A stretch of DNA of 64,000 bases from Clostridiales bacterium (GTDB taxonomy: Bacteria > Bacillota > Clostridia > Saccharofermentanales > DTU023). Where the stretch lies: contig SFGY01000001.1 of the NCBI GenBank assembly GCA_004556455.1, forward strand, positions 160,181 to 224,180, in the 5' to 3' direction. This document shows positions 1 through 64,000 of the stretch, in pieces. Position 1 is the first letter of the stretch; the number at the start of each line of letters is the position of its first letter. The translations under genes were made by a program, and so were the position numbers. A model generated the notes under the pieces. That model searched no databases and had not been told where the DNA came from. It saw only the letters and a program-made list of their open reading frames with translations.

Positions 1-146
1 TCTGGCAGGCCCTGCTGGAGCAGGATCGACTGCACAATATTCGCTGGATTAAAGTCAAAGGTCATGCGGATAATGAATATAACAATCGCTGCGATGCTCT
101 TGCTGTGGGCGAGATTGCCCGAAACGTGAAGGCTGAGAAAGAATGA
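1..146 (+). CDS. rnhA: Ribonuclease HI, C-terminal fragment (5' end lies outside the window)
   Basis: Reading from nt 3 gives [47 protein letters not shown]. The W.KVKGHA....NE.CD.LA pattern is the RNase HI C-terminal catalytic region. The TGA stop at 144-146 overlaps the next ATG (ATGA). Confidence 0.8.
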
Positions 147-823
147 GCAAGCGAGCCGTCATAAAATGGACAGCGAATGAAGGGCATGAGTTGGAACAAG
201 AAAAAGATATGAATGAGCAGAAAAATGATCTTAACAGTATTCCTTCCGATGGGTTCTGTGATGAGGATCTGCAGGAGAATATTGTCGGGAGTGAAAGACT
301 CTATCATGGCCGCGTTTTGGATCTTGAGCGGCTGCAGGTCAGTTTGCCGGATGGCTCTGTGCAAACACGTGAAGTTGTGCGGCATCATGGCGGAGCCGCT
401 ATACTGGCGCTGAACGCTGAGTCAGAGGTGCTCCTGGTGCGCCAGTTTCGTGCGGCTACAGGAGAGATTCTCTGTGAAATTCCTGCGGGGAAGTTGGAGC
501 TGAATGAGGATCCTTTGCTCTGTGCCCAAAGAGAACTGGCTGAAGAAACGGGATATCATGCCAGAAAGTGGCAAAAACTTTCGACAATGTTCCCCTCGCC
601 AGGTTATACCTCAGAGCGATTGCATCTTTACCTCGCCGAAGAACTAAGCCCGGGAGAACAGCATCTGGATCAAGGTGAATTTCTCCATGCGTTCAGACTG
701 CCTTTCCGTGAGGCTCTGAAATGGGTGGAGGACGGCCGCATTTGTGACGCTAAATCTGCCCTCGCTCTCCTGCAGACGGCCATGATTCTGCAAAAACGTC
801 AGGAAACCCTGAAGATACGGTAA
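143..823 (+). CDS. nudF: ADP-ribose pyrophosphatase (Nudix hydrolase)
   Basis: Nudix box [23 protein letters not shown] (GX5EX7REUXEEXGU). The upstream [36 protein letters not shown] segment is typical of ADPRase. An alternative ATG at 209 is possible. Confidence 0.8.
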
Positions 824-834
824 ATGAAACAAGA

Positions 835-3800
835 GTGATGACGAAGGCTGAAGAAAAGAAAAAAAATAAAGGCGCGGAGGCGCAGGAGCCTGAAAGGCTT
901 CACCCTGAGGATGAAGAAAAGCGGAGTGACTCCAGGCCCAATAGCGAACTTGCGGCCATTCTTTTTGGCGCTGGTGGCCTTCTGCTGGCTTTTTTTCTCT
1001 GGGCTCCCGGAGGACTCAGCGGCGCCCTCGGAGCTGCGGTCAGATCACTCAGCATGGGGCTATTTGGGAGTCTTGCTCTCCTGCTTCCGCTTTTATTCTT
1101 CTACCTGGCGACCGAACTCTTTCTTGAAAAAGCTGAACAGCTTTCAATGGGTCGCAGACTATGCGTTTTTCTGCTCTTTATCACTATTGTCAGTTTGATT
1201 GCGGCCTTCAGCCTTGATCCGGAAAAAATATATCTCGCAGCTTCGACTGAAGACAAAGTTCTTGCAAGCCGGGCGCTTGAGCTTTTTTACAGGGGCGGTA
1301 GCCAGCCTGAGCTTATCTCGCATGGACCTTTCTGGAATGGAGGCCTGGTCGGATCTCTTGCTGCCCTTAGTCTCATTCGACTGAGCGGTTATGCAGGCAG
1401 CCTGATTATCCTCATTACCCAGGTTCTTGCGCTCTCAGCGCTGGCCTTTGATTTGTCCTGGAAAGCGTTCCTTAAACGCACGGCGGTGGCTGTGAACTCA
1501 GGGGCCAGAAAAGTGGGCGAAGAGAGTCGCAAATATTTTATTTATCGTTCACGTCAACGGAGGGAAAATATGCTTCAACAGCAGGATGATGAAAAACTGA
1601 GAGCTCAGGAGGATCTGCCTGAAGAGGAAATACCTGAGGAAAATCCCCTGCCCAATTTCGACTGGACGAAACCACGGGATCATCGGCCTACTTATTCAGC
1701 AGAACTACATTTCCCAAACGCCCAGGCTCCGCTTGGGGTGGGTTCGATACCCTGCGCCGATGATGGTTTGGGCCCGGATCTTCCGCCAATGGCAGAGGAC
1801 GGTGGCTTTGGTCTTTCAGCTGCCAGGGCACAGACAAAGGGTGAGGGAGAAGCAAGGCAAGATTTTCCGTCCGTAAACTCACTGATCTGCCAGGCAGAAA
1901 TTCCCGAAACATCTGAACCTGTGGCCTATGGACTTCCACACGGAGACTGGCGTGGTAAGCCTCAGCTGGAGAGTGGCGAAGAGGGCTACAGCCGGGATGT
2001 GCATTTCACCAGAACAGATCATCCTATGAACGCGCCGGTTGAGGGCAGTGATGCAGCGGACAGAAATAACATAAATCTTTCTGCACAGAGGGAACAGGGG
2101 ACTGAATCCATTTCCCAGGAGGGTCACGCTACTATCTCCGACCCTATTGCAGAGCCTGCGGTTCGCCCTGTCTATATTCCCGTAAAAGAAGCTTATCTTG
2201 TAGACACGGCAGAACACAGCCGTTCAATTCATGAGACTGTTCAAAAAAGTCAGGGGAGTCTCACTCAGTCTTCGTCCGCAGCAGCTTCGGGTGGTGAAGA
2301 AAAAAGAAGAAGTCAAGTCACGGACGAAAGCAGGGAACTTGATCAAATTGCCCAGGATATTAAGGAGGATCAGGCTTCTCTGCAAAAAGAAAGTGCACGT
2401 GATCTCTGGAAGGATCGCAGCGAGGATAAAACACAAAAACATCGCCACGCCGGTGAGCAGCTTTCTCTCTTTGCCCATTATGAAAAGCCTCCTACCAGTC
2501 TGCTTAATGAAGACAAAGGGCAGGAACGAAGTCCGGAAGACAAAGAGGAAATCAGACTGCTTGGAGCCAAACTTGAAAAAACGCTCAGGGACTTCGGGGT
2601 GGATGCCCGTGTCATCAATTTCATCACAGGCCCGACCATTTCTCGCTTTGAACTAAGCCCGGGACCCGGTGTTAAGGTGTCAAAAATTGTCAACCTTGCT
2701 GATGATATTGCCCTGGCTTTAGCTGCTACTGGTGTCCGCATAGAGGCTCCTATACCTGGAAAATCGGCTATCGGCATAGAAATTCCCAACAAAAAAACCT
2801 CCCCGGTTTTATTGCGGGGCCTGGTTGAATCAAAGGCCTTTCGCAATGAAAAAGCTCCGCTCTGTGCGGCCCTTGGCCGTGATATCCAGGGAAGTGAGAT
2901 TCTCTGTGATCTGAGTAAAATGCCCCATCTTCTCATTGCAGGAGCCACCGGATCGGGGAAATCGGTTTGCATTAACTCCATTTTAATCTCGCTTCTCTTC
3001 CGCAGCTCACCGGAAGATCTCAAGCTTCTCATGATTGACCCGAAAGTTGTGGAGCTTAGCGTCTATAATGGCATTCCCCACCTTCTCGCACCGGTCGTGA
3101 CTGATCCCAAAAAAGCGTATGGCGTGCTGGAATATGCTGTCAATGAAATGACCCATCGCTATAGTCTTTTTGCAGAAAACAGTGTGCGTGATTTCCGTGC
3201 CTATAATGAACTCGTCCGCTATGGACAAATCGAAGGAGGGGAGCACCTGCCCCTGATTCTTGTCGTCATTGATGAACTCTCAGACCTCATGGCGACAACG
3301 CCAACGGAGGTGGAAAATGCGATTTCCCGCTTGACGGCGATGGCCCGTGCGGCGGGTATTCACCTGATTATTGCGACACAGCGGCCTTCGGTCGATGTCA
3401 TCACAGGCGTGATCAAGGCCAACATCCCTTCCCGTATTGCTTTTGCTGTGGCCTCTCAGGTTGACTCCCGTACCATTATTGATATGGGCGGAGCGGAAAA
3501 ACTTTTGGGCAAGGGCGACATGCTCTACTATCCGCAAAGCGCGTCCAAGCCCCTGCGCGGCCAGGGTTCTTTTGTCAGTGATGCGGAAGTTGAACGCGTG
3601 ATTGCCTGGTTAAAAAACCGTTATACGACGAATTATGATGAAAAGGTCCAGCGTGCTTTGGAACTCAGTGAGGGTGCTGATGGTAAAAAAGCAAAGAATT
3701 CGGGTGATAGCGAAGAAGATGAGCTTCTTATGGATGCCCTGCAAACCTGTATTGAAACGGGCTATGCCTCAGTTTCTTTACTTCAGCGCCGACTCACGAT

Positions 3801-3933
3801 CGGTTATCCGCGGGCCGCAAGACTGATTGATGCTCTGCATGAAAATGGCTGGGTGGGTCCTTTCGAGGGCAGTAAGCCGCGTAAAGTTCTCATGACAGCT
3901 GAAGAGTTTGAAGCGCTTAAAGAAAATTCATGA
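835..3933 (+). CDS. ftsK: DNA translocase FtsK/SpoIIIE
   Basis: N-terminal TM helices, a long low-complexity linker, then the motor domain with Walker A GATGSGKS, VVIDELSDLM, and IHLIIATQRPSVDVITG. The C-terminal gamma domain has SVSLLQRRLTIGYPRAARLID. GTG at 835 or ATG at 838 could be the start. Confidence 0.95.
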   Translation: MMTKAEEKKKNKGAEAQEPERLHPEDEEKRSDSRPNSELAAILFGAGGLLLAFFLWAPGGLSGALGAAVRSLSMGLFGSLALLLPLLFFYLATELFLEKAEQLSMGRRLCVFLLFITIVSLIAAFSLDPEKIYLAASTEDKVLASRALELFYRGGSQPELISHGPFWNGGLVGSLAALSLIRLSGYAGSLIILITQVLALSALAFDLSWKAFLKRTAVAVNSGARKVGEESRKYFIYRSRQRRENMLQQQDDEKLRAQEDLPEEEIPEENPLPNFDWTKPRDHRPTYSAELHFPNAQAPLGVGSIPCADDGLGPDLPPMAEDGGFGLSAARAQTKGEGEARQDFPSVNSLICQAEIPETSEPVAYGLPHGDWRGKPQLESGEEGYSRDVHFTRTDHPMNAPVEGSDAADRNNINLSAQREQGTESISQEGHATISDPIAEPAVRPVYIPVKEAYLVDTAEHSRSIHETVQKSQGSLTQSSSAAASGGEEKRRSQVTDESRELDQIAQDIKEDQASLQKESARDLWKDRSEDKTQKHRHAGEQLSLFAHYEKPPTSLLNEDKGQERSPEDKEEIRLLGAKLEKTLRDFGVDARVINFITGPTISRFELSPGPGVKVSKIVNLADDIALALAATGVRIEAPIPGKSAIGIEIPNKKTSPVLLRGLVESKAFRNEKAPLCAALGRDIQGSEILCDLSKMPHLLIAGATGSGKSVCINSILISLLFRSSPEDLKLLMIDPKVVELSVYNGIPHLLAPVVTDPKKAYGVLEYAVNEMTHRYSLFAENSVRDFRAYNELVRYGQIEGGEHLPLILVVIDELSDLMATTPTEVENAISRLTAMARAAGIHLIIATQRPSVDVITGVIKANIPSRIAFAVASQVDSRTIIDMGGAEKLLGKGDMLYYPQSASKPLRGQGSFVSDAEVERVIAWLKNRYTTNYDEKVQRALELSEGADGKKAKNSGDSEEDELLMDALQTCIETGYASVSLLQRRLTIGYPRAARLIDALHENGWVGPFEGSKPRKVLMTAEEFEALKENS

Positions 3934-4072
3934 TTTCTGAAAGCTACTGCTTTCCGGATTTTACTGGAACCTGGAAAACACTGATTCTGAAAAATGAAGC
4001 CTGCAAAGGCACGAAACATAAGCTTCTGAAATAATTAAAAATAGCTGATTCAGATTCAGCATGGAGGAAAAA

Positions 4073-4930
4073 ATGAAAGTACTGAATGGAAAAGAAATTT
4101 CTCAGAGTCTCCGCGATGAAGCTCGCGATGAGTGCGCCAGTTATGTGGCGAAGGGTCTTCGTGCACCGGGCCTTGCTGTTGTGCAGGCGGGTCTTGACCC
4201 AGCATCCGCTGTCTATGTTCGAAACAAGGAAAAGGCCTGTGCCAAAGCGAGCTTTGCATCCTTTAAATTTGAACTGGATGAAAATGTCAGTGAAAGGGAA
4301 TTCCTGGAGCTGATTGACAAGCTCAATCACGACGAAAAAATTGACGGCATTTTAGTGCAGGTGCCCCTGCCCAAACAGATTGATGAACAGAAAGTCGCGG
4401 CAGCTCTTGACCCCTGGAAAGATGTGGATGCCTTTAACCCGGTGAACACCGGCAGACTGCTTATGGGTTTGGATGGCTTCCTGCCCTGCACGCCTTATGG
4501 GGTTATGGAGCTGCTTAAACGCTGTAATATCGAGCTGAAAGGTAAAAATGCCGTGGTGCTCGGACGCAGCAATATCGTGGGTAAACCACAGGCGCTTCTG
4601 CTCCTGCGCGAAAATGCCACGGTCACGATCTGCCATTCAAAAACACGTGATCTTCCGGGGATATGCCGTAAGGCGGATATTCTTGTGAGTGCCATGGGAC
4701 GTGCCAAAATGATTGATGAAACCTACGTCAACCCTGATCAGATTGTGATTGACGTCGCCATCAACAGTGACGAAAACGGCAAGCTCTGCGGCGATGTGGA
4801 TTACGAAAAAGTCGCCGATAAAGTGGCTGCCATTACTCCCGTACCTGGTGGAGTGGGTCCCATGACCATCGGCATGCTGCTGAAGAATACCCTCAAAGCC
4901 TACCGCAGACACATGAAGCTCGATCAATGA
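4073..4930 (+). CDS. folD: Bifunctional methylenetetrahydrofolate dehydrogenase/cyclohydrolase FolD
   Basis: MKVLNGKEIS..., GILVQVPLP, GRSNIVGKP and VPGGVGPMT motifs. GGAGG at 4063-4067 lies 5 nt before ATG 4073. The ORF-track ATG at 4061 contains that SD. Confidence 0.95.
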   Translation: MKVLNGKEISQSLRDEARDECASYVAKGLRAPGLAVVQAGLDPASAVYVRNKEKACAKASFASFKFELDENVSEREFLELIDKLNHDEKIDGILVQVPLPKQIDEQKVAAALDPWKDVDAFNPVNTGRLLMGLDGFLPCTPYGVMELLKRCNIELKGKNAVVLGRSNIVGKPQALLLLRENATVTICHSKTRDLPGICRKADILVSAMGRAKMIDETYVNPDQIVIDVAINSDENGKLCGDVDYEKVADKVAAITPVPGGVGPMTIGMLLKNTLKAYRRHMKLDQ

Positions 4931-5442
4931 GCAGCAACAAGGAACTTGGTGATCTGACTCTCAGAGTCTTTACTCTGCTGCGTCAGCGCGGGCAGACTGT
5001 AGCTTTTGCAGAGTCCTGCACAGCAGGGCTGGTATCTGCGACCCTGGCGGAGATAGCTGGAGCCTCTGAAGTTTTAGATGGGGGAGTGGTCAGCTACAGC
5101 AATGAAATGAAAAGGGAATTCCTTGGCGTTTCGGCAGAGATTCTCGAGCGGGATGGAGCGGTGAGTCCACGTTGCGCAGTAGCGATGGCAGAGGGCCTCA
5201 GTCATCGAACGCACAGCGACTTTACCCTCTCTGTCACCGGCTTGGCCGGCCCGGGTGGCGCAGAGCCAGGAAAGCCCGTCGGTCTTGTCTATATCGCCTT
5301 GCATGACGCCCGCTCAAGCGTGGTGCGGCGCTTTCTCTTTAAGGGAGAGCGAAATATAATCCGCAGAGCTTCTGTCGTTTCTGCATTTGAACTTTTGCAT
5401 TGCCGCTTGCTTGATGAGCCTCTCTGCGGCGAAGAGGCCTGA
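4927..5442 (+). CDS. pncC: Nicotinamide-nucleotide amidohydrolase (stand-alone CinA C-terminal/PncC domain)
   Basis: TVAFAESCTAGL...VVSYSNEMK...GLAGPGG...GLVYIA is the CinA C-terminal domain pattern. It has an ATGA overlap with folD and sits directly upstream of recA, as in many Firmicutes. Confidence 0.85.
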   Translation: MSSNKELGDLTLRVFTLLRQRGQTVAFAESCTAGLVSATLAEIAGASEVLDGGVVSYSNEMKREFLGVSAEILERDGAVSPRCAVAMAEGLSHRTHSDFTLSVTGLAGPGGAEPGKPVGLVYIALHDARSSVVRRFLFKGERNIIRRASVVSAFELLHCRLLDEPLCGEEA

Positions 5443-5494
5443 GGGATTTTAATGAAACCCGGGTGCCTTTGTCGCCATTTGTCGTGGACTTTCG

Positions 5495-5523
5495 TTGCAG
5501 GCCAGAGGGCCTTTTCGTATAAT
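5495..5523 (+). promoter_or_regulatory. Candidate sigma-A promoter of recA (TTGCAG-17 nt-TATAAT)
   Basis: TTGCAG at 5495-5500, a 17-nt spacer, and TATAAT at 5518-5523, about 38 nt upstream of the recA ATG. GGAGG lies at 5549-5553. Confidence 0.45.
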
Positions 5524-5560
5524 TTAAATATGCGTAAATAGTTAGTTGGAGGATCTTTAG

Positions 5561-6709
5561 ATGGCTAGAAATAAAAATGGTAAATCCAAACAGCGTGTCG
5601 AACCCGTTAGTGTTGAGGACCGCAAGGCCGCTCTGGACATCGCCCTTGAACAGATTGAAAAACAATTCGGCAAGGGAGCGGTTCAGATCCTGGGTGATGA
5701 TACCCAGCCCCGCTATATTGAATCGATTTCCACCGGCGCGCTTTCACTGGATGTAGCTCTTGGAATTGGCGGTTTTCCTCGCGGCCGGGTCACCGAAATC
5801 TACGGACCCGAGTCTTCGGGCAAAACCACTCTGGCTCTGCATTGTATTGCTCAGGCTCAGAAAGCCAATGGCATCGCGGCATTCATTGATGCAGAACACG
5901 CCCTGGAACCGGCCTATGCAGAGAAAATCGGCGTTGATATCGACAACCTCATTATTTCTCAGCCGGATAATGGCGAGCAGGCGCTGGAGATTACAGAAGC
6001 TCTGGCGCGCAGCGGAGCTGTTGATCTTATCGTCGTCGACTCTGTGGCGGCGCTGGTACCCAAAGCAGAAATTGACGGCGAAATGGGCGAGTCGCTTCCC
6101 GGACAGCAGGCCCGTCTGATGTCCCAGGCTCTGCGTAAGTTAGTTGGTGTTCTTAATAAATCCCAGACAGCGGTCATCTTTATCAATCAGTTGCGTGAGA
6201 AGATCGGCGTCATGTTTGGCAGCCCGGAAACGACAACCGGTGGTCGTGCTCTGAAATTTTACTCTTCCGTACGTCTTGATGTGCGTCGCATAGAGACCCT
6301 GAAAAATGCGGATAAGGTGATCGGTTCACATACGAGAGTTCGTGTGGTCAAGAACAAGGTTGCACCACCTTTCCGCGAAGCTGAATTTGACATTCTCTAT
6401 GATGAAGGAATCTCTGATGCCGGCTGTATTCTTGATATGGGCGCCGATCTCAACTTTATCGAAAAGAGCGGTTCCTGGTATTCCTACGAAGGGGAACGAA
6501 TCGGTCAGGGTCGGGAAAATGCAAGACAGTGGCTGAAAGAACATCCGGAAGAAGCGCAGGTGGTGCGTGCCCGTATTCTTAATTACTACGAGCCGGAAGA
6601 AGAGGATGAGGAAGAAGAGGATCCTGCTCCTGCTGCAGGCAGCAAAGATTCTAAAAAAGCTGCGAAAAAAGAAGACGACGTGGACGAACTCCTGAACCTT
6701 GAACTCTAA
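5561..6709 (+). CDS. recA: Recombinase RecA
   Basis: [17 protein letters not shown], Walker [23 protein letters not shown] and [35 protein letters not shown]. It carries a long acidic/lysine-rich C-terminal tail. Confidence 0.98.
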
Positions 6710-7269
6710 TGCAGCAAAAAGAACAGAGTGATTTGAGAAAAAAGAAAGCTGAAGCGGCTCTGGCAAAAATAGAAGAGGCTTTTGCTTCAGGTCTTCAGGA
6801 CGAGAAACGCGAAAGGGCTGCAGCCTGGCAAAAAGGCCGGGAAATTGCCCTGCGCTACATTGGAGTGGACAAAAGTAAGAGCAGTGGCCGTGTGCGTGAG
6901 CGTTTGCGCTCCCGCGGACTTGAGCCTGATCTGGTTGAAGAAGTGCTGGAGAGCCTCAGACAGGATGGTTATTTAGATGACAAGCGTGCCTGTGCACGCA
7001 TTGCTCTGCGTCACCGCGGTCGCCAATCCAAATCGAAACGCTATATGCTTCGCCTGTTTATAGAACAGGGCGTGAGCCCGGATGTTGCAGAAGCCTATCT
7101 GGCTCAACTTCCCGATGATGGGGAGAGTATACGTGAACTTGATTTAAGTCTGGCGCGGGGTGATGAAAAAGAGCGGACGCGCCTGATGCGGCGTCTGGCA
7201 GGTCGGGGCTATGCCCCTTCACTGATTACCCGCACCATGGAGCAAGTTAGAATGGAAGCGGAAAACTGA
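6709..7269 (+). CDS. recX: Recombination regulator RecX
   Basis: The start overlaps the recA stop (TAATG). It shows the repeated three-helix pattern (ALRYIG...SRGLEPDLVEEVLESLRQDGYLDD.R.A...) typical of RecX. Confidence 0.85.
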   Translation: MQQKEQSDLRKKKAEAALAKIEEAFASGLQDEKRERAAAWQKGREIALRYIGVDKSKSSGRVRERLRSRGLEPDLVEEVLESLRQDGYLDDKRACARIALRHRGRQSKSKRYMLRLFIEQGVSPDVAEAYLAQLPDDGESIRELDLSLARGDEKERTRLMRRLAGRGYAPSLITRTMEQVRMEAEN

Positions 7270-8642
7270 TGCAGGAACGATATTATCTTCTTTCTCTGGG
7301 GTGTCCCAAAAATGAGGTCGACGCTGAGGTTATGACTACGCGTCTTGAGGAAAGCACTTTCCAATTTACACCCCATCCCTCCCAGGCAGATTTTCTCATT
7401 GTTAACACCTGTGCTTTTATCGATGCGGCTAAAAAAGAAGCAATTGAGGCTATCCTCGATCTGGCTGCCATTAAAGAAGAACAGAAAGCCCGGGGAAGAG
7501 AAGTTTATCTGCTGGTAACCGGCTGCCTTGCTCAGCGCTATGCTGAGGAGATTTATCATGAATTTCCTGAAGTTGACAGTGTTCTGGGAACTCGTGAATA
7601 CGGTAAAATCGTGGAGCGCTGCAAAGCGTTGAAGCAAAGGGCGGAGCGCATTTGTACCCTGCCTGCCAAAGGTGACAGTCTGGCGCATCTGAAAAAACCA
7701 CATAAAGCTTCACCAGACAGACCTTACGCCTATTTGAAGATCGCCGAAGGCTGCAGTAATGCCTGTGCTTTCTGTGCGATTCCTTCCATTCGCGGTGGTA
7801 TGAAATCGCGCCCGATCGAAGAGCTTGTTGAGGAAGCGCGGAGCTTTGCTGAGGCAGGTTTTAAAGAACAGATTCTCATTGCTCAGGATAGCAGCCGCTA
7901 TGGGCAGGATCTCTATGGGGAACCCTCCCTGCCCAAACTTCTGCGGGAGCTGGTTAAAGTTCCCGGAATTGAGCGCCTTCGCCTCATGTATGTTTATGGC
8001 GATAGCTTTTCTGACGAGCTCATCGAACTCATGCAGCAGGAACCTAAGATTCTGCGCTATATTGATCTCCCTGTTCAACACGCTTCTGACCGCATTCTCA
8101 CGGCCATGCGTCGACGTGAAACGCGCAGTTCCCTTGAAGCTCTCATCACCAAACTTCGCTCAGCTCTGCCCGGATTGATTCTCCGAACAACCGTCATGGT
8201 GGGCTTTCCAGGTGAGACTGACGAAGATTTTCAGGAGCTCCTCGAGTTTACGAAAAAAATGGCTTTTGATCGTCTCGGCTGCTTTACCTTCTGCCCGGAA
8301 GAAGGAACCCTTGCTGCAGGCATGAAGGATCAGGTCGATCCGGCTGTCGCCCAGGCTCGCTATGAGGCCATTATGAGTCAGCAGCAGGGCATAAGCCGCA
8401 AGGCCAATGAGGCGCGAATCGGCCAAATTTGTGATATTCTCTTAGAAGGGATCAGCGAAGATGGCATTTTCTTTACAGGCCGTTCTTATGGAGAAGCCCC
8501 GGATATTGATCCCGTTATCAGGATTGCAGCGCAGGCCCCTGGGCATGAAACAGGAGATCTGCTCCGCTGCAGGATTGTAACAGCCGGGGATTATGAGCTC
8601 ACCGCGGTGAGTTTGGAGGGTGCATATGAACTTAGCGAATAA
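7269..8642 (+). CDS. rimO: Ribosomal protein S12 methylthiotransferase RimO (radical SAM)
   Basis: N-terminal SLGCPKNEVDAE (RimO-type UPF0004 domain), radical-SAM cluster motif CSNACAFCAIP, and a C-terminal TRAM-like domain. Confidence 0.9.
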   Translation: MQERYYLLSLGCPKNEVDAEVMTTRLEESTFQFTPHPSQADFLIVNTCAFIDAAKKEAIEAILDLAAIKEEQKARGREVYLLVTGCLAQRYAEEIYHEFPEVDSVLGTREYGKIVERCKALKQRAERICTLPAKGDSLAHLKKPHKASPDRPYAYLKIAEGCSNACAFCAIPSIRGGMKSRPIEELVEEARSFAEAGFKEQILIAQDSSRYGQDLYGEPSLPKLLRELVKVPGIERLRLMYVYGDSFSDELIELMQQEPKILRYIDLPVQHASDRILTAMRRRETRSSLEALITKLRSALPGLILRTTVMVGFPGETDEDFQELLEFTKKMAFDRLGCFTFCPEEGTLAAGMKDQVDPAVAQARYEAIMSQQQGISRKANEARIGQICDILLEGISEDGIFFTGRSYGEAPDIDPVIRIAAQAPGHETGDLLRCRIVTAGDYELTAVSLEGAYELSE

Positions 8643-9213
8643 GATCACGATCCTGCGCATCGTGCTCATTCCCTTTATCCTGCTCTTTTTGCTGCCACTG
8701 CCTTTCGCCTGGGCACAGGGCTGGAATAACTTTATTGCCGGACCCGGCGCTCATGTGATTGCCCTTCTGATTTTTATCCTGGCCTGCCTCAGCGATTTCC
8801 TTGACGGACGGATTGCCCGCTCCCGTAATCTGGTGAGCAATTTTGGTAAACTCATGGACCCTATTGCAGACAAGCTGCTGGTGCTGGTCATTTTCATGGC
8901 TTTTGTGCAGAGAGGCCGTATCGGCACGCTCTTTCTTGCTTTAATTATGGCGAGAGAGTTCATTGTCACAGGAATCAGACAGATCGCAGCTGCTCACGGC
9001 AAAGTTATTGCAGCGAGCAAATTTGGCAAGTGGAAAACTTTCAGTCAGATGCTCTGCCTGATATGGCTGATTTTAGAACCTGTCATCCAGCCTCATTTCG
9101 GTATTGCCCGGGTGATGCAGATTGGACATTCCTGGTGTGCTTTTGCCCTTATCATGACGCTGCTTTCCGGACTTGATTACTGGATGAAGAACAAAGATAT
9201 TATTTTTTCCTGA
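8626..9213 (+). CDS. pgsA: CDP-diacylglycerol--glycerol-3-phosphate 3-phosphatidyltransferase
   Basis: NKITILRI..., CDP-alcohol phosphatidyltransferase motif DFLDGRIAR....SNFGKLMDPIADK. GGAGGG at 8615-8620 lies 5 nt before ATG 8626. Confidence 0.9.
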   Translation: MNLANKITILRIVLIPFILLFLLPLPFAWAQGWNNFIAGPGAHVIALLIFILACLSDFLDGRIARSRNLVSNFGKLMDPIADKLLVLVIFMAFVQRGRIGTLFLALIMAREFIVTGIRQIAAAHGKVIAASKFGKWKTFSQMLCLIWLILEPVIQPHFGIARVMQIGHSWCAFALIMTLLSGLDYWMKNKDIIFS

Positions 9214-9317
9214 AGAGGTTGAACTGTTTATAACTTTTTGCTGCAGATCATAAAAGCTGAGCTTGACAATCTGCCAGGCTTAACTAAAAATGATGAAATG
9301 CAAGAGGAGGAACTTTC

Positions 9318-9557
9318 ATGAATCAAGATGAAATTTTTGAAAAAGTAAGAAATATTCTTGCGGAAGGTCTGGGCATTGAAGAAGAGATCATCACGATGGA
9401 CTCTGATTTTATTGATGACCTTAATGCAGATTCACTCGATATTGTCGATCTGGTGGTGGAGTTGGAACACGAATTTAACCTCTCTATTCCTGACGAAGAA
9501 GCCGAACGTATCAAGACGGTCGGAGATGCTGTCGAATATATTCAAAATAATCTCTGA
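9318..9557 (+). CDS. acpP: Acyl carrier protein
   Basis: 79 aa with the phosphopantetheine attachment motif [13 protein letters not shown]. It has a strong SD (GAGGAGG). Confidence 0.95.
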
Positions 9558-9566
9558 TGCGTGGGC

Positions 9567-10274
9567 ATGAGGGAAGAGGTCAGTCAATTTATTCAGAGGG
9601 CTGAGTTGCCTTTTGACAAAGACGATGTACTCGAAACAGCGCTGACACATTCAAGTTGGGCCTATGAGCACGCTCCGGAAAGACGGGCAGATAATGAACG
9701 CCTGGAATTTCTTGGCGATGCGGTCTTGCAGCTTAGCGTCAGTACTGCACTTTTCTCTTTGAGTCCATCTATGGCTGAGGGGCGCATGAGTAAGATGCGC
9801 TCCCTTTTAGTGTGTGAGGAAACTCTCGCCAACCTGGCGCGAAAGCTTGATCTTGGCGCTGTTTTGCTCCTTGGGCATGGTGAAGAGATCACTGGCGGTC
9901 GAGAGAAAGATTCAAACCTTGCCAATGCCATGGAAGCCGTGATGGGCGCCCTCTATCTGGAAAAAGGCTTTGATCTGGCCTCTGCCTGGGTGCTGCGCGA
10001 ACTTCAACCTTATCTGGAACTGGTGCTGCACGGGCAACTGCGCTATGACTATAAGAGCGCTTTACTTGAATTTGCTCAGACTCTGAGTACACGACCGCAG
10101 GTTCGTTTTGAAATTGTCAGAGAAGAAGGTCCTGTACACGATCGCATCTTTACCACTGAAGTGAAGTTTGATGACCGCCCTCTTGGACGGGGGAGTGGCC
10201 GAAGTAAAAAAGAAGCAGAACAAAAAGCTTCCCGTTTCGTCCTGGAACAACTTTCAGGTACGATGGAGTCTTGA
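9567..10274 (+). CDS. rnc: Ribonuclease III
   Basis: ALTHSSWAYE, the signature ERLEFLGDAVL, and a C-terminal dsRBD (GPVHDRIFTTEV...GRGSGRSKKEAEQKAS). GTG at 9561 is an alternative start. Confidence 0.95.
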   Translation: MREEVSQFIQRAELPFDKDDVLETALTHSSWAYEHAPERRADNERLEFLGDAVLQLSVSTALFSLSPSMAEGRMSKMRSLLVCEETLANLARKLDLGAVLLLGHGEEITGGREKDSNLANAMEAVMGALYLEKGFDLASAWVLRELQPYLELVLHGQLRYDYKSALLEFAQTLSTRPQVRFEIVREEGPVHDRIFTTEVKFDDRPLGRGSGRSKKEAEQKASRFVLEQLSGTMES

Positions 10275-10280
10275 GCGGCC

Positions 10281-13200
10281 ATGTACTTGAAGTCACTTGA
10301 AATCCAGGGGTTTAAGTCCTTTCCCGATCATATTGTCGTGGAATTTCATCCCGGTATCACAGCGATTGTCGGCCCCAATGGGAGCGGCAAAAGCAATGTG
10401 ACCGAGGCGGTGCGCTGGGTTCTTGGTGAACAGAGTGCACGTAATCTGCGCGGCAGCAAAATGGAAGATGTCATTTTTAATGGCAGCTCGGCACGTCGTC
10501 GCCTCTCCGGCGCGGAAGTCAGCATCCATTTTGATAATCGCGATCACAGTCTGCCTCTCGCCTACGATGAAGTGGTCATCACAAGACGCTATTTCCGCTC
10601 CGGTGAAAGTGAATACCTTATCAACAAGCTGCCCTGCCGCCTGAAAGATATCACTGAGCTTCTGGCAGATACGGGAATTGGCAAGGATGGCTATTCCATC
10701 ATTGGCCAGGGAAAAGTCGATGACATTCTCAGTGAGCGCTCTGAAGACCGCCGCCGCATTTTTGATGAAGCTGCGGGTATTGTCAAGTTTAAGATGCGCA
10801 AAGCCGATTCTGAGCGAAAACTCGAGCGCACCGGACAAAATCTGCTGCGCATTGATGATATTATCGGCGAACTTGAAGGTCGTCTCGAACCCCTTAAAAA
10901 ACAAGCGGAAGAGGCCAGGGTTTACGTCGAACTCTCGACCCGTGTCCGTGACCTTGATCTGGCCCTTAGCGCCGAGGGCATTCATCAGGCGGAGAAAAAA
11001 CTCGAAACCCTGAAGGCCACGACAGAAGATTTTGATGCTGAACTGGCCCAGATTGAAAAAGATAAGGCAGCCTTATATGCAGAGAGAGAGGCCCAGGAAC
11101 AACGGCATCATGCTGACGAAAAGCGTGAGGAAGAGCTGCGCCTCGCTTTTCTGGAAAAAAGTGCAGCCCTTTCGGAACTTAATGAGGAAACGGCCCTGGC
11201 GGGTGAACGCGATCGTGCGCGCCGGCAGCGCTTGCAGGAAATGGCTCAGCACAAGGCAGATGAAGAGGACAGTTACAGCGAACTGAGCGAAAAAATTGCC
11301 GATCGGGAACGTCATGCTGCCGAGCTGCGTGAAAAACGGGACCGCATTTCCGCGAACCTGAACACAAAGGAAAAAGAGCTGCAGGAGCAGGAGAAACAGT
11401 TGGACAGCCGCGAACTCAAGGAAGAGGAGCAGAAAAAAGCTCTGGATGCTGTTCGCGAAAAACTTTTCGAGGCGAACAGCCAGCTCTTCCGTCTGGATGG
11501 CGAAGCAGAGCAGGAAAGTGTTCGCGAGCAGGATGATAAGCTGCAGGCTGAACAGCTGGAAGAAGCCAAAGCAAGGGCTCTGGCACAAGTTAATGAGGTT
11601 GAAGCGGAGGAGAAGCAGAAGGCGGAAGCCTGTAGTCTTCTGAGGGAAGCTGAGAAAGCTGCCAGAAGCAGCGTTGATAAAGCAAAGTCAGATCTGCTGG
11701 AAGTGGAAACGGACCTGCGTCGTTTTGAGAGTGAGATCCGGCAAAAACAGTTTCTCCTGGATACTTTAAAGCAACTCGAAGAAAATCGTGAAGGCTACCA
11801 CCAGGCGGTTCGAGCGATCAGCCTTGAAGCTGAGAAAAAGCCTGATTTTGCTCAGGGACTGCTGGGACCTGTCGCCGAGCTTATTCGTGTAGAAAGCCGC
11901 TATGAAACCGCTGTGGAAACGGCTTTAGGACCCGCTTTGCACAATCTCGTCGTCGAAACAGCCGAACAGGCCTCGCGCTTTATCGCCTGGCTGAAAGAAA
12001 CCCGCTCGGGTCGGGAAACCTTCCTGCCTCTGGATAAAATTGAAAAGCGTCAGCTCAATCCAGGAGAAGTCGGAGCCATTTCACATAACCGTGGATATAT
12101 GGGCACGCTGGATGAATTTATTGAGGCTCCCGCTGAGCTTACTGAACTGCTGGCCTTTCTTGGCGGCCGCATTGTCCTTGCCGATCATCTGCAAAATGCC
12201 CTGGCAATTTCACAGCTCTGTCAGAAACGCCTGCGCGTAGTCACACTGGAGGGCGATCTTGTTAATCCCGGCGGCTCAATGACCGGCGGCAGAAATAAAA
12301 AAGGACTTTCCGGCCTGCTCAGCCGTTCTCGGGAAATTGATCAGACGAGCAGGGATTTGGCCGATTTGGAGCTTAAGCTCAAGGCCTGTCAGCAGCAAAA
12401 AGAAGAGACGACAGCGCTGCTTCTGAATGAAGGACAGAAACAGGAAGATTTGCAGGTCAGGCTTCGTGCAGCCGAGCAGGAACTCTCTGTCCTTAAAGAG
12501 CGTCTGAGCCAGCTAAGGCTTAAAGTGGAAGAGCAGACGCCTGCAGCAGAGGCTCTGCACAGCCGCCTGGAAGAGTATGCTGTCCACAGAAAGGACAGAG
12601 CCTTAAGAAAAAACGAACTCCTCTCTTTGATCGCGGAAGCTCAGGAGCGGCAAAGTGCACTGCAGGCAGAGCTTGAGCGTAATGAGGATGAACGCGGCGT
12701 CTATCGCAGAGAACGCGATCAGCTGCGTGAAAATGTTGCCGATCTTCGCGTCAGTCTGGGCGCCATCGAAGAATCTTTAAATGGGGTCGTGCGCTTAAAA
12801 GAACAGCTGGAATCCGATGTGGCCAGACGTGAAGCTGAACGGAGCGCCAGAGCGGAGGAAAAAGAGCGTCTGGAAAAGGAACTTCTTGATTCCCGTGAAG
12901 CTGAAAAAGAGCGACAGTCCCGGGAAAAGAATCTGCGTGAAGCGGTAGCAGCTCTGGAAAATGATCGCCAAACTCTGATGGATGAACGCCTCTCCCGGCG
13001 TGATCAGGAATCAGAGCTTTTTACTCGCCTGGAGGATCTTGCCTCCCGCGAGGCCGATCGAAGCAGCAGACGTGAACACAGTCTTCTGGAAGCCGAACAG
13101 CTCGATGAAAAACTGCGAGAAGAAAAAAATCGGCTCTGGGAAAGCTATGGACTCAGTTACCATCAGGTCGAAGCGACGGCCATGGAGTTGGAGGACAGTG

Positions 13201-13862
13201 CCAGGGCGGCTCGCGAACTGAAAGGCCTGCGCAATAAAATCCGCGCTCTTCCGGCCATCAACCACTCTGCGCCGGAAGATTACGAACGGGAAAAAGCCCG
13301 CTATGACTTTATGCAGGCTCAGCGCGCCGATATCGAAAAGAGCAGGAAACAACTGACCCTAGTCATTCAAGAGCTGGAAGAAGCCATGCGCAGTCAGTTC
13401 TCGCAAAAGTTTGAGTCCATCAACCGGGAGTTTCAAAAGAGTTTTGCCGCCCTTTTTGAGGGTGGAAGCGCAGAACTTCTCATCGGTGAAGGCGATCTGC
13501 TCGACTGTCCCATAGAGATTAAGGCACAGCCTCCGGGCAAGCGCCTTCAGAACCTCACCCTTTTATCCGGCGGCGAAAGGGCTCTCACGGCCATCGCTCT
13601 GCTTTTTGCTATTTTCGCCCTGCGTCCGGCGCCTTTCTGTATACTGGATGAGGTGGAATCAGCCCTGGATGACAGCAATGTCATTCGCTTTACAGATTAC
13701 ATTCGCCATTACAGCGAGGATACCCAGTTCATCCTTGTGACTCATCGCAAGGGGACGATGGAAGCTGCCGAACGCCTCTATGGCGTCACCATGAAAGAAC
13801 GCGGTGTCTCCAGCCTGCTGTCAATCAGCCTGGAAGATGCCTCTCTGCAGGAAAAAAACTGA
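10281..13862 (+). CDS. smc: Chromosome partition protein SMC
   Basis: 1193 aa. Walker A GPNGSGKSN, long coiled coils, a hinge around 11.9-12.3 kb, the signature LSGGERALTAIALLFA and Walker B FCILDEVESALD. Confidence 0.97.
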   Translation: MYLKSLEIQGFKSFPDHIVVEFHPGITAIVGPNGSGKSNVTEAVRWVLGEQSARNLRGSKMEDVIFNGSSARRRLSGAEVSIHFDNRDHSLPLAYDEVVITRRYFRSGESEYLINKLPCRLKDITELLADTGIGKDGYSIIGQGKVDDILSERSEDRRRIFDEAAGIVKFKMRKADSERKLERTGQNLLRIDDIIGELEGRLEPLKKQAEEARVYVELSTRVRDLDLALSAEGIHQAEKKLETLKATTEDFDAELAQIEKDKAALYAEREAQEQRHHADEKREEELRLAFLEKSAALSELNEETALAGERDRARRQRLQEMAQHKADEEDSYSELSEKIADRERHAAELREKRDRISANLNTKEKELQEQEKQLDSRELKEEEQKKALDAVREKLFEANSQLFRLDGEAEQESVREQDDKLQAEQLEEAKARALAQVNEVEAEEKQKAEACSLLREAEKAARSSVDKAKSDLLEVETDLRRFESEIRQKQFLLDTLKQLEENREGYHQAVRAISLEAEKKPDFAQGLLGPVAELIRVESRYETAVETALGPALHNLVVETAEQASRFIAWLKETRSGRETFLPLDKIEKRQLNPGEVGAISHNRGYMGTLDEFIEAPAELTELLAFLGGRIVLADHLQNALAISQLCQKRLRVVTLEGDLVNPGGSMTGGRNKKGLSGLLSRSREIDQTSRDLADLELKLKACQQQKEETTALLLNEGQKQEDLQVRLRAAEQELSVLKERLSQLRLKVEEQTPAAEALHSRLEEYAVHRKDRALRKNELLSLIAEAQERQSALQAELERNEDERGVYRRERDQLRENVADLRVSLGAIEESLNGVVRLKEQLESDVARREAERSARAEEKERLEKELLDSREAEKERQSREKNLREAVAALENDRQTLMDERLSRRDQESELFTRLEDLASREADRSSRREHSLLEAEQLDEKLREEKNRLWESYGLSYHQVEATAMELEDSARAARELKGLRNKIRALPAINHSAPEDYEREKARYDFMQAQRADIEKSRKQLTLVIQELEEAMRSQFSQKFESINREFQKSFAALFEGGSAELLIGEGDLLDCPIEIKAQPPGKRLQNLTLLSGGERALTAIALLFAIFALRPAPFCILDEVESALDDSNVIRFTDYIRHYSEDTQFILVTHRKGTMEAAERLYGVTMKERGVSSLLSISLEDASLQEKN

Positions 13863-13936
13863 GAACAGATTGGCCAGACACACTCCCTGTGCGGGACTAA
13901 GAGAACTGCCGATGATCAGGATGTTCAGGAGGATAT

Positions 13937-14866
13937 ATGGGAATATTTTCCAAATTTAAAGATGGACTGAAAAAAACCCGTGACTTTGTCAGCCGCAAAA
14001 TGACCAGCATGGCAGCTGGGATGGGTCGTTTTGATGAAGACATGCTGGATGAGCTTGAAATGACTCTGATTCAGGCTGATGTCGGCATGGATGCGACAAG
14101 CTTTCTCATCGACGGCCTGAAAGACGAAATCAGGAAGAGCGGGGATAACAGCAGCGAACACGTTTTTAAGACGCTCAGAGAGAAAATGCTGGAGATTCTT
14201 GGCCCTCGCAAAAATTTTGAACTTGAAGAAGGCAAGCTCAATATACTCCTCATGGTGGGGGTCAACGGAACAGGAAAGACCACGACCTGCGGCAAGCTTG
14301 CCAAACGCTATCAGGAAGAAGGGAAGTCTCCTGTCATTGCAGCTGCTGACACCTTCCGCGCTGCTGCAATAGAACAGCTCCAGGTTTGGGGCGAGCGCTC
14401 CTCCTGCCCGGTCATTGCCAACAAGGAGGGGGGAGATCCCGCCGCCGTGGTCTATGATGCTGTCCATGCCGCGCTTTCACGTCAGGCTGATGTACTTCTC
14501 GTGGATACAGCCGGCCGCCTGCACAACAAGCAGAACCTCATGGATGAACTTTCTAAAATTCGTCGTATTCTCCTCAGAGAAGCTCCCGAAGCACATCTGG
14601 AAACCCTGCTTGTGATTGATGCAACGACCGGTCAGAACGCGCTTGTCCAGGCTAAAGCCTTTAACGAAGCGACCCCGGTTGACGGCTTAATCCTGACCAA
14701 GCTCGACGGCAATGCCAAAGGAGGCGTGGCGCTCGCCGTCGTCAGAGAATCGTCTCTGCCCCTTTATTTCGTGGGACTGGGTGAGGGCATAGACGATCTC
14801 CAGGATTTCGACCCGAATTTTTACGTGAACTCTCTTCTCCCGGAAAATCTCGAAGAAGAGGCGTAA
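13937..14866 (+). CDS. ftsY: Signal recognition particle receptor FtsY
   Basis: SRP-GTPase motifs GVNGTGKTTT, DTAGR and TKLDGNAKGG. The gene order is smc-ftsY. Confidence 0.95.
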   Translation: MGIFSKFKDGLKKTRDFVSRKMTSMAAGMGRFDEDMLDELEMTLIQADVGMDATSFLIDGLKDEIRKSGDNSSEHVFKTLREKMLEILGPRKNFELEEGKLNILLMVGVNGTGKTTTCGKLAKRYQEEGKSPVIAAADTFRAAAIEQLQVWGERSSCPVIANKEGGDPAAVVYDAVHAALSRQADVLLVDTAGRLHNKQNLMDELSKIRRILLREAPEAHLETLLVIDATTGQNALVQAKAFNEATPVDGLILTKLDGNAKGGVALAVVRESSLPLYFVGLGEGIDDLQDFDPNFYVNSLLPENLEEEA

Positions 14867-15000
14867 GGAGGAACGTCCCGAAGAAACTCTGACGCCTTGA
14901 GGATTGAAAAGTACAGATTTAGGAATCATGGCGGGAACCAAGTCAACGCTGTAAAGTAAAATGCTTGACAGGCTTCAGGGCAGCTGTTATTCTTCCTGAG

Positions 15001-15339
15001 ATGGCGATTGATCTCAGACAGCTAGCGACACATACAGAGGCTGCATGCCTTTTTGACAGCTATGGCAAACTGCTCACGGAACGTCAGCAGGCCATTTTTC
15101 ATCTGAGCTTTGATGAAGACTTTACTTTGGCTGAAGTGGCCGAAACTCTGGGGATCAGCCGTCAGGCGGTTCATGAAAATCTGCGCAAAGGCTATGAGCG
15201 CCTCGAAGAAATAGATCGTAAGTTAGAGCTGATAAGCAGAAATAAACTGCTGGTTCAGAAGTTGAGAGAAGCCCGGGAGGCAGCTCCGGAAGAGAATAAA
15301 AGGATTATCTCTGAACTTCTGACCATGCTGGAGGCCTGA
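15001..15339 (+). CDS. ylxM: UPF0122/YlxM helix-turn-helix protein (SRP operon)
   Basis: LFDSYGKLLTERQQAIFHLSFDEDFTLAEVAETLGISRQAVHENLRKG matches the YlxM family, and it sits immediately upstream of ffh. The ORF-track start at 14965 is the TTG of a TTGACA box. ATG 15001 is preferred but lacks an obvious SD. Confidence 0.8.
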   Translation: MAIDLRQLATHTEAACLFDSYGKLLTERQQAIFHLSFDEDFTLAEVAETLGISRQAVHENLRKGYERLEEIDRKLELISRNKLLVQKLREAREAAPEENKRIISELLTMLEA

Positions 15340-15504
15340 AAGTCTTTGGACAGGCGGTTCTTGCACCATTGTTCACAGCCAGTCGCGCTTCAGTCGAAGC
15401 ACAAAAGCTGATGAAAAAGCAAGCTTCCAGAGATTGAATAAATTGCGACTAAGCTCTCGGCCTGCGGGCTGAAGAGACTCAGACTGATGATGAAAGGAGC
15501 CTGT

Positions 15505-16851
15505 ATGGCGATGTTTTCTGCCCTGAGCGATAAGCTTCAGGCGATCACCGACCGTATGAAGGGCAAAGCCCGCATCGGCGAAAAAGATCTCAAAGAGATG
15601 ATGCGTGAAATCCGACTGGCTCTGTTGGAAGCGGATGTCAACTATCAGGTGGTCAAGAGCTTCACCTCGTCCATCAGCGAGCGCTGCAAAGGCTCTAAGG
15701 TTATGCAAAGTCTGACCCCTGGCCAGCAGGTGGTCAAAATCGTCAATGAGGAACTCATCAATATTCTGGGTGGCGGCGAAAGTAAAATTGCTGTTTCTCC
15801 CAGCGGTTTCACGGTGATTATGCTCTATGGCCTACAGGGCGCCGGTAAAACCACGACGGCGGCAAAACTGGCCCGCAGTCTCAAAGAAAAGGGCAAAAAA
15901 CCCATGCTCGTTTCGGTGGACGTTCATCGCCCGGCCGCTCAGGAACAGCTCAAGGTTCTGGCGGAGCAGATTGATGTTCCCGTTTATATCGATCCAGAAG
16001 AAAAATCGGCCGCCAAAATAGCCCGGGACGGCGAAGCCCGTGCCCGCTATCTTTTGCTTGATACCTTAATCGTCGATACCGCCGGCCGCATGACCATTGA
16101 TGATGAACTCATGACTGAGCTGGAAGAAATTGCTGAGGCGGTCAAGCCTACAGAGAAGCTTCTGGTTGTCGACGCCATGATCGGTCAGGAAGCCGTCAAT
16201 GTGGCCCTGGAATTTGATAAGCGCATCGGCCTCGATGGTTTTATCATGACCAAATTAGACGGTGATGCCCGCGGCGGCGCGGCGCTCTCTATCCGGCAGA
16301 TGACGGGCAAGCCCATTAAAATGATTGCGACAGGTGAGAAGCTTGATGCTTTTGAGAGCTTTAAGCCGGAGCGTATGGCCTCGCGTATTCTGGGCATGGG
16401 CGATGTCCTCAGTCTGATCGAAAAAGCCCAGCAGAACCTGGATCAGGAAAAAGCTGAAAAAACCATGCGTCGCCTGCAGAAAAATCAGTTCACCCTGCAG
16501 GACCTGCTGGATCAGTTTGAGCAGATGAAAAAAATGGGGTCGATGGAGGACATGCTCTCCATGGTCCCGGGAGCTAATAAAATCGATACTTCACAGCTCG
16601 ATCCTAAACAGTTTGATCGTTTTGCCGCCATCATACGCTCCATGACACCTTACGAACGCGATCACTATAAAGTGCTCGATGCTTCAAGGCGAAAACGCAT
16701 CGCTCAAGGTTCCGGAACTACGGTCCAGGAAGTCAATCGGGTCGTCCGGCAATATGAAGACATGCAAAAGATGATGAAAAAATTTGGTGGGATGTTCAGG
16801 GGAAAGAAAGGTTCGTTCAACCGCCTGTTTGGCGGAAAACTTCCTTTCTAG
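15505..16851 (+). CDS. ffh: Signal recognition particle protein Ffh
   Basis: MFSALSDKLQ..., GLQGAGKTTT, DTAGR, TKLDGDARGG and a Met-rich M domain. AAAGGAG at 15493-15499 lies 5 nt before ATG 15505. Confidence 0.97.
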   Translation: MAMFSALSDKLQAITDRMKGKARIGEKDLKEMMREIRLALLEADVNYQVVKSFTSSISERCKGSKVMQSLTPGQQVVKIVNEELINILGGGESKIAVSPSGFTVIMLYGLQGAGKTTTAAKLARSLKEKGKKPMLVSVDVHRPAAQEQLKVLAEQIDVPVYIDPEEKSAAKIARDGEARARYLLLDTLIVDTAGRMTIDDELMTELEEIAEAVKPTEKLLVVDAMIGQEAVNVALEFDKRIGLDGFIMTKLDGDARGGAALSIRQMTGKPIKMIATGEKLDAFESFKPERMASRILGMGDVLSLIEKAQQNLDQEKAEKTMRRLQKNQFTLQDLLDQFEQMKKMGSMEDMLSMVPGANKIDTSQLDPKQFDRFAAIIRSMTPYERDHYKVLDASRRKRIAQGSGTTVQEVNRVVRQYEDMQKMMKKFGGMFRGKKGSFNRLFGGKLPF

Positions 16852-16903
16852 ACCTGTTCACAAATATATTAATATTAATAACACATTCAGGAGGAACTGA
16901 AAA

Positions 16904-17149
16904 ATGGCAGTCAAAATTCGTTTAAAACGTGTGGGAATGAAGAAACAGCCCTATTACCGCGTGGTCGTCGCCGACTCCCGCTATCCCAGAGATGGTCGCA
17001 ACATTGAAGAAATCGGCAATTACACCCCTGGTACCGATCCCGCAAGCATCAATATCGACATTGAAAAAGCCAAAGAATGGATGAAGAAAGGCGCTCAGCC
17101 CACCGAAACCGTGCGTGCCCTGCTTAAAAAAGCCGGCGCTCTTGAATAA
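16904..17149 (+). CDS. rpsP: 30S ribosomal protein S16
   Basis: [37 protein letters not shown]. Confidence 0.97.
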
Positions 17150-17160
17150 GAGGCCCGGGT

Positions 17161-17391
17161 ATGGAAGAACTCTTAAAAACCCTGGTCGAGCCTCTGGTTG
17201 AACATCCTGAGGATATCGAGATCAACTGCAGCCAGAGCCGTTCCGCTACAGTCCTCGAGCTTCGCGTTAATCCCGAGGATATGGGCCGTGTCATTGGCCG
17301 CGGCGGACGCCGTGCACAGGCCATAAGGTCCATCATGAAGGCCAAAGGCAACACTCTTGGCGAACGCATTTTAGTCGATATCGTCGAATAA
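17161..17391 (+). CDS. khpA: KH-domain RNA-binding protein (YlqC/KhpA)
   Basis: 76 aa with the KH GXXG motif (VIGRGGRRAQAIRSI). It holds the conserved position between rpsP and rimM. Confidence 0.85.
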   Translation: MEELLKTLVEPLVEHPEDIEINCSQSRSATVLELRVNPEDMGRVIGRGGRRAQAIRSIMKAKGNTLGERILVDIVE

Positions 17392-17418
17392 CAAGAGCAC
17401 TTGGGGAGACTTTAACTT

Positions 17419-17976
17419 ATGCGTGAAAGACTCATCTGCGGTAAACTTCTCAAAGCCCGCGGACTTAAAGGTGAAATCGCAGTCCGCGCCTCTGCAGATG
17501 AGCCTGAACGCTTTCTTTCTCTGCGTACCTGCCGTGCTGAAACCGAAGAGGGTGAATGTGTGCGTGAACTTCGTATCGTTCACGCCTCACTCAGCGGCAA
17601 TCAGGTTTTTTTGCGCTTTGACGGAATCAACAGTCGGGAAGAAGCGGAAAAGCTGACAGGACTCTACCTGTCAATCCCCCGTGAACTTGCCCTTCCCTTA
17701 GGGGAAAACAGCTGGTATAGCTGTGATCTTGAGGGCAGCCGCGTGGTCGATCGACAACGTGGCCTGCTTGGCACAGTGGCTGAGATTAGTTCCAACGGTG
17801 TGCAGGATTTGCTGCGTGTCTGCAAAAATGGTGAGCCGGATATTTATATCCCCGTCCTCCGCAGGATTCTGAAGCGTGTGGATATCGCTGCAGGTACGCT
17901 GGAGCTGGAATTACCGGATGGTCTCTACGAAGTTTATCGTGAAGTTCAAGAAGAAAAAACAGCGCGTGAAGTCTGA
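17419..17976 (+). CDS. rimM: 16S rRNA processing protein RimM
   Basis: GKLLKARGLKGEI N-terminus and a PRC-barrel C-terminus, in the rpsP-khpA-rimM-trmD order. Confidence 0.9.
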   Translation: MRERLICGKLLKARGLKGEIAVRASADEPERFLSLRTCRAETEEGECVRELRIVHASLSGNQVFLRFDGINSREEAEKLTGLYLSIPRELALPLGENSWYSCDLEGSRVVDRQRGLLGTVAEISSNGVQDLLRVCKNGEPDIYIPVLRRILKRVDIAAGTLELELPDGLYEVYREVQEEKTAREV

Positions 17977-18190
17977 CTGCTCAGGCTTTCTTGTCTTCCT
18001 TTCAGGCTCATAGTCCATGACAGCTCTGTTTTCTGTGTTTGTCACTCTACTTAAAAACTCGCTTTTTCATCTGAACGACATGGTTTTACAGACGTTAAAT
18101 GACCGGTAAACGGTGGATGAATAACAGCGCAGCAGAGCCGTTTTAATTTAGCACTTAATGTTTCATTGTTTTTCTAAAGAGGTCTGCTCA

Positions 18191-19003
18191 TTGAAACGCT
18201 TCACCTGTCTTAGCTTATTCCCGGAAATCATTAGAGCTTCCGCTCTTTCTTCAATCGGCGGCAGAGCAGTCGAACGCGGGCTTTATGAGCTCGAGTTTAT
18301 TCAGATCCGTGACTTTGCGGTGAACGAGTATGGAAAAGTCGACGATGCCCTCTATGGGGGTGGTGTCGGCATGCTAATGATGGCTGAACCTGTTTTTCAG
18401 AGCGTGACCAAAGCAAAGGATGATTTCCGTCAGATCCATGGTGAAGGCCGTGAAAAGCTGATTTATCTCTCCCCGCGCGGACGCGTACTGGATCAGCAGA
18501 AGGCCAGGGAACTCTCGGAACTTGACCATCTGATCTTGCTCTGCGGCCATTATGAGGGCGTCGATCAGCGCGTGCTGGATGAATGTGAGGCGGAAGAGCT
18601 TTCCATCGGAGACTATGTGCTGACTGGCGGGGAACTGGCCGCGGCCGTCCTCATCGATGTCATCTCCCGCATGCTTCCCGGAGTGCTGCCTTCAGACGAA
18701 GCCTGGCAGAAGGAAAGCATTGCTTCCGGCCTGCTGGAAGAGCCTCAGTACACCCGCCCCGCTGAGTGGAGGGGCAGAGCCGTTCCTGAGCTGCTCCTGT
18801 CCGGCCACGCCGCCCGCATCGAAGCCTGGCGCCAGCACGCTGCCCTTGATCTCACGTTGGAAAGGCGTCCTGAGCTGCTGACGAAGCTTCCCATGACCCA
18901 TGAAGAGATCAAAGCCTGGTTGGAGGCCAGAGAGCAGAAAACGAAGGCTTCTCTGCCTCTGCTGCCCGGAGAGCAGATGAAAAAGGGAGAAAAAGCCAAT
19001 TAA
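18191..19003 (+). CDS. trmD: tRNA (guanine37-N1)-methyltransferase TrmD
   Basis: LSLFPEII..., YGGGVGMLMM, LLCGHYEGVDQRV, SIGDYVLTGGE and LEEPQYTRP. AAAGAGG at 18176-18182 lies 8 nt before in-frame TTG 18191. The ORF-track ATG at 18158 adds 11 non-conserved residues. Confidence 0.93.
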   Translation: MKRFTCLSLFPEIIRASALSSIGGRAVERGLYELEFIQIRDFAVNEYGKVDDALYGGGVGMLMMAEPVFQSVTKAKDDFRQIHGEGREKLIYLSPRGRVLDQQKARELSELDHLILLCGHYEGVDQRVLDECEAEELSIGDYVLTGGELAAAVLIDVISRMLPGVLPSDEAWQKESIASGLLEEPQYTRPAEWRGRAVPELLLSGHAARIEAWRQHAALDLTLERRPELLTKLPMTHEEIKAWLEAREQKTKASLPLLPGEQMKKGEKAN

Positions 19004-19024
19004 CAAGAGAATTGACCTGTTTTC

Positions 19025-19053
19025 TTGACAAAATCTTAAGGTACAGATATGAT
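19025..19053 (+). promoter_or_regulatory. Candidate sigma-A promoter of rplS (TTGACA-17 nt-TATGAT), followed by a ~70-nt leader
   Basis: TTGACA at 19025-19030, a 17-nt spacer, and TATGAT at 19048-19053. The leader spans 19054-19126 and ends in GGAAGGAGG. Confidence 0.5.
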
Positions 19054-19126
19054 TGTTAGGTCAAAAAGGGGTGGTCCGCTGCAATTGCGTGTATGAACAC
19101 CTGTCAAGGGAAGGAGGATACGCAAT

Positions 19127-19483
19127 ATGGACATTGTTAAAGCCGTTGAACAGGAATACCTGAAGAACGATTATAAAAATGTGGATATCGGCGATTATGT
19201 GCGCGCCCATCTGATGATAAAAGAAGGCGACCGCAGCCGTATTCAGGTTTTTGAAGGGACCGTAATCGGCCGTCGCGGAGCCGGACTCAATGAATCGATC
19301 ACGATTCGTCGTCTGAGCTATGGCGTCGGTGTCGAACGTGTACTGCCCGTCCATTCGCCCCGTATCGACAAAATCGAGATCGTGCGCAAAGGTCGTGTGC
19401 GTCGTGCCAAACTTTATTATCTGCGCGATCGTGTGGGGAAGAGCGCCAAAGTGCGCGAAAAACTGGCTGCCAAAAAAGACTGA
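19127..19483 (+). CDS. rplS: 50S ribosomal protein L19
   Basis: [62 protein letters not shown]. Confidence 0.97.
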
Positions 19484-19508
19484 GAGCAGACTGTTTCGGA
19501 TCAAAAAG

Positions 19509-19533
19509 AAAGGAGAGCTTCGGCTCTCCTTTT
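19509..19533 (+). terminator. Rho-independent terminator after rplS
   Basis: AAAGGAGAGC-TTCG-GCTCTCCTTT forms a 10-bp stem with a tetraloop, followed by T residues. Confidence 0.8.
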
Positions 19534-19718
19534 ATGTTACCCATTTATCACGTTGATCACTTGAATTTTCTCACTATTACTTAGCTCCCAAGAATAAGCG
19601 CCTGGGTCTTTTTAGAGTTCGACGTTCTTCTTTATCTCTGTGTTTAATCAACAAACTAATAGTAGTATACTTATTTCATAAATTCTATTATATATAAATT
19701 AGAATAGGAGGATCGAAT

Positions 19719-21128
19719 ATTTTCACTGTTAAGCGCCTTGAAGTTTTAGCACTTTTTCGAGATAAAACGCTTCGGCGTTTACTTTCTGTCCTTCTTTTGT
19801 TTTTTCTTGTTTGGTCCCTGTATCTGCAAGTACAGTCACCATCTATTTTTGAACAACAGAGGGATATTTATCGTCATTATATTAGTTCAAATATCAAGTC
19901 TAAAGGCTATTGGCTCAGTCAGGTGAGGCTCTTAGCTAAGGATTTGGGCGATGAATTCGTAGAAAGATTTGAAGGAAGTTATGATTATCAAATTAATAAA
20001 ATGATTGCAATACTTGATAACCTGGGTAAGGAGCAAAGTTTTGAGCAAAAGCTCAGTGACGCGAATTCTACAACTGCTTTGGTGTTTCTTACGGCTGCTC
20101 AATTTTTTACCGACAATACAGACACAAAACCAAGTGTTTACACCCTGTATCCTGAAAAAATAAAAGCGTTTTTGGCAGATATTCATTATCCTTACAAGAT
20201 TGATGACTTTGATAAAATCTCAAGTCTTGATGCTAAGAAATCTGATGTTGAATATGCTCATTTTGCCTTAGAAGCTGAAAGAGCGATTGATAATTATTTT
20301 TCTGATCGCCTGGAACCAATGGCCGGTTTTAATCTTTATTACTTCCTTATGAAATTCATGTCCAAAAGTTCTGATCGGGGCATTTTTCAGCCAAGGCTCA
20401 TTCTTTTAGCGACTAGCCCTATTCTGATCGCGTATTATCTGTTTAAGATTTTCAGCTCAGGTTATATCAAAAATATCTATATGTTACCCAGAAAAAGATT
20501 TTGTGTTTTTCTTCATCTTTTTTCTTTAACATATATTTTAGTATTATTTTTTTATACCGTTCCTCAAATCATGAGCTGTTCAGTGGCAGCACTGGTCGGA
20601 AAAACCTATAACTGGAACACGGATATGGTGGTTATTCGACACGGATGTAATACGTTTCAATCAGTCAATCTGACTAACAATATATTGCCCAGCAGATTCA
20701 TTGGTTTATCTCAATTACCTTACGTGCCATACGGCGAGCAAAATGCTATTTCAGCTTTAAATTATCATGATTTTATGTCGGTAAGATTTGCTGAATTCTT
20801 TCTTAGAGCCGCAGTTGTTGATTTCCTTAAAATTACGTTTATTGTCGCGCTATCCACATACATTATCCTGGCTGTTATGAAGTACCGATGCCGAATGTTT
20901 GTGATAGCTGCTCTGTCATTTTTTATTTATTTTTTTGAACAAAGAAACATGCGATCCAGATTTGACTATATCAACCCATTTGCGCTTACTAATGGGTGGA
21001 ATATTGCCTTGGGAACAGAGCCGTATACTTGGCTCCACGCCATAATATTATTGACAATCTCTATATTGGGCATCATTCTATTAGCCAAATTAACCATGGA
21101 TAGGAATGTGAGGCAAGGCATGAAATAA
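19719..21128 (+). CDS. Polytopic membrane protein with ABC-2 permease-like topology and a probable non-canonical ATT start
   Basis: The frame is open from 19698. The ORF-track TTG at 19797 would cut through the first hydrophobic helix (..LRRLLSVLLLFFLVWSLYL..). AGGAGG at 19706-19711 lies 7 nt before in-frame ATT 19719. There is no ATG/GTG/TTG in frame between 19698 and 19796. The protein has one N-terminal TM, a ~190-aa soluble segment, then a multi-TM C-terminus. Confidence 0.6.
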   Translation: MFTVKRLEVLALFRDKTLRRLLSVLLLFFLVWSLYLQVQSPSIFEQQRDIYRHYISSNIKSKGYWLSQVRLLAKDLGDEFVERFEGSYDYQINKMIAILDNLGKEQSFEQKLSDANSTTALVFLTAAQFFTDNTDTKPSVYTLYPEKIKAFLADIHYPYKIDDFDKISSLDAKKSDVEYAHFALEAERAIDNYFSDRLEPMAGFNLYYFLMKFMSKSSDRGIFQPRLILLATSPILIAYYLFKIFSSGYIKNIYMLPRKRFCVFLHLFSLTYILVLFFYTVPQIMSCSVAALVGKTYNWNTDMVVIRHGCNTFQSVNLTNNILPSRFIGLSQLPYVPYGEQNAISALNYHDFMSVRFAEFFLRAAVVDFLKITFIVALSTYIILAVMKYRCRMFVIAALSFFIYFFEQRNMRSRFDYINPFALTNGWNIALGTEPYTWLHAIILLTISILGIILLAKLTMDRNVRQGMK

Positions 21129-21353
21129 TCTGGAATGAATCACACCTTCAAAGGAACGGAAAAAACTTTTTTTATCTTGTGCTTAGCAATGCATTAGCTA
21201 AGTTTCTGGAGTCACTCTCCATCAAGGCAACGAGAGAAGAAGACTAACCTGTGATGAGCAGAAGTAAGAAATAATAGAAAAGTCGCTGCTTCCATTTCAA
21301 AGACATGGAATAAATCATCTTAAGTGTATTAGTAAAAAATCATAGAGGGGAAA

Positions 21354-22256
21354 ATGCCACTTCTTTCAGTTCGTAAGCTCAATAAACATTTTGGACAGAA
21401 GTCAGTCCTTAAGAATCTTTGTTTTCAGGTCAATCAATCTGAAATTGTTGGGCTGCTTGGACCAAACGGCGCAGGTAAGTCTACTGCGATGAAGTGTATC
21501 TGTGGATTAGTTCATTATGATTCTGGTGACATATCCATCGAGGGTCATGATATCAAGGCCGACCGAGTGAGTGCATTAAAGCTTCTGGGTGCAAGTATCG
21601 AGAGTCCGGCACTGTATCCCGAACTGACGGGTGCGGAGCATATCAGACTGATGGCGCAGTGGAGGGATTTGCCCAAAACCGAAATTGCTGAGGCCGAAGC
21701 TTTCTCAAAATTAGGCGAAGCTCTACGCAGGAGAGCTTCCTCTTATTCCACGGGCATGAAAATGCGATTGATTTTAACAATGGTTCTGATGCCCAAACCG
21801 CATTTGATTATTTTAGACGAACCAATGAATGGTCTGGATCCAGAGGGCGTCATTCAGCTTCGCGAAGAACTATGTCACTTAAAAGATCAGGGAACAGGGA
21901 TTCTGCTCTCCTCACATTTGTTGTCTGAATTAGAGAAGATCTGTGATCGAGTACTTATGATTAATCACGGAGCAGTTATATTCGATGGAGCTATTTCTGA
22001 CAAACAAATGAGTAGTGGATACGATATTTATACAAATGAACTACCAAGACTCGAAGCGATTCTCAAAGAAAGAGGGTACATCTGCGCAGCAAAGACAGAT
22101 TCGCAGAGAACAAAATGCTTACATTGTGTTGCCCCTGAGGGCGAGCTCAATGACTTGCTAATGGTCATTGTTAACGAAGGGATCAGACTATCTGACTTAA
22201 AGAAAGCATACAAATCCCTTGAAGACATATATCAAGAAGTGATTGTTGCCAATTGA
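21354..22256 (+). CDS. ABC transporter ATP-binding protein, LanF/BcrA-like (Glu replaces the Q-loop Gln)
   Basis: Walker A GPNGAGKST, signature YSTGMKMRL, Walker B LIILDEPMNGLD. The Q-loop position reads LGASIESPALYPELTGAEHI. Confidence 0.9.
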   Translation: MPLLSVRKLNKHFGQKSVLKNLCFQVNQSEIVGLLGPNGAGKSTAMKCICGLVHYDSGDISIEGHDIKADRVSALKLLGASIESPALYPELTGAEHIRLMAQWRDLPKTEIAEAEAFSKLGEALRRRASSYSTGMKMRLILTMVLMPKPHLIILDEPMNGLDPEGVIQLREELCHLKDQGTGILLSSHLLSELEKICDRVLMINHGAVIFDGAISDKQMSSGYDIYTNELPRLEAILKERGYICAAKTDSQRTKCLHCVAPEGELNDLLMVIVNEGIRLSDLKKAYKSLEDIYQEVIVAN

Positions 22257-22257
22257 T

Positions 22258-23469
22258 ATGAAAAATTTGATTTTTGCAGATTTTAAAAAGAGTATTAGTA
22301 AAAGGTTCCTGCTTTCAATAATCTTAGTATTCCTGCTGTCCTGCATAGCAATTCTGTACTTTTTCAAACAAAATCAAAATGACTTCCCCAGGAGAAGCGA
22401 AGCTCTAGCGGCAGCCGAAAAAGAAAAGCTTCTGTTAGCATACGAATTCACACAAAATCTCTATGCTTTAGCTCAAAAAGCGAATTTGCAAAATCCTTCT
22501 GATGAATTGCTAGCGCAAACAAAACTTTATAAGTTTGAAGGTGATGTCTTACTGAAATATATTTTATTTCAGGAAAAACTGGAAACGCTCAATCAGCAAA
22601 GAGCGAAGAACTTCAATGAAATAAAGAAAACCATTCTGGACATGGACAGCTATGCTTTTGAAAAAATATATAAAAAGAACATTCATCTGATTCATGAAGA
22701 ATATATTTATAATGAAGACATTCACAGTTTATACGCAAGGTTAGTAAAGAATAAAGGAAGCATCGCTCTGGGAGAGACTTTCAGTGATAAAATTCGGGCA
22801 AGTTCACTCTTACATTATATGATTAGTTTTCCTATGCTTTCACTGGCCGCCATGTTTTTTGTGGTCATCATGAATGCAAACAACTGGTCTGTTGAATTTA
22901 CGTCAGGTGGCATTCGACTTTTACTCACTCAACCATTCTCACGGAGAAAAAGTTATTATTCCAAAGTGATCGTGAAGCTTTTTATCACCCTTATATCCCT
23001 TAGTATCTTACTGTTTCTTCCCAGCATAGTATCTTTTTTTATAGGTGGAACTGGTTCTGACATATCCGTACTGATCAATCCCCGAATATTTGATCAACTG
23101 TTCGTTCAATTTTCGCCTGAAACAGTCTTTTTCAGCCTTATCAGCACTTCTATATGGACTTACATCAAATATTATTATCTTCTCTTTATTTCTGTTGCTG
23201 TGTTTATTTTTTCGTTGACAAACATTTTATCTCTCGTCCTGAAAGATTCCGGCGGGGTTGTAATCTCCGTCTGCTTCTTATCTTGTCTGCTCATTGTTTC
23301 TGCTCCATTCAATCCCTTCTCTTATATCCGAATCCCGGAACTGCTAAGCGGGAACTTAGGATATGGTTATTGGAGCAGTCTGCTCATCCTCATGGCTCTT
23401 TCGATCTTTTTGATTACTGGTGGATCGTACATCTTAAAAAGATACCAGGCCATAGAGTTGGCTTCGTAA
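22258..23469 (+). CDS. ABC-2 type permease with a large helical extracytoplasmic domain
   Basis: ATG 22258 lies 1 nt after the ATPase stop. The protein begins MKNLIFADFKKSISKRFLLSIILVFLL (TM1), then a ~170-aa Lys/Glu-rich soluble segment. It then has EFTSGGIRLLLTQPFSRRKSYYSK (ABC-2 permease motif) and five more hydrophobic helices. Confidence 0.7.
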   Translation: MKNLIFADFKKSISKRFLLSIILVFLLSCIAILYFFKQNQNDFPRRSEALAAAEKEKLLLAYEFTQNLYALAQKANLQNPSDELLAQTKLYKFEGDVLLKYILFQEKLETLNQQRAKNFNEIKKTILDMDSYAFEKIYKKNIHLIHEEYIYNEDIHSLYARLVKNKGSIALGETFSDKIRASSLLHYMISFPMLSLAAMFFVVIMNANNWSVEFTSGGIRLLLTQPFSRRKSYYSKVIVKLFITLISLSILLFLPSIVSFFIGGTGSDISVLINPRIFDQLFVQFSPETVFFSLISTSIWTYIKYYYLLFISVAVFIFSLTNILSLVLKDSGGVVISVCFLSCLLIVSAPFNPFSYIRIPELLSGNLGYGYWSSLLILMALSIFLITGGSYILKRYQAIELAS

Positions 23470-23523
23470 TGATGGCATATAATTTAATTGATTGCTTATG
23501 TGAAGGGCGGGTTGATCCGGGAT

Positions 23524-24513
23524 ATGGAAATGATTGCTTGTAAGGATTTGAAATACAGTTACCCTGTTTTTAATAAGGAGCCTGGATTTCTGAATGGGCT
23601 GAAGGATTTTTTCCACCGGGAAATAAGCTATGTTAAAGCCATTGACGGTGTTAATTGTCAGATTGGGCAAGGGGAGTTGATTGGCCTTCTGGGCGAAAAT
23701 GGAGCGGGTAAAACGACTTTAATGAAATTGCTTTCGGGTATTTTGACCCCGCAGGGCGGTGAAGTTTCTGTATTGGGTTATGCTCCGCAACGGCGTGAAC
23801 ACGCTTTTCTCCAAGATATCGGTGTCATGTTTGGACAAAAGACTCAGCTTATATGGGACTTGCCAGCCATCGATACTTTTCATTCGCTTAAAGTGATCTA
23901 TGGAATTGAAGAAGCTGCATTTAAAAAAGATTTAGATTTTCTACTGGAAAAATTAAGTCTTAAAGATAAGCTGTTTGTACCTGTCCGAAAACTTTCTCTC
24001 GGTCAAATTGTCAAGTTCAATTTGATTGCGACGGTGATTCATCGACCTAAGCTTTTAATGCTGGATGAACCTACCATTGGTGTCGATATTCTCAGCCAGA
24101 GCAATATCCATGATTTTCTTCTGAGCTACAATCAGATCTATGGGGCGACCATTTTGCTTTCCAGTCACAATACGAAGGATATAAGGGCTGTGGCAAAACG
24201 CATTCTGTTTTTAGATAAGGGACAGGTTCTCTATGATGGCCCCCTGAGTCAATTTCGCTTCAGCGATAATCCACAGCATTCTTATGTGCTGAGGACAAAA
24301 ACAGATTCACTTCCTGCCGGTTTCGATGCATCCAGGATGCGCTGTGAAAAAATAGACACCGCCTCCTATCATATTAGTGTTCAAACTCCCGGAGATTTAT
24401 CTTGCCTGGATTTTTCTGATATCACTTCCATACAGGAGGAAGAATCAGATCTTGATGAGACGCTGAAAGCTTTTTACAGGGCACAGAATCAAGCGAGGGG
24501 ACAAGATTCATGA
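23524..24513 (+). CDS. ABC transporter ATP-binding protein (family usually paired with two ABC-2/DUF990-type permeases)
   Basis: Walker A GENGAGKTT, Q-loop GVMFGQKTQL, signature LSLGQIVKF, Walker B LLMLDEPTIGVD. The N-terminal extension before Walker A (..FNKEPGFLNGLKDFFHREISYVKAIDGV..) is typical of that subfamily. ATG at 23524 or 23530 could be the start. Confidence 0.9.
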   Translation: MEMIACKDLKYSYPVFNKEPGFLNGLKDFFHREISYVKAIDGVNCQIGQGELIGLLGENGAGKTTLMKLLSGILTPQGGEVSVLGYAPQRREHAFLQDIGVMFGQKTQLIWDLPAIDTFHSLKVIYGIEEAAFKKDLDFLLEKLSLKDKLFVPVRKLSLGQIVKFNLIATVIHRPKLLMLDEPTIGVDILSQSNIHDFLLSYNQIYGATILLSSHNTKDIRAVAKRILFLDKGQVLYDGPLSQFRFSDNPQHSYVLRTKTDSLPAGFDASRMRCEKIDTASYHISVQTPGDLSCLDFSDITSIQEEESDLDETLKAFYRAQNQARGQDS

Positions 24514-25262
24514 AATATCTTGTTTTGATGCGCAATGCGTTCAAAAGAAAAATGATTTATCGCTCACAGATTGTCCTTGAATTATTCACGAACGGTATCA
24601 TCTACTTCACAACCATCTGCTTATGGACAAGTGTCTTAAATAGCGGAGCAGATTTAGCTGGATATGATAAGAACCAATTGTCGACCTACTTTCTCTTTAC
24701 CATATTTTCGGGAATACTTTTTTCTTTTGAACCGTGTTTTACCCTTGGGAATGCGATACAGAACGGGTCCTTGTCTGTCACTCTGCTGCGACCGGTCAAT
24801 TATTTTTTTATGGATTATGCAAGACAGCTTGGTAGCAAGTTATTCTATATACTCTTGCTTGTGCCGCTTATCTTGTTAAAGGCGAAGTACCCGCTGAGCC
24901 TGATCGTTTACATCCTCAGTGCCTTTAGCATGTTTTACGCTTTTATGGCGGTACTTTCACTCGTTGGCTTCATCCTGGAAAACACCTGGCCTCTTCGTCC
25001 TGTCTTATCTGCCTTGTTTATGCTTTTGAGCGGTCAACTTTTTCCCCTTGATATTTTGCCGGAAGGCATCTATAAAACTCTTGTTTTTAATCCTTTCTCG
25101 CTCGTCGGCTATGTTTTTTCGAAGACCCTTATCGGCAGTTTCGAGTTAGAGGCCATTTTCTTATACAGCTGTATCAATGGCGTCTATTTCTTGCTTTTCT
25201 TTATCTTCTTTCAACATGGATTCAGAAAACTGATCTATCGTTATGAGGGGGTCAGGGCATGA
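24510..25262 (+). CDS. ABC-2 family permease (DUF990-like), subunit 1
   Basis: Six predicted TM helices and the motif GSLSVTLLRPVNYFF. It has a 4-nt overlap with the preceding ATPase gene. Confidence 0.75.
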   Translation: MKYLVLMRNAFKRKMIYRSQIVLELFTNGIIYFTTICLWTSVLNSGADLAGYDKNQLSTYFLFTIFSGILFSFEPCFTLGNAIQNGSLSVTLLRPVNYFFMDYARQLGSKLFYILLLVPLILLKAKYPLSLIVYILSAFSMFYAFMAVLSLVGFILENTWPLRPVLSALFMLLSGQLFPLDILPEGIYKTLVFNPFSLVGYVFSKTLIGSFELEAIFLYSCINGVYFLLFFIFFQHGFRKLIYRYEGVRA

Positions 25263-26041
25263 AAAAGTATTTCTCTTTATTCTCTGTTTTCTCACGTCAG
25301 AGTTTGAAGTCATTTGCGATATATCGGGCAACAGCAGTGATTACGGCCACTTTTGGCGTGCTCTTCTTTACCGTTGAGTGCATCCTGGGTATGGTTTTGT
25401 TTTCACTTACAGATGATATTGTCGGCTATTCTTTTCAGGATTATTTGCTGATGATCTCAGTGGCCTCGCTGATCACTTATCTGTATCAATTCTTTTTTGC
25501 TTCCGCCCATGAGAATTTAGCTGAGGTCATTCTGGAAGGCGAGTTGGATACCGTTCTCCTTCGTCCGGTGAACTCGCTTTATTACTACAGTTGTTTCCGC
25601 CAGGATTATTCCTGCATAATCAATGTCCTCGTTGTTATACCCTTCATTGTTGGTTTATATATCCAATACAATGTCTTTTCGATATTTAATATCATCGTAT
25701 TTTTGCTCTTTATCATCCTGGCTGTCCTTTGTGTTTACATCGTTAATCAGCTCTTCGTTACTCTGGTTTTCTTCTTTGAAAACTCGACACGGCTGCTCGG
25801 TCTAAGTGAATATCTCTACGATGTGGCGACCAGGCCCATAGCGATCTATCCCAAAGCCATCATAAAGGTTCTCATGTATGTCGTTCCCTATGGCTTTGTC
25901 ACCAACATGAGCTGGCAGATACTCATACGAGGTGTGCCCGTAACCGCCTTTATTTTTCTTGCGCTCTGGGATGTGCTGGGACTTATGCTTGCCAATGCAC
26001 TTTGGAATAAAGGCATTAAAAAGTATGTTTCATCCAATTAA
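25259..26041 (+). CDS. ABC-2 family permease (DUF990-like), subunit 2
   Basis: Paralogous architecture with the motif GELDTVLLRPVNSLYY. It has a 4-nt overlap with the previous permease gene. Confidence 0.75.
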   Translation: MKKYFSLFSVFSRQSLKSFAIYRATAVITATFGVLFFTVECILGMVLFSLTDDIVGYSFQDYLLMISVASLITYLYQFFFASAHENLAEVILEGELDTVLLRPVNSLYYYSCFRQDYSCIINVLVVIPFIVGLYIQYNVFSIFNIIVFLLFIILAVLCVYIVNQLFVTLVFFFENSTRLLGLSEYLYDVATRPIAIYPKAIIKVLMYVVPYGFVTNMSWQILIRGVPVTAFIFLALWDVLGLMLANALWNKGIKKYVSSN

Positions 26042-26403
26042 AAGCCGCGCATAGGAACGAATTAAACCCGACTTATGACATACTGCCAAACATTTGGTAT
26101 CCCAGTGTTTGTAAAAGTCTGCATGGAAAAGAAAGTGGGATAAATTAAATCTGGCAGCTCTTATTTTATATTTAAAATAAACATCAAAAGGCGTGAGTAA
26201 AGATCCGTGGAAATGGCTGAGTATTTTATTACCTTATGCTATGATAAAAAAATAAGAAAGCTCAAGTGAATCATGTTCACCTTTTCATCACCTCTGTAAG
26301 AGCTGCGAAGTCGAGACATGCAACGCTGGCCAAACTGGCTTCAATAAGCGTTTAGAATGGTGTTAGCTAAAGATAGCGCCAGGCTGGAAAGAGAGGTACA
26401 GCG

Positions 26404-27279
26404 ATGGCACAGCAAATTCAGTGGTTTCCCGGTCATATGGCCAAAACTCTGCGGGAACTTCGCGAAGAGATGGGCCTCTGTGACTGCATCGTCGAGGTCT
26501 GTGATGCGCGCATACCTCGCTCCAGCCGCAATCCGGAGCTTTTACGAATCGCGGAGGGAAAAACCCGCCTGCTTTTGCTCAACAAAGAAGACCTGGCGGA
26601 TGCAGCCACGACGGAAGAGTGGCTGAAGTTTTATGCTGCAAAAGGCCAGGCGGCCATGGCGACTCAGGCTCAGCGACAGGGTTCTGCCAAAGCGGTGGCT
26701 CGCAAAATTCTTGAACTGAATGAAGAGAAAATCGCCCGCGCCAGGTCGCGCGGACGCATTAACCGGCCTATCCGCTGCTTCGTCGCGGGCATTCCCAACT
26801 GCGGAAAGTCCACGCTGGTCAACAGTCTCGTGGGGCGCAAAGCGGCAGCTACTTCCAACAAACCGGGAGTGACGCGCAGCCTTTCCTGGCTCAAAGCCGG
26901 AACTCATCTCAGCGTGCTTGACACACCCGGCCTGCTCTGGCCAAAAGTGGAAGAACGCCAGGCCGCCATTGTTCTCGGCGCCTGTGCGGCGATCAAAGAC
27001 GATGTGATGCCTCTGACGGAACTTGCCGGCGAATTTCTGCTCTTGCTCTGTCAGCGCTATGCGGGCATGATGGAACGAGAGTACGGCCTCGTGCTTACAG
27101 ACGCTGATTATACAGAAGCTGAGCAGGGTGAGCTGCTCCTCGAAGCCCTGGCCCGTAATCGTGGCCTCCTGCGACAGGGAGGAGAAGCGGATCTCCAGCG
27201 TGCCGCGCGTCATATTCTTACCGCATTCCGCAGTGGCAGTCTGGGCCATTTGAGCCTTGAAAGTCCGGAGCAGGAATAG
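26404..27279 (+). CDS. rbgA: Ribosome biogenesis GTPase A (YlqF/RbgA)
   Basis: MAQQIQWFPGHMAK... is the hallmark N-terminus. It is a circularly permuted GTPase: LLLNKEDL (G4) precedes GIPNCGKST (G1) and DTPGLLWP (G3). Confidence 0.93.
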   Translation: MAQQIQWFPGHMAKTLRELREEMGLCDCIVEVCDARIPRSSRNPELLRIAEGKTRLLLLNKEDLADAATTEEWLKFYAAKGQAAMATQAQRQGSAKAVARKILELNEEKIARARSRGRINRPIRCFVAGIPNCGKSTLVNSLVGRKAAATSNKPGVTRSLSWLKAGTHLSVLDTPGLLWPKVEERQAAIVLGACAAIKDDVMPLTELAGEFLLLLCQRYAGMMEREYGLVLTDADYTEAEQGELLLEALARNRGLLRQGGEADLQRAARHILTAFRSGSLGHLSLESPEQE

Positions 27280-27331
27280 GTCTATCTGGCCTTCATACAA
27301 GGGCTAAACTTTTGAATAAAGGGATAATGCT

Positions 27332-28411
27332 TTGACCAAACCTTACGTTTTTCGCCTGCGCCAGGCTGATCTGGACCGCTATGAGGAAATGGCGGAGCTA
27401 GAGAAAAATTTTCACGCTGAAGGCTATGCCCTCGTCGCCGGTGCCGATGAGGCGGGTCGAGGACCATTGGCTGGCCCTGTCTTTGCAGCAGCCTGTATTC
27501 TCGATCCTGAACGGCCCATTCCCGGACTCAATGATTCTAAAAAAATCAGCGCCCAGCGCCGTGAGGCTCTTTTTGATCAGATCCAGGAGAAAGCTCTGGC
27601 TTATGCTGTTACTTCACGCCCGTCAACATGTATTGATCGCATCAATATTCTTGAAGCCACGAAGGAAGCTACCCGAGAGGCCCTTGAGGCGCTCAGTCCA
27701 AGTCCCTCGATCTGTCTTCTGGATGCCCTGCGCATTAAGGATCTGCGTTTTCCCCAACGTGCTTTGATTAAAGGCGACGCGCACGTCAACGCCATTGCTG
27801 CAGCTTCCATCCTGGCCAAAGTGAGCCGCGATCGCTATATGATCGAACTGGATCAGGCTTATCCTGGTTATGCTTTTGCCTCACATAAAGGCTACGGCAC
27901 GGCCGCACATTACGAAGCTCTCAGACGTCTCGGCCCCTGTCCGGAGCACCGGCTGAGCTTTCTGGGTAAACTGAAACTGGGGAAGAGTGTGGCAGAGGAA
28001 GAGGCCACTGCTGCTCATAGCCAGGACAAAGACGCTACACGTTTTCAGCAGGGCTGCCTTGCCCGGGGACAACAGGCTGAAAGACGTGTCGCTGAACATC
28101 TGGCCTCACAGGGCTATCATATCCTTGAGCGCAACTTCCGTCTGCCTCCTTTCGGAGAAATCGATTTAATTGCGGCGAAAAATAAAGTCCTTTTTATTGT
28201 CGAGGTCAAAGCCCGACATGAATCTCTCAGCAAAGGCCGCTGTCTTGAGGCCATCGACCACCGTAAGGCGAGTAAACTTCGTCTTGTCGCCGCATATTAT
28301 CAGCAGAGCCGGCATTTTGAAAATCATAATCTTCGTTTTCTGGCAGCGGGCTGCGAGCTTGGCGAGCATGATGAAGTGCTGCACATCTGCTATCGGGAAT
28401 TTTTCCCCTGA
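27332..28411 (+). CDS. rnhB: Ribonuclease HII fused to a YraN/UPF0102 endonuclease-like domain
   Basis: Residues ~35-212 are RNase HII: GADEAGRGPLAGPV, LNDSKKIS, KGDA....IAAASILAKV.RD, SHKGYGT..H...L...G.C.EHR.SF. Residues ~246-359 are YraN family: GQQAERRVAEHLASQGYHILERNFRLPPFGEIDLIAAKNKVLFIVEVKAR. The frame is continuous. The start is TTG 27332, with ATG 27389 as an alternative. Confidence 0.85.
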   Translation: MTKPYVFRLRQADLDRYEEMAELEKNFHAEGYALVAGADEAGRGPLAGPVFAAACILDPERPIPGLNDSKKISAQRREALFDQIQEKALAYAVTSRPSTCIDRINILEATKEATREALEALSPSPSICLLDALRIKDLRFPQRALIKGDAHVNAIAAASILAKVSRDRYMIELDQAYPGYAFASHKGYGTAAHYEALRRLGPCPEHRLSFLGKLKLGKSVAEEEATAAHSQDKDATRFQQGCLARGQQAERRVAEHLASQGYHILERNFRLPPFGEIDLIAAKNKVLFIVEVKARHESLSKGRCLEAIDHRKASKLRLVAAYYQQSRHFENHNLRFLAAGCELGEHDEVLHICYREFFP

Positions 28412-28483
28412 ACGCAGGAAAATGAACAAAAGCATAATCAGAATAGAGAAACGTGACCAGGCGATTCATGAAAATGCTGAAAG

Positions 28484-31174
28484 GTGACAAAGCAAAGCAT
28501 GAAAATGAAAAACAGTAAGATTGAACCAAAACCCAAAGCACTCTTTTTTGATTTTGACGATACTCTCCAGCCCTTTGATCCCTGCAGCCGCCAGGCTCTG
28601 GAAAGTAGCTGCCAGGCCTTTTCGCTGCCTTTTAATGAGCAGGTCTATCAGCATTACCGCCAGCTGAATCACGGGCTATGGAGGCGGCAGAAAGCAGGCG
28701 AACTGAGTGTCGAGGACGTCATGGAGAGACGTTTTCAGCTCTTTCTTAAGGATTACGGGCAAGCTCAGCTGGCTGAAGTTTTCAATCAACGCTATATCTC
28801 AGAGCTGAGCCGCTGTGTGTCCAAAGAACCGGGAGCAGATGAGGTTCTGGACAGGCTCTCACGCCAATATGAGCTCTTTATTTGCTCGAACGGCCGGCTG
28901 GCAGAAAAACGCAGTCGCATCGAACTTGCCGGTTGGACAGCCTATTTTAAAGACCTTTTTGTTTCTGATGACATCGGCTTTGATAAGCCCGATCCGCGCT
29001 ATTTTGAACTTTGTCTCCAACGCAGCCGTTATTCTGCCGACGAAGTTCTCTTTATCGGGGACAGCTGGACAGCAGATATCCTGGGCGCACGCAGAGTCGG
29101 CCTGCCTGCCATCTGGTACTGTGTGCACAGTCGCTCAGATCAAGAAGCTCTTCCTGCTGAAGACTCGGAGCTGGAAAATATTCTTTGTCTGAAGCAGCTG
29201 ACGGAGCTTCTGCCACTGCTGGATGAGGAAGCCTGCCTGGCGGGGGAGGAGGCCACGAAGCAACTTTGTGCTGAAGGAGGAAGGCAGGGGATTTCCGTTC
29301 GATTGCCGGGCAATAGTCCTCTTAAAAAAACAGACGCTGTGGTTCCGGAAAGCCGTTATCCCCGCCCTGAGTGGCTGGAACGCGCAGTTTTCTATGAAAT
29401 CTACCCTCAGAGTTTTTATGATGCCAACGGGGACGGTATTGGCGATATTCCGGGAATTATCAGCAAACTGGATTACATTGCTGATCTTGGTGCGAACGCG
29501 ATCTGGCTGAGTCCCTGTTTCGATTCGCCTTTCAAAGACGCGGGTTATGATGTTCGCGACTATAAAAGAGTTGCCGCGCGCTATGGGACAAATGATGATC
29601 TTATTGCTCTTTTTAATGAAGCGCATCGGCGAGGCATGAAGGTCTTACTGGACCTGGTTCCCGGACATACAAGTGAGGAACACCCCTGGTTTATCGAGAG
29701 CAGTAAAAGTGAAGCAAACGCCTTCACTAAGCGCTATATCTGGACCAACAGTGCCTTTGAAGGAGCAGAGGGCCGGCCTTTCATCAGCGGAGAATCGGAG
29801 CGGGATGGCGCTTATATTCTCAATTTTTTCAAATGTCAGCCCGCGCTGAATTACGGCTGGGCTGAAGTCCGAAAACCCTGGCAGAGTGAGGCTCTGGGAA
29901 AAGAGGCCTGTGAAACCTGCGCGGCCATGGTGGACGTCATGCGCTTCTGGCTGGAGCGCGGAGCCGATGGTTTCCGCGTCGACATGGCGGACAGCCTTGT
30001 CAAGGGTGACGGTGACGAAAAAACGGCAACCATCAAAACCTGGCAGTTCATCTTCGATCAGCTGCGGCCAGATTTTCCCCAGGCAGCTTTTGTTTCGGAG
30101 TGGGGGCGACCTGGTCTCAGCTCCCAAGCCGGTTTTGATATGGACTTCTGGCTGGACTGGGGCTGGGGCGAAGGCAATGGCTATCATCATATGCTGCGCT
30201 TTACCCGTGACACGAAAAGCACAGACTCACGCGAAGGAGATCGAAGCTATTTTAACGCCGGGAGTTCGACCTCAGCGCTGTCGTGGCTGGTGGAATATAG
30301 ACGGGAATATGAAGCTTCTCGCTCGAAAGCCAGCTTTTGCTTTATCACGTGCAATCATGATACGCCTCGGCTGGCCCCCCGTTTGAGTCGAGATGAAATT
30401 GCTCTGGCCTATTGCTGCCTTCTGACCCTGCCCGGCAACCCTTTTATTTACTATGGCGATGAAATCGGGCAGCGTTATCTGCCGCTTCCCAGCAAGGAGG
30501 GGGGCTATCACCGAACGGGTTCGCGCACGCCCATGCAATGGAAGCAGGGGCGGAATTTCGGCTTTTCCAACGCAGCGCCTGAGCAGCTTTATCTGCCGGT
30601 AGATCCAGACGTCCATGCGCCAACAGTAGAAGAAAACATCAGAGATCCGCGTTCTCTCTTTTGTATCCTGAAACAACTCATTGCCCTGCGCAGGCAATAC
30701 CCCTCGCTGCTGGCGACTTCGGACTGGTCCCCGATCGCTTGCAATGAAGAGGGCAAAGCGCTGCTCTACAAAAGATATTGCCATGTCTCCACGATCTCCG
30801 GCCACCGTGGAGAGGCCAGGGCAGTAAACCCCGATCTAAAAGATTGGCAGGATCAGGGCCAGGAAAAGGAAGAAGCAAACAGTCAAGTTGCCAGGCCTCT
30901 CAAGGAAAGTCTTTTTGTCTGTCTGAATCCCGGCTTAAAACCTGAACGCCTGAATCTTCCGGCTCAGGAATTTATGGAACTTCGTTCGGCCAAACTCATC
31001 TTTTCCTTTTCTGCAAATGGTTCGGAAAATTATCTTAATGGAGAAAACTACTTGAATTACACCCGGTTTGAAAGAAAAGAACGGAGAGACGAAGACCTGG
31101 CTAAGGAAAGTACGGTTGACGGAAATCTGTTGATCGAGCCTCAGAGTATCAGTCTCTTTCATCTGTTACAATAA
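28484..31174 (+). CDS. Fusion protein: N-terminal HAD-IA phosphatase (YjjG-like) and C-terminal GH13 alpha-glucosidase/alpha-amylase-family catalytic domain
   Basis: HAD motifs are FFDFDDTL (DxDxT), ICSNG, K at FDKPD, and GDSWTADILGA. GH13 motifs are FYEIYPQSF.DANGDGIGD, NAIWLSPCF.SP..D.GYDV.DY, LDLVPGHTS, GADGFRVDMA (nucleophile), FVSEWG (acid/base) and ITCNHDTPR. Confidence 0.85.
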   Translation: MTKQSMKMKNSKIEPKPKALFFDFDDTLQPFDPCSRQALESSCQAFSLPFNEQVYQHYRQLNHGLWRRQKAGELSVEDVMERRFQLFLKDYGQAQLAEVFNQRYISELSRCVSKEPGADEVLDRLSRQYELFICSNGRLAEKRSRIELAGWTAYFKDLFVSDDIGFDKPDPRYFELCLQRSRYSADEVLFIGDSWTADILGARRVGLPAIWYCVHSRSDQEALPAEDSELENILCLKQLTELLPLLDEEACLAGEEATKQLCAEGGRQGISVRLPGNSPLKKTDAVVPESRYPRPEWLERAVFYEIYPQSFYDANGDGIGDIPGIISKLDYIADLGANAIWLSPCFDSPFKDAGYDVRDYKRVAARYGTNDDLIALFNEAHRRGMKVLLDLVPGHTSEEHPWFIESSKSEANAFTKRYIWTNSAFEGAEGRPFISGESERDGAYILNFFKCQPALNYGWAEVRKPWQSEALGKEACETCAAMVDVMRFWLERGADGFRVDMADSLVKGDGDEKTATIKTWQFIFDQLRPDFPQAAFVSEWGRPGLSSQAGFDMDFWLDWGWGEGNGYHHMLRFTRDTKSTDSREGDRSYFNAGSSTSALSWLVEYRREYEASRSKASFCFITCNHDTPRLAPRLSRDEIALAYCCLLTLPGNPFIYYGDEIGQRYLPLPSKEGGYHRTGSRTPMQWKQGRNFGFSNAAPEQLYLPVDPDVHAPTVEENIRDPRSLFCILKQLIALRRQYPSLLATSDWSPIACNEEGKALLYKRYCHVSTISGHRGEARAVNPDLKDWQDQGQEKEEANSQVARPLKESLFVCLNPGLKPERLNLPAQEFMELRSAKLIFSFSANGSENYLNGENYLNYTRFERKERRDEDLAKESTVDGNLLIEPQSISLFHLLQ

Positions 31175-31181
31175 AAACAGC

Positions 31182-31220
31182 CTGATTCTGAGCGCTATTA
31201 GCAATCTGGTTCTGAGCACT
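31182..31220 (+). repeat. Direct repeat CTGATTCTGAGCGCT / CTGGTTCTGAGCACT (13 of 15 identical, 24-nt period) upstream of the amidohydrolase gene
   Basis: The copies lie at 31182-31196 and 31206-31220, read directly from the sequence. Confidence 0.5.
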
Positions 31221-31358
31221 GCCATCAGGATATGGGAAGAACTGGTATATCTCAGCCTTTTCAATTCATCCATACCTTTTTTCTTTAGTGAGCAGCAGAG
31301 GACAGACAGACATTGAAACGGGCAAAGGGGAAAAGTAGGTTTAGCGATGGAGGAAAAA

Positions 31359-32786
31359 ATGCCAGAACTTAAGAGCCAGCAGGATAAACAAAGTCTCTGT
31401 TTTCGCAATCTTGATCGTCTGGTCAGCTGTGATGACAGCGACAGGGTGTATGAGCATTGCGATCTTTTCGTTGAAAACGGTAGAATTTCACAGATTGGAG
31501 AGGTAAAGCAAAGGGCTGACGATGAAATTGATGGCCGTGGCTTCATCGTCTATCCCGGACTGATTAACACACATCACCATCTTTATCAGATTCTCACACG
31601 GAATTTGCCGCAGGTGCAAAATCTGGAGCTTTTTGACTGGCTGACAAAACTTTATGAGATCTGGGCCAAACTTAATGCTGAGGGCTTTTTTGCAGCCTGC
31701 CGCGCCGGTATGGGTGAACTGATTAAATTCGGCTGCACAACGGTTTTTGATCATCATTACGTTTTCCCGGAAAACAGCGGTGATCTGCTCGCTTCAGAAG
31801 TTGAAGCGGCCGATCTCATGGGCATCCGCCTTGTCCTGTCCCGGGGCAGCATGGATCTCAGCCAAAAAGATGGAGGTCTTCCCCCTGATTCAGTCGTACA
31901 GAGTATCAAAGAAATCCTTGAGGATAGTGAAGCTCTCATTGACCGTTATCATGATGAAAGGCCTTTCTCCATGCGACAGGTGGTGCTGGCTCCATGTTCA
32001 CCTTTCAGTGTCAGTGAAGAGCTGCTGCGTGAATCAGCCAAACTGGCTCGAAGCAAAGGGGTTCGCCTGCACACGCATCTGGCGGAAACTAGAGATGAGG
32101 AGGTCTACACGCAAGAACATTATGGTATTCGTCCTCTGGAGTATATGGCCCGACTTGGCTGGCTGGGCAAAGATGTCTGGTTTGCCCATGGCGTTCATTT
32201 TAATGATGCTGAACTCGATCTCTTAGCGGAGACAGGAACGGGCGTCGCTCATTGCCCGGCCTCGAACATGAAACTTTCCTCGGGGATCTGCCGCGTTCCT
32301 GAGCTACTTCAAAGAGGCGTTCATGTAGGTCTGGCTGTTGACGGCAGCGCCAGCAACGATGGTTCCAGCCTGCTGGAAGAAATGCGTATCGCATATCTGC
32401 TCCATCGCCTCTCCTGGGGAGAAAAAGCTCCTTCCGGCTATGAGCTTCTGAAAATGGCGACAAGAGGTGGAGCCGCACTCCTTGGCCGTCCCGAGCTTGG
32501 TCAGCTTGCAGTCGGAAAAGCAGCAGATTTTTTTGCGATACAGAAATACCGACTGGAACTTGCCGGCGCCAGCTTTGATCCTGAAAACATGCTGGCCACC
32601 ATTGGGATCAAGGCTCCGGTTGATTTTACTGTAGTGAACGGAAAAATTCTTTACAAGCAGGGAAAGCTACTCGATCTTAATGGTAAAGTCCAGGATGAGA
32701 ATGAAATCAGCAGACAAGTAGAAAGAGCCTCACGCCGCATGCAGGACGAAACTACAGGTGGTAAGCTGGCTTCTGTTTTGGAATAG
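31359..32786 (+). CDS. Amidohydrolase-superfamily deaminase (8-oxoguanine deaminase / chlorohydrolase-like, COG0402)
   Basis: PGLINTHHHLYQILTR (metal-binding HxH), HTHLAET, VWFAHGVH, and VGLAVDGSASND (catalytic Asp region). GGAGG lies 5 nt before ATG 31359. Confidence 0.75.
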   Translation: MPELKSQQDKQSLCFRNLDRLVSCDDSDRVYEHCDLFVENGRISQIGEVKQRADDEIDGRGFIVYPGLINTHHHLYQILTRNLPQVQNLELFDWLTKLYEIWAKLNAEGFFAACRAGMGELIKFGCTTVFDHHYVFPENSGDLLASEVEAADLMGIRLVLSRGSMDLSQKDGGLPPDSVVQSIKEILEDSEALIDRYHDERPFSMRQVVLAPCSPFSVSEELLRESAKLARSKGVRLHTHLAETRDEEVYTQEHYGIRPLEYMARLGWLGKDVWFAHGVHFNDAELDLLAETGTGVAHCPASNMKLSSGICRVPELLQRGVHVGLAVDGSASNDGSSLLEEMRIAYLLHRLSWGEKAPSGYELLKMATRGGAALLGRPELGQLAVGKAADFFAIQKYRLELAGASFDPENMLATIGIKAPVDFTVVNGKILYKQGKLLDLNGKVQDENEISRQVERASRRMQDETTGGKLASVLE

Positions 32787-32901
32787 CCGCCATTGCAAGC
32801 TGTTTCGCACATGGTCAGGGTGTCAGGACAAGAAAGGTTCTTTTCTCTAAAGCTTTCTTATGCTACGATGTTAAGACAGCTTAGCTTTCGGAGGTGCAGT
32901 T

Positions 32902-33630
32902 ATGAAGCTGGATAAACACAGCAGTATTCCGCTTTATGCGCAGCTGCGCGAATTAATTGTAGAACGAATCAGCAGTGGCGCCTATGCCCGTGGTGCGCAG
33001 ATCCCTTCAGAGATGGAATTTTGCAGAGAATTGGATCTGAGTCGCCCGACAGTGCGCCAGGCGATTGCAGAGTTGGTCTCCGATGGCGTGCTGGAGATTC
33101 ATAAAGGGAAAGGAACCTATGTGGCCGAAGAGGTCGAGCGCCTTGAAATTCCTCATTTTACGGCGCTGAGCTTTTCCTTTCTCAACATGAATAATGTCGA
33201 TAACATCGGTCTCAAACCAATCAAACTGATTGAACCCGATGCCGAAATCGACCGTCTCTTTAAAATAGCAGAGAAGCAGACTCATCCGGGTTACTGGCTG
33301 GCTGAGTGGCCGGTCAATGCCGGAGAGCAGATTCTTGGGCACTGCTATTCCTATATTCCTGTACAGCTTTTCCCTGAACTTGGTCAAAGCCTTGCGGCCG
33401 GTAAACGAATGGTCGATATCAAGTCCAATAAATACGCCTATCTGCCGCAGAAAGGCAGTCTTTCCCTGACTTGTCGCCCGGCCAAAAATCGTGAAGCGGA
33501 AGCTCTGGATATTCCACGCCGCAGTTTTATCATCGCCATGGAAGGTCCCCTCTTTGCCCGCAACGGCTATATCTGTGAGGTTTTGCGCATTATTCTGCGC
33601 CCTGACCTGATTAAAGTGGAAATTAATTGA
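32902..33630 (+). CDS. GntR-family transcriptional regulator, HutC/UTRA subfamily
   Basis: Winged HTH: PLYAQLRELIVERISSGAYARGAQIPSEMEFCRELDLSRPTVRQAIAELVSDGVLEIHKGKGTYV. The C-terminal effector domain is UTRA-like. Confidence 0.9.
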   Translation: MKLDKHSSIPLYAQLRELIVERISSGAYARGAQIPSEMEFCRELDLSRPTVRQAIAELVSDGVLEIHKGKGTYVAEEVERLEIPHFTALSFSFLNMNNVDNIGLKPIKLIEPDAEIDRLFKIAEKQTHPGYWLAEWPVNAGEQILGHCYSYIPVQLFPELGQSLAAGKRMVDIKSNKYAYLPQKGSLSLTCRPAKNREAEALDIPRRSFIIAMEGPLFARNGYICEVLRIILRPDLIKVEIN

Positions 33631-33660
33631 CGCTGCTTGCGCCTCTTTTCGTCTTTAGAT

Positions 33661-33687
33661 CTTGCAGCTATTCGCCTGCAAGTTTTT
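33661..33687 (+). terminator. Rho-independent terminator after the GntR gene
   Basis: CTTGCAG-CTATTCGC-CTGCAAG forms a 7-bp stem, followed by TTTTT. Confidence 0.75.
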
Positions 33688-33753
33688 CTGTTCGCAGTTT
33701 TCTCGGATCTGGTCTTTCTTATTAATAAAAAGGCCAGAAGGAATTTGTAAAAA

Positions 33754-34902
33754 ATGGGTATCTATTTCGATTCTACAGCCAGCGGTCTCCTAGATCCGGA
33801 GGTCCTTGATCTTTATGTCGAGGCTCTGAAAAAGTTTAACTATAATCCTGCTTCGCTCCATCATGATGGCAGGGAATGTCGCCTGGCAATAGAAGAGGCT
33901 CGCTGCCGCATGGCTACCGTTCTCGACTGTGAAGCTGAAGAAATTATCTTTACCTCCGGGGGCAGTGAGTCAATCAACACAGCACTCAAAAGTGTGACCA
34001 TCGAAAGCCGCAGGCGTGGACGCAAGCTGGTGAGTGATGCCGCTGAGCATCCTGCAACTATGGAAACCCTGCGTTTTCTGGAAACAGCTGAGAAAAGGGA
34101 AGTGGACTTTTTGCCTTTGAAAAATGGCCGCTATGATCTCTCAGCTTTGCGGGCTTCCCTTGAAGGTTCAGCAGCCGACCTGATCAGCTCGCTTTATGTG
34201 CACAATGAGAACGGCATGATTTATCCTCTTGCTGAGATAAAAGCCCTGCGTGATGAACTCAGTCCTTCGGCGAAGTGGCATGTCGACGCTGTTCAGGCTC
34301 TGGGAAAATTGTCCATTTCTTTCAAAAACATCGGGGCTGATTTTATGTCCTTCAGTCTTCACAAGATTGGAGCACCTAAGGGCATTGGCTTGCTTCTGGC
34401 CCGCCGAAATCTCAGGCTATGTCCGTTGATTCATGGGGGTGGCCAGCAGGGAGGACGCCGATCTGGCACAGAAAATCCACCATTGATTCTCGCGTCTGCT
34501 CTGGCCATGGAAAAATCAGCAAAAACGGTCGAACAGAACTGGACCAGAGTCAGTGCTCTCAAAACTCTGCTGCTGGAGCGCCTCAGAGCCTCTTCTCAGC
34601 CTTTCAGAGAAGTGAGTGATGCCAGGAGCGTGCCTCATATTGTTCTTCTGCTTTTTCCAGGACTGCGTGCTCAGACCTTGCAAAATGGCTTATCCGAACG
34701 TGGCTTTGACCTCTCTATCGGTTCAGCCTGCGCTTCTACCAAAGATGCTGACCCAGCACTCATCGCCCTCGGCCTGAGTGCTGATGAGAGTCGCCACGCT
34801 GTGCGCATCAGCCTCTCTGCCCAGACGAGGGAAGAAGATATTGAGCGACTTGTCCACGAGATCGCTGATTTACTAACACGGTTTGGCGGCGCGGAGCACT
34901 GA
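33754..34902 (+). CDS. Cysteine desulfurase (class V aminotransferase; NifZ/IscS-like partner of ThiI)
   Basis: FTSGGSESIN, the PLP lysine in SFSLHKIGAPKGIG, RRSGTENPP, and the active-site Cys in SIGSACAS. It sits directly upstream of thiI. Confidence 0.88.
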   Translation: MGIYFDSTASGLLDPEVLDLYVEALKKFNYNPASLHHDGRECRLAIEEARCRMATVLDCEAEEIIFTSGGSESINTALKSVTIESRRRGRKLVSDAAEHPATMETLRFLETAEKREVDFLPLKNGRYDLSALRASLEGSAADLISSLYVHNENGMIYPLAEIKALRDELSPSAKWHVDAVQALGKLSISFKNIGADFMSFSLHKIGAPKGIGLLLARRNLRLCPLIHGGGQQGGRRSGTENPPLILASALAMEKSAKTVEQNWTRVSALKTLLLERLRASSQPFREVSDARSVPHIVLLLFPGLRAQTLQNGLSERGFDLSIGSACASTKDADPALIALGLSADESRHAVRISLSAQTREEDIERLVHEIADLLTRFGGAEH

Positions 34903-35065
34903 AAAAACAACTACTTGAGCACGGCTAAATCCACACACAAGACGAAAACAGCAAAACTAATAAAGTACAATAAAAAAACATTAAAAAAGTCGCAAAAAAA
35001 TGCGCTAAAAGACCTGTAGAAGAAGCTCTGTAAAAAATACAGCGCTCAATGAAGGAAAGAAAAAT

Positions 35066-36475
35066 ATGCACGCTGGCGAAAACAAAAGAGATTCCATCAT
35101 ATCGACATCAGATGCTTCAGCATCTGATAGTCATGAGTCTTCGACTCCTTTCCTCGGGGTGGACACTCAGGGAAAAGCCTCGCAAGGTTCTGCGGATCCT
35201 GTTCAGGGGAATGCTCCCACAGCTCTTCCCGGAGATGAAATTGTCCTTGCGCGCCTGGGTGAAATAGCACTCAAAGGTCTGAACCGCAACCGCTTTGAGT
35301 CTCAGCTCTTCCACAATATGCAATATCGCCTGCGCGGCCTTGGTAAATATAAGATTACACAGAGTGATTCACGCATTTGGATTGAACGCAAAGATGGACC
35401 GACCGATACGAAGGCAGTTATTCATGCCATTCACGATGTTTTCGGTTATGTTTCGGCGAGCCCGGTCCGACGTATTCCCCAGGATATGGAAGTCCTACGG
35501 AATACGGTGGCAAAGCTTGGAGAAAGCTTGTTCTCTGAGGAGGCCATTCGCATTAACGCTGCAAAGAAGAGCGACCACGTCCGGACCACTTCTTTGCCGA
35601 TAAGTTTCAAGATTGAATGCAAACGTATTGAAAAATCCTTTCCTCTGCGCTCCTACGATGTCTGCTGCTCTTTGGGAGATCTGATCACCGAACGCTGGCC
35701 TGAAACGACCCGGGTGGATGTGCATCAGCCTGACGTCACAATCTATGTGGAAATTCGTGAGTCGATTTATCTCTATCATGAGATTTATCCGGCGCGTAAA
35801 GGCCTTCCGGTGGGCATGGGAGGGAAGGGCATGCTGCTCCTCTCAGGAGGTATAGACAGTCCTGTAGCAGGCTATCGCATGGCTTCCCGCGGCATGCGAC
35901 TGGAAGCCATTTATTTTCATACGCCGCCTTACACCGGTGAGGATGCAAAGATAAAGGTGATCGATCTTGCCCACATTCTCGCGCGCTATGCGGGAACTCT
36001 GACTTTGCACATTGTGAATTTCACTGAGGTGCAGCTCACGATGAACAAACTGGTTCCCGAAGATATGATGACCATTGTGATGCGCCGAATGATGCTGCGT
36101 ATCGCTGAGGCTATCTCCAGGGAGCGAGGACTTAAAGCTCTTATTACAGGGGAAAGTCTTGGCCAGGTTGCCAGCCAGACGCTGGAGGCACTGGTATGTA
36201 CGGATGCAGTTGCAGGTTTGCCTATCTTTCGACCGCTTATTGGCTGCGACAAAGATGAGACTGTGGCTCTTGCCCAGGATATCGGCAGTTTTGAAACCTC
36301 CATTCTGCCCTATGAGGACTGCTGCACGGTTTTTGTGGCCAAACATCCGAAAACTCATCCCAGTCTTGAAAATGCCGAAAAAGCTGAAGCTAAACTGGAT
36401 GTAGAGGCGCTCACCCGTCTTGCCGTAAGCCAGAGCGAAGCCTTGCAGATTCAGCTGAAAAACCTGGAAGCCTAG
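35066..36475 (+). CDS. thiI: tRNA 4-thiouridine synthase ThiI, with a ~55-aa low-complexity N-terminal extension
   Basis: ARLGEIALKGLNR (ferredoxin-like/THUMP start), PP-loop LLLSGGIDSPVA, and ITGESLGQVASQT. No in-frame canonical start lies closer to the conserved core. Confidence 0.92.
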   Translation: MHAGENKRDSIISTSDASASDSHESSTPFLGVDTQGKASQGSADPVQGNAPTALPGDEIVLARLGEIALKGLNRNRFESQLFHNMQYRLRGLGKYKITQSDSRIWIERKDGPTDTKAVIHAIHDVFGYVSASPVRRIPQDMEVLRNTVAKLGESLFSEEAIRINAAKKSDHVRTTSLPISFKIECKRIEKSFPLRSYDVCCSLGDLITERWPETTRVDVHQPDVTIYVEIRESIYLYHEIYPARKGLPVGMGGKGMLLLSGGIDSPVAGYRMASRGMRLEAIYFHTPPYTGEDAKIKVIDLAHILARYAGTLTLHIVNFTEVQLTMNKLVPEDMMTIVMRRMMLRIAEAISRERGLKALITGESLGQVASQTLEALVCTDAVAGLPIFRPLIGCDKDETVALAQDIGSFETSILPYEDCCTVFVAKHPKTHPSLENAEKAEAKLDVEALTRLAVSQSEALQIQLKNLEA

Positions 36476-36788
36476 AGGCTGAATGGAAAATTCACGGAAG
36501 CGGTACGCTAATTTAGTTCTTTCAAGCTTCCACTCATACAGCGCCCCCTCAGGCTGACCCTGAGAGAATATGATGGGAAAAGATCTCAGTTTAACTTGAC
36601 ATTAATCAGAGAAACTCTTCGGCTCCTTTTGCTTGTTTTTATTTTCTGATATACTAAACATCGTTAAAATTTGCGTAAAAAGCAATATTAATATCATTAA
36701 ACAAACCTTTTTCGGCGACCTCACATTGAAGGTCAGTTCCCATAAGGAAGACAAAATGTTCCGAATAAAGGCCACAGGAGGAAAATTC

Positions 36789-38030
36789 ATGCTTTACGAA
36801 CACATCAAACAGCAAGACGCTGAAGTCTATGAAGCGATGATGAACGAACTTCACCGTCAGCAGAATAAAATTGAACTGATCGCATCTGAGAACTTTGTCA
36901 GCCCCGCTGTTATGGAAGCTGCCGGCTCAGTGCTTACCAATAAATATGCCGAAGGTTACCCTGGAAAACGCTACTACGGCGGTTGTGAATACGTGGACGT
37001 CGTTGAAAACCTGGCTATTGAACGCGCGAAAAAGCTCTATGGAGCCGAACATGTCAACGTTCAGCCTCATTCTGGCGCACAGGCGAACACGGCTGTGTTC
37101 TTTGCCCTGCTCAACCCCGGCGATAAAATCCTCGGCATGGATCTGGCGCACGGCGGCCATCTCACGCACGGCATGAAGATTAACTTCTCCGGAAAATACT
37201 TTGAAGCACACGGCTATAAGGTCCGCCGCGACACCATGCAGATCGATTACGATGCCCTGATGGAGCAGGCTATGGAAGTCAAACCCAAGCTCATCATCGC
37301 TGGTGCGTCTGCCTATCCCCGCATCATTGACTTTAAGAAGTTCCGCGAAGTGGCCGATGCCTGCGGCGCCCTTCTTATGGTTGATATGGCCCACATCGCA
37401 GGTCTCGTGGCTGCAGGTCTGCATCCCAGCCCTGTGCCTTATGCCGACGTGGTCACCACAACCACACATAAAACGCTTCGCGGCACCCGTGGCGGCATGA
37501 TTATGTGCAAGGAAGATTATGCTAAAAAGATTAACTCGGCCGTCTTCCCTGGCATGCAGGGCGGCCCGCTCATGCACATTATCGCAGCTAAGGCCGTGGC
37601 CTTTGGCGAAGCTCTTAAACCCGAGTTCAAAGTCTATCAGCAGCACGTTGTCGAAAATGCCAAAGCTCTGGCAGAGGGACTCAACAAGCGCGGCGTCCAC
37701 ATGTGCTCCGGCGGCACGGACAACCATCTGATTCTGCTTGACCTGCGCGAAACCGGCGTCACCGGCAAGGATCTGCAGGAGCGTCTGGATGAAGTCAATA
37801 TCACGACGAATAAAAATGGCATTCCTTACGATGAATTGAAACCGACCATCACCTCGGGTCTTCGTATTGGTACTCCTGCCGTGACGAGCCGCGGTCTTGG
37901 CGTTGCTGACATGGATGAAATTGCCGATTTCATCGCTCTGGCCATTAAAGATTTTGATGCTCACAAAGATGAGATCAGCCGCCGTGTGGCCGACCTTCTG
38001 GCAAAACATCCGCTCTACGAAAATCTTTAA
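36789..38030 (+). CDS. glyA: Serine hydroxymethyltransferase
   Basis: [34 protein letters not shown] and [16 protein letters not shown] (PLP lysine). AGGAGGA precedes ATG 36789. The ORF-track start at 36633 adds 52 non-homologous residues. Confidence 0.97.
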
Positions 38031-38035
38031 TCACA

Positions 38036-39310
38036 ATGACTGAGGTTTCCCGAAAAAAAGAACCTCTTGCCTATCGTATGGCACCCAGGACGCTGGCCGA
38101 ATTTTTCGGCCAGCGTCAATTGCTTGGGGAAGGAAAAATGCTGCGGCGCATGATTCTTGCCGATCAGCTCAGTTCCATCATCCTTTTCGGCCCTCCGGGC
38201 AGCGGCAAAAGTTCACTGGCTCGGGTCATTGCCAATGGAACCGAACGAAGCTTCAAGCGTCTTAATGCCGTCACTTCAGGGATCGCTGATATACGGCGTG
38301 TGATTGAAGACGCCGGAAATCCACTGCTCACCCCTGAGGGTAAAGTTCTCCTCTTTATTGATGAAATTCATCGTTTTAATAAAGCCCAACAGGATGCTCT
38401 CCTGCCCAGTGTGGAAGATGGGACGATCATTTTGATCGGGGCGACCACAGAAAATCCATTTTTTGAAGTCAATAAGGCCCTGCTCTCCCGCAGCACAGTC
38501 TTTCAGCTCAAGGCTCTGGAAGAAGAAGATATTCGGGAGATTCTTCATGCAGCCCTGAGCGATCCGGAACGGGGATACGGACATTTGCAGATCAGCCTGA
38601 CACCTGAGGCCGAGACCTTCCTTGTCCGGGGCTCCCGCGGCGATGCCCGGGTGGCCTTAAATGCTCTGGAACTTGCCGTGCTCTCCTCTAAACCTGCTGA
38701 GGATGGCAGCCTCAGGCTGGATCTGGAGACACTTTCAGACTGTCTGCAGGAGCCGGTTTTGCGCTATGACCGTGAAGGTGAAGCACATTACGACACGATC
38801 AGCGCCTTTATTAAATCGATGCGCGGCTCTGCACCCGACGCAGCGATTCATTACCTTGCCCGTATGCTGGAGAGTGGAGAGGATCCCGCCTTTATTGCCC
38901 GCCGTATTGTCATTTGCGCGGCGGAAGACGTCGGCCTTGCTAATCCCCAGCTACTCTCCATCTGCATGTCTGCCTGGCAGGCCGTCACCCAGATCGGCAT
39001 GCCGGAAGCCCGGATTATCCTCGCTGAAGCTGTTCTCCTGGTCGCGACCTCACCTAAATCTAACAGTGCCTACCTGGCCATTGATGCCGCCCTTGAAGAT
39101 GTGCGCAAAAAGGACATTGGTGAGATTCCCTATCATCTAAGGAATGCGCCCGTCGAGGGCATGGCCGAGCTGGGTTATGCCAGGGGCTATGAATATTCTC
39201 ACGATTTCCCTCTGCACGTTTCGGCTCAGGAATACCTGCCCGATGCTTTACGCGGAAAAAAATACTATCATCCGGGACAGCTCGGTTCGGAAAAGCGTCT
39301 TGCCACCTGA
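38036..39310 (+). CDS. rarA: Replication-associated recombination protein A (RarA/MgsA AAA+ ATPase)
   Basis: [16 protein letters not shown], Walker [57 protein letters not shown] and [18 protein letters not shown]. Confidence 0.93.
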
Positions 39311-39373
39311 CTGGAAGAGCTTGAGAAAGCAAAAGATAAGCTGAAGAAGGGCTGAAGAGGCCCCTGTTTTGAT

Positions 39374-39387
39374 GTAACACGTGTTAC
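39374..39387. promoter_or_regulatory. Perfect 14-bp palindrome GTAACACGTGTTAC upstream of nifS-nifU (candidate operator)
   Basis: Read directly from the sequence. It lies 79 nt upstream of the nifS ATG, in the 155-nt rarA-nifS spacer. Confidence 0.3.
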
Positions 39388-39465
39388 TCAACGCTTACCC
39401 GCTAAATCCTAAAATAGAGTTAGTTAATAAGGCCCCTCGGGCTTTTCCATCGGGAGTATAGATTT

Positions 39466-40674
39466 ATGAACAGAACTCAACATAGAATTTACTTTGACCA
39501 TGCTGCAACAACAGCCGTTCGTCCGGAAGTCGCCGATGTGATTTACGATGTCATGAAACATGTTTATGGCAATCCTTCCTCACTGTACAAAGAAGGACAC
39601 GAAGCGGCTCATCTTGTCGCTGACGCGCGTGCCAGACTGGCGGATATACTGAATTGTGCCCCGAACGAGCTTTATTTCACTTCCTGCGGCACTGAGTCAG
39701 ATAACTGGGCCATCAAGGGAACGGCCTTCAAACTCGCCGGCAAAGGCAAGCATCTGATTACCTCAAAAATTGAGCATCATGCCATTTTGCACAGCATGGA
39801 GTGGCTGAAAACTCAGGGCTTCGACATTACTTATCTCGATGTTGATGAGCTGGGACGGGTGAATCCGCAGGATGTTGCTGCAGCCATTCGTGAGGATACC
39901 ATTCTCGTTTCGATTATGATGGCTAATAATGAGGTTGGTACGATTCAGCCCGTTGAAGAGATTGCCAGGATTTGCCACGAAAAGCAGGTTCTCTTTCACT
40001 GTGACGCGGTGCAGGCTTTTGGAGCCATCCCCATCGATGTGAAAAAGCTCGGCGTCGACATGATGTCCTTCTCCGGCCACAAGCTGGGCACACCCAAGGG
40101 CATCGGCCTTATGTATATGCGCCGTGGCGTGCGTATTGATAATTTAATTCATGGTGGAGCTCAGGAATACGGCAAACGCGCGGGAACAGAAAATGTCCCC
40201 TATATTGTCGGTCTTGCTAAAGCCGCCGAACTGGCTATGGCAGAGATGCCTGAGAAGACGGCAAAGCTCACGGAGCTGCGCGAGTATCTTGTCAAAGAAC
40301 TGTTGAGCAAAATTTCACACAGCCGCTACAATGGCGACCCGGTTCATCGCCTGCCCAACAACATGAACTTTTCCTTTGAATTTATTGAAGGAGAGTCCAT
40401 TCTGCTCATGCTGGATGCTCTGGGCTATGATACCTCCTCGGGTTCGGCCTGCGCTTCTTCGGATCTTAAACCCTCTCATGTCCTTCTGGCCATCGGTTTA
40501 CCGGCAGAAATAGCTCATGGCTCAATTCGCATCACCCTTGGCTCGGATAATACCAAAGAAGACGTTGAGGCTCTGGCAAAAGACCTTCCCGAGATTATCG
40601 AGAGGCTGCGCCAGATGTCGCCCCTCTGGGAAGCCTTTCAGAAAGGCGAAATTGAAAACTGTCTCATTCCCTGA
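39466..40674 (+). CDS. nifS: Cysteine desulfurase NifS/IscS
   Basis: IYFDHAATT, FTSCGTESDN, the PLP lysine in SFSGHKLGTPKGIG, RAGTENVP, and the active-site SSGSACAS. Confidence 0.93.
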   Translation: MNRTQHRIYFDHAATTAVRPEVADVIYDVMKHVYGNPSSLYKEGHEAAHLVADARARLADILNCAPNELYFTSCGTESDNWAIKGTAFKLAGKGKHLITSKIEHHAILHSMEWLKTQGFDITYLDVDELGRVNPQDVAAAIREDTILVSIMMANNEVGTIQPVEEIARICHEKQVLFHCDAVQAFGAIPIDVKKLGVDMMSFSGHKLGTPKGIGLMYMRRGVRIDNLIHGGAQEYGKRAGTENVPYIVGLAKAAELAMAEMPEKTAKLTELREYLVKELLSKISHSRYNGDPVHRLPNNMNFSFEFIEGESILLMLDALGYDTSSGSACASSDLKPSHVLLAIGLPAEIAHGSIRITLGSDNTKEDVEALAKDLPEIIERLRQMSPLWEAFQKGEIENCLIP

Positions 40675-40706
40675 TTCAACAGGACAATAGATTAAGGAGC
40701 AAAATT

Positions 40707-41210
40707 ATGGCACTGGAATACAGCGAAAAAGTAATGGATCATTTTCTCCATCCGAGAAATGTCGGAGAAATAGAAAAGGCAGATGCCAGCGGCACCGTGG
40801 GCAATCCAGTCTGCGGCGACATCATGAAGATGGACCTCAAAATTGAGGATGGCATCATCAAAGACGCCAAGTTTAAGACTTTTGGTTGTGGATCGGCCAT
40901 TGCAACCTCTTCCATGGCGACTGAGATGATTATCGGAAAAACTGTCGATGAAGCTCTGGTTCTGACCAATAAGGCCGTGGCGGAAGCTCTGGATGGCCTG
41001 CCGCCCATTAAGATGCACTGCTCGATTCTGGCCGAACAGGCTGTCAAAACGGCGCTTAAAAAGTACTTTGAAGAACACGACATGATGACGCCGGAACGCG
41101 CGGCACAGTTCAAAATTCTTGATGAAGAAGAGGAAGAAGAAAGTTCCGTCTACCGCAGCAAGCGCGCAGAATACATGAACGAGCAGAAAGACCTGATGCA
41201 GAATAAATAA
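40707..41210 (+). CDS. nifU: Fe-S cluster assembly scaffold NifU/IscU, with an acidic C-terminal extension
   Basis: YSEKVMDHFLHPRNVG, GNPVCGDIM, FKTFGCGSAIATSS and PPIKMHCS, giving the three cluster-ligand cysteines. Confidence 0.93.
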   Translation: MALEYSEKVMDHFLHPRNVGEIEKADASGTVGNPVCGDIMKMDLKIEDGIIKDAKFKTFGCGSAIATSSMATEMIIGKTVDEALVLTNKAVAEALDGLPPIKMHCSILAEQAVKTALKKYFEEHDMMTPERAAQFKILDEEEEEESSVYRSKRAEYMNEQKDLMQNK

Positions 41211-41239
41211 AAGCACATTTCAGCAGGAGGACTTTATTT

Positions 41240-42679
41240 ATGACAGCCAAAAAAGAAAGTGGCAAAGAGAAAAAGAACGCTATCTGCGAAAAGCTCTGCT
41301 TTGAGGCAAAAAAAGCGGCTGAACTGGCCGATGCCCACAGTATCAGAGCGGCTGAAGGATTTTCCGGAGATTATATGAAAGCGCTGAACGCCGGAAAAAC
41401 CGAGCGCGAGTTTCACCATTTTGCTGTGGAGATGCTGAAAAAAGCCGGATTTGTTGAGCTGTCCTCGCAGAACAGGCTTAAGGCCGGCGACAAGGTTTAC
41501 TGCAGCATTCACGGTAAAGGTCTTTTTGCCGCTGTCGTCGGGCACGGACCTTTAACGGATGGTCTGGCCATTGTAGGCGCTCATATTGACTCTCCGAGAC
41601 TTGACCTGAAGCCGAATCCCCTGTATGAAGACAACGAGATGGCCTTACTCAAAACGCATTACTACGGCGGGATCAAGAAATATCAATGGGTAGCGATTCC
41701 TCTGGCACTCCATGGCGTCGTCATGCTGAAGAATGGTGAAAAATTGGAACTCAGCATTGGCGAAGATGAGAAGGATCCTGTTTTTGTCATCACGGATCTG
41801 CTGCCGCATCTGGGCAAGGACCAAATGGCGAAGAAGGCCTCTGAGGTGATTGAAGGGGAGAAGCTCAACGTGCTCATCGGCGGATATCCTCATCCCGATA
41901 AGGATATCGAAAAGCGCTTTAAACTTGGAGTTTTGCAGCTTCTCAACGAGCAGTACGGCATCACGGAGCGTGACCTGCTTTCGGCTGAGCTGGAGATCGT
42001 TCCGGCCAGCAAAGCCCGTGACGTCGGCCTTGACCGCGCTTTTATCGGCGCTTATGGTCAGGATGACCGCGTTTGTGCCTACACCGCTCTCAAAGCCCTT
42101 GTCGACGCCAAAGTTCAGAACAAAACCCAGGCGGTCATTCTCTCTGATAAAGAAGAAGTGGGGAGTAACGGCAACACCGGCGCACATTCTCAGCTCTATT
42201 TCTTCGCGATGAACGAATTGCAGGCCAGAGTCAGCGGCAAAGAGCTTAGCCGTCTCGATGAACAGCGCTGCATAGAAAACAGCTGCATGCTCTCCACGGA
42301 TGTCACTGCAGCCTTTGATCCCAATTATCCGGAGGTTATGGAACCTCTCAATGCTGCATACTGCGGCCGTGGTATCGGCGTCTGCAAGTACACCGGTTCC
42401 AGGGGCAAGGGAGGCACCACCGATGCCAATGCAGAATACCTGAACAGTGTCACCCGACTTTTTGACGAGAAAAAGCTTCCCTGGCAGATTGGTGAACTCG
42501 GCAAAGTCGACCAGGGTGGCGGCGGCACCATTGCCTATATCTTTGCTAATGCCGGTATGCAGGTTCTCGACTGCGGCGTGCCCGTGCTTTCCATGCACTC
42601 CTGCTTCGAGGTGACGAGCAAACTGGATGTCTACAACACCTACCGCGCCTACGTCGCTTTCCTGGAAAATATGAAATAA
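41240..42679 (+). CDS. M18-family aminopeptidase (aminopeptidase 1-like)
   Basis: VGAHIDSPRLDLKPNP, THYYGGIKKYQW, AYGQDDRVC, SDKEEVGS and LSMHSCFE are M18/M42-type metal-ligand blocks. Confidence 0.85.
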   Translation: MTAKKESGKEKKNAICEKLCFEAKKAAELADAHSIRAAEGFSGDYMKALNAGKTEREFHHFAVEMLKKAGFVELSSQNRLKAGDKVYCSIHGKGLFAAVVGHGPLTDGLAIVGAHIDSPRLDLKPNPLYEDNEMALLKTHYYGGIKKYQWVAIPLALHGVVMLKNGEKLELSIGEDEKDPVFVITDLLPHLGKDQMAKKASEVIEGEKLNVLIGGYPHPDKDIEKRFKLGVLQLLNEQYGITERDLLSAELEIVPASKARDVGLDRAFIGAYGQDDRVCAYTALKALVDAKVQNKTQAVILSDKEEVGSNGNTGAHSQLYFFAMNELQARVSGKELSRLDEQRCIENSCMLSTDVTAAFDPNYPEVMEPLNAAYCGRGIGVCKYTGSRGKGGTTDANAEYLNSVTRLFDEKKLPWQIGELGKVDQGGGGTIAYIFANAGMQVLDCGVPVLSMHSCFEVTSKLDVYNTYRAYVAFLENMK

Positions 42680-42692
42680 GTGCTGAATTCAT

Positions 42693-43337
42693 CTAACGGT
42701 CCATGCGGGTGAGACGACCAGCGTCCATCTCGTGGACCGTATCACAGAGGAGCCTGATATCGGCGTTAGAATGCGTCGCAATGAGCAGGGTTTTTCCCTG
42801 CTCTTTTAATTGAAGAAAAAGCTGTCGCATATCGTTTTGAGAATGTCGATCAAGACCGCTCATGGGTTCGTCCAGAATAAGTAAATCCGGGTTCTCCATA
42901 ATGGCTTGAGCAATGCCAAGGCGCTGCTTCATGCCGAGTGAAAAATGACCCACGTATTTTTTGTCGTCAGGATCCAGACCAACGCATGTAATCGCACGCC
43001 GGATCTCCTCTAGCCCTGCCTTATTTTGCAGAGCAGCCAGCATTTTCAGGTTTTGGACGGCACTGTAACGAGGCAGGAATCCTGGATGCTCAATTATAAC
43101 GCCAATATCAGGGGGATAATCAAAATCTTTTCCCACGAACTTTCCTCGCACCTCAACACTTCCGGAATCAAGTTTAATTAAGCCGCAAATCGCTCGCAGC
43201 AAGACCGTTTTACCAGAACCATTTTCACCCACTATGCCGTGAATTTCACCTGCTTTCAGACTCATGTTGACGTGATCAAGAACTATTTGCCTGCGATAGG
43301 TTTTCACCGCATCCGTGATTTTGATGATGGTTTCCAT
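42693..43337 (-). CDS. ABC transporter ATP-binding protein, LanF/BcrA-like (E-loop)
   Basis: Walker A GENGSGKTV, signature FSLGMKQRL, Walker B LLILDEPMSGLD, H-loop ATHS. The Q-loop position reads IGVIIEHPGFLPRYSAVQNL. This is the last gene of the minus-strand operon. Confidence 0.9.
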   Translation of the reverse strand: METIIKITDAVKTYRRQIVLDHVNMSLKAGEIHGIVGENGSGKTVLLRAICGLIKLDSGSVEVRGKFVGKDFDYPPDIGVIIEHPGFLPRYSAVQNLKMLAALQNKAGLEEIRRAITCVGLDPDDKKYVGHFSLGMKQRLGIAQAIMENPDLLILDEPMSGLDRHSQNDMRQLFLQLKEQGKTLLIATHSNADIRLLCDTVHEMDAGRLTRMDR

Positions 43338-43356
43338 GATGAACGAACCCTTTCAT

Positions 43357-44289
43357 TTATTCTATGGATAAAAAATCTTTCCTGCGGAATAGCACATAGC
43401 ACAAAAAACTCAGAATCAGTACGAGCAGGAAAAGGACGATCATGGCCGTGTGCTCTGTAATCATTGGATTTCCAGGATCACGGCTCAGATTAAAGCTATA
43501 AAGCAACATCCAGCTTGCAGGGAAATATTTTCCCCACAGGGGATCGCCGAATGCCTGTAAAAATTCCGGAGATAAGGCGACAATGAATGCAATGAGACCG
43601 CCATAAGCTTTGTTTTTTTCCCCGACCAGTAGGGAAATAAGGAAAATCAGCAGTGCCACCATGAGATATTCCAGAAGTGAAATGACGGTGCAGATTTTCA
43701 TTGCCTGAAGAGGGCTTAAGTTTTGCACGATCGGGCGGGCAAACGCCATAAAACCAACGCCTGCAGAATTCGCCATCATGTAATCAGTACTTGTCAGGTG
43801 GATTAACTTTCCCCAATCAAAACTAAAATACAGGTTAGGGACGCAAAAAATGAGACTGAGCAGAACTGTAAAAATAAAATAGAGAAAAGAGCAAGCAAAG
43901 ATGAAGACCATCCGCGAGGCAAAAAAAGCCTTTTTGCCACAACGCAGAATCTCATCTACAGAGTTTCCGCTCAAAAAAGGCGCATCCGCAAAAAGCAGAA
44001 TGGAGCCTGCAAGGAGCTGACGATAATAGACAGAAGAAAAGATGGGATAGACCCACGGTGTCACTCGATAATTCATCAGCACGCAAGCCTTGCGGATGTT
44101 CTCATAACAGGGCCACCAGGTAATAAGGCAGAGGTAAATAATGAGCAGAGCGATTCGTCGATTCCCTTTCAGAGCCAGAAACTGATTTTTTACAAGGTAA
44201 ACAGTTCTGTAAGCCATACTTGTCTGCTTTGATGGAGACAGCAGAGATGGTGTTGAGGGCACAAATTGCTGGGCTGATTGACAAAGCAT
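43357..44289 (-). CDS. ABC-2 type permease (six predicted TM helices)
   Basis: The protein is hydrophobic throughout. GAAAGGGA lies 7 nt upstream of ATG 44289. ATG 44217 (MAYRTVYLVKNQF...) is an alternative. The gene is 19 nt upstream of the ATPase gene. Confidence 0.65.
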   Translation of the reverse strand: MLCQSAQQFVPSTPSLLSPSKQTSMAYRTVYLVKNQFLALKGNRRIALLIIYLCLITWWPCYENIRKACVLMNYRVTPWVYPIFSSVYYRQLLAGSILLFADAPFLSGNSVDEILRCGKKAFFASRMVFIFACSFLYFIFTVLLSLIFCVPNLYFSFDWGKLIHLTSTDYMMANSAGVGFMAFARPIVQNLSPLQAMKICTVISLLEYLMVALLIFLISLLVGEKNKAYGGLIAFIVALSPEFLQAFGDPLWGKYFPASWMLLYSFNLSRDPGNPMITEHTAMIVLFLLVLILSFLCYVLFRRKDFLSIE

Positions 44290-44303
44290 ACGGGAGTCCC
44301 TTT

Positions 44304-45131
44304 CTATCTTTTCTCTAGGATTTTGCGCAAGCGTAAAACAGCCATGGCTGAAAAAAAGGTCGCTACGAGCAATATTTCCATGACATTCAGGGTAAAAACG
44401 AGCCCGGCAGGGATGTCTTCTAAAACCCGTGCTCCTCCCGAAAATGCCAAAGCTGGTGCAAAAGCCCTGAATCCGAAAGCAAAGTATAAAACGCGGCTCA
44501 GATAGACATAGCCAAGATAAGTCGCACCGACCGTCATGTAAAGGTCATCAGTGAAAACAGTCGTCATCAGCGCAAAAAGCGACCAGACAGCACAATGCAG
44601 GGAATTATTTGCAATGATTAAAAGGTAATAAATAAAGGGGGATTCGATTTGCAATCTTCGAAACGGCTTGAGCAGGGCAAAAATTTCCGGCTCTGGCAAC
44701 ATACCTAAGTTAGCTTGATTCAAAGCGAATACAGTCAAGGTACAGAAACTGTAAGAGATAAAAGCCACGGCAAAGCTGCTCCAAAAACAGGCCAGACATT
44801 TAGACAGCATATAATCATCCGCCCTAATCCGCACAAAAATATAAGGGAGCAAACCACTCTTCTTATCTTCCTGGTATGACAGGGAATAGGCCAGACTGCT
44901 GATGGCTATACTACTTATGGATACCGCATTTTGTAAAAAACATGTTGAGTAGTAATTCAGGCCGATCGCCTGACCTCGCGTTATCATAAATTCACTGAAG
45001 AACAAGCCGAAACGACTGAGAAAAAAGAGAACGCAGGCGACAGCAAATGAAGTACTTAATATACTTTGCTGAAGTTGTTGTCGTATAATCGCAAATGGTT
45101 CTCTCTTCATTTGATCAGCACTTTTATTCAT
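44304..45131 (-). CDS. ABC-2 type permease (LanE/G-like size and topology)
   Basis: About 275 aa with six hydrophobic segments. ATG 45131 lies 1 nt after the lipoprotein stop with AAAGG 5 nt upstream. The ORF-track ATG at 45146 would overlap the upstream gene by 14 nt. Confidence 0.65.
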   Translation of the reverse strand: MNKSADQMKREPFAIIRQQLQQSILSTSFAVACVLFFLSRFGLFFSEFMITRGQAIGLNYYSTCFLQNAVSISSIAISSLAYSLSYQEDKKSGLLPYIFVRIRADDYMLSKCLACFWSSFAVAFISYSFCTLTVFALNQANLGMLPEPEIFALLKPFRRLQIESPFIYYLLIIANNSLHCAVWSLFALMTTVFTDDLYMTVGATYLGYVYLSRVLYFAFGFRAFAPALAFSGGARVLEDIPAGLVFTLNVMEILLVATFFSAMAVLRLRKILEKR

Positions 45132-45132
45132 A

Positions 45133-46326
45133 CTAACCTTTGCCATTTCCCGTAAATTGAGGAGTCGGAAGTGTTAACAGTTCGCCACTAACCGCATCAA
45201 AAATAATTTCTTTGAAAGAATCTCCTCCAAATTCACCGGCTTGTTCCGGCAGGAAGTGAATACAAAGAAGATAGGCCGGTGTAAATAAGACGTACTGGCT
45301 GTCCTCTTCGTTCAGATAACGTATTGGTGCATAAAGCAGTTCAAGATTAAACAGTTCCTGCGCCTTCGCGCCACGAACAAGTGGTAGATGACTCAGGTAT
45401 TCTTCAGCTTTAGCTCTGGCCTCCTCTGCGCTCATGATGGTTTGTGGCGTTCCTTCTTTGCGGATCAATTGCCAACGGTTAAATATTTCAAACTGTTCGG
45501 ATTGTTTTTCGCTTATGCGGTAATGAATCACGGCAGAAGGAGAGCCAAAGGACAGTTCATCATAAATGGGAAGACCATTGATCACTTGCATCGCTTCCAG
45601 ACCGTAGGCATCTGCCGGAGCGACTTCACCCGGGACATTAAGCAATGCAGATCCCTTTATGATCGTTTCAATATTGCGAATATAATAAGCCTCATAGCCC
45701 AGCGTGTCTAAGATTTTTTCTGTCCTGTGGATGAGTTCTGGCCCAGAAAGGAAGGCACATTCTTCCGGCGACTGCTCCTGTCCGCGGCGGTATGGACTGC
45801 GGGGCAGAAGAATAGAATCAATGGAATTGATGGTTAAATCGGAGGGGGCGACTTCCTCTGGAAAGGCTCTGAAGCTTAGCATAGACATTTTTTTCCCAAC
45901 GCTAAGTCGGATGTCCTTCCCGCCTTCAACGTAAAAAATGGAGCTGTTTTCTGAACTTTCCGGGCTCTTTTTCCAGACGTAATCCGGAAAAGCCGATTGT
46001 GCTTTGCTTTCATCAAAATAATCAAGGCTCAGCACAAGCTGTTCATAGGCTGATTGCGGCGTAATTCTCAGATGGGCATCTGCTGCATTCGCTTGCTTGA
46101 CATCCGGCGCACCAGAAGCCGAAGAACCTGAAGGTTCTACGTATTGAGGAACCTGCTCTGTATGGACTTCTTCGACACTAACCTTTAGTTCCGCCTGACG
46201 GGTCGGCGATTCATTGGCAATCGGCTGGATCTCCTCTGAACAAGAAACAAGGAACAAACACAAGGCAAGACAGACCACGCTTAGCAGTATGCAGCGTCCG
46301 AAATGTGTTAGATTTTTCTTTTTCAT
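45133..46326 (-). CDS. Lipoprotein of unknown function (397 aa)
   Basis: The signal peptide ends in the lipobox LFLVSC (MKKKNLTHFGRCILLSVVCLALCLFLVSCSEE). The mature part is soluble, and I recognise no motif in it. Confidence 0.7.
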   Translation of the reverse strand: MKKKNLTHFGRCILLSVVCLALCLFLVSCSEEIQPIANESPTRQAELKVSVEEVHTEQVPQYVEPSGSSASGAPDVKQANAADAHLRITPQSAYEQLVLSLDYFDESKAQSAFPDYVWKKSPESSENSSIFYVEGGKDIRLSVGKKMSMLSFRAFPEEVAPSDLTINSIDSILLPRSPYRRGQEQSPEECAFLSGPELIHRTEKILDTLGYEAYYIRNIETIIKGSALLNVPGEVAPADAYGLEAMQVINGLPIYDELSFGSPSAVIHYRISEKQSEQFEIFNRWQLIRKEGTPQTIMSAEEARAKAEEYLSHLPLVRGAKAQELFNLELLYAPIRYLNEEDSQYVLFTPAYLLCIHFLPEQAGEFGGDSFKEIIFDAVSGELLTLPTPQFTGNGKG

Positions 46327-46376
46327 AATTCAATACTCCATTTTGTGCTAGAAGATGTTGTCATAGTCCACAACTG

Positions 46377-46416
46377 CCGGATCGGGCACCTGGGAAAAGC
46401 CAAAGTGCCCGATCGG
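46377..46416 (-). other. Strong intercistronic RNA hairpin between the small-protein gene and the lipoprotein gene
   Basis: The arms CCGGATCGGGCAC (46377-46389) and GTGCCCGATCGG (46405-46416) give 12 bp with one bulged G and a 15-nt loop. No U-tract follows on the transcribed (minus) strand. Confidence 0.6.
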
Positions 46417-46426
46417 AGTTATAAGT

Positions 46427-46837
46427 TTACGGAATCCACAGTCCACTGACTTCAATTTTGCCGCCGGGAACAGTTGTGTACATGTTGGATGCAAACTGAT
46501 ATGAACTGCCCGTTTGTCCTTGCCCTGCAAGATATGAAAAAACAGTCATATACTGTGAACCAACAAAAATATCTACATTTAATTGCCTGAGCTGTGTAGC
46601 GTAGGATAAATCATCTGCGTTGCGAACGCGGAAATACACCTCATCTGTGTTGGGATCAAAGTAAGTGGCGTTGGTGACCTTACCACGTGCGTAGTTCAGA
46701 TTCTCAGTCTTTTCTACTGGTCCAGATAAAATTGGATTAGGACCATTGTACAAAGTAAAGCTAAACGCTGAATACGCAAATACCGGGACTGAAAAGATTA
46801 GCATTGCCACAAGGAGCAATAAACTGGCTTTTCTCAT
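46427..46837 (-). CDS. Small secreted protein of unknown function (136 aa precursor)
   Basis: Signal peptide MRKASLLLLVAMLIFSVPVFA/YS. The mature ~115 aa are rich in Tyr, Asn, Gly and Ser with no Cys. GGAGG lies 11 nt upstream of ATG 46837. The ORF-track start at 46855 is a TTG overlapping the SD. Confidence 0.6.
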   Translation of the reverse strand: MRKASLLLLVAMLIFSVPVFAYSAFSFTLYNGPNPILSGPVEKTENLNYARGKVTNATYFDPNTDEVYFRVRNADDLSYATQLRQLNVDIFVGSQYMTVFSYLAGQGQTGSSYQFASNMYTTVPGGKIEVSGLWIP

Positions 46838-47084
46838 GATGTTATTTACCTCCAAATTAATCAGAAAATCGCTGAAATGATGGCCTCCTACTCTCAGCAG
46901 AGCTAAGGCCCTTTTGGGGATTTGTCTAGACGCGCAACCTTGGAAACTGGATCTGTGCTCTGACAGTTATGATCTGCCTTGAGCGACGGGAATCATATTT
47001 GTTTTTCACCATACTGGCCAGGTCAGGAGAAAATCCTTGAATTGCATCAGCTTAAAAATCGTAATAGGTAGGTGTTGTATCAGA

Positions 47085-47519
47085 TCATTGATAATTTCTT
47101 GAATTAGAAATAACTGTGACAGTTTCAATAAAGTTGGAATCTTGGTAAACTTTTGCAATCAGCTTTGCTCGGTAGGTTTCCCCATAAGTTAGATTGAAGT
47201 GGGTCCTTTCTATAGTCAATCCATTGCCAGTCCATCGATCAACTTCTGACCAGAAACCAGAACTGTTTTGCTTTTCACATATGAGAGTAAGGTGGCAGCT
47301 ATAGCCTTGATAAAGGGAAACCATTCCGGAACAGATGGCACTACTTCCAGAAATGCGGCAATCTACAGCAGCAAGTTGTGTTCCAATAAAATAAACGCTA
47401 TTGTCACCTCCGTTTACGTGTAGGTCTGAAGTAGCTACTACCTTTTGGAGAAAGGTAAATGCAAATAGTAGCAGGAATAGTGTAGTCATATACACAATAA
47501 GGCATTTCTTTTTTTTCAT
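47085..47519 (-). CDS. Small secreted Cys-containing protein of unknown function (144 aa precursor)
   Basis: AAGGAGG lies 7 nt upstream of ATG 47519. The sequence begins MKKKKCLIVYMTTLFLLLFAFTFLQKVVA/TSD. The mature part has four Cys (..VDCRISGSSAICSG...GYSCHLTLICEK..). Confidence 0.6.
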   Translation of the reverse strand: MKKKKCLIVYMTTLFLLLFAFTFLQKVVATSDLHVNGGDNSVYFIGTQLAAVDCRISGSSAICSGMVSLYQGYSCHLTLICEKQNSSGFWSEVDRWTGNGLTIERTHFNLTYGETYRAKLIAKVYQDSNFIETVTVISNSRNYQ

Positions 47520-47556
47520 TTTCATACCTCCTTGGCGCTTAAGCCTTTCATTAATA

Positions 47557-47585
47557 AAAACGTACAAGGATGTTAAGGTGTTACA
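47557..47585 (-). promoter_or_regulatory. Candidate ECF-type promoter TGTAAC-17 nt-CGTTTT driving the minus-strand operon
   Basis: On the minus strand, TGTAAC corresponds to plus 47580-47585. A 17-nt spacer ACCTTAACATCCTTGTA follows, then CGTTTT (plus 47557-47562). This is about 35 nt upstream of the AAGGAGG/ATG of the first gene. It resembles the AAC ... CGT architecture of ECF promoters. Confidence 0.4.
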
Positions 47586-47587
47586 AT
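47579..47587 (+). promoter_or_regulatory. Candidate extended -10 element TGTTACAAT for the sigma-factor gene
   Basis: TGnTACAAT at 47579-47587 overlaps the candidate ECF -35 on the opposite strand. It ends only 4 nt before ATG 47592. Confidence 0.35.
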
Positions 47588-47591
47588 ATTT

Positions 47592-48209
47592 ATGAAAAAT
47601 TTCGAAAAGTTTTTGAGAGGTACGATGGTCATGTTTTTTCTACCAGCTATTGTGACACAGGCCGTTGGTTCGGAAGATGATTGGGCATTTATTCATAGGC
47701 TTTACCAGAATTATGCCATTTTTCTCTTCTTCCAAGCGAGAAAGTATGATGTACCCATGATGAATGCAGAAGATATTGTTCAGGAAACGATGTTGCGTGT
47801 CATTGAAAATCTGGAAAAATATCGTTCGCTTCCTTGTAACACCTGGCCAGCCTTATTCGTTTCTATTATCAGAAATATTGCCATTGATGCTTTGCGGAAA
47901 TCAGGACATGAAATATTGACCAGCGAAAATGATTTGCTTGAAAATACAGAAAAAGCAGAGCAGGTGCTTCAAAACGTTGAGGAACGTCTCAATCGGGAAA
48001 CTGAATATCAGGAGTTACGAGACGCCTTGAACCGTTTGGATCATAAAGAACTTGATATACTGCGATCAAAATATTTGCTGGAAGAATCGGATGCCACTAT
48101 TGGCAAAAGATATGGTCTAAAAGCCGCCAGCGTGCGTGTTTATCTGATGAGGATCCGATGTAAACTAAGAAAGATGATGGAGGAGGGAAGAAACAATGGC
48201 CAGGACTAA
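47592..48209 (+). CDS. ECF-type (group 4) sigma-70 family RNA polymerase sigma factor
   Basis: Region 2 is NAEDIVQETMLRVIENLEKYRS. Region 4 HTH is LDHKELDILRSKYLLEESDATIGKRYGLKAASVRVYLMRIRCKLRK. Given the promoter geometry, ATG 47625 (GAGAGG 4 nt upstream) is an alternative start. Confidence 0.9.
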   Translation: MKNFEKFLRGTMVMFFLPAIVTQAVGSEDDWAFIHRLYQNYAIFLFFQARKYDVPMMNAEDIVQETMLRVIENLEKYRSLPCNTWPALFVSIIRNIAIDALRKSGHEILTSENDLLENTEKAEQVLQNVEERLNRETEYQELRDALNRLDHKELDILRSKYLLEESDATIGKRYGLKAASVRVYLMRIRCKLRKMMEEGRNNGQD

Positions 48210-48936
48210 AGATACAAGTTGTGATTGGTATGACTTGAGACATGCCCTGCTTGAACAGGCAAAACGCGAGAGCGCTGAGCTTCTGGCTGAACTTCCCGAA
48301 GATCTGCGTCCCGTATCTCCAGATATAGATGCTAAGATACATACTGCCTTAAAGTGCGAATTAAGGAAAAAACACTTCCTTACTTTTGGCAGAAAGCTCT
48401 ATCCGGCCATTAGTAAAATTGCTCTTATCTTCCTTGCCTTATTTCTGATCTGTGTCCTGCTGGTCACACAGGTGTCTGCACTGCGCAAGAGGTTTTATGA
48501 CTGGATTATCAGTACACAAACAGATCACATTGAATTACGGGAGAGTAAAGAGCCATTAACGATAAATGAAAAGAATAATGAAGAACAGTATATCCGAGGT
48601 ATGGCATCTATTTATTTGACCTATGTACCTCACGATCTTACTTTGCATCATGAGGAAGTGACGGAGATTTCGCGAACCTTGGTGTACCAGGAGAGGGATA
48701 GTATTAATCATCGTTTTACCATCAATGCACTCAGAAAAAACAGTACTATTCAAATTGACAATAGTGCTCTGAAGGAAGTTGAGATCAAGGGAGGGGTACC
48801 TGCATACCTGACAGAGAACAAAGGTGAAATATCGCTCATTTGGTCATTGAATGATTATTTGATCACTGTAAGCAGCACACTAGGTGAAGAAGAAACAATG
48901 CGCATTGCTGAGGGTCTAAGTTTGGATTTGCGCTGA
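48196..48936 (+). CDS. Single-pass membrane anti-sigma factor candidate (DUF4367-like extracytoplasmic domain)
   Basis: It has a 14-nt overlap with the sigma gene. The protein has a ~75-aa cytoplasmic N-terminus and one TM (ISKIALIFLALFLICVLLV). The extracytoplasmic domain ends ..ISLIWSLNDYLITVSSTLGEEETMRIAEGLSL, a pattern I associate with DUF4367 anti-sigma proteins of Firmicutes. Confidence 0.75.
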   Translation: MARTKDTSCDWYDLRHALLEQAKRESAELLAELPEDLRPVSPDIDAKIHTALKCELRKKHFLTFGRKLYPAISKIALIFLALFLICVLLVTQVSALRKRFYDWIISTQTDHIELRESKEPLTINEKNNEEQYIRGMASIYLTYVPHDLTLHHEEVTEISRTLVYQERDSINHRFTINALRKNSTIQIDNSALKEVEIKGGVPAYLTENKGEISLIWSLNDYLITVSSTLGEEETMRIAEGLSLDLR

Positions 48937-49077
48937 TCTGGCTCTGGACAACATGCTCTGAGCATTGAAGCTATTTCCCTATATTTGCTGATTTAGATTG
49001 AAATAATATTTATGGTGTAAATGATATACTTATGTTTTAAATGCGTAAATTAGGTTAATCATCTCAAAATTTTCAGC

Positions 49078-49130
49078 AAAAAAGGGAGCTGACTCGTTAC
49101 ACTTTCGTGTTTTGAGTCAGCTCCCTTTTT
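49078..49130. terminator. Bidirectional rho-independent terminator between convergent genes
   Basis: A6-GGGAGCTGACTC...GAGTCAGCTCCC-T5 forms a 12-bp GC-rich stem with an inner ACAC/GTGT extension. It is flanked by an A-run and a T-run. Confidence 0.8.
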
Positions 49131-49200
49131 ACATTGAATTTTCTCAAGGCATTTTCGGATACTGTAAACAAGCTAAGCAGGGAAGATGCTCTTCTCCAGC

Positions 49201-50993
49201 TTATTTACCCAGCTGTGCGTCATTCATGTTGCTCTGGCTGCCCCAGCACTCAAGCATATTGACGGGGTCGTTGTAGTCTGCGACAAGGCCTCCGCGAGCG
49301 ACCATGAAGTGGCCAGCGGCGCGTTCATTGAGGAAGGTAGCCCAGTCCATCTGATCAATGGTCATCGTAATGCCCACTTCGGCAAGATCCTGCTGGATCA
49401 GCTCGGCGATTTTCTGATGGGATTCAGATTTGTTCGTCAGATAGTCCAGGTGAAGCGGGGTGGCAGAGGAGAGCTTATCTCCGTCGAATTCAAAGCCAGC
49501 CTCTTTAAGTAGTTCGATGGCTTTGTCATTATCCACTTCAAGACTGTAGTAGCCTTTTTCGTCGGCGACGGGATAGCTGTAATCCTCGTCATTCTCACGG
49601 AAAATTCCACCGTGGCCATCACTCATCCCTTCGGGAACAAAGGCGTTGGCCAAAATCTGTCCAGCCTGCGTCACGGTGTCCACGATGTATGCGCGGTCAA
49701 TCAGACAGGCTATGGCTTTGCGCATGGCTTTGGCCTGCTCCAGGGTTTTGCCGTCAAAGAGATCGGACTTCACATTAAAGGTGATGTAATAGGTGCCTAA
49801 AAGGGAAACCTTGTGCACCTCAGGATTATTCTCTTTAAGCAGAGCCGGAAGTTCGTCAGTGGGAATGCCATTGCTAAAGTCCAGATCGCCGGCTTTGTAG
49901 GCGGAGAAGGCCGTGGCGACATCGTTTGTGAGCATCTGATTGAGCGTCTCTATTTTGACTTCATCAGCACGGTGGTAATTCGGATTTTTTTCGAATGTCA
50001 TGGATTCTTTGTGTTTCCACTCCTTCATGACAAAAGGTCCGTTGCTGACAAAGCCTGCATCGCTGCACCAACTCCCGGGATTGATGATTTTCCCATTTTC
50101 ATCCCGGTAGCCTTTGCCATTTTCGACACTGGCCTTCTGTACGGGGAAAAGCTGGGGAAGGCACATAGGTCGAGGAAATACGGGCATGGGACTTTAAGTT
50201 TGACGGTCAGCGTCTGTCCATCCTCCGAAGCATGAACATTCAGTTTGTCCGCCATCTCATCGGCAAATTCAGGGCTGATTTCCTTGCCTGGTGTCCCATC
50301 TTCCTTAGGCAGGTATTCTGGCGGAAGCTCGGGATAACCTTCAATGATATTGAAGATATAAGCTTTATCCGCAGCCGTCAAAAAGTTTACTGCACGCTTC
50401 CAGGTGTAAACAAAGTCGTTGGCGTTCAGAGGGCTGTCATCAGACCACTTTAAGTCCGGACGCAAATGGAAACTGTAGACCAGACCGTCATCACTGACTT
50501 CATAGCTGTCCACCAGATCGGGGACAATTTCTTTGTCTTTATTGTAGGTGAAAAGTCCTGCAAACAAATTCACAATCAGGCAGTTCCCATCGACCGCAGT
50601 ATTCAGAGAAGGATCGATGGTTTCCGGTTCTTCCGCGAGGAAAAGATTCAGTTCTTTACGATCACCACATTCAGCCTGGCCAAAATAAAGAATATTGTAT
50701 GGATTGACGTAATAGCCCTGCAAATCCTCTTTCGCCATAAAAGTTGAGTTGTAATAGTAGATGGGGATGCAGGCTCCGGTATCCATCAGCATATCTTCCG
50801 CCTGATGCAGAAGGGCCTCACGCTTTTCAAAATCCACTTTGTTTTTTATTTTATCAATGAGTTCGTCATAGGGCTTCCAGTCCGGAAGTTCGACCTTTGC
50901 CTCTACCTGGACAGGCCAGGCGGCCGCCAGAAAAGTGAAAAGGCAAAATGCGGCAATCACAAGTGCCAGAAAACGCTTTGTCTTCATGTCCAT
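49201..50993 (-). pseudogene. Oligopeptide/dipeptide ABC substrate-binding lipoprotein-like gene (family 5 SBP), disrupted by a 1-nt frameshift
   Basis: Two overlapping ORFs (50025-51083 and 49201-50187) carry the N- and C-terminal halves of one SBP. Restoring one T in the minus-strand run TTTTCCCC (plus GGGGAAAA, 50143-50150) joins ..DLCAFPSF to FPVQKASVENGKG.. in a single frame. AAGAGG lies 6 nt before ATG 50993 (MDMKTKRFLALVIAAF...). Confidence 0.8.
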
Positions 50994-51223
50994 TACAAAC
51001 CTCTTTCCTTTGATGATGCTTCTCAGAATTTTTGCACGAAATAAAAAAGAAGATAGATATCCTTTCATTATTTTAAGGTGCAAGAATAATTAGAATTCCT
51101 AATAATATTAACTCGTCAGCAAAAGTGAAGTCAATCGATGACATAGGAGCAGGAACGAGATATTTTGTGGAATCAGGGAAGGAAGTGGGCAGCAATCAGG
51201 ACCCGTGCTTTTCTTTAAATTAT

Positions 51224-52267
51224 TCAGTCAGATGGCACAGATTCTATTGATTTTTCAGTTTCCTGATATAAGTCCTGCTTGCGCAGCTGATTCAGCGGGT
51301 TTTGGGCGACCGCTTTTTGCAGCATTTTATCGTTAATATGGGTATAAATCTCCGTGGTGGCGACCGATTCGTGTCCCAGGATCTGCTGCAGGCTGCGCAG
51401 GTCAACCTGACCGTACTGATACATCAACGTTGCGGCAGTATGACGTAGTTTGTGTGCGGAATAGCGTTTGGGATCAAGCCCGGCTTTCAGCAAATATTTT
51501 TTGACGACATTTTCGACGGCCCTCTGGGAAATGCGCCGCCCATTCCGGCTGATAAAGAGAGCATTCTCGTCCGGCTTTTTTCCGGGAACTCTCTCTTCCA
51601 GCCACTCTGTCAGAGCTTCGATGCATAGCTCGTTGAGGTAAACTGTGCGCTCTTTGTGGCCTTTGCCAATGACACTGAGGCGCTCGCCGCGAATATCATC
51701 GACATCGATACCAACAAGTTCAGAAAGTCGCATGCCACAGTTTAAGAAGAGGGTCAGAATGCAGTAATCACGGGTTCCCAGGCGCGTGTCCTCGTCGGCA
51801 GCTGAGCGAAGCAGAGCAGTGCTTTCCTCCAGATCAAGAAATCTGGGGAGGGATTTCATCTGTTTTGGCGCTTCCAGCTCGGCCGTGGGGTTCGTGTCAA
51901 TCACATGGACCTTGTTGCTGAGGAAGTTGAAAAAAGCTCGCAGAGAAGAGACCCGCCTGGCTCTTGCGGCTGGGCCATTATTTCGCTCCAGACTGAGCCA
52001 GGAGATAAAACGGTAGATATCGCCGAGTGTAACCTCGCGCAGCAGATTTTCGTCGATATCTTCGAGGTCGATGTCCGCCAGTTCTGTGTGGGCGGGACAA
52101 AGGCCCTTTGTCCTTTTATACCAGCGGAAAAAGAGGCGAAGATCATAATGATATTCACGCATGGTGGTTGCTGAGCGCTCGCGCACGCCGGAAAAGTAGC
52201 TGAGAAATTCATCCAGCCAATGGAAGCTATCGCTGACAGGTCTGGTATTTTCCCGATCCTGGCTCAA
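51224..52267 (-). CDS. Tyrosine-type site-specific recombinase (XerC/XerD-like)
   Basis: The catalytic set is present: R in NCGMRLSEL, K in GKGHKERTV, HKLRHTAAT (H-x-x-R), and GHESVATTEIYTH (H and nucleophile Y). The N-terminal SAM-like domain has EYHYDLRLFFRW. Confidence 0.88.
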   Translation of the reverse strand: MSQDRENTRPVSDSFHWLDEFLSYFSGVRERSATTMREYHYDLRLFFRWYKRTKGLCPAHTELADIDLEDIDENLLREVTLGDIYRFISWLSLERNNGPAARARRVSSLRAFFNFLSNKVHVIDTNPTAELEAPKQMKSLPRFLDLEESTALLRSAADEDTRLGTRDYCILTLFLNCGMRLSELVGIDVDDIRGERLSVIGKGHKERTVYLNELCIEALTEWLEERVPGKKPDENALFISRNGRRISQRAVENVVKKYLLKAGLDPKRYSAHKLRHTAATLMYQYGQVDLRSLQQILGHESVATTEIYTHINDKMLQKAVAQNPLNQLRKQDLYQETEKSIESVPSD

Positions 52268-52638
52268 TTTTTATCCTTAACCTTTCATGATTCTGCCCGG
52301 CAGCAGAGACCTGATCGCCGGGTTTTCATGGTCCGCAATTTGGCTGCAGCTCTTGCCAGCCAAGCCATTAACGCTCATTTTTAATTCATTATAACTGGAG
52401 CATGTTGCAAGCCCTTTACAGGAAGAGAAAACAGAGGCGAAGGGGCTTTTATGTTAAAATAATGAAGTACAGGCTGTTTTCGTTAAAGCGGCCTGCAGAT
52501 CTGCGGGTACCGGTCGATTTTTTATTTCGCCCTGCAGCCCTGCAGGCATTCTTCAACTTTTATATCGGCCTGAGGGATCTGCGAGTGTCAGCGCAGTTTC
52601 GTGATGTGGACTGCAAGCCCTGTGAAAGGAGTTTTCTC

Positions 52639-53724
52639 TTGAAAAGAAAGTTCAGAGTTGGAATTGTCGGGGCGACCGGCTATGTTGGGCAGCGTCTTGT
52701 GGCCTTGTTGGAAGATCATCCCTGGTTTGAACTTGGGGCGTTGGCTGCGGGTATTCATTCAGCAGACAAGACCTACGCAGAAGCTGTCGAGGGACGCTGG
52801 AAGCTACCTGTACCGATTCCGGTTAACGCCAGAGATTTACGTATTTTCCCGAGCGAGAGACTGCACGAATTTTGTGAAGAGCTGGATTTTGCCTTCTGTG
52901 CGGTCGATATGGAGAAAGAAGAACTGATCACTCTGGAAAGAAGCCTTGCTCTTGAGGAGATTCCGGTGATTTCAAACAATTCAGCACATCGCTGGACAAG
53001 CGATGTGCCCATGATCATCCCCGAGGTCAATCCAGAACATCTGCAAATTCTGGAAGAGCAAAAAAAGCGCCTGGGAACCCATCGTGGCTTCATTGTCACC
53101 AAGCCGAACTGTTCTGTGCAAAGTTTTCTGCCTGCCCTCACGCCGCTCAGAGACCTTGGTCTTGAACAGGTTTTTGTCACGACCTTTCAAGCTGTTTCCG
53201 GAGCCGGGCGAAAACTGGAGGAATGGCCGGAAATTCAGGGAAATGTTATCCCCTATATCAGTGGTGAAGAGGAGAAGACCGAGCTGGAGCCCCTGAAAAT
53301 ATGGGGAGAACTTACGGAAGAGGGAATTCGTATGGCGGAAAAGCCGCTCTTTTCCGGACAGTGTACCCGAGTTCCCGTGCAGGAAGGACATCTTGCCATG
53401 GTTCTTGTGCGTTTCCGCAAGAACTGCGATGCCAATGAAATACTGCGACGCTGGCGCAACTGGTTGCCTTACCCCCAGAAAATCGATCTGCCTTCCGCAC
53501 CCAAGCCTTTTTTACGCTATCTGGAAGAAGATGACCGTCCGCAGCCCAAATTGGATGTGCTGTCTCGCAGGGGCATGGGGATCACCATCGGTAATCTGCG
53601 GGAAGATGCGATTTTGGATTATAAATTCACCTGCCTTTCACACAATACTTTGCGTGGAGCTGCCGGTGGGAGTATTCTCACTGCAGAACTTTTAGTTCAT
53701 GACGGCTATATCAGTCATAAATAA
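52639..53724 (+). CDS. asd: Aspartate-semialdehyde dehydrogenase
   Basis: RVGIVGATGYVGQRLVALL (NAD(P) fold), the active-site Cys in TKPNCS, and QAVSGAG. AAAGGAG at 52625-52631 lies 7 nt before TTG 52639. The ORF-track ATG at 52402 adds 79 non-homologous residues. Confidence 0.92.
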   Translation: MKRKFRVGIVGATGYVGQRLVALLEDHPWFELGALAAGIHSADKTYAEAVEGRWKLPVPIPVNARDLRIFPSERLHEFCEELDFAFCAVDMEKEELITLERSLALEEIPVISNNSAHRWTSDVPMIIPEVNPEHLQILEEQKKRLGTHRGFIVTKPNCSVQSFLPALTPLRDLGLEQVFVTTFQAVSGAGRKLEEWPEIQGNVIPYISGEEEKTELEPLKIWGELTEEGIRMAEKPLFSGQCTRVPVQEGHLAMVLVRFRKNCDANEILRRWRNWLPYPQKIDLPSAPKPFLRYLEEDDRPQPKLDVLSRRGMGITIGNLREDAILDYKFTCLSHNTLRGAAGGSILTAELLVHDGYISHK

Positions 53725-53766
53725 ACTCTGCTTTTTACGTTTGAAAGCCGGGAAAGAGAAGATTGC

Positions 53767-54768
53767 ATGATTACCATTAAAGATATTGCCAAAGAAGCCG
53801 GCGTGTCTTATGCCACAGTCTCCCGCGCGCTCAATCAGCGCAGCGATGTCAACGAAAAAACACGCAGGCGAATTCTGGAACTGGCTGAAAAGATGGGCTA
53901 TCAGCCTAATATGATTGCCCGTTCACTGGTGAACCGTAAAACAAATATTATTGCCTTGATCGTTCCCGACGTCTCAAATCCTTATTTTGCCGATATTTCC
54001 CGAGCTGTGAGTGAAGCGGCCCAAGTTGACGGCTATACCACCATGGTCTGCAATACCGGCTGGGATCCCAAAAAAGAGCAGGAAATGCTTCACCTGATGG
54101 AAGAGCAGCGGGTGGCTGGGGTCATCATCAAACCAACGGCCTTTTACAAGCCAGGAACCTTCGAGAGCATACGCATCCCGCTGGTCGTCCTCTGGCATCC
54201 CACAGACGATAAATGCAGTTACATCGAGATCAATCACCGTAAAGGCGCGGCACTGGCCACCGAGCATCTGATTTCCAGGGGCTTTCGCCGCATTGCCTAC
54301 CTGGGTGGCCAGGGCACCTCTCCAGCCAACCAGATTCGCCAGATGAGCTGGCAGGAATGTCTGGAAAAACATAATCTGCCGGTTTTTCCTGAATATATCA
54401 CGCAGGGCGGCTTTGATTTCCGCAGCGGTTACGAGCGCATTGAAGCCCTCGCGCGAAAGGGGAGTATGCCCGACGCCGTATTCTGTGGCAACGATTACAT
54501 CGCCTTAGGTGTCCTCGAATATGCGCGCGAGCACCATCTCGATTGCCCGGAGAAATTCGGTATTGTTGGCTACGACGACATCTATTTTGCCTCACTGCCT
54601 ATGATTCGTCTCACCACAGTGCGTCAACCGCGCGATCTGCTTGGACGCAAGGCAGTGGAACTCCTGAATGCCGGCATAGCTGCGCAGGAAGAGGGAAGTG
54701 AAGGGAAGAAGCAGCAAAAGATGGAGAATATCCTGATTGATCCGGTGCTCATGCAACGGGACAGCTGA
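53767..54768 (+). CDS. LacI-family transcriptional regulator
   Basis: MITIKDIAKEAGVSYATVSRALN (HTH_LacI) and a periplasmic-binding-protein-like core (..VGYDDIYFA..TTVRQP). Confidence 0.92.
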   Translation: MITIKDIAKEAGVSYATVSRALNQRSDVNEKTRRRILELAEKMGYQPNMIARSLVNRKTNIIALIVPDVSNPYFADISRAVSEAAQVDGYTTMVCNTGWDPKKEQEMLHLMEEQRVAGVIIKPTAFYKPGTFESIRIPLVVLWHPTDDKCSYIEINHRKGAALATEHLISRGFRRIAYLGGQGTSPANQIRQMSWQECLEKHNLPVFPEYITQGGFDFRSGYERIEALARKGSMPDAVFCGNDYIALGVLEYAREHHLDCPEKFGIVGYDDIYFASLPMIRLTTVRQPRDLLGRKAVELLNAGIAAQEEGSEGKKQQKMENILIDPVLMQRDS

Positions 54769-54798
54769 TAGATCACACAAAGGAAAAGGCAGAAAGAC

Positions 54799-55635
54799 GT
54801 GAGCGAAGTGAGCCAAAACAGTGAGAGCATCAGTGCAGCTCGTGAACAGGAGAACTCGATCAGTCCGGAACTTTTTGATGAGCAACTTTTGAAACTCGTC
54901 ATTACTCTGGGTCATTGTCTCCAAAAATGTGCCGCGGAAACCTATCGCGTGGAGGAGAGTTGCAGTTATTTGCTTAACGCGTACGGCTGTACGGATGTTG
55001 AGGTTTTTGCGGTGGCCAATTATATTTCTCTGGCTTTCACAGGACCCAGCGGAAAAGAATTCTCGGCACAGAAACGTTTGCACATGAGGAGTGATAATTT
55101 ACGTAAAATTGACCTTCTGAATGCAAAAACCCGGCAAATTTGTGAGTTAAAGCCCTCCCCTGAACAGGCCTTAAAAGAAATTGAAGCCATTGATGCTCTT
55201 CCTTCCTACTCTTTTCCCGCGCAAGTCCTGATCTGTGGTCTTGTCGGTTTCGGTTTTACCTTTCTGCTCAAAGGCAGTCTGGCGGCCTGTACCTATGCCT
55301 TTGGCATTGATGTCGTTCTGCGCCTTCTTCTTGAGCTATTTTACAAAGAGCAGACCAACCGTATTTTTGTGAACATTATCGGCGGCATGATCGTGACCTT
55401 TCTGGCCTGGCCCTGCCGTTATCTGGGGCTTGCAGACGAAATGAATTACATCGTTGCCGGCTCTTTTATGTATCTTTTCCCGGGCATCGCCCTCATGAAC
55501 AGCATACGCGATATCATTGCTTCAGATTATCTCGCCGGACTGACCAAGTTACTCGAAACAATTCTTGTGGCCATGAGTATCGCCATCGGATCCGGTCTCG
55601 CCCTCAGTCTCTTGAATCACTGGGGCGGCATGTAA
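54799..55635 (+). CDS. Threonine/serine exporter family protein (ThrE, DUF1212-type subunit)
   Basis: A soluble N-terminal region is followed by five hydrophobic helices. The ..AETYRVEES...L.A.G pattern and ..LFPGIALMNSIRD.. are typical of the ThrE family. Confidence 0.85.
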   Translation: MSEVSQNSESISAAREQENSISPELFDEQLLKLVITLGHCLQKCAAETYRVEESCSYLLNAYGCTDVEVFAVANYISLAFTGPSGKEFSAQKRLHMRSDNLRKIDLLNAKTRQICELKPSPEQALKEIEAIDALPSYSFPAQVLICGLVGFGFTFLLKGSLAACTYAFGIDVVLRLLLELFYKEQTNRIFVNIIGGMIVTFLAWPCRYLGLADEMNYIVAGSFMYLFPGIALMNSIRDIIASDYLAGLTKLLETILVAMSIAIGSGLALSLLNHWGGM

Positions 55636-55656
55636 GGCAGGGAGGAGGGAAGAAGC

Positions 55657-56127
55657 ATGTTTATCCTACAAGCTGCCATCGCCGCCTTTATAGCTTCACT
55701 CGCTTATGCCATGGTTTTTGAACTGCGCGGAAAGACCTTATTTCTGACCAGCCTCGGCGGAGCCATTTCCTGGGTCGGCTATAAGCTCATCCTTCTCATA
55801 CCTGATGTACACTACTTGCTGCCCTTTTTGATTGGAACCATCCTCAGCTCCATTTATGCTGAAGTCATGGCCCGCCTGCTCAAAAAACCCGCAACTGTCT
55901 TTTTGATTGTCGCCATGCTGCCTCTGGTCCCGGGACAGGGCATCTACGAAACCATGGTCGCTTTTGTGACCGGAAACAACTCCCTGGGTGCCAGGATCGG
56001 AGGCCAGACTCTGGCCATTACGGCGACGCTGGCCATTGGCATGCTGATGACCTCCACCATATTTCGACTCGTGATGAAATTAAACCGGCATGTCAGTCAG
56101 TGGGAACACAGCAAGAAAATCCGCTGA
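55657..56127 (+). CDS. Threonine/serine exporter family protein, small subunit (DUF3815-type)
   Basis: 156 aa with four or five TM helices, including ..MLPLVPGQGIY.. It is adjacent to the DUF1212-type partner, as is usual for this pair. Confidence 0.8.
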   Translation: MFILQAAIAAFIASLAYAMVFELRGKTLFLTSLGGAISWVGYKLILLIPDVHYLLPFLIGTILSSIYAEVMARLLKKPATVFLIVAMLPLVPGQGIYETMVAFVTGNNSLGARIGGQTLAITATLAIGMLMTSTIFRLVMKLNRHVSQWEHSKKIR

Positions 56128-56177
56128 GCTCGATCTGGCTTAATAGCATAAAAATTCAGAGGAGGGGGGAACCGTAT

Positions 56178-56654
56178 ATGTTTAGAGACATACGCAAAAA
56201 GAAAAATAAAATGAGTGCAGAACTCACAAATAAACTTCTCAAAGAAACCAGGATAGGGATTCTCGCCGTAAATGGAGATGAAGGCTATCCTTATGCCTTG
56301 CCCATAAATTTTCTTTATGATGAGGCCAGACAAAAAATATTTTTTCACGGAGCCAAGAGGGGACATAAATATGATGCTTTAAAGCGATCTGAGAAAGTTT
56401 GCTTTAGTGTATATGGTCAGGAAATGGTTAAAGAAGAAGCATGGGCGCCCTTTGTGCAGAGCGCCGTCATTTTTGGCCGCTGTCATTTAATGGAAAACAC
56501 GGAGCAAGCGCTGGAAGTTTTGAAACAATTCGCGCTGAAATATTACCCGAACGAGAAAATGGTGATGGATGAAATAGACGCGTCGAGAAATGCAGTCCAA
56601 CTCTTTGAAATAGATATCGAACAACTCAGCGGCAAAGAAGTTCAGGAAAAATAA
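56178..56654 (+). CDS. Pyridoxamine 5'-phosphate oxidase family flavoprotein (NimA-like)
   Basis: LLKETRIGILAVNGDEGYPYALPINFLYDE...IFFHGAKRGHK is the split-barrel FMN-binding pattern. GGAGGGGGG precedes ATG 56178. Confidence 0.8.
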   Translation: MFRDIRKKKNKMSAELTNKLLKETRIGILAVNGDEGYPYALPINFLYDEARQKIFFHGAKRGHKYDALKRSEKVCFSVYGQEMVKEEAWAPFVQSAVIFGRCHLMENTEQALEVLKQFALKYYPNEKMVMDEIDASRNAVQLFEIDIEQLSGKEVQEK

Positions 56655-56686
56655 GTGTACGATTTAAACATCGAATCCGTCGTGAG

Positions 56687-58849
56687 GTGAGGCTCGTGAT
56701 TTTCGCAGAATGGGAAAAACTCGGCAGAAAGAACATCTTATTCCTGACCTTTATATGCCTCCTGCTTGCCTGCTGGTTTCTGAGCGAAATCCTCTACCTC
56801 ACCCCACAGGACAAAGCTTATCGCAGCGGGATATCCCGTAACAAAGAACTTGAAGAGCGCTATTCCCGATTGAGAGAGCAGTGGGTTAATCGTGAGAAAC
56901 AAGCAGGGGCGAAGGGGAACAGTGTTCTTTTCCAGAACACTCCAATGGAGCGAAGACGTTTGCAAGACGAGCAAGCAGCCTATAAAACGCTTCTTGAAAA
57001 TGTTGCAGAAATACATCCGGATTATCGCTGGCAGGGTATCCTGGCCAGTCCTTTTCCTTTTATTCTACAAATACTCCTGGCATTTTTTCTCTGTGAACGA
57101 CTTTTTTTACGGGAACGCGGAAATGGCTTTATTTGCCTGATCAGGAGCAGTGCCTGCAGACCTGTTAAACGCTTTGTCCTGCGTGCAGTGTTTTTATTCT
57201 TTCTGTTCATTTTTCTGAGCCTCATCACTTATCTCTTTCCATTATTGATCGAGAGAGTGATGAGAGGTCCACTTAATAATATTAAGGCACAAGCTCTGCC
57301 TGCTTTGATGGATTTAGACCGGAATATGAGTAAAAACGAGCTGTTTTCTCTGCTCTTCTGGACCAGAAGCATTGCTTCGCTGGGCTTTGCGCTGAGCTTC
57401 ACCTTTGTGAATATCTTCGCTCGCAATGTTTTGCTTTCCGCCTTTCTGCTTTTCCTTTACGGAAGCGCTTCCTTTATTTTACTGCGCAGCATCTCCCTCA
57501 ATTCGCGTTATCTCATTTGGCGCTACCTTAATCCGGCCTGGATTTTTTTCTTTTTCTCTGAGCTTCCTCAGAATGTCCGCTTGTGCATGTTTGACAGAGT
57601 GATCCCTTCCGAAATTCTGGCCTTTGCTTTCTGGATCGGGATGGATATCCTGTTGCTTTGGGGAATCTTCTGTTGTTATGAAAAAGATCCGCTTCATAAG
57701 AGAAGACGATTTTTTCGGGCACTCGTTTACAGCCGGAAATCTTTTTATAAAGCGAGCGGCTGTACTCAGGCAGGAAAGAGGTGGAAAAAGCTTTTACCGC
57801 GCATGGGCGAGGGGAGAAGGATCGCATTTTCCGCCTCGATGATCTGTTTCATCATTTGTTTTATAGCTGTTTTTGCCTATCAGTCGATGAGCTACACACA
57901 TCTGGCTTCGCCGCAGGAAAAGAGTCTGGAAAGCCTCTATGCAGAATATGGAGGTCATATTATTGGAGAAAGAAAAGCCCGGCTTGAAAAAATCGACCGG
58001 GAATATGACAGCAGGCAGGATGAGATTGAAGCTCTGCGAGCAAAGCAGGAGACTGAAAAGGATATGACAAAGCGGGAAGAAATTTTTCTTGAAATAGAGA
58101 CGCTGGTCGATCAAAGTCTGCCTTCGGCAGATTTCTATCCCATCCTTGAGCGCTATCGGCAACTTAAGAATAAGGGGGGAGAATATTTAGTCTATGAAAA
58201 ACCATATCAGCTTCTACTTGGACTGGAAAACAGTTCTCTGCAAGCCCAGGATTATCTTCTTTATACAGCCGCTCTGGTACTGATTCTGCTGATCGCCTTT
58301 TCCCCTGATTTTGAAAGTTCCCACTTGGAATTGTATCGCTGCCTGAGTGGAGGCCGAGAAAAATTTATCCGCTCAAAACTTCACATCCTTGCCGCTATCA
58401 TTGTCTTTCTTAATGCGGTTATTTTTCTTTCTCGCCTTTACAAATTGAGGCGTGTATTCCCGATGCAGACCCTTGCGCCCCATTTGATCAACATATCTGA
58501 TCATCTTACCCTGCCCATCAGCACAGGCTGCGCATTGATATTGCAGGCTCTTTTTTCCTGTCTGCTGGGCTATACTTTTTCACTGTTCATCCTGCTTACG
58601 TTCTTCCAGAGAAATCGGCTGATGAGCCTTGCGTTTGGCTTTATCCTGATGCTTTCGCCATTCTTGCTCTATCGTCTGGGGGCAACGCACATATCCCTGT
58701 TTTCGCTGCTCTGCGGGAGCGCCATGGAAGAGCCGAAGAGGGCCGGTATCATGCTTGCACTTCTCCTTCTGATAATGATTCTTCTGCGCTGCTGGCTTAT
58801 TATTTCCTGGAGGGAGGGCGGAGTGAAGCTCCTAAACAAAAATGTCTGA
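56687..58849 (+). CDS. Fused double ABC-2 type permease (720 aa; two tandem TM1 / coiled soluble domain / multi-TM modules)
   Basis: Module 1 begins MRLVIFAEWEKLGRKNILFLTFICLLL, then an Arg/Glu-rich segment, then ..RERGNGFICLIRSSACRPVKRF.. and TM helices. Module 2 starts near nt 57,800 with RIAFSASMICFIICFIAVF, then a coiled segment, then ..FESSHLELYRCLSGGREKFIRSK.. and TM helices. Confidence 0.7.
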   Translation: MRLVIFAEWEKLGRKNILFLTFICLLLACWFLSEILYLTPQDKAYRSGISRNKELEERYSRLREQWVNREKQAGAKGNSVLFQNTPMERRRLQDEQAAYKTLLENVAEIHPDYRWQGILASPFPFILQILLAFFLCERLFLRERGNGFICLIRSSACRPVKRFVLRAVFLFFLFIFLSLITYLFPLLIERVMRGPLNNIKAQALPALMDLDRNMSKNELFSLLFWTRSIASLGFALSFTFVNIFARNVLLSAFLLFLYGSASFILLRSISLNSRYLIWRYLNPAWIFFFFSELPQNVRLCMFDRVIPSEILAFAFWIGMDILLLWGIFCCYEKDPLHKRRRFFRALVYSRKSFYKASGCTQAGKRWKKLLPRMGEGRRIAFSASMICFIICFIAVFAYQSMSYTHLASPQEKSLESLYAEYGGHIIGERKARLEKIDREYDSRQDEIEALRAKQETEKDMTKREEIFLEIETLVDQSLPSADFYPILERYRQLKNKGGEYLVYEKPYQLLLGLENSSLQAQDYLLYTAALVLILLIAFSPDFESSHLELYRCLSGGREKFIRSKLHILAAIIVFLNAVIFLSRLYKLRRVFPMQTLAPHLINISDHLTLPISTGCALILQALFSCLLGYTFSLFILLTFFQRNRLMSLAFGFILMLSPFLLYRLGATHISLFSLLCGSAMEEPKRAGIMLALLLLIMILLRCWLIISWREGGVKLLNKNV

Positions 58850-59711
58850 ACTTAAAATCGTTCAATTAACGCAATGCTACGGTGCAGTCAGAGCATTAAA
58901 CGCCATTCAGCTGACACTCCATCCCGGCATCACCGGTATGATGGGCAACAACGGAGCGGGAAAATCCACGCTGCTTCGTGTGCTGGCAAGCCTGCTCAGG
59001 CCCACTTCCGGTAAGGTTTATCTTAACGGTGAGGATATCTTCAAAATGGGAAAAAAGTACCGCCGCCTTCTCGGCTATATGCCCCAGCAACAGCAGGCCT
59101 ATCGAGGCTTGAGTGTTTATCAGTTTTTGGAGTACATCTCAGTCCTGAAGGAACTGTCGCGCTCAAAAGCCTTAGCCCGTATTGAAGAATTGCTGCAGCA
59201 ATTTCATCTTGAGGAGCAGCAGCACAAATTCTGTGAAGACCTTTCCGGAGGTATGCGCCAGCGCCTCCTGCTCGCAGCAGCCCTGCTCAACGACCCGCTG
59301 ATCCTGATTCTTGATGAGCCGACAGCTGGTCTTGATCCTATTGAACGAGCCAGTCTCCGGGAAGCTCTGGTTCAATTGGCTCCCGATAAAATCAGCATTC
59401 TGGCAACCCATATCGTCTCAGATATTGAATTTATTGCTCAAAGACTTGTTTTCATGGAAAAAGGTGATATTAAAGCAGAAGGAGAACAGGGCAAGCTGCT
59501 CTCATCCTGCCCCTGCTTTATCTCCTCAAGGAGTGAAGCTGAACTTCGCAGGCTGGACCCTCAGTTAAAGCTGGTGAACATCTCCTACCAGAATGGTCAG
59601 AGACTCTGCCGCTTTATTTCACACTCACAGCGCCTGCTGCCAGATCAGGATATTCATAGAGTTCCAGCTGGACTGGATGATCTTTACCTTGATCTTCTCT
59701 CCGCTAAATAA
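58842..59711 (+). CDS. ABC transporter ATP-binding protein (canonical Q-loop)
   Basis: Walker A GNNGAGKST, Q-loop GYMPQQQ, signature LSGGMRQRL, Walker B ILILDEPTAGLD. It has an 8-nt overlap (ATGTCTGA) with the permease gene. Confidence 0.92.
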   Translation: MSELKIVQLTQCYGAVRALNAIQLTLHPGITGMMGNNGAGKSTLLRVLASLLRPTSGKVYLNGEDIFKMGKKYRRLLGYMPQQQQAYRGLSVYQFLEYISVLKELSRSKALARIEELLQQFHLEEQQHKFCEDLSGGMRQRLLLAAALLNDPLILILDEPTAGLDPIERASLREALVQLAPDKISILATHIVSDIEFIAQRLVFMEKGDIKAEGEQGKLLSSCPCFISSRSEAELRRLDPQLKLVNISYQNGQRLCRFISHSQRLLPDQDIHRVPAGLDDLYLDLLSAK

Positions 59712-59770
59712 AAATATGTTTTATCAGAGCAATGATAAAAAAAAGAAAATTGGAATACTTTTTGATATGA

Positions 59771-59799
59771 TTGACTTATTATTATTTATGATATATTAT
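59771..59799 (+). promoter_or_regulatory. Candidate sigma-A promoter TTGACT-17 nt-TATTAT with a ~200-nt leader
   Basis: TTGACT at 59771-59776, a 17-nt spacer, and TATTAT at 59794-59799. The leader contains a 7-bp hairpin GCATCTG-TAAGA-CAGATGC (59843-59861). It also has two SD-like GAGGAGG motifs (59811-59834) with no usable start codon. Confidence 0.45.
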
Positions 59800-60006
59800 A
59801 AATCTTAATAGAAGAGGAGGTGATTGCGAGGAGGTTAAAGACGCATCTGTAAGACAGATGCAGAAGTTAATTGGTCTTAGAGGAATGATTTTCTCACGTA
59901 TTCCAGAAGCCTGTGAAAAACAAGTTTGTTGTCAAAATTATTATTTGAAGAAACGGACACTGCTTTGAAAGCCTGTTATTTCAGACAGGAGGAAGTGAGG
60001 ATTATT

Positions 60007-60372
60007 ATGAAAAGACTTATCATTGTTATTTCTAGCCTATTAGTGTTTTTCCTTTTGACCGTTACGGTTTGCGCGGCTTATCAAAATTTTTATGTTGCCG
60101 GTGGCAATTGCATCGCCCAATTAACCAAATACCCTGGTAAGGCCATGGCTTCGACTATCGGGGCTACTCCTGATTACTATTGTTATGCAGAAGTGAAGCT
60201 GTATTATGTATGCAATGGGAAATATAACGATTTAACGGAATCCCGAGGAGACTATCGTGAAGTTTTCGTCACAGCTGTTGCACCCTGCTCATCTGGAGCT
60301 CGTCAGGCGCATTCTACTCACCGCTGCTACGCACCAAATGGACAGAACAATGGCGTGAATCTGAGTGAATAA
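60007..60372 (+). CDS. Small secreted Cys-containing protein, paralogue 1 (121 aa precursor), unknown family
   Basis: Signal peptide MKRLIIVISSLLVFFLLTVTVCAA/YQNFY. Roughly half of aligned residues are identical to the ORF at 61843 (AAYQNFY.AGG..IAQL.KY, TPD.YCYAEV, SRG.YREVF.TAVAP, HRC). GTGAGG lies 6 nt before ATG 60007. Confidence 0.65.
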   Translation: MKRLIIVISSLLVFFLLTVTVCAAYQNFYVAGGNCIAQLTKYPGKAMASTIGATPDYYCYAEVKLYYVCNGKYNDLTESRGDYREVFVTAVAPCSSGARQAHSTHRCYAPNGQNNGVNLSE

Positions 60373-60420
60373 TCTGACCTCGAGACAAGAAAGGGAAGAG
60401 CGAGGGGAGGGCGCTTAGAT

Positions 60421-61737
60421 ATGAAAAGCCGAAGACCATGTCGACTGTTTTTTTCTTTTTTTTGTATAGTCCTTCTTGTTTTAATCCTCTTGAGCGCCTG
60501 TTCCCAGGATGACATAAAGAAAGCTGAACTCCCTGAGATTTCCAAATCTCAGGGAGAAGATGAGCTTGAGCCATCAGCTCCCTCACTTATTCCGGGAACC
60601 GATTTGGAGGTAAGTGGAGCGTATTCGCTCTGCGGGAGTTTGGGAAAACATGCCGCTGGAAGCGCTGCCGGGTTGTATTTTATTCTCCGTGGAAAGTTGT
60701 TTTTCTGGGATTATTCCCAAAAACTATCTCTTGAGCTTGCGAACCTCGATACACGAAATGGCCAATATTATTTTCTCTGGGATCATGCAAATAGGTCAAG
60801 CAAGCCAGGGGAGTCTGTTCTGTGGAAAAGATACCTTCCTTCCAGTTCTCTTGTGCTTTATAACGATCGCTTATACTACGCTCAGGAAACCAGCAGCAGC
60901 AGCGGTGAAACATCTTATCAGCTTGTGAGCCTGAATCTGCAGGGTCAGGATGCAAAAAACGAATTTGAGCTTCCCGAAGAAATCGCGACGTTTTTCCTGA
61001 TGGATGGGGGTAAGACACTTCTTTATCAAGTGCGGCCCCAGCAGCATGATCAGAAAAATGCAGCTGATGTGTCCCGTCTTTATTATTGGTCGCGCGATGA
61101 GAAAGCTCCGTCTTTACTGTCGGAAACTTTATTTCCATATAGTTTTTACTGTAATGAGGCAAAATGTTTCTTTTCAGCACTCAGCAAAGATGAAGATTTG
61201 TCGACCTTTTTTCAGCCGTATATGCTCTATACCTGGGATGTTCATAGCAAAGAGATAAAAAAAGAAAAGATCAAGATAGGCAGTAGTGATTTTTGGCCCC
61301 AAGGTGATCACCTGGTCAGCAGCGATGCAAGAAAAGGTCTTGAAGGACAGCCTGAAATTGAATATTGCTACGATGATTTACGGCGTATCACGATCTGTGC
61401 GCCAGATGTTGATCAAAGGAAAGGGGGGGCTTGGTTCTATGGTGCTTCGGAGAATTTTACCTATGTCTCAGAGATAAAAGATTTCAGCATTGATGCCAGT
61501 GAACAGACGCATAAATATACTATCCTTGACTCCAGTGGGAAAGACGTCAGGCACTTTTCCTTTACACTCCCTGATCCGAATAGTTATGGTGAAGGCTGTG
61601 TGGGATCGTACATTTTTTTCACCCGACATTTTGCTCAAGAACAGAATACGAATTTTTATCTCCTTGACGTCACAGCGGAGAAAATTGAAGCGATCCCACT
61701 GCTTCCCGAAGATTACTTTGAATCTGTCGAAAGGTGA
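60421..61737 (+). CDS. Lipoprotein of unknown function (438 aa), probably beta-rich
   Basis: Lipobox LLSAC (..FCIVLLVLILLSACSQDD). Recurrent aromatic/Gly-rich segments (LYF.., LYYAQE.., LLYQV.., LYYWS.., IFFTR.., FYLLD) suggest repeated beta-blades. I recognise no motif with confidence. Confidence 0.7.
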   Translation: MKSRRPCRLFFSFFCIVLLVLILLSACSQDDIKKAELPEISKSQGEDELEPSAPSLIPGTDLEVSGAYSLCGSLGKHAAGSAAGLYFILRGKLFFWDYSQKLSLELANLDTRNGQYYFLWDHANRSSKPGESVLWKRYLPSSSLVLYNDRLYYAQETSSSSGETSYQLVSLNLQGQDAKNEFELPEEIATFFLMDGGKTLLYQVRPQQHDQKNAADVSRLYYWSRDEKAPSLLSETLFPYSFYCNEAKCFFSALSKDEDLSTFFQPYMLYTWDVHSKEIKKEKIKIGSSDFWPQGDHLVSSDARKGLEGQPEIEYCYDDLRRITICAPDVDQRKGGAWFYGASENFTYVSEIKDFSIDASEQTHKYTILDSSGKDVRHFSFTLPDPNSYGEGCVGSYIFFTRHFAQEQNTNFYLLDVTAEKIEAIPLLPEDYFESVER

Positions 61738-61842
61738 TCTTTAAGCAGATTTTTATGACATTAAGCGCCAGGCTGTATTTATCGTAAATGCAAAGATAAA
61801 TTCAGATGAGAAGACATAAAATAGCGTGAAAAGAGGCTGACT

Positions 61843-62235
61843 ATGAAAAAACGAATATTAATATTTTCTTTGCTTTTAGTCTTAATGCTCATGACCGTCA
61901 CGGTTAACGCAGCATATCAGAATTTTTATATTGCAGGGGGAACGGGAATTGCCCAGTTAAGCAAGTATAAAAACAAAGTTTCAGCCTCAACAGTAGGCCC
62001 AACGCCGGATTTCTACTGCTATGCGGAAGTGACCTTAAGCTATTTTTGCCCTGATGGCAATTCTGGAGCCGGTGAGCTTAAAGAAATCACCGTATCTCGA
62101 GGCGCTTACCGGGAGGTATTCATTACCGCTGTTGCGCCTCCAGGAACAATTGTTGTTAAAGCAGATTCAAAACACCGCTGCGACTATAAAAAAACCGGCC
62201 AAAGCAACCATATCGAGCTGCACGAGCCATATTGA
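61843..62235 (+). CDS. Small secreted Cys-containing protein, paralogue 2 (130 aa precursor), unknown family
   Basis: Signal peptide MKKRILIFSLLLVLMLMTVTVNAA/YQNFY. It is a paralogue of the ORF at 60007. AAGAGG lies 6 nt before the ATG. Confidence 0.65.
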   Translation: MKKRILIFSLLLVLMLMTVTVNAAYQNFYIAGGTGIAQLSKYKNKVSASTVGPTPDFYCYAEVTLSYFCPDGNSGAGELKEITVSRGAYREVFITAVAPPGTIVVKADSKHRCDYKKTGQSNHIELHEPY

Positions 62236-62405
62236 AGGCAGTCAAAAATTGCAGCAGACAGCGCAAAAGTTCAATATTAGTTAAATGTTATTAAAAAAGG
62301 CGATGTTGACATGATGGTCAAGTATGGCTTTGACATCAACAGGGAAGGCCACAGGAAACGCTTCCACAATAAAGTTTCATGATTTCATTTAGTTCGGTTA
62401 GGATA

Positions 62406-62441
62406 TCCAACTTCGCAAAATAATAATTTTGCGAAGTTGGA
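62406..62441. other. Perfect 14-15 bp hairpin (CCAACTTCGCAAAA / TTTTGCGAAGTTGG) between convergent genes; possible bidirectional terminator
   Basis: The arms lie at 62407-62420 and 62427-62440 with a short AT loop. There is no flanking U-tract outside the stem on either strand. Confidence 0.5.
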
Positions 62442-62661
62442 AAGAGGGGAAAACAGAAATTGACCTTTCGATAAAGTTTATGTCGAGAATTAAAGTTTAA
62501 GTTCAAAATTTGCCTGCTCATGTTTTAGTAAGCTTTAGTCTGAAATTTGACAAACAAATACTTATAGTCCGAAACATTAAAACTTAATTCCAAAACATTT
62601 TTCAGGCGAAATAAAACATCTCTTTAGTTTTTGCTGTTCTTATTCCAGTTGTTTCAGCTCA

Positions 62662-63426
62662 TTATCTGTTATCTGAACTCTGGCTTTCACCGGCATTTTG
62701 ATAAACGTCGCTTCCTGTGATGCGTTGGATTTCACCCATGTCGCCAAGGTTAATGAACTTGGCAAGCAAGAGCGCAAAAAGCATAATCAGAATCAGAGTG
62801 ACGATAATTTTGCGCAGTATAATCTGACGTTGTTCTTCTTTGAATTTTTTCGTAATTTTACTGATCGTTGTATAGGCGCTTAATTTATAAATTTTGGCCC
62901 CGTATTGTTTTTCACTTTCCCAGGGCTTTTTTTCACTGCGTCTGTTTTTGCCGAGTTCTTTTCTTTTGATCACTGTATGGGCTATGCTTTCACGCTTCAG
63001 GCTTCGATCTGATTTCTTTTTAATGACTGTACGTTCGAGCAAAGGATTTCCTTTCGATCCTGAGCCCTTTAGCGGAATGCGAATTTGTGTTTCACCCATC
63101 GTTGCGCCTGTGGCAACGCGCGAATTCTTCATGGATGGTCTGGCAGGAGGCTGAGCGGCTTTTCTGCTCTCGGGAAAATCAAGTGCAGGTTTTATTTTAT
63201 TCTGCTCTAATGCTGAGGGCTTTTTAGACAATGGCTGATGCAAGGGATCATGAGCAGCGTTTGAGAAATTACGGGACATCCTTTCTGGAGCCGCTGTAAG
63301 CTGATCACGCGAGGTCGCGTGGGAATTAATGGGCGGCCTCATCTTGGTCGCAGTCTCAGGCCGGTCCTGAGCGTTGCTCGCATGGCCTGAGGGACGGCCC
63401 GCTTTTTGATCCTGAAATTCATTCAT
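62662..63426 (-). CDS. Hypothetical membrane-anchored protein (low-complexity Pro/Ser/Lys/Arg-rich N-terminus, one C-terminal TM)
   Basis: AGGTGA lies 7 nt before ATG 63426 (MNEFQDQKAGRP...). The TM is IIVTLILIMLFALLLAKFI, followed by a ~30-aa tail. I recognise no family. Confidence 0.55.
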   Translation of the reverse strand: MNEFQDQKAGRPSGHASNAQDRPETATKMRPPINSHATSRDQLTAAPERMSRNFSNAAHDPLHQPLSKKPSALEQNKIKPALDFPESRKAAQPPARPSMKNSRVATGATMGETQIRIPLKGSGSKGNPLLERTVIKKKSDRSLKRESIAHTVIKRKELGKNRRSEKKPWESEKQYGAKIYKLSAYTTISKITKKFKEEQRQIILRKIIVTLILIMLFALLLAKFINLGDMGEIQRITGSDVYQNAGESQSSDNR

Positions 63427-63709
63427 CGAAAATTCACCTGTAAAGCCTTGCAGCAAAACCGAAAGGCTGTCAACATTTTTTCTTATTATAACTTGTTTTC
63501 AGCCAGTTTATGAAGCAAGCGCCTGTACACAATATCTATTTAGTCTATGTAGTTCATATCATAAAATCAGGCTTGTACTGTCACAGGACAAGATCATGCA
63601 TAAAGCCCATCGCAGGTTCTAATAGCACGCAAAATCCAATCGCACTCTTCAATAAGCGTTATAATAGGAGCAACAGAATTGAAATGATAACGTAAACGTT
63701 TACAGAATC

Positions 63710-64000
63710 TTATATTCTTCTATATGAACGCTTGAGTGAGCTTTCATAATGCCTGTCCTTATCGGCATCAGGCTGAAAGGGTTCATTAAAAATAAAATTG
63801 ACTTTGCTCAGGGGCTCAATACTGTGAAGGCTGCTTTTGTAGAAGAGCATCTGTTTCTGTTCTTTTTCCAGAATAATGGTCTGACGGTCATAGCCGATAA
63901 TTTTCCCTTCACATTGACCGTCCTTCCCTTTCAGCCTTACATTAAGCCTGTTTCGGCGGCAGTGATTAAGAAAAACCTCCTGAATTTTTCCGCTGTCAGC
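63710..64000 (-). CDS. hfq: RNA chaperone Hfq (5' end just outside the window)
   Basis: It is absent from the ORF track because the start lies beyond nt 64000. The minus-strand frame reads ..GKIQEVFLNHCRRNRLNVRLKGKDGQCEGKIIGYDRQTIILEKEQKQMLFYKSSLHSIEP.., ending at TAA (63712-63710). This matches the Hfq Sm1/Sm2 pattern (..Q..FLN..R.....V...L.NG..L.G.I.GFD..T..L......Q.L.YK.A...I.P). Confidence 0.85.
   Translation of the reverse strand, partial: ADSGKIQEVFLNHCRRNRLNVRLKGKDGQCEGKIIGYDRQTIILEKEQKQMLFYKSSLHSIEPLSKVNFIFNEPFQPDADKDRHYESSLKRSYRRI

Follow-up and report, generated by a model that had tools for sequence, protein, structure and literature searches.

An ECF sigma/anti-sigma head and a LanFEG-like ABC transporter cassette in a Clostridiales bacterium

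Genes and signals of the locus

The locus lies within a window of 64,000 nucleotides, the whole stretch of DNA analysed (contig SFGY01000001.1, positions 160,181 to 224,180, from an uncultured Clostridiales bacterium of the gut), and contains eight genes, all of which were found at the positions given in the original prediction. On the plus strand, genes for an ECF (group 4) sigma factor (47631..48209, 192 aa) and an anti-sigma factor (48196..48936, 246 aa) are divergent from a minus-strand operon, which starts with the two Sec signal proteins s1 (47085..47519, 144 aa) and s2A (46427..46837, 136 aa), continues with a lipoprotein (45133..46326, 397 aa, lipobox LVSC) and ends with permease 1 (44304..45131, 275 aa, multi-pass), permease 2 (43357..44289, 310 aa or 286 aa) and an ABC ATPase (42693..43337, 214 aa). 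Over 20 related contigs keep the eight open reading frames, whose dN/dS values are 0.03–0.7, so that these represent real genes. The GC content of the region is 0.42–0.45, compared to approximately 0.50. The reported absence of lantibiotic biosynthesis genes and of a two-component system was also observed, with none present within approximately 10 kb.

The sigma factor was recognised by TIGR02937 (81.4 bits, cutoff 42.9) and Sigma70_r2 (E = 2.3e-10), and the extracytoplasmic domain of the anti-sigma factor by Pfam DUF4367 (43.2 bits, cutoff 22.1), so the predicted identities of this pair hold. Hydropathy places the single transmembrane helix of the anti-sigma factor, which is 96–98% identical across all strains, at about residues 75–93. 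The start of its gene overlaps the end of the sigma gene by 14 nucleotides, and the two are translationally coupled. Sigma translation starts at 47631 or 47625 (gene callers give 192–194 aa); a start at 47592, giving a frame of 205 aa, was rejected since an upstream 1-bp T-run polymorphism disrupts this frame in most strains.

The ECF-like promoter proposed ahead of the operon could be located by pattern match and direct reading as TGTAACACCTTAACATCCTTGTACGT (AAC-N17-CGT, extended TGTAAC-N17-CGT; 47560..47585, minus strand), approximately 35 nucleotides upstream of the s1 ribosome-binding site. It is unchanged in 25 of 25 intergenic copies from related loci, including those in which other cassettes follow. 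On the opposite strand it overlaps TGTTACAAT, an extended -10-like element ahead of the sigma gene.

The tight packing described for the operon is broken in two places, with 247 bp between s1 and s2A and 100 bp between s2A and the lipoprotein gene. The 104-nucleotide intergenic region following s2A (46327–46430) contains a stem-loop with a 14-bp stem (46380..46414, minus strand), located directly after the s2A stop without a clear U-tract (−34.4 kcal/mol, z = −3.8 for the region). It is 100% paired across six allele copies, with two compensatory pairs, and non-homologous hairpins are found at the equivalent position in four related loci (L075, L077, L078 and L079) and after s2B, the secreted protein of another cassette. 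This element is likely to adjust how much small protein is made relative to transporter, either as a leaky terminator or by stabilising mRNA. A scan for sigma-70-like promoters and canonical terminators between the s1 and lipoprotein genes gave nothing above chance level.

Beyond the anti-sigma gene lies an SBP_bac_5 gene (49201..51083, minus strand), apparently frameshifted into two overlapping reading frames. It is intact (597 aa) in the related loci L008 and L012, and other strains have it at the opposite side of the head; the split gene marks one rearrangement joint of the locus. Further scars at the joints are an 86-bp remnant of a region with a 53-aa open reading frame and, elsewhere, a 135-bp fragment of the lipoprotein gene. 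A XerC/XerD-like tyrosine recombinase (51224..52267, minus strand) borders the variable locus in all strains; reading it as an integron integrase was rejected (85 bits versus 235 bits for TIGR02224 XerC), and a search for attC-like repeats at the locus found none.

Exported proteins and transporter

Neither the permeases nor the three exported proteins matched a Pfam or NCBIfam model. The original prediction left all three exported proteins unassigned, and this still applies to s1 (mature part approximately 114 aa with four cysteines), which is a species-restricted orphan: searches matched proteins of the same species only, plus the chimeric P0106, and gave no match in Pfam, NCBIfam, PDB, PHROG or PADLOC. 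Its first 39 codons are common to s1´, an otherwise unrelated protein of 120 aa in strains with cassette C (described below); the two share the signal peptide and the first residues and diverge completely at window position 47402.

The protein s2A defines a new module-linked family of approximately 110-aa, beta-rich secreted proteins with the motifs F.F.L, FRVR and a C-terminal W.P, whose genes sit directly upstream of the lipoprotein gene in related modules (alignment A13, with members from L075, L077, L078, L079 and L084). Alleles in the species are 74% identical (dS approximately 1.0), and a dN/dS of 0.14 indicates purifying selection. Mature s1 and mature s2A are slightly acidic (net charge −2); the charge differs by eye between the listed members of the s2A family. 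Weak matches to Ig V domains are not significant for s2A itself, and the AlphaFold model has a pLDDT of 40.

Judged by profile comparison, the C-terminal half of the lipoprotein belongs to a DUF6034/YycI/PepSY-like lipoprotein family. Alignment of A4 with A15 by hhalign gave 96% probability (E = 4.6e-9, lipoprotein residues 184–380), the family profile matches the unannotated structure PDB 5COZ over its full length (E = 6.9e-10), and among nine family members Pfam found DUF6034 in three, YycI in two and PepSY in two. The similarity to LanI suggested previously is thus one of position only, since this family does not match NisI/SpaI. The N-terminal two-thirds differ between strains, and dN/dS (0.35–0.43) is the highest of the operon. 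Weak matches to cadherin repeats are not significant for the lipoprotein itself, and its AlphaFold model has a pLDDT of 33.

The operon ends, as predicted, in a LanFEG-like E-loop ABC transporter with the lipoprotein gene ahead of it. The ATPase (ABC_tran, E = 3.8e-30) has intact Walker A, Walker B and H-loop motifs and the signature SLGMKQR. The proposed replacement of the Q-loop glutamine by glutamate was borne out, with IGVIIEHPGF aligning with IGVLIESPPLY of an annotated LanF-type ATPase, the glutamate in register. Overall identity is 35% to this protein and 53% to the ATPases of related Clostridium modules. The best NCBIfam model was TIGR03740 (lantibiotic protection) at 166.5 bits, well below its cutoff of 309.75. 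The E-loop and two distinct transmembrane chains have been reported to be among the best-conserved elements of LanFEG, and the E-loop ATPase subfamily has so far been linked to peptide-antibiotic immunity (bioRxiv 10.1101/2025.10.09.681468). Neither of the two permeases matched LanE/LanG or ABC-2 models. Permease 1 is the positional equivalent of an approximately 260–270-aa permease of related modules; hhalign matched it to the Clostridium protein in this position only weakly (E = 0.0026, 12% probability), and metagenome members 28–55% identical to the Clostridium protein bridge the two. Permease 2, unrelated in sequence to permease 1, belongs to a family with the motif YRVTPW...LF.DAPF...RCG (alignment A6) that includes 15 metagenome relatives and proteins of Clostridium plasmids (tblastn E = 6e-15 and 9e-13; blastp 3e-21). 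Its start is uncertain, because Met25 is absent from the L001 allele; relatives and NCBI favour the 286-aa form.

Cassette swapping between strains and the wider family

The eight genes had been regarded as one dedicated system. This view does not hold, since in other strains of the species the same head (sigma factor, anti-sigma factor, promoter and s1) drives three different cassettes, A, B and C, each of which has a distinct opening secreted protein and, behind it, an ABC transporter of its own. The s1 protein is 99% conserved and found with cassettes A and B alike, so that it does not belong to a single immunity system. In cassette B, s2B is often missing. The ATPases of two cassettes other than A retain the Q-loop glutamine, and that of cassette C best matches TIGR03608 (lactococcin-972-type ABC) with 180 bits, below the cutoff of 254.85. 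Cassette A, comprising the lipoprotein, both permeases and the ATPase, can alternatively be located behind a membrane-anchored XRE regulator. Between sigma-headed and HTH-headed contexts similarity starts only inside the lipoprotein gene (window position 46260); cassette A thus comes without a conserved promoter and relies on the head upstream of it. Synonymous divergence (dS) of the head is 5–20 times below that of its neighbours, which indicates that it spread recently. The eight genes do not form a single co-evolving system. The sensor head is exchangeable, and by recombination the species re-wires one promoter and signal peptide to varied secreted-protein/ABC cassettes.

Co-conservation, proposed as a check, was confirmed for s2A, the lipoprotein, both permeases and the ATPase, which recur as a set in other genera, but not for sigma factor, anti-sigma factor and s1. 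The transporter cassette is part of a wider, uncharacterised Firmicutes family. Members lie on megaplasmids of Clostridium tagluense, where the module adjoins a MutFEG operon, and C. estertheticum; about 12 loci come from metagenomes. The common order is a small s2A-like secreted beta-protein, a stem-loop, the lipoprotein, two unlike permeases and a 214-aa E-loop ATPase. In other taxa the regulator is a PadR protein, a two-component system or an HTH-TPR protein; wherever the regulator of a locus could be typed, it controls transcription in response to a signal. Three of the regulators have a membrane-embedded sensing part: the anti-sigma factor, the XRE protein with a transmembrane helix and the histidine kinase with response regulator. 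PadR may have one as well, its neighbour being possibly membrane-bound; the HTH-TPR regulator has no detectable transmembrane segment. One relative is located behind an HTH-TPR regulator accompanied by a small open reading frame, an arrangement resembling a quorum-sensing pair.

Possible functions of the locus

The most likely function, which we propose with somewhat less than even confidence, is a modular, LanFEG-like pump that is induced to protect the envelope, together with new accessory proteins outside the cell. An envelope signal would inactivate the anti-sigma factor and the released sigma factor would transcribe the operon; we infer that transcription from the sigma promoter reaches the transporter genes across the hairpin, which would leave s1/s2A message in excess over transporter message. 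Sec would export s1 and s2A, and the lipoprotein would be anchored on the outside of the membrane. Two ATPase subunits could form with permeases 1 and 2 a LanF2EG-like heterotetramer and pump out a compound that targets the membrane or the cell wall. In the extracellular space, the beta-protein s2A and the YycI/PepSY-like lipoprotein would serve as factors for binding, shielding or hand-over. We counted in favour of this protective role the gene arrangement with its family matches, the E-loop, the recurrence of the module, the signal-responsive regulators, the lipoprotein family and the conserved hairpin. In some genomes cassette A keeps the parts that define its function although s2A or the sigma head is missing, which agrees with a protective pump whose accessories are optional. 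Counted against it were the permeases without LanE/LanG or ABC-2 match, the ATPase score below the TIGR03740 cutoff and the lack of a role for s1. To our knowledge, antimicrobial-peptide resistance modules (Bce-type, CprABC, orphan LanFEG) seldom start with abundant secreted proteins, which also speaks against a protective pump.

Strain-level swapping and a shared signal peptide with a variable mature domain are more typical of effector/immunity loci, which likewise speaks against the pump. The main rival, possible but rather doubtful, is a Sec-dependent, unmodified protein bacteriocin (s2A and/or s1/s1´) with cognate immunity, strains swapping toxin/immunity cassettes. The leaky terminator would yield toxin in excess, lipoprotein and E-loop ABC transporter would provide self-immunity, similar to LanI with LanFEG or the lactococcin 972 operon, and the sigma/anti-sigma pair would gate or auto-induce production. 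The gene order with a hairpin kept even in non-homologous loci, the three alternative cassettes in one species, the abrupt divergence of s1 and s1´ after 39 codons, the lactococcin-972-type best match of the cassette C ATPase, the old divergent s2A alleles, the lipoprotein dN/dS as the highest of the operon, the quorum-sensing-like pair and the lower GC content would all agree with this, as would the orphan-immunity pattern of transporters kept where s2A is missing or frameshifted. However, s1, s2A, s2B and s1´ showed no similarity to bacteriocin or toxin families (Pfam, NCBIfam, PDB, plasmids, PADLOC), mature s1 and s2A are slightly acidic and charge varies within the s2A family, s1 is conserved regardless of cassette, cassette B frequently lacks s2B and s2A is under purifying selection; the lactococcin-972-type match of the cassette C ATPase is below cutoff.

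It is unlikely that the locus has a housekeeping role in the envelope without antagonism, in which the transporter exports or flips a lipid, glycolipid or wall precursor, lipoprotein, s1 and s2A are surface structural or assembly factors and strain variation results from phage or host-immune pressure. The YycI/PepSY regulators that the lipoprotein family resembles act in wall homeostasis, DUF4367 is also present in the LolA-like sporulation protein SsdC (bioRxiv 10.1101/2025.01.13.632879), variability is greatest in the exposed s2A and the N-terminal two-thirds of the lipoprotein, and the Ig V and cadherin matches suggest beta-sandwich surface modules, although they are not significant for the two proteins themselves. 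The module is nevertheless accessory (absent, swapped or plasmid-borne) and always under inducible sensors, and the E-loop subfamily is so far linked to peptide-antibiotic immunity (bioRxiv 10.1101/2025.10.09.681468). Still less probable is an accident of recombination, in which the sigma factor controls only s1 and perhaps s2A, and in this strain transcription of the lipoprotein and ABC genes is independent or poor. The separable head and cassette A with their scarred joints, the strong hairpin and the low dS of the head would be in line with such an accident, but no sigma-70-like internal promoter or canonical terminator was found beyond chance between s1 and the lipoprotein gene and cassette A has no conserved promoter of its own. 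In addition, the s2A–hairpin–lipoprotein layout is conserved in other genera, and the arrangement head–s1–s2A–cassette A is present with intact genes in at least ten contigs.

The conserved module and its ATPase

All eight open reading frames of the original prediction were found as described when the ORFs of the window were checked, and identical copies of all eight proteins are present in NCBI MAGs labelled 'Clostridiales bacterium'. The view that they form one dedicated system had to be given up. The last five genes, here called cassette A, are a conserved module encoding the small secreted protein s2A (46427-46837), a lipoprotein (45133-46326), permease 1, permease 2 and an ABC ATPase (42693-43337), all on the minus strand. 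The remaining part, here called the head, comprises the sigma and anti-sigma genes, the divergent promoter and the gene for the secreted protein s1 (47085-47519, minus strand), and is exchangeable. The operon is also less tightly packed than described, since gaps of 247 bp and 100 bp interrupt it. Its GC content is 0.42-0.45 over the cassette versus about 0.50 around it. Pfam and NCBIfam recognise three of the eight proteins (ATPase, sigma factor and anti-sigma ectodomain) and at E <= 1 gave no match for the two permeases, the lipoprotein, s1 and s2A.

Conservation of the gene neighbourhood holds for the module and not for the head: s2A-like protein, lipoprotein, permeases and E-loop ATPase recur in unrelated genomes. 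A tblastn search with permease 2 yielded matches on megaplasmids of C. tagluense and C. estertheticum, where the order is lipoprotein (381 aa), permease (260 aa), permease (284 aa) and ATPase (214 aa), the latter 53% identical to the window ATPase and likewise with an E-loop; in C. tagluense the module adjoins a MutFEG operon. The tblastn searches against plasmids returned nothing for s1, s2A, the lipoprotein, permease 1, the anti-sigma factor and s2B, a small protein of sister strains. A metagenome scan with a permease-2 alignment added 15 distant loci with the same gene order. The four-gene core is complete in the two Clostridium plasmid loci (L070, L071) and in the metagenome loci L075, L077/L083, L078, L079, L081, L084 and L085; L074, L076, L080, L082, L086 and L087 are partial contigs with pieces of it. 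A second variant of the module lies on the C. estertheticum plasmid (L071, 16-2789); it lacks the lipoprotein and encodes permeases of 275 and 234 aa, and its E-loop ATPase (213 aa) shares 42% identity with that of the window. The M18 peptidase beside the locus shares at most 56% identity with any protein of the GTDB species set, its best relatives being from Oscillospiraceae/Ruminococcaceae MAGs, and a contig scan with this peptidase as query returned no syntenic cassettes among its relatives (all <=56% identity). This five-gene module, which had no annotation so far, recurs in gut and food-associated Firmicutes. It is powered by an E-loop ATPase of the type otherwise known from lantibiotic immunity alone, and the permeases, the lipoprotein and the secreted partner are new parts of such an ABC module.

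The replacement of the Q-loop Gln by Glu was borne out by an alignment of the window ATPase with the annotated LanF-type ATPase of the Clostridium tagluense plasmid, the Clostridium module ATPases and the ATPases of cassettes B and C, two other ABC cassettes of sister strains. The Glu of IGVIIEHPGF aligns with the Glu of IGVLIESPPLY in the LanF-type protein, a position that Gln occupies in the ATPases of cassettes B and C. In NisFEG, the E-loop is among the most conserved LanFEG elements, is required for immunity and not for ATP hydrolysis, and works with two different transmembrane chains (bioRxiv 10.1101/2025.10.09.681468). The window ATPase matches Pfam ABC_tran, and its best NCBIfam model is TIGR03740 (lantibiotic protection) with 166.5 bits, under the cutoff of 309.75.

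The proposed resemblance to a LanFEG and LanI set such as that of NisFEG or SpaFEG therefore stands in part. In its favour are the E-loop Glu in the nucleotide-binding domain with TIGR03740 as the closest NCBIfam model, a LanF-like signature (S.GMKQR), two different transmembrane subunits and a lipoprotein with a lipobox that is encoded together with the transporter. However, the ATPase stays below the TIGR03740 cutoff, the two unlike multi-pass permeases match no LanE/LanG (MutE/MutG) model of Pfam or NCBIfam at E <= 1, the lipoprotein has no NisI/SpaI domain, the gene order is I-E-G-F, and the operon has an extra secreted protein of ~110 aa and a hairpin in front. There is also no lanA/B/C/M/T, and the original prediction was right that no lantibiotic biosynthesis cluster adjoins; the neighbours are NifS/NifU, the M18 peptidase, an SBP pseudogene, XerC, asd, LacI and ThrE. 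The module falls short of LanFEG membership in its ATPase score, its permease families, the fold of its lipoprotein and its genomic setting.

The lipoprotein and the small secreted proteins

The lipoprotein carries its lipobox, LVSC, at residues 26-29. The window protein alone has no Pfam match and nothing significant in a PDB sequence search, and a HMMER search of 1.84 billion representatives returned only the protein itself, fragments and a weak multi-repeat cadherin match. In hhalign, the comparison of the window lipoprotein with the two Clostridium lipoproteins only was negative, and a positive result was obtained only with a profile of nine family members (alignment A15), which the window subfamily (A4) matched over residues 184-380 with 96% probability and E = 4.6e-9. 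This family profile matches PDB 5COZ ('uncharacterized protein') over its whole length with E = 6.9e-10; 5COZ is the solved structure of one member of the family. Pfam found DUF6034 in three of the nine members (best E = 5.9e-9; 33.1 bits versus a cutoff of 27 in L075), YycI in two and PepSY in two. Because of these matches, we predict a tandem YycI/PepSY-like extracytoplasmic lipoprotein and not a homologue of NisI/SpaI, for which no domain match was seen with Pfam, the PDB sequence search or the family profile. AlphaFold2 with a four-sequence alignment gave no usable fold (pLDDT 33), and a literature search found no mention of DUF6034 and 5COZ only in a survey of protein surfaces.

Of the three exported proteins that the original prediction could not assign, the lipoprotein now belongs to this DUF6034/5COZ-like family and s2A defines a new family (alignment A13). 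The statement still applies to s1, for which none of the searches found a relative beyond the species; the same is true of s1' and s2B, the small proteins of cassettes C and B. The s2A family is marked by the motifs F.F.L, FRVR and a C-terminal W.P, and in six of nine distinct complete loci an s2A-like signal-peptide protein with ~110 mature residues is encoded directly upstream of the lipoprotein. Searches of the PDB with the sequences of s1, s2A, s1' and s2B gave nothing significant. For s2A, only antibody V domains appeared, with non-significant E = 0.6-8, a weak hint that it might form an Ig-like sandwich; AlphaFold2 with a three-sequence alignment gave no usable fold (pLDDT 40). Word-index searches with the lipoprotein, s2A and s1 found the same species only, searches of PADLOC and PHROGs found nothing, and a relationship between s1 and s2A was rejected since they are unrelated in hhalign. 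An additional A in an A-run of the same-species contig L010 (2296-2306) truncates s2A to 44 aa, a possible inactivation that could also be a metagenome assembly error.

A stem-loop follows s2A. In the window, the intergenic region that encloses it has -34 kcal/mol and a z of -3.8, and in the alleles of the species the stem is 100% paired with two compensatory pairs. Non-homologous hairpins lie at the same position in L075, L077, L078 and L079, weak ones in L077 and L078 (z about -1 to -1.5), and cassette B has a hairpin after s2B.

Exchange of heads and cassettes

The contigs of the same species have a constant frame, with a Xer-type recombinase on one side and the M18 peptidase and NifU/NifS on the other; the content in between differs among strains. 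Two heads were found. One consists of anti-sigma gene, sigma gene, promoter and s1, the other of a gene for a 169-aa HTH_3 protein with a C-terminal transmembrane helix followed by an ORF of 53 or 74 aa (L005, 8074-8757; L018, 5306-6089). Three cassettes follow them. Cassette A, the window type, contains an optional s2A, a lipoprotein of 39x aa, permease 1, permease 2 and the 214-aa E-loop ATPase. Cassette B encodes an optional s2B (137 aa, unrelated to s2A), a 363-aa lipoprotein, a 286-aa ATPase, membrane proteins of 417 and 698 aa and a 459-aa lipoprotein. Cassette C encodes s1' (120 aa), two FtsX-like permeases and a 220-aa ATPase, for which the top model is that of the lactococcin-972-type ABC proteins, TIGR03608, with 180 bits, below the cutoff of 255 (254.85). 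The short signal-peptide ORF after the HTH_3 regulator, with 53 aa, or 74 aa and different ends, has limits that are unstable between strains; 86 bp of it persist as a remnant in the window, downstream of s1 (46932-47017).

The first 39 codons are common to s1 and s1', which are unrelated from there on (breakpoint at window position 47402). One scaffold (L021/L024) has the head twice, in front of cassette B and again in front of cassette A, and in the MAG GCA_028724965 the head precedes cassette B and cassette A lies behind the HTH regulator. The joints in the locus carry scars of earlier recombination between cassettes: a 135-bp piece of the lipoprotein gene (window 45916-46050) recurs at ~89% identity in L005 (5230-5364) and L017 (18780-18914), in the spacer that separates the SBP gene of these strains from the gene for the 459-aa lipoprotein. 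An integron-like cassette system was considered and rejected: the recombinase is XerC/D-like with 235 bits versus 85 for the integron integrase model. Since the recombinase is of the Xer type and no attC-like or cassette-flanking repeats were found at the locus, the cassettes are probably exchanged via homologous recombination.

The sigma factor exceeds the TIGR02937 cutoff with 81.4 versus 42.9 bits, has r2 and r4_2 matches and, with only the sigma-2 and sigma-4 regions, belongs to the ECF (group 4) sigma factors. A T4/T5 polymorphism between 47592 and 47625 disrupts its 205-aa frame in most strains, and because this breaks the longer frame we place the start at 47625/47631 (192-194 aa). In the same-species contig L014 (829-1407), the gene is broken into ORFs of 97 and 54 aa, which is either another possible inactivation or a metagenome assembly error. 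The downstream gene, for the putative anti-sigma factor, overlaps the sigma stop codon by 14 nt and encodes a single-pass protein with the DUF4367 ectodomain that had been proposed (43 bits, Pfam cutoff 22); its N-terminus matches neither an anti-sigma-domain nor zf-HC2.

The ECF-like promoter predicted before the operon could be located as TGTAAC-N17-CGT upstream of s1 (47560-47585, minus strand). This candidate is invariant in 25 of 25 copies of the intergenic region, whatever cassette lies 3' of it. The pattern occurs three times in the 64-kb window with 1.45 expected, so that the promoter's weight rests on position and conservation, not on count. A second ECF-like motif inside the sigma gene, TGTAACACC-N14-CGT (47835-47860, plus strand), agrees with the s1 promoter at 18 of 26 positions; it was discarded as a probable chance match because only three of the sequences examined have it.

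Divergence between the window and other strains differs strongly along the locus. In the flanking housekeeping genes, dS is 0.15-0.37 and dN/dS 0.03-0.05. Over the head (window 47085-48936 versus L001, L004, L008, L021 and L010), dS is only 0.01-0.06, with a dN/dS of 0.27-0.71 based on few substitutions. This suggests that the head is a module which may have spread or been exchanged recently within the species. The s2A alleles (dS about 1.0, dN 0.14, dN/dS 0.14) are older than the species background. The lipoprotein has the highest ratio in cassette A (dN/dS 0.35-0.43, dS 0.31-0.44), mostly in its N-terminal two-thirds, followed by the permeases with 0.14-0.24 and the ATPase with 0.03-0.05.

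More distant relatives have other regulators. In one, this is a PadR protein (E = 3e-9 to PDB PadR proteins) with a small neighbour that looks membrane-protein-like by eye, in another a response regulator with a histidine kinase of two transmembrane segments. In L078 (2051-3660), a 416-aa HTH and TPR regulator and a 60-aa ORF with a hydrophobic start lie ~230 bp upstream of the s2A-like gene, a layout that resembles an RRNPP quorum-sensing pair. The locus is a clear natural example of regulatory modularity: one ECF promoter and signal peptide stand before three unrelated transporter cassettes, and one of these, cassette A, can instead be under XRE, PadR, two-component or HTH-TPR control.

Possible functions and further ABC genes

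By analogy, the system would work most like LanFEG/LanI or like orphan lantibiotic-resistance transporters. CprABC-CprRK of C. difficile and BcrR-BcrAB of Enterococcus are orphan resistance transporters with their own sensors, and they share with the window locus an accessory ABC exporter under a membrane-embedded sensor. One relative of cassette A lies behind a response regulator/histidine kinase pair. Cassette A itself is preceded in some strains by an XRE-type HTH regulator with a membrane anchor, which resembles BcrR in architecture and has one predicted transmembrane segment, not four. The window differs from both in its sensor, an ECF sigma/anti-sigma pair, and in having secreted proteins in the same operon. 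ECF sigma/anti-sigma control is known from lantibiotic clusters, with MibX/MibW for microbisporicin and PspX/PspW for planosporicin. There as here, an ECF sigma factor and a membrane anti-sigma factor adjoin, and presumably drive, an operon with ABC transporter and lipoprotein; those systems are actinobacterial, located inside full lantibiotic biosynthesis clusters and equipped with other anti-sigma ectodomains. The B. subtilis sigY-yxlCDEFG operon, proposed as a loose precedent, likewise has an ECF sigma factor linked to an ABC transporter. The window sigma factor stays far below the cutoff of the SigY model (PRK09638, 41.4 bits versus 194), is encoded divergently instead of in the operon, and the gene content is different.

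We favour, with somewhat less than even confidence, an inducible, LanFEG-like pump that protects the envelope. An envelope signal would release the sigma factor, the small proteins would be expressed in excess over the pump, ATPase and permeases would form a LanF2EG-like heterotetramer that removes an envelope-active compound, and the lipoprotein and s2A would assist outside the cell. Our preference is based on the finding that the regulator of the module changes with almost every lineage and is signal-responsive, in several cases a membrane-embedded sensor, and that the module persists without s2A. If it is a resistance pump, it would give the microbiota a new means of tolerating envelope-active peptides. 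It is rather unlikely that the module serves surface biogenesis instead, and less likely still that head and cassette stand side by side by accident and are uncoupled.

A secreted bacteriocin with cognate immunity, which we consider possible and yet doubtful, would better explain why the secreted proteins are promoter-proximal and, as we infer, over-expressed, why the cassettes are polymorphic behind a common signal peptide and why the s2A alleles are old. However, there is no toxin homology, and this explanation must account for an invariant s1 common to different cassettes. Two known arrangements bear on it. The lactococcin 972 operon encodes a Sec-dependent bacteriocin, a membrane protein and an ABC ATPase. 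Similarly, a small Sec-signal protein directly precedes ABC transporter genes here, and cassette C of the sister strains has TIGR03608 as best ATPase model and a weak FtsX match of a permease. The differences are that TIGR03608 is below cutoff, that no Lcn972-family domain was matched in s1, s1', s2A and s2B by Pfam or NCBIfam, and that the window cassette has a LanF-like E-loop ATPase and a lipoprotein. Polymorphic toxin and bacteriocin loci have a conserved leader and swapped cargo; comparably, promoter and first 39 codons are kept here and lead into unrelated mature domains, each with its own downstream cassette, with strain-level variation at one chromosomal site. In contrast to such loci, no toxin or immunity domain could be recognised here, the part of 'immunity' would fall to an ABC transporter of several genes, and s1 is nearly invariant. 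A more specific form, which we hold for slightly more doubtful, has s2A-like proteins as new Sec-secreted unmodified bacteriocins, the LanFEG-like E-loop ABC transporter and YycI/PepSY-like lipoprotein as their dedicated immunity, and, in this species, the ECF head with its fixed promoter and signal peptide as a plug-in expression platform, into which A, B and C would be exchanged as alternative effector/immunity cassettes by recombination within the signal-peptide coding region. If the small protein is a toxin, it would stand for a new class of bacteriocins, and its immunity would follow a new logic.

The surroundings of the locus offered some additional observations. The gene for an SBP_bac_5 peptide-binding protein (window 49201-51083, minus strand) consists of two overlapping ORFs of 328 and 352 aa; it is undivided (597 aa) in L008 and L012, and the split is a frameshift or assembly error. 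In other strains this gene is on the opposite side of the sigma head. The species has many uncharacterised ABC modules. A second group lies in the window at 19797-26041 (plus strand, GC 0.38-0.42): it encodes an ATPase with another E-loop, LGASIESPALY (21354-22256), then a membrane protein of 408 aa and, further on, a Q-loop ATPase (23488-24513) and two permeases of ~250 aa. About 6 kb past the recombinase (L009, 254-3269; the same region beyond ThrE in L016-L020), there is an orphan pair of a 717-aa multi-pass membrane protein with no family match and a 289-aa ABC ATPase.

Follow-up and report, generated by a model that had tools for sequence, protein, structure and literature searches.

A narrowly distributed cassette of small secreted proteins, a lipoprotein and an ABC transporter in gut Clostridiales, a possible competition and self-protection module

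Two small proteins that are predicted to be secreted (P1 and P2), a lipoprotein, a permease with 12 transmembrane (TM) segments and an ABC-2-type ATPase make up a four-component cassette that is confined to one narrow clade, a few uncultured gut Clostridiales. Its location here is a window of 64,000 nt, the whole stretch of DNA that was analysed, from Clostridiales bacterium (GCA_004556455.1, contig SFGY01000001.1, positions 160,181 to 224,180 of the forward strand; Table 1), and may be a module for competition and self-protection. More specifically, we infer a producer and self-protection module of the lactococcin 972 (Lcn972) type, with a probability of roughly 0.35, because the components co-occur, the small proteins carry export signals, the architecture is similar, the small genes are variable and recurrently lost, the P1 and lipoprotein alleles are linked, and the distribution is narrow. 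An earlier note on this DNA had singled out P1, the lipoprotein and P2 as a trio directly downstream of an ABC transporter. Re-derivation of the coordinates confirmed the three reading frames, the LSAC lipobox of the lipoprotein, and the ATPase and polytopic membrane protein upstream. The order P1-lipoprotein-P2 is real, but the functional unit has four components and includes the transporter.

Table 1. Positions of the cassette genes and associated elements within the 64,000-nt window.
Feature	Position	Strand	Description
Permease	56687..58849	+	ORF, 720 aa; relatives called from ATG 56696 (717 aa)
ABC ATPase	58842..59711	+	ORF, 289 aa, ABC-2 (DrrA/GldA-like) type
Sigma-70-like promoter element TTGACT-17-TATTAT	59771..59799	+	10/12 positions; upstream of P1
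Leader	59800..60006	+	~207 nt
P1	60007..60372	+	ORF, 121 aa, small protein, predicted Sec-secreted
Lipoprotein	60421..61737	+	ORF, 438 aa, MKSRR...LLSAC, lipobox L-S-A-C, Cys27
P2	61843..62235	+	ORF, 130 aa, small paralogue of P1, predicted Sec-secreted
Perfect 14-bp inverted repeat CCAACTTCGCAAAA-TAATAA-TTTTGCGAAGTTGG	62407..62440	.	Between P2 and convergent gene

Hydropathy and charge analysis give the permease ~12 TM segments, two ectodomains (approximately residues 36-117 and 398-523) and a basic cytoplasmic linker at 329-378. It has no match in Pfam, NCBIfam, PHROGs, PADLOC or the PDB, and none of four permease homologues matches the ABC2_membrane Pfam families at E <= 10. Its likeness to ABC-2 exporters is topological only: in each half, the first TM segment is followed by a large loop. 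An internal duplication of the two halves was undetectable by hhalign. The homologues form only three 90%-identity clusters, at 97%, 56% and 50% identity. The ATPase, whose start overlaps the permease stop by 8 nt, belongs to PF00005 (8e-32), and its best NCBIfam families are TIGR03522 GldA (2.7e-52, 178 bits) and TIGR01188 DrrA (1.4e-51, 176 bits), both below the curated cut-offs. At the subfamily level it resembles the exporter-type DrrA/GldA/LanF group, with scores below equivalog cut-offs.

P1 and P2 share 71 of 128 aligned positions (55%; BLASTP E 4e-40), far beyond chance, and P2 carries a 6-residue insertion relative to P1, much as the earlier reading by eye had it: paralogues with about half of their positions identical. 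The blocks TVTV(C/N)AAYQNFY(V/I)AGG, IAQL.KY, TPD(Y/F)YCYAEV, SRG.YREVF.TAVAP and HRC, which that reading had quoted, are all present in the alignment, as are the three conserved cysteines (C59, C69 and C107 of P1, the last aligned with C113 of P2). Export by Sec is predicted for both proteins from their signal peptides, which have an n-region (MKR or MKK), a hydrophobic core and a V-x-A motif that can be read from the sequence of all homologues. In P1, cleavage is predicted after VCA at residue 23, and the mature proteins would be 98 aa (P1) and 107 aa (P2) long and approximately charge-neutral by count. C59 and C69 occupy a single predicted 12-residue strand and both face the core, so a disulfide between them is unlikely; C35 and C94, which co-occur and are both missing from P2, may pair.

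The AlphaFold model of P1 is confident and all-beta (pLDDT 85.4, eight strands), and mature P1 is accordingly predicted to be an all-beta sandwich. Foldseek searches of the PDB and BFVD with this model found only generic Ig/FN3-like beta-sandwiches at TM-scores of ~0.5 or less, including CrdA (0.50), FN3, ApaG and arrestin-like folds. A role as a CrdA-type copper chaperone was dropped because the likeness is non-specific and P1 has no Met/His-rich site. P1, P2 and the lipoprotein have no significant match in Pfam, NCBIfam, PHROGs, PADLOC or PDB sequences, the diverged homologues of the orphan proteins likewise match no family in the first four, and PDB sequence and profile searches with the orphan proteins of the cassette returned nothing. 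With null sequence searches and only generic sandwiches from Foldseek, the small proteins remain as unassignable to a family as they had first seemed.

The lipoprotein has an acidic tether of ~40 aa followed by a beta-rich body that is possibly a beta-propeller, as had been guessed from its letters. All 50 of the PDB matches listed by Foldseek contain beta-propellers (53 matches in all at E <= 1e-3), but the AlphaFold model is poor (pLDDT 46.7), which makes these fold matches unreliable, and the TM-scores are low (~0.2-0.35, ~0.3 for the top matches), so they point only weakly to a propeller. No internal repeat that might represent blades was detectable by hhalign. BtuG-type propeller lipoproteins capture vitamin B12 for import, and one of the propellers that Foldseek matched to the low-confidence model, BtuK1, binds B12 (9s6c, E 2e-5). 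The cassette might by the same logic serve nutrient or cofactor capture, with the lipoprotein and the small sandwiches binding a scarce ligand at the surface and passing it to an ABC importer. The ATPase also scores against TIGR03864 (1.7e-47), a family from an ABC-2-like system that comes with a secreted beta-propeller protein, but at 162 bits it is under the cut-off of 302. There is no type I/II importer permease, no substrate-binding-protein signature, and no riboswitch or other Rfam element, and allelic dimorphism and gene loss would be unexpected for a capture protein. We therefore consider this explanation highly improbable.

The cassette is rare. When 1.84 billion cluster representatives were searched exhaustively with an HMMER profile, the small-protein family was represented by only two clusters, and a scan of GTDB genomes matched only two 'Clostridiales bacterium' MAGs, both of the lineage that we call lineage iii. 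The components co-occur in three diverged lineages, each with its own gene order and neighbourhood. In the window's clade the order is permease-ATPase-P1-lipoprotein-P2, between ThrE and Hfq. In L010 it is lipoprotein-permease-ATPase, preceded by genes for an ECF sigma factor and a DUF4367 anti-sigma factor and with no small gene on the 6.8-kb contig, and in lineage iii it is small protein-lipoprotein-permease-ATPase, adjoining a divergent TetR gene. The permease is always encoded beside the lipoprotein and the ATPase, and the short or overlapping gaps between the genes imply operons. Conserved synteny elsewhere had been set as a test beforehand; P1-lipoprotein-P2 recurs in the window's clade, and the small protein followed by the lipoprotein is found again in a lineage that is only distantly related, elsewhere on the chromosome. 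Identities between lineages are 71-79% for the ATPase, 50-56% for the permease, 42-52% for the lipoprotein and 41-50% for the small protein, and lipoprotein homologues were found only at 92%, 52% and 42% identity.

That the exported components evolve fastest is what might be seen if the small proteins and the lipoprotein were variable surface proteins of an ordinary kind (adhesins, for instance, or targets of phages or of immunity) that happen to lie beside an unrelated ABC exporter. The predicted Ig/FN3-like sandwich fold of the small protein and its presence/absence polymorphism would suit such a role. It is nevertheless unlikely: the same orphan permease and ATPase are adjacent in all three lineages despite the differing orders and sites, the permease, lipoprotein and small-protein families share a very narrow distribution, and Pfam searches found no LPXTG motif, cell-wall-binding repeat or adhesin domain.

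The promoter-like element upstream of P1, which the earlier note had reported, was recovered and is among the three best promoter matches in 56000-63600. It is invariant in four close relatives and is deleted along with P1 in L001. The leader that follows has the unusual length, the hairpin (GCATCTG/CAGATGC, 59843-59861) and the two GAGGAGG motifs that had been described, the latter as a GAGGAGG(T) direct repeat (59814-59820 and 59828-59834), but there is no sign of a structured RNA element. A riboswitch or other structured RNA was rejected, as the leader matches no Rfam family and has an unremarkable fold energy (z = -1.8); the leaders of relatives, at 98-99% identity, are too similar for covariation analysis. 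A leader peptide behind the orphan GAGGAGG motifs was also rejected, there being no start codon at a workable spacing, and the true Shine-Dalgarno sequence of P1, AGGAGGAAGTGAGG, stands immediately before the ATG at 60007. The GAGGAGGT repeat is a candidate regulator-binding element. The inverted repeat downstream of P2 could be a terminator; it has no T-run and was not called by a terminator scan.

Within the window's clade, the small genes are the variable part of the cassette: they are duplicated here, and P1, which was seen on 38 contigs, occurs as at least three mosaic alleles. Among the 18 complete loci of this clade, the lipoprotein, permease and ATPase are always intact, P1 is deleted in five, and P2 is disrupted in three (5'-truncated in L017 and L023, frameshifted in L018). 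Either small paralogue can be lost singly. No locus lacks both, where chance would give only ~0.8 double losses, and in the MAG L008 the sole small gene is a pseudogene and the rest of the cassette is intact. The P1 alleles are 80-84% identical to each other with leader and signal peptide staying ~99% identical, and the dS of P1 is 0.39, compared with 0.04-0.08 for its neighbours in the cassette. Their variable residues occupy alternate positions of a predicted hairpin (58-83), where E62Q, K64T, E78Q, R80Q and D82S turn a charged face neutral. P2, unlike P1, is well conserved in the clade (93-100%). For both proteins dN/dS is ~0.3, so positive selection is not demonstrated. The lipoprotein alleles track the P1 allele, with 0-9 residue differences among P1-A strains and 25-35 between P1-A and P1-B strains, in loci that were chosen for comparison by identical ATPase sequence and so carry an ascertainment bias. 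Between L016 and L021, the island of divergence comprises P1 and the lipoprotein only, and the flanking DNA is nearly identical.

Retention of at least one small paralogue in all 18 complete loci also speaks for a close rival to the Lcn972-type reading, which we would entertain tentatively. The ABC transporter may detoxify antimicrobial peptides or relieve envelope stress, with the small proteins and the lipoprotein docking on the ectodomains of the permease as accessory subunits or sensors, by analogy with YxeA/YsaD in BceAB-type transporters and LanI/LanH in LanFEG. The cassette of L010 directly follows an ECF sigma/anti-sigma pair and that of lineage iii adjoins a divergent TetR gene; efflux and stress responses are typically controlled by regulators of these kinds. 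Permease ectodomain 2 is strongly conserved in its C-terminal part, which suggests a conserved docking surface, and the ATPase falls in the exporter-type DrrA/GldA/LanF group. There is also precedent in YsaD, a small secreted protein of the YxeA family that is co-transcribed with an ABC transporter for antimicrobial peptide resistance, is dispensable for that resistance and modulates signalling (PMC7438565). The cassette resembles the BceAB/YxeA systems in having a dispensable small protein with a signal peptide co-encoded with a resistance-type ABC transporter. However, BceB-type permeases have an FtsX domain, 10 TM segments, one large ectodomain and an adjacent two-component system, whereas the permease here has ~12 TM segments, two ectodomains and no FtsX match. 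No histidine kinase or response regulator adjoins the cassette in any lineage, one of which has the ECF sigma/anti-sigma pair in that place, and the small proteins do not match TIGR01655/DUF1093 at E <= 1. Deeply diverged mosaic alleles of P1 in near-identical backgrounds would be unexpected for a housekeeping accessory subunit, and the decay of the only small gene of L008 and the missing small gene on the L010 contig also count against this role.

Lcn972 (PDB 2LGN) has a beta-sandwich fold, and its antibacterial activity involves lipid II binding. The orf2-orf3 transporter is proposed to clear Lcn972 in an ATP-driven manner. In lcn972-orf2-orf3 and the Lcn972-like class IId clusters, the gene for a small, unmodified, Sec-dependent structural protein precedes two others, one for a large polytopic membrane protein and one for an ABC ATPase, which are thought to confer immunity (PMC4055356; PMC7248182). 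The cassette is arranged in a comparable way, with a small, probably Sec-dependent protein of predicted beta-sandwich fold encoded in one operon with a polytopic membrane protein of large size and an ABC ATPase, and both systems have a narrow host range. Several features differ. The mature proteins here are ~50% longer and contain cysteines, and the permease combines 12 TM segments with two ectodomains. The cassette also has a 438-aa lipoprotein and a duplicated small gene, and it resides in a syntenic chromosomal region rather than on a plasmid. Direct kinship was rejected, as hhalign of the small-protein family profile against 2LGN gave a probability of 0.2. No cassette protein matches PF09683, TIGR01653 or TIGR01654 at E <= 1 in Pfam and NCBIfam, and TIGR03608 (L_ocin_972_ABC) is absent from the 25 best families of the ATPase, whose listed scores are far below its cut-off of 254.85 bits.

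Lantibiotic producers offer another parallel, as LanFEG/LanI carry out ATP-driven clearance of lantibiotics, and an ABC-2-type exporter is likewise paired there with a lipoprotein that is anchored in the membrane and acts on its outer side. Against the LanF-type family TIGR03740, whose cut-off is 309.75, the ATPase reaches 6e-40 (137 bits). The cassette has a single 720-aa permease in place of the two ~250-aa proteins LanE and LanG, its lipoprotein is unrelated in sequence to LanI proteins, the known examples of which are far smaller than 438 aa, and no lantibiotic biosynthesis genes are found among the annotated neighbouring genes.

The window contains a second locus of similar composition, locus B (42693-48936), with genes for a pair of small secreted proteins, a lipoprotein (LVSC), two permeases and an ABC ATPase. 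The earlier suggestion that the cassette echoes this locus holds for the parts list but not for the sequences: the ATPases are 29% identical and no other similarity is detectable, so homology of the two loci was rejected. Locus B has two permeases of 280 and 310 aa where the cassette has one of 720 aa, and its ATPase is closest to the lantibiotic-protection family TIGR03740. Like the L010 orthologue of the cassette, it adjoins a gene pair for an ECF sigma factor and an anti-sigma factor of the DUF4367 type, but the sigma factors of the two are only 33% identical and the anti-sigma factors are dissimilar, and orthology of these regulators was likewise rejected.

If the cassette is an Lcn972-type module, P1 and P2 would be exported by Sec and cleaved after V-x-A, and these polymorphic proteins, once released, would act on the envelopes of relatives that compete with the producer. 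The lipoprotein, which is inherited as an allele together with that of P1, would bind or block P1 and P2 at the membrane surface of the producer, and the ABC transporter would clear them at the expense of ATP. Strains that lack a small gene and keep the lipoprotein and transporter would be immune non-producers. Several observations weigh against this reading. Adjacency alone could explain why P1 and lipoprotein alleles are linked, the polymorphism could reflect phage or immune pressure on surface proteins, and the finding that no locus among 18 lacks both paralogues would also fit a required subunit. The conservation of P2, the dN/dS of ~0.3, the mature size, the near-neutral charge and the missing sequence similarity to Lcn972 also count against it; class II bacteriocins, too, are smaller than mature P1 and P2.

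A bolder proposal, which we regard as doubtful, is that P1 and P2 represent a new family of Sec-dependent, polymorphic antagonists of ~100 aa in gut Clostridiales, with the propeller lipoprotein as cognate immunity and the two-ectodomain ABC transporter as a further line of protection. The cassette, locus B (unrelated to it in sequence) and the ECF sigma/DUF4367-linked orthologue of L010 would then exemplify a general, undescribed Clostridial class of ABC transporter, lipoprotein and small secreted proteins under LolA-like anti-sigma control. Three of the four cassette components have no family assignment, and the general impact is moderate given the narrow distribution. Should the small proteins and lipoprotein instead be accessory subunits, the cassette would represent a new kind of ABC transporter for defence of the envelope, one that has two ectodomains and works with tethered partners. 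If P1 and P2 are antagonists with cognate lipoprotein and ABC immunity, they would constitute a new bacteriocin-like family with a new architecture of immunity, in commensals that are abundant but uncultured. Their polymorphism, in alleles and in presence or absence, would then be relevant to competition between strains in the gut.

The two small secreted paralogues P1 and P2, the lipoprotein encoded between them, a 720-aa polytopic permease and a 289-aa ABC ATPase of the DrrA/GldA group make up a cassette whose four parts (small proteins, lipoprotein, permease, ATPase) travel together across three diverged lineages of loci; handles L001-L039 denote other loci or contigs with cassette homologues. 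Lineage i, the window's clade (L001, L011-L039), has the order ThrE-ThrE2-[permease-ATPase-P1-lipoprotein-P2]-249-aa gene (minus strand)-Hfq-MiaA-MutL-MutS. Lineage ii (L010, L007) has ECF sigma-DUF4367 anti-sigma-[lipoprotein-permease-ATPase], with the small gene absent from the 6.8-kb contig, and lineage iii ("Clostridiales bacterium" MAGs L002-L006, L008, L009) has TetR (minus strand) / [121-aa small protein-lipoprotein-permease-ATPase] / adenine deaminase. Compared with the window, the lipoprotein and permease are 52% and 56% identical in lineage ii and 42% and 50% identical in lineage iii, where the ATPase is 71% and the small protein 50% (to P1) identical. That the gene order differs in all three lineages, each with its own chromosomal site, and that the junctions are short or overlapping is a strong argument for functional coupling of the parts. 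In the window, permease and ATPase lie directly upstream of P1, with an 8-nt overlap between their reading frames. That the small proteins and lipoprotein are surface proteins unrelated to the transporter is unlikely, as the conserved linkage speaks against it.

Features of the cassette region, its counterparts in other loci, and locus B
Feature	Sequence	Positions	Remarks
Pyridox_ox_2 gene (PNPOx-like, 5e-18)	window	56190-56654	between ThrE2 and permease
Promoter-like TTGACT-17-TATTAT	window	59771-59799	
Direct repeat GAGGAGGT-N6-GAGGAGGT	window	59814-59834	P1 leader
P1	window	60007-60372	121 aa
Lipoprotein	window	60421-61737	438 aa, lipobox L-S-A-C
P2	window	61843-62235	130 aa
Inverted repeat	window	62407-62440	between P2 and convergent gene
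Convergent gene	window	62662-63456	264 aa, minus strand
AT-rich replacement sequence	L001	8330-8485	
Extra ORF downstream of P2	L011	10837-11043	
Extra ORF downstream of P2	L026	8467-8670	
ECF sigma and DUF4367 anti-sigma genes	L010	259-1580	directly before lipoprotein-permease-ATPase
Acidic cytoplasmic ORF	L010	6311-6676	121 aa, unrelated, convergent, downstream of cassette
Region that is probably the note's locus B	window	42693-48936	
Locus B ABC ATPase, LanF-like	window	42693-43337	best match lantibiotic-protection family TIGR03740
Locus B polytopic protein	window	43357-44289	310 aa
Locus B polytopic protein	window	44304-45146	280 aa
Locus B lipoprotein	window	45133-46326	397 aa, lipobox LVSC
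Locus B small secreted protein	window	46427-46855	142 aa
Locus B small secreted protein	window	47085-47567	160 aa
Locus B ECF sigma factor	window	47592-48209	divergent from other locus B genes
Locus B DUF4367 anti-sigma factor	window	48196-48936	divergent from other locus B genes

Re-reading agreed with the earlier note on the positions of the three ORFs, every sequence block it quoted was found, and the paralogy it proposed is borne out by BLASTP (55% identity, 128 columns, E 4e-40); relative to P1, P2 has six inserted residues. Cysteines lie at positions 22 (signal peptide), 35, 59, 69, 94 and 107 of P1 and 59, 69 and 113 of P2. Judged from sequence, both small proteins have a Sec signal peptide and the lipoprotein has a lipobox. 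The promoter-like element matches at 10 of 12 positions and is among the three best matches in 56000-63600, and the long P1 leader (~207 nt) holds the two GAGGAGG motifs and a 7-bp hairpin, as had been reported. This leader matched no Rfam family, and the energy with which it folds does not stand out (z -1.8). Its direct repeat is invariant among close relatives, neither copy has a usable start codon after it, and it could be an operator or ribosome standby site. The inverted repeat beyond P2 is a perfect 14 bp with a 6-nt loop and no T-run, and the terminator scan made no call there.

Among the neighbours, the Pyridox_ox_2 gene is strain-variable (present in L016 and L018-L022, missing from L001, L011, L017 and L026). 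The N-terminal region of the convergent protein is basic, rich in Pro and Ser and probably disordered; the protein also has a C-terminal TM segment and a faint MacP-like match that stays below the cut-off (E 0.002). Its identity to the L001 and L011 counterparts reaches only ~78%, against 97-99% for neighbouring housekeeping genes, and counterparts vary by strain from 247 to 257 aa. An extra ORF of 67-68 aa is called just downstream of P2 in L011, L026, L027, L028 and L033, and not in the window.

Apart from the ATPase, the cassette's protein families are orphan and narrowly distributed. P1, P2, lipoprotein and permease have no match in Pfam, NCBIfam, PHROGs, PADLOC or PDB sequences, also when diverged homologues or profiles served as queries, and NCBI annotates the relatives only as "hypothetical protein". 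Word-indexed searches turned up only three clusters (at 90% identity) for each of P2, lipoprotein and permease, those for P2 all being 89-94% identical to P2. For the small-protein family, no more than two clusters came out of an exhaustive HMMER profile search covering 1.84 billion cluster representatives. The AlphaFold2 model of P1, from a six-sequence alignment, is confident and all-beta (pLDDT 85.4, pTM 0.72), with a signal helix followed by eight strands. Foldseek matched it in the PDB only to generic Ig/FN3-type sandwiches (best TM-score 0.50, none with E < 1e-3) and in the BFVD viral library to two unnamed entries (TM-score 0.51). The beta-propeller-like fold suggested earlier for the lipoprotein is plausible, since all 50 listed Foldseek matches contain a propeller; the model is poor (pLDDT 46.7), the TM-scores are about 0.2-0.35, and no repeats are detectable in the sequence. 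Hydropathy and charge analysis suggests that the permease consists of two six-TM halves joined by a very basic cytoplasmic linker (50 residues, 16 K/R), with a charged ectodomain after the first helix of each half (residues 36-117 and 398-523). Nutrient capture by such a cassette seems very improbable.

The small genes are the variable, expendable part of the cassette, while the transporter and lipoprotein are constant. Across 18 distinct loci of the window's clade spanning the whole region, permease, ATPase and lipoprotein are always intact, P1 is deleted in five and P2 disrupted in three; no locus has lost both, which is uninformative because ~0.8 double losses would be expected by chance. 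At least three kinds of P1 deletion occur, which leave 23, 15 or no codons and also remove promoter and leader. What remains before the lipoprotein ribosome-binding site is at most the last 23 P1 codons, and ~160 nt of AT-rich sequence stands in place of promoter, leader and P1. In L017 and L023 the first 55 codons of P2 are missing, and in L018 P2 has a 1-nt frameshift, which could also be an assembly error. L008, a lineage iii MAG, has a single small gene, whose 5' end is replaced and which has lost 92 nt internally.

P1 itself has at least three alleles in the clade: A (99-100% identical to the window's), B (80-81%) and C (84%), which combines A-like with B-like segments as a mosaic. In a comparison of the window with L011, mature P1 has dS 0.39 and dN 0.11, whereas permease, ATPase, lipoprotein and P2 have dS 0.04-0.08 and the leader and signal peptide are ~99% identical, which points to recombination breakpoints inside P1. 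Variable residues occupy alternating positions (62/64/66/68/70 and 73/75/76/78/80/82) of a predicted hairpin (strands 58-69 and 72-83), on a face opposite the conserved C59-V63-L65-Y67-C69 side of the model, and the substitutions exchange charged for neutral polar surface. In loci picked for identical ATPase sequence, P1-A strains have lipoproteins 0-9 residues apart, and 25-35 residues separate the lipoproteins of P1-A strains from those of P1-B strains. Between L016 and L021, divergence is confined to an island made up of P1 and the lipoprotein, with nearly identical flanks. Lipoprotein alleles follow the P1 allele, although for adjacent genes linkage is expected anyway.

Our leading explanation, with a probability of roughly one in three, is by analogy a lactococcin-972-style module. 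The Lcn972 prepeptide is Sec-dependent and 91 aa long, and the mature protein, unmodified and of 66 aa, binds lipid II (PMC7248182, PMC8538875); its operon continues with orf2-orf3, a putative immunity ABC transporter (PMC4055356). The lipoprotein of the cassette would then contribute further immunity, matched to the allele, and strains lacking a small gene would be immune without being producers. A test of membership in the Lcn972 families was negative, so the claim is that the cassette works like Lcn972, not that it is a member. Nearly as likely, as the chief alternative, is an envelope-stress or AMP-detoxification transporter with the exported proteins as accessory or sensing subunits. It has a precedent in YsaD/YxeA with BceAB-type transporters, where the small secreted protein modulates signalling and is dispensable for resistance (PMC7438565); the ECF sigma/DUF4367 pair of lineage ii, the TetR neighbour of lineage iii and permease ectodomain 2, whose C-terminal part is among the protein's best-conserved regions, all fit, but the deep allelic dimorphism of P1 fits less well.

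The earlier note was right that the cassette layout echoes its locus B: both have the same parts list, with no sequence similarity except between the ATPases, and the locus B proteins other than ATPase and regulators have no Pfam or NCBIfam match. At 33% identity, the L010 and locus B sigma factors are the same kind of regulator and not orthologues. The overall interpretation given in the earlier note is supported and extends to a four-gene unit. The orphan status and population dynamics of this narrowly distributed cassette are clear, and its function is a reading from sequence and analogy. The protein families are new, in an architecture that resembles known bacteriocin-immunity and AMP-defence ABC modules, and there are hints that this organism has other modules of the kind, forming a wider class.
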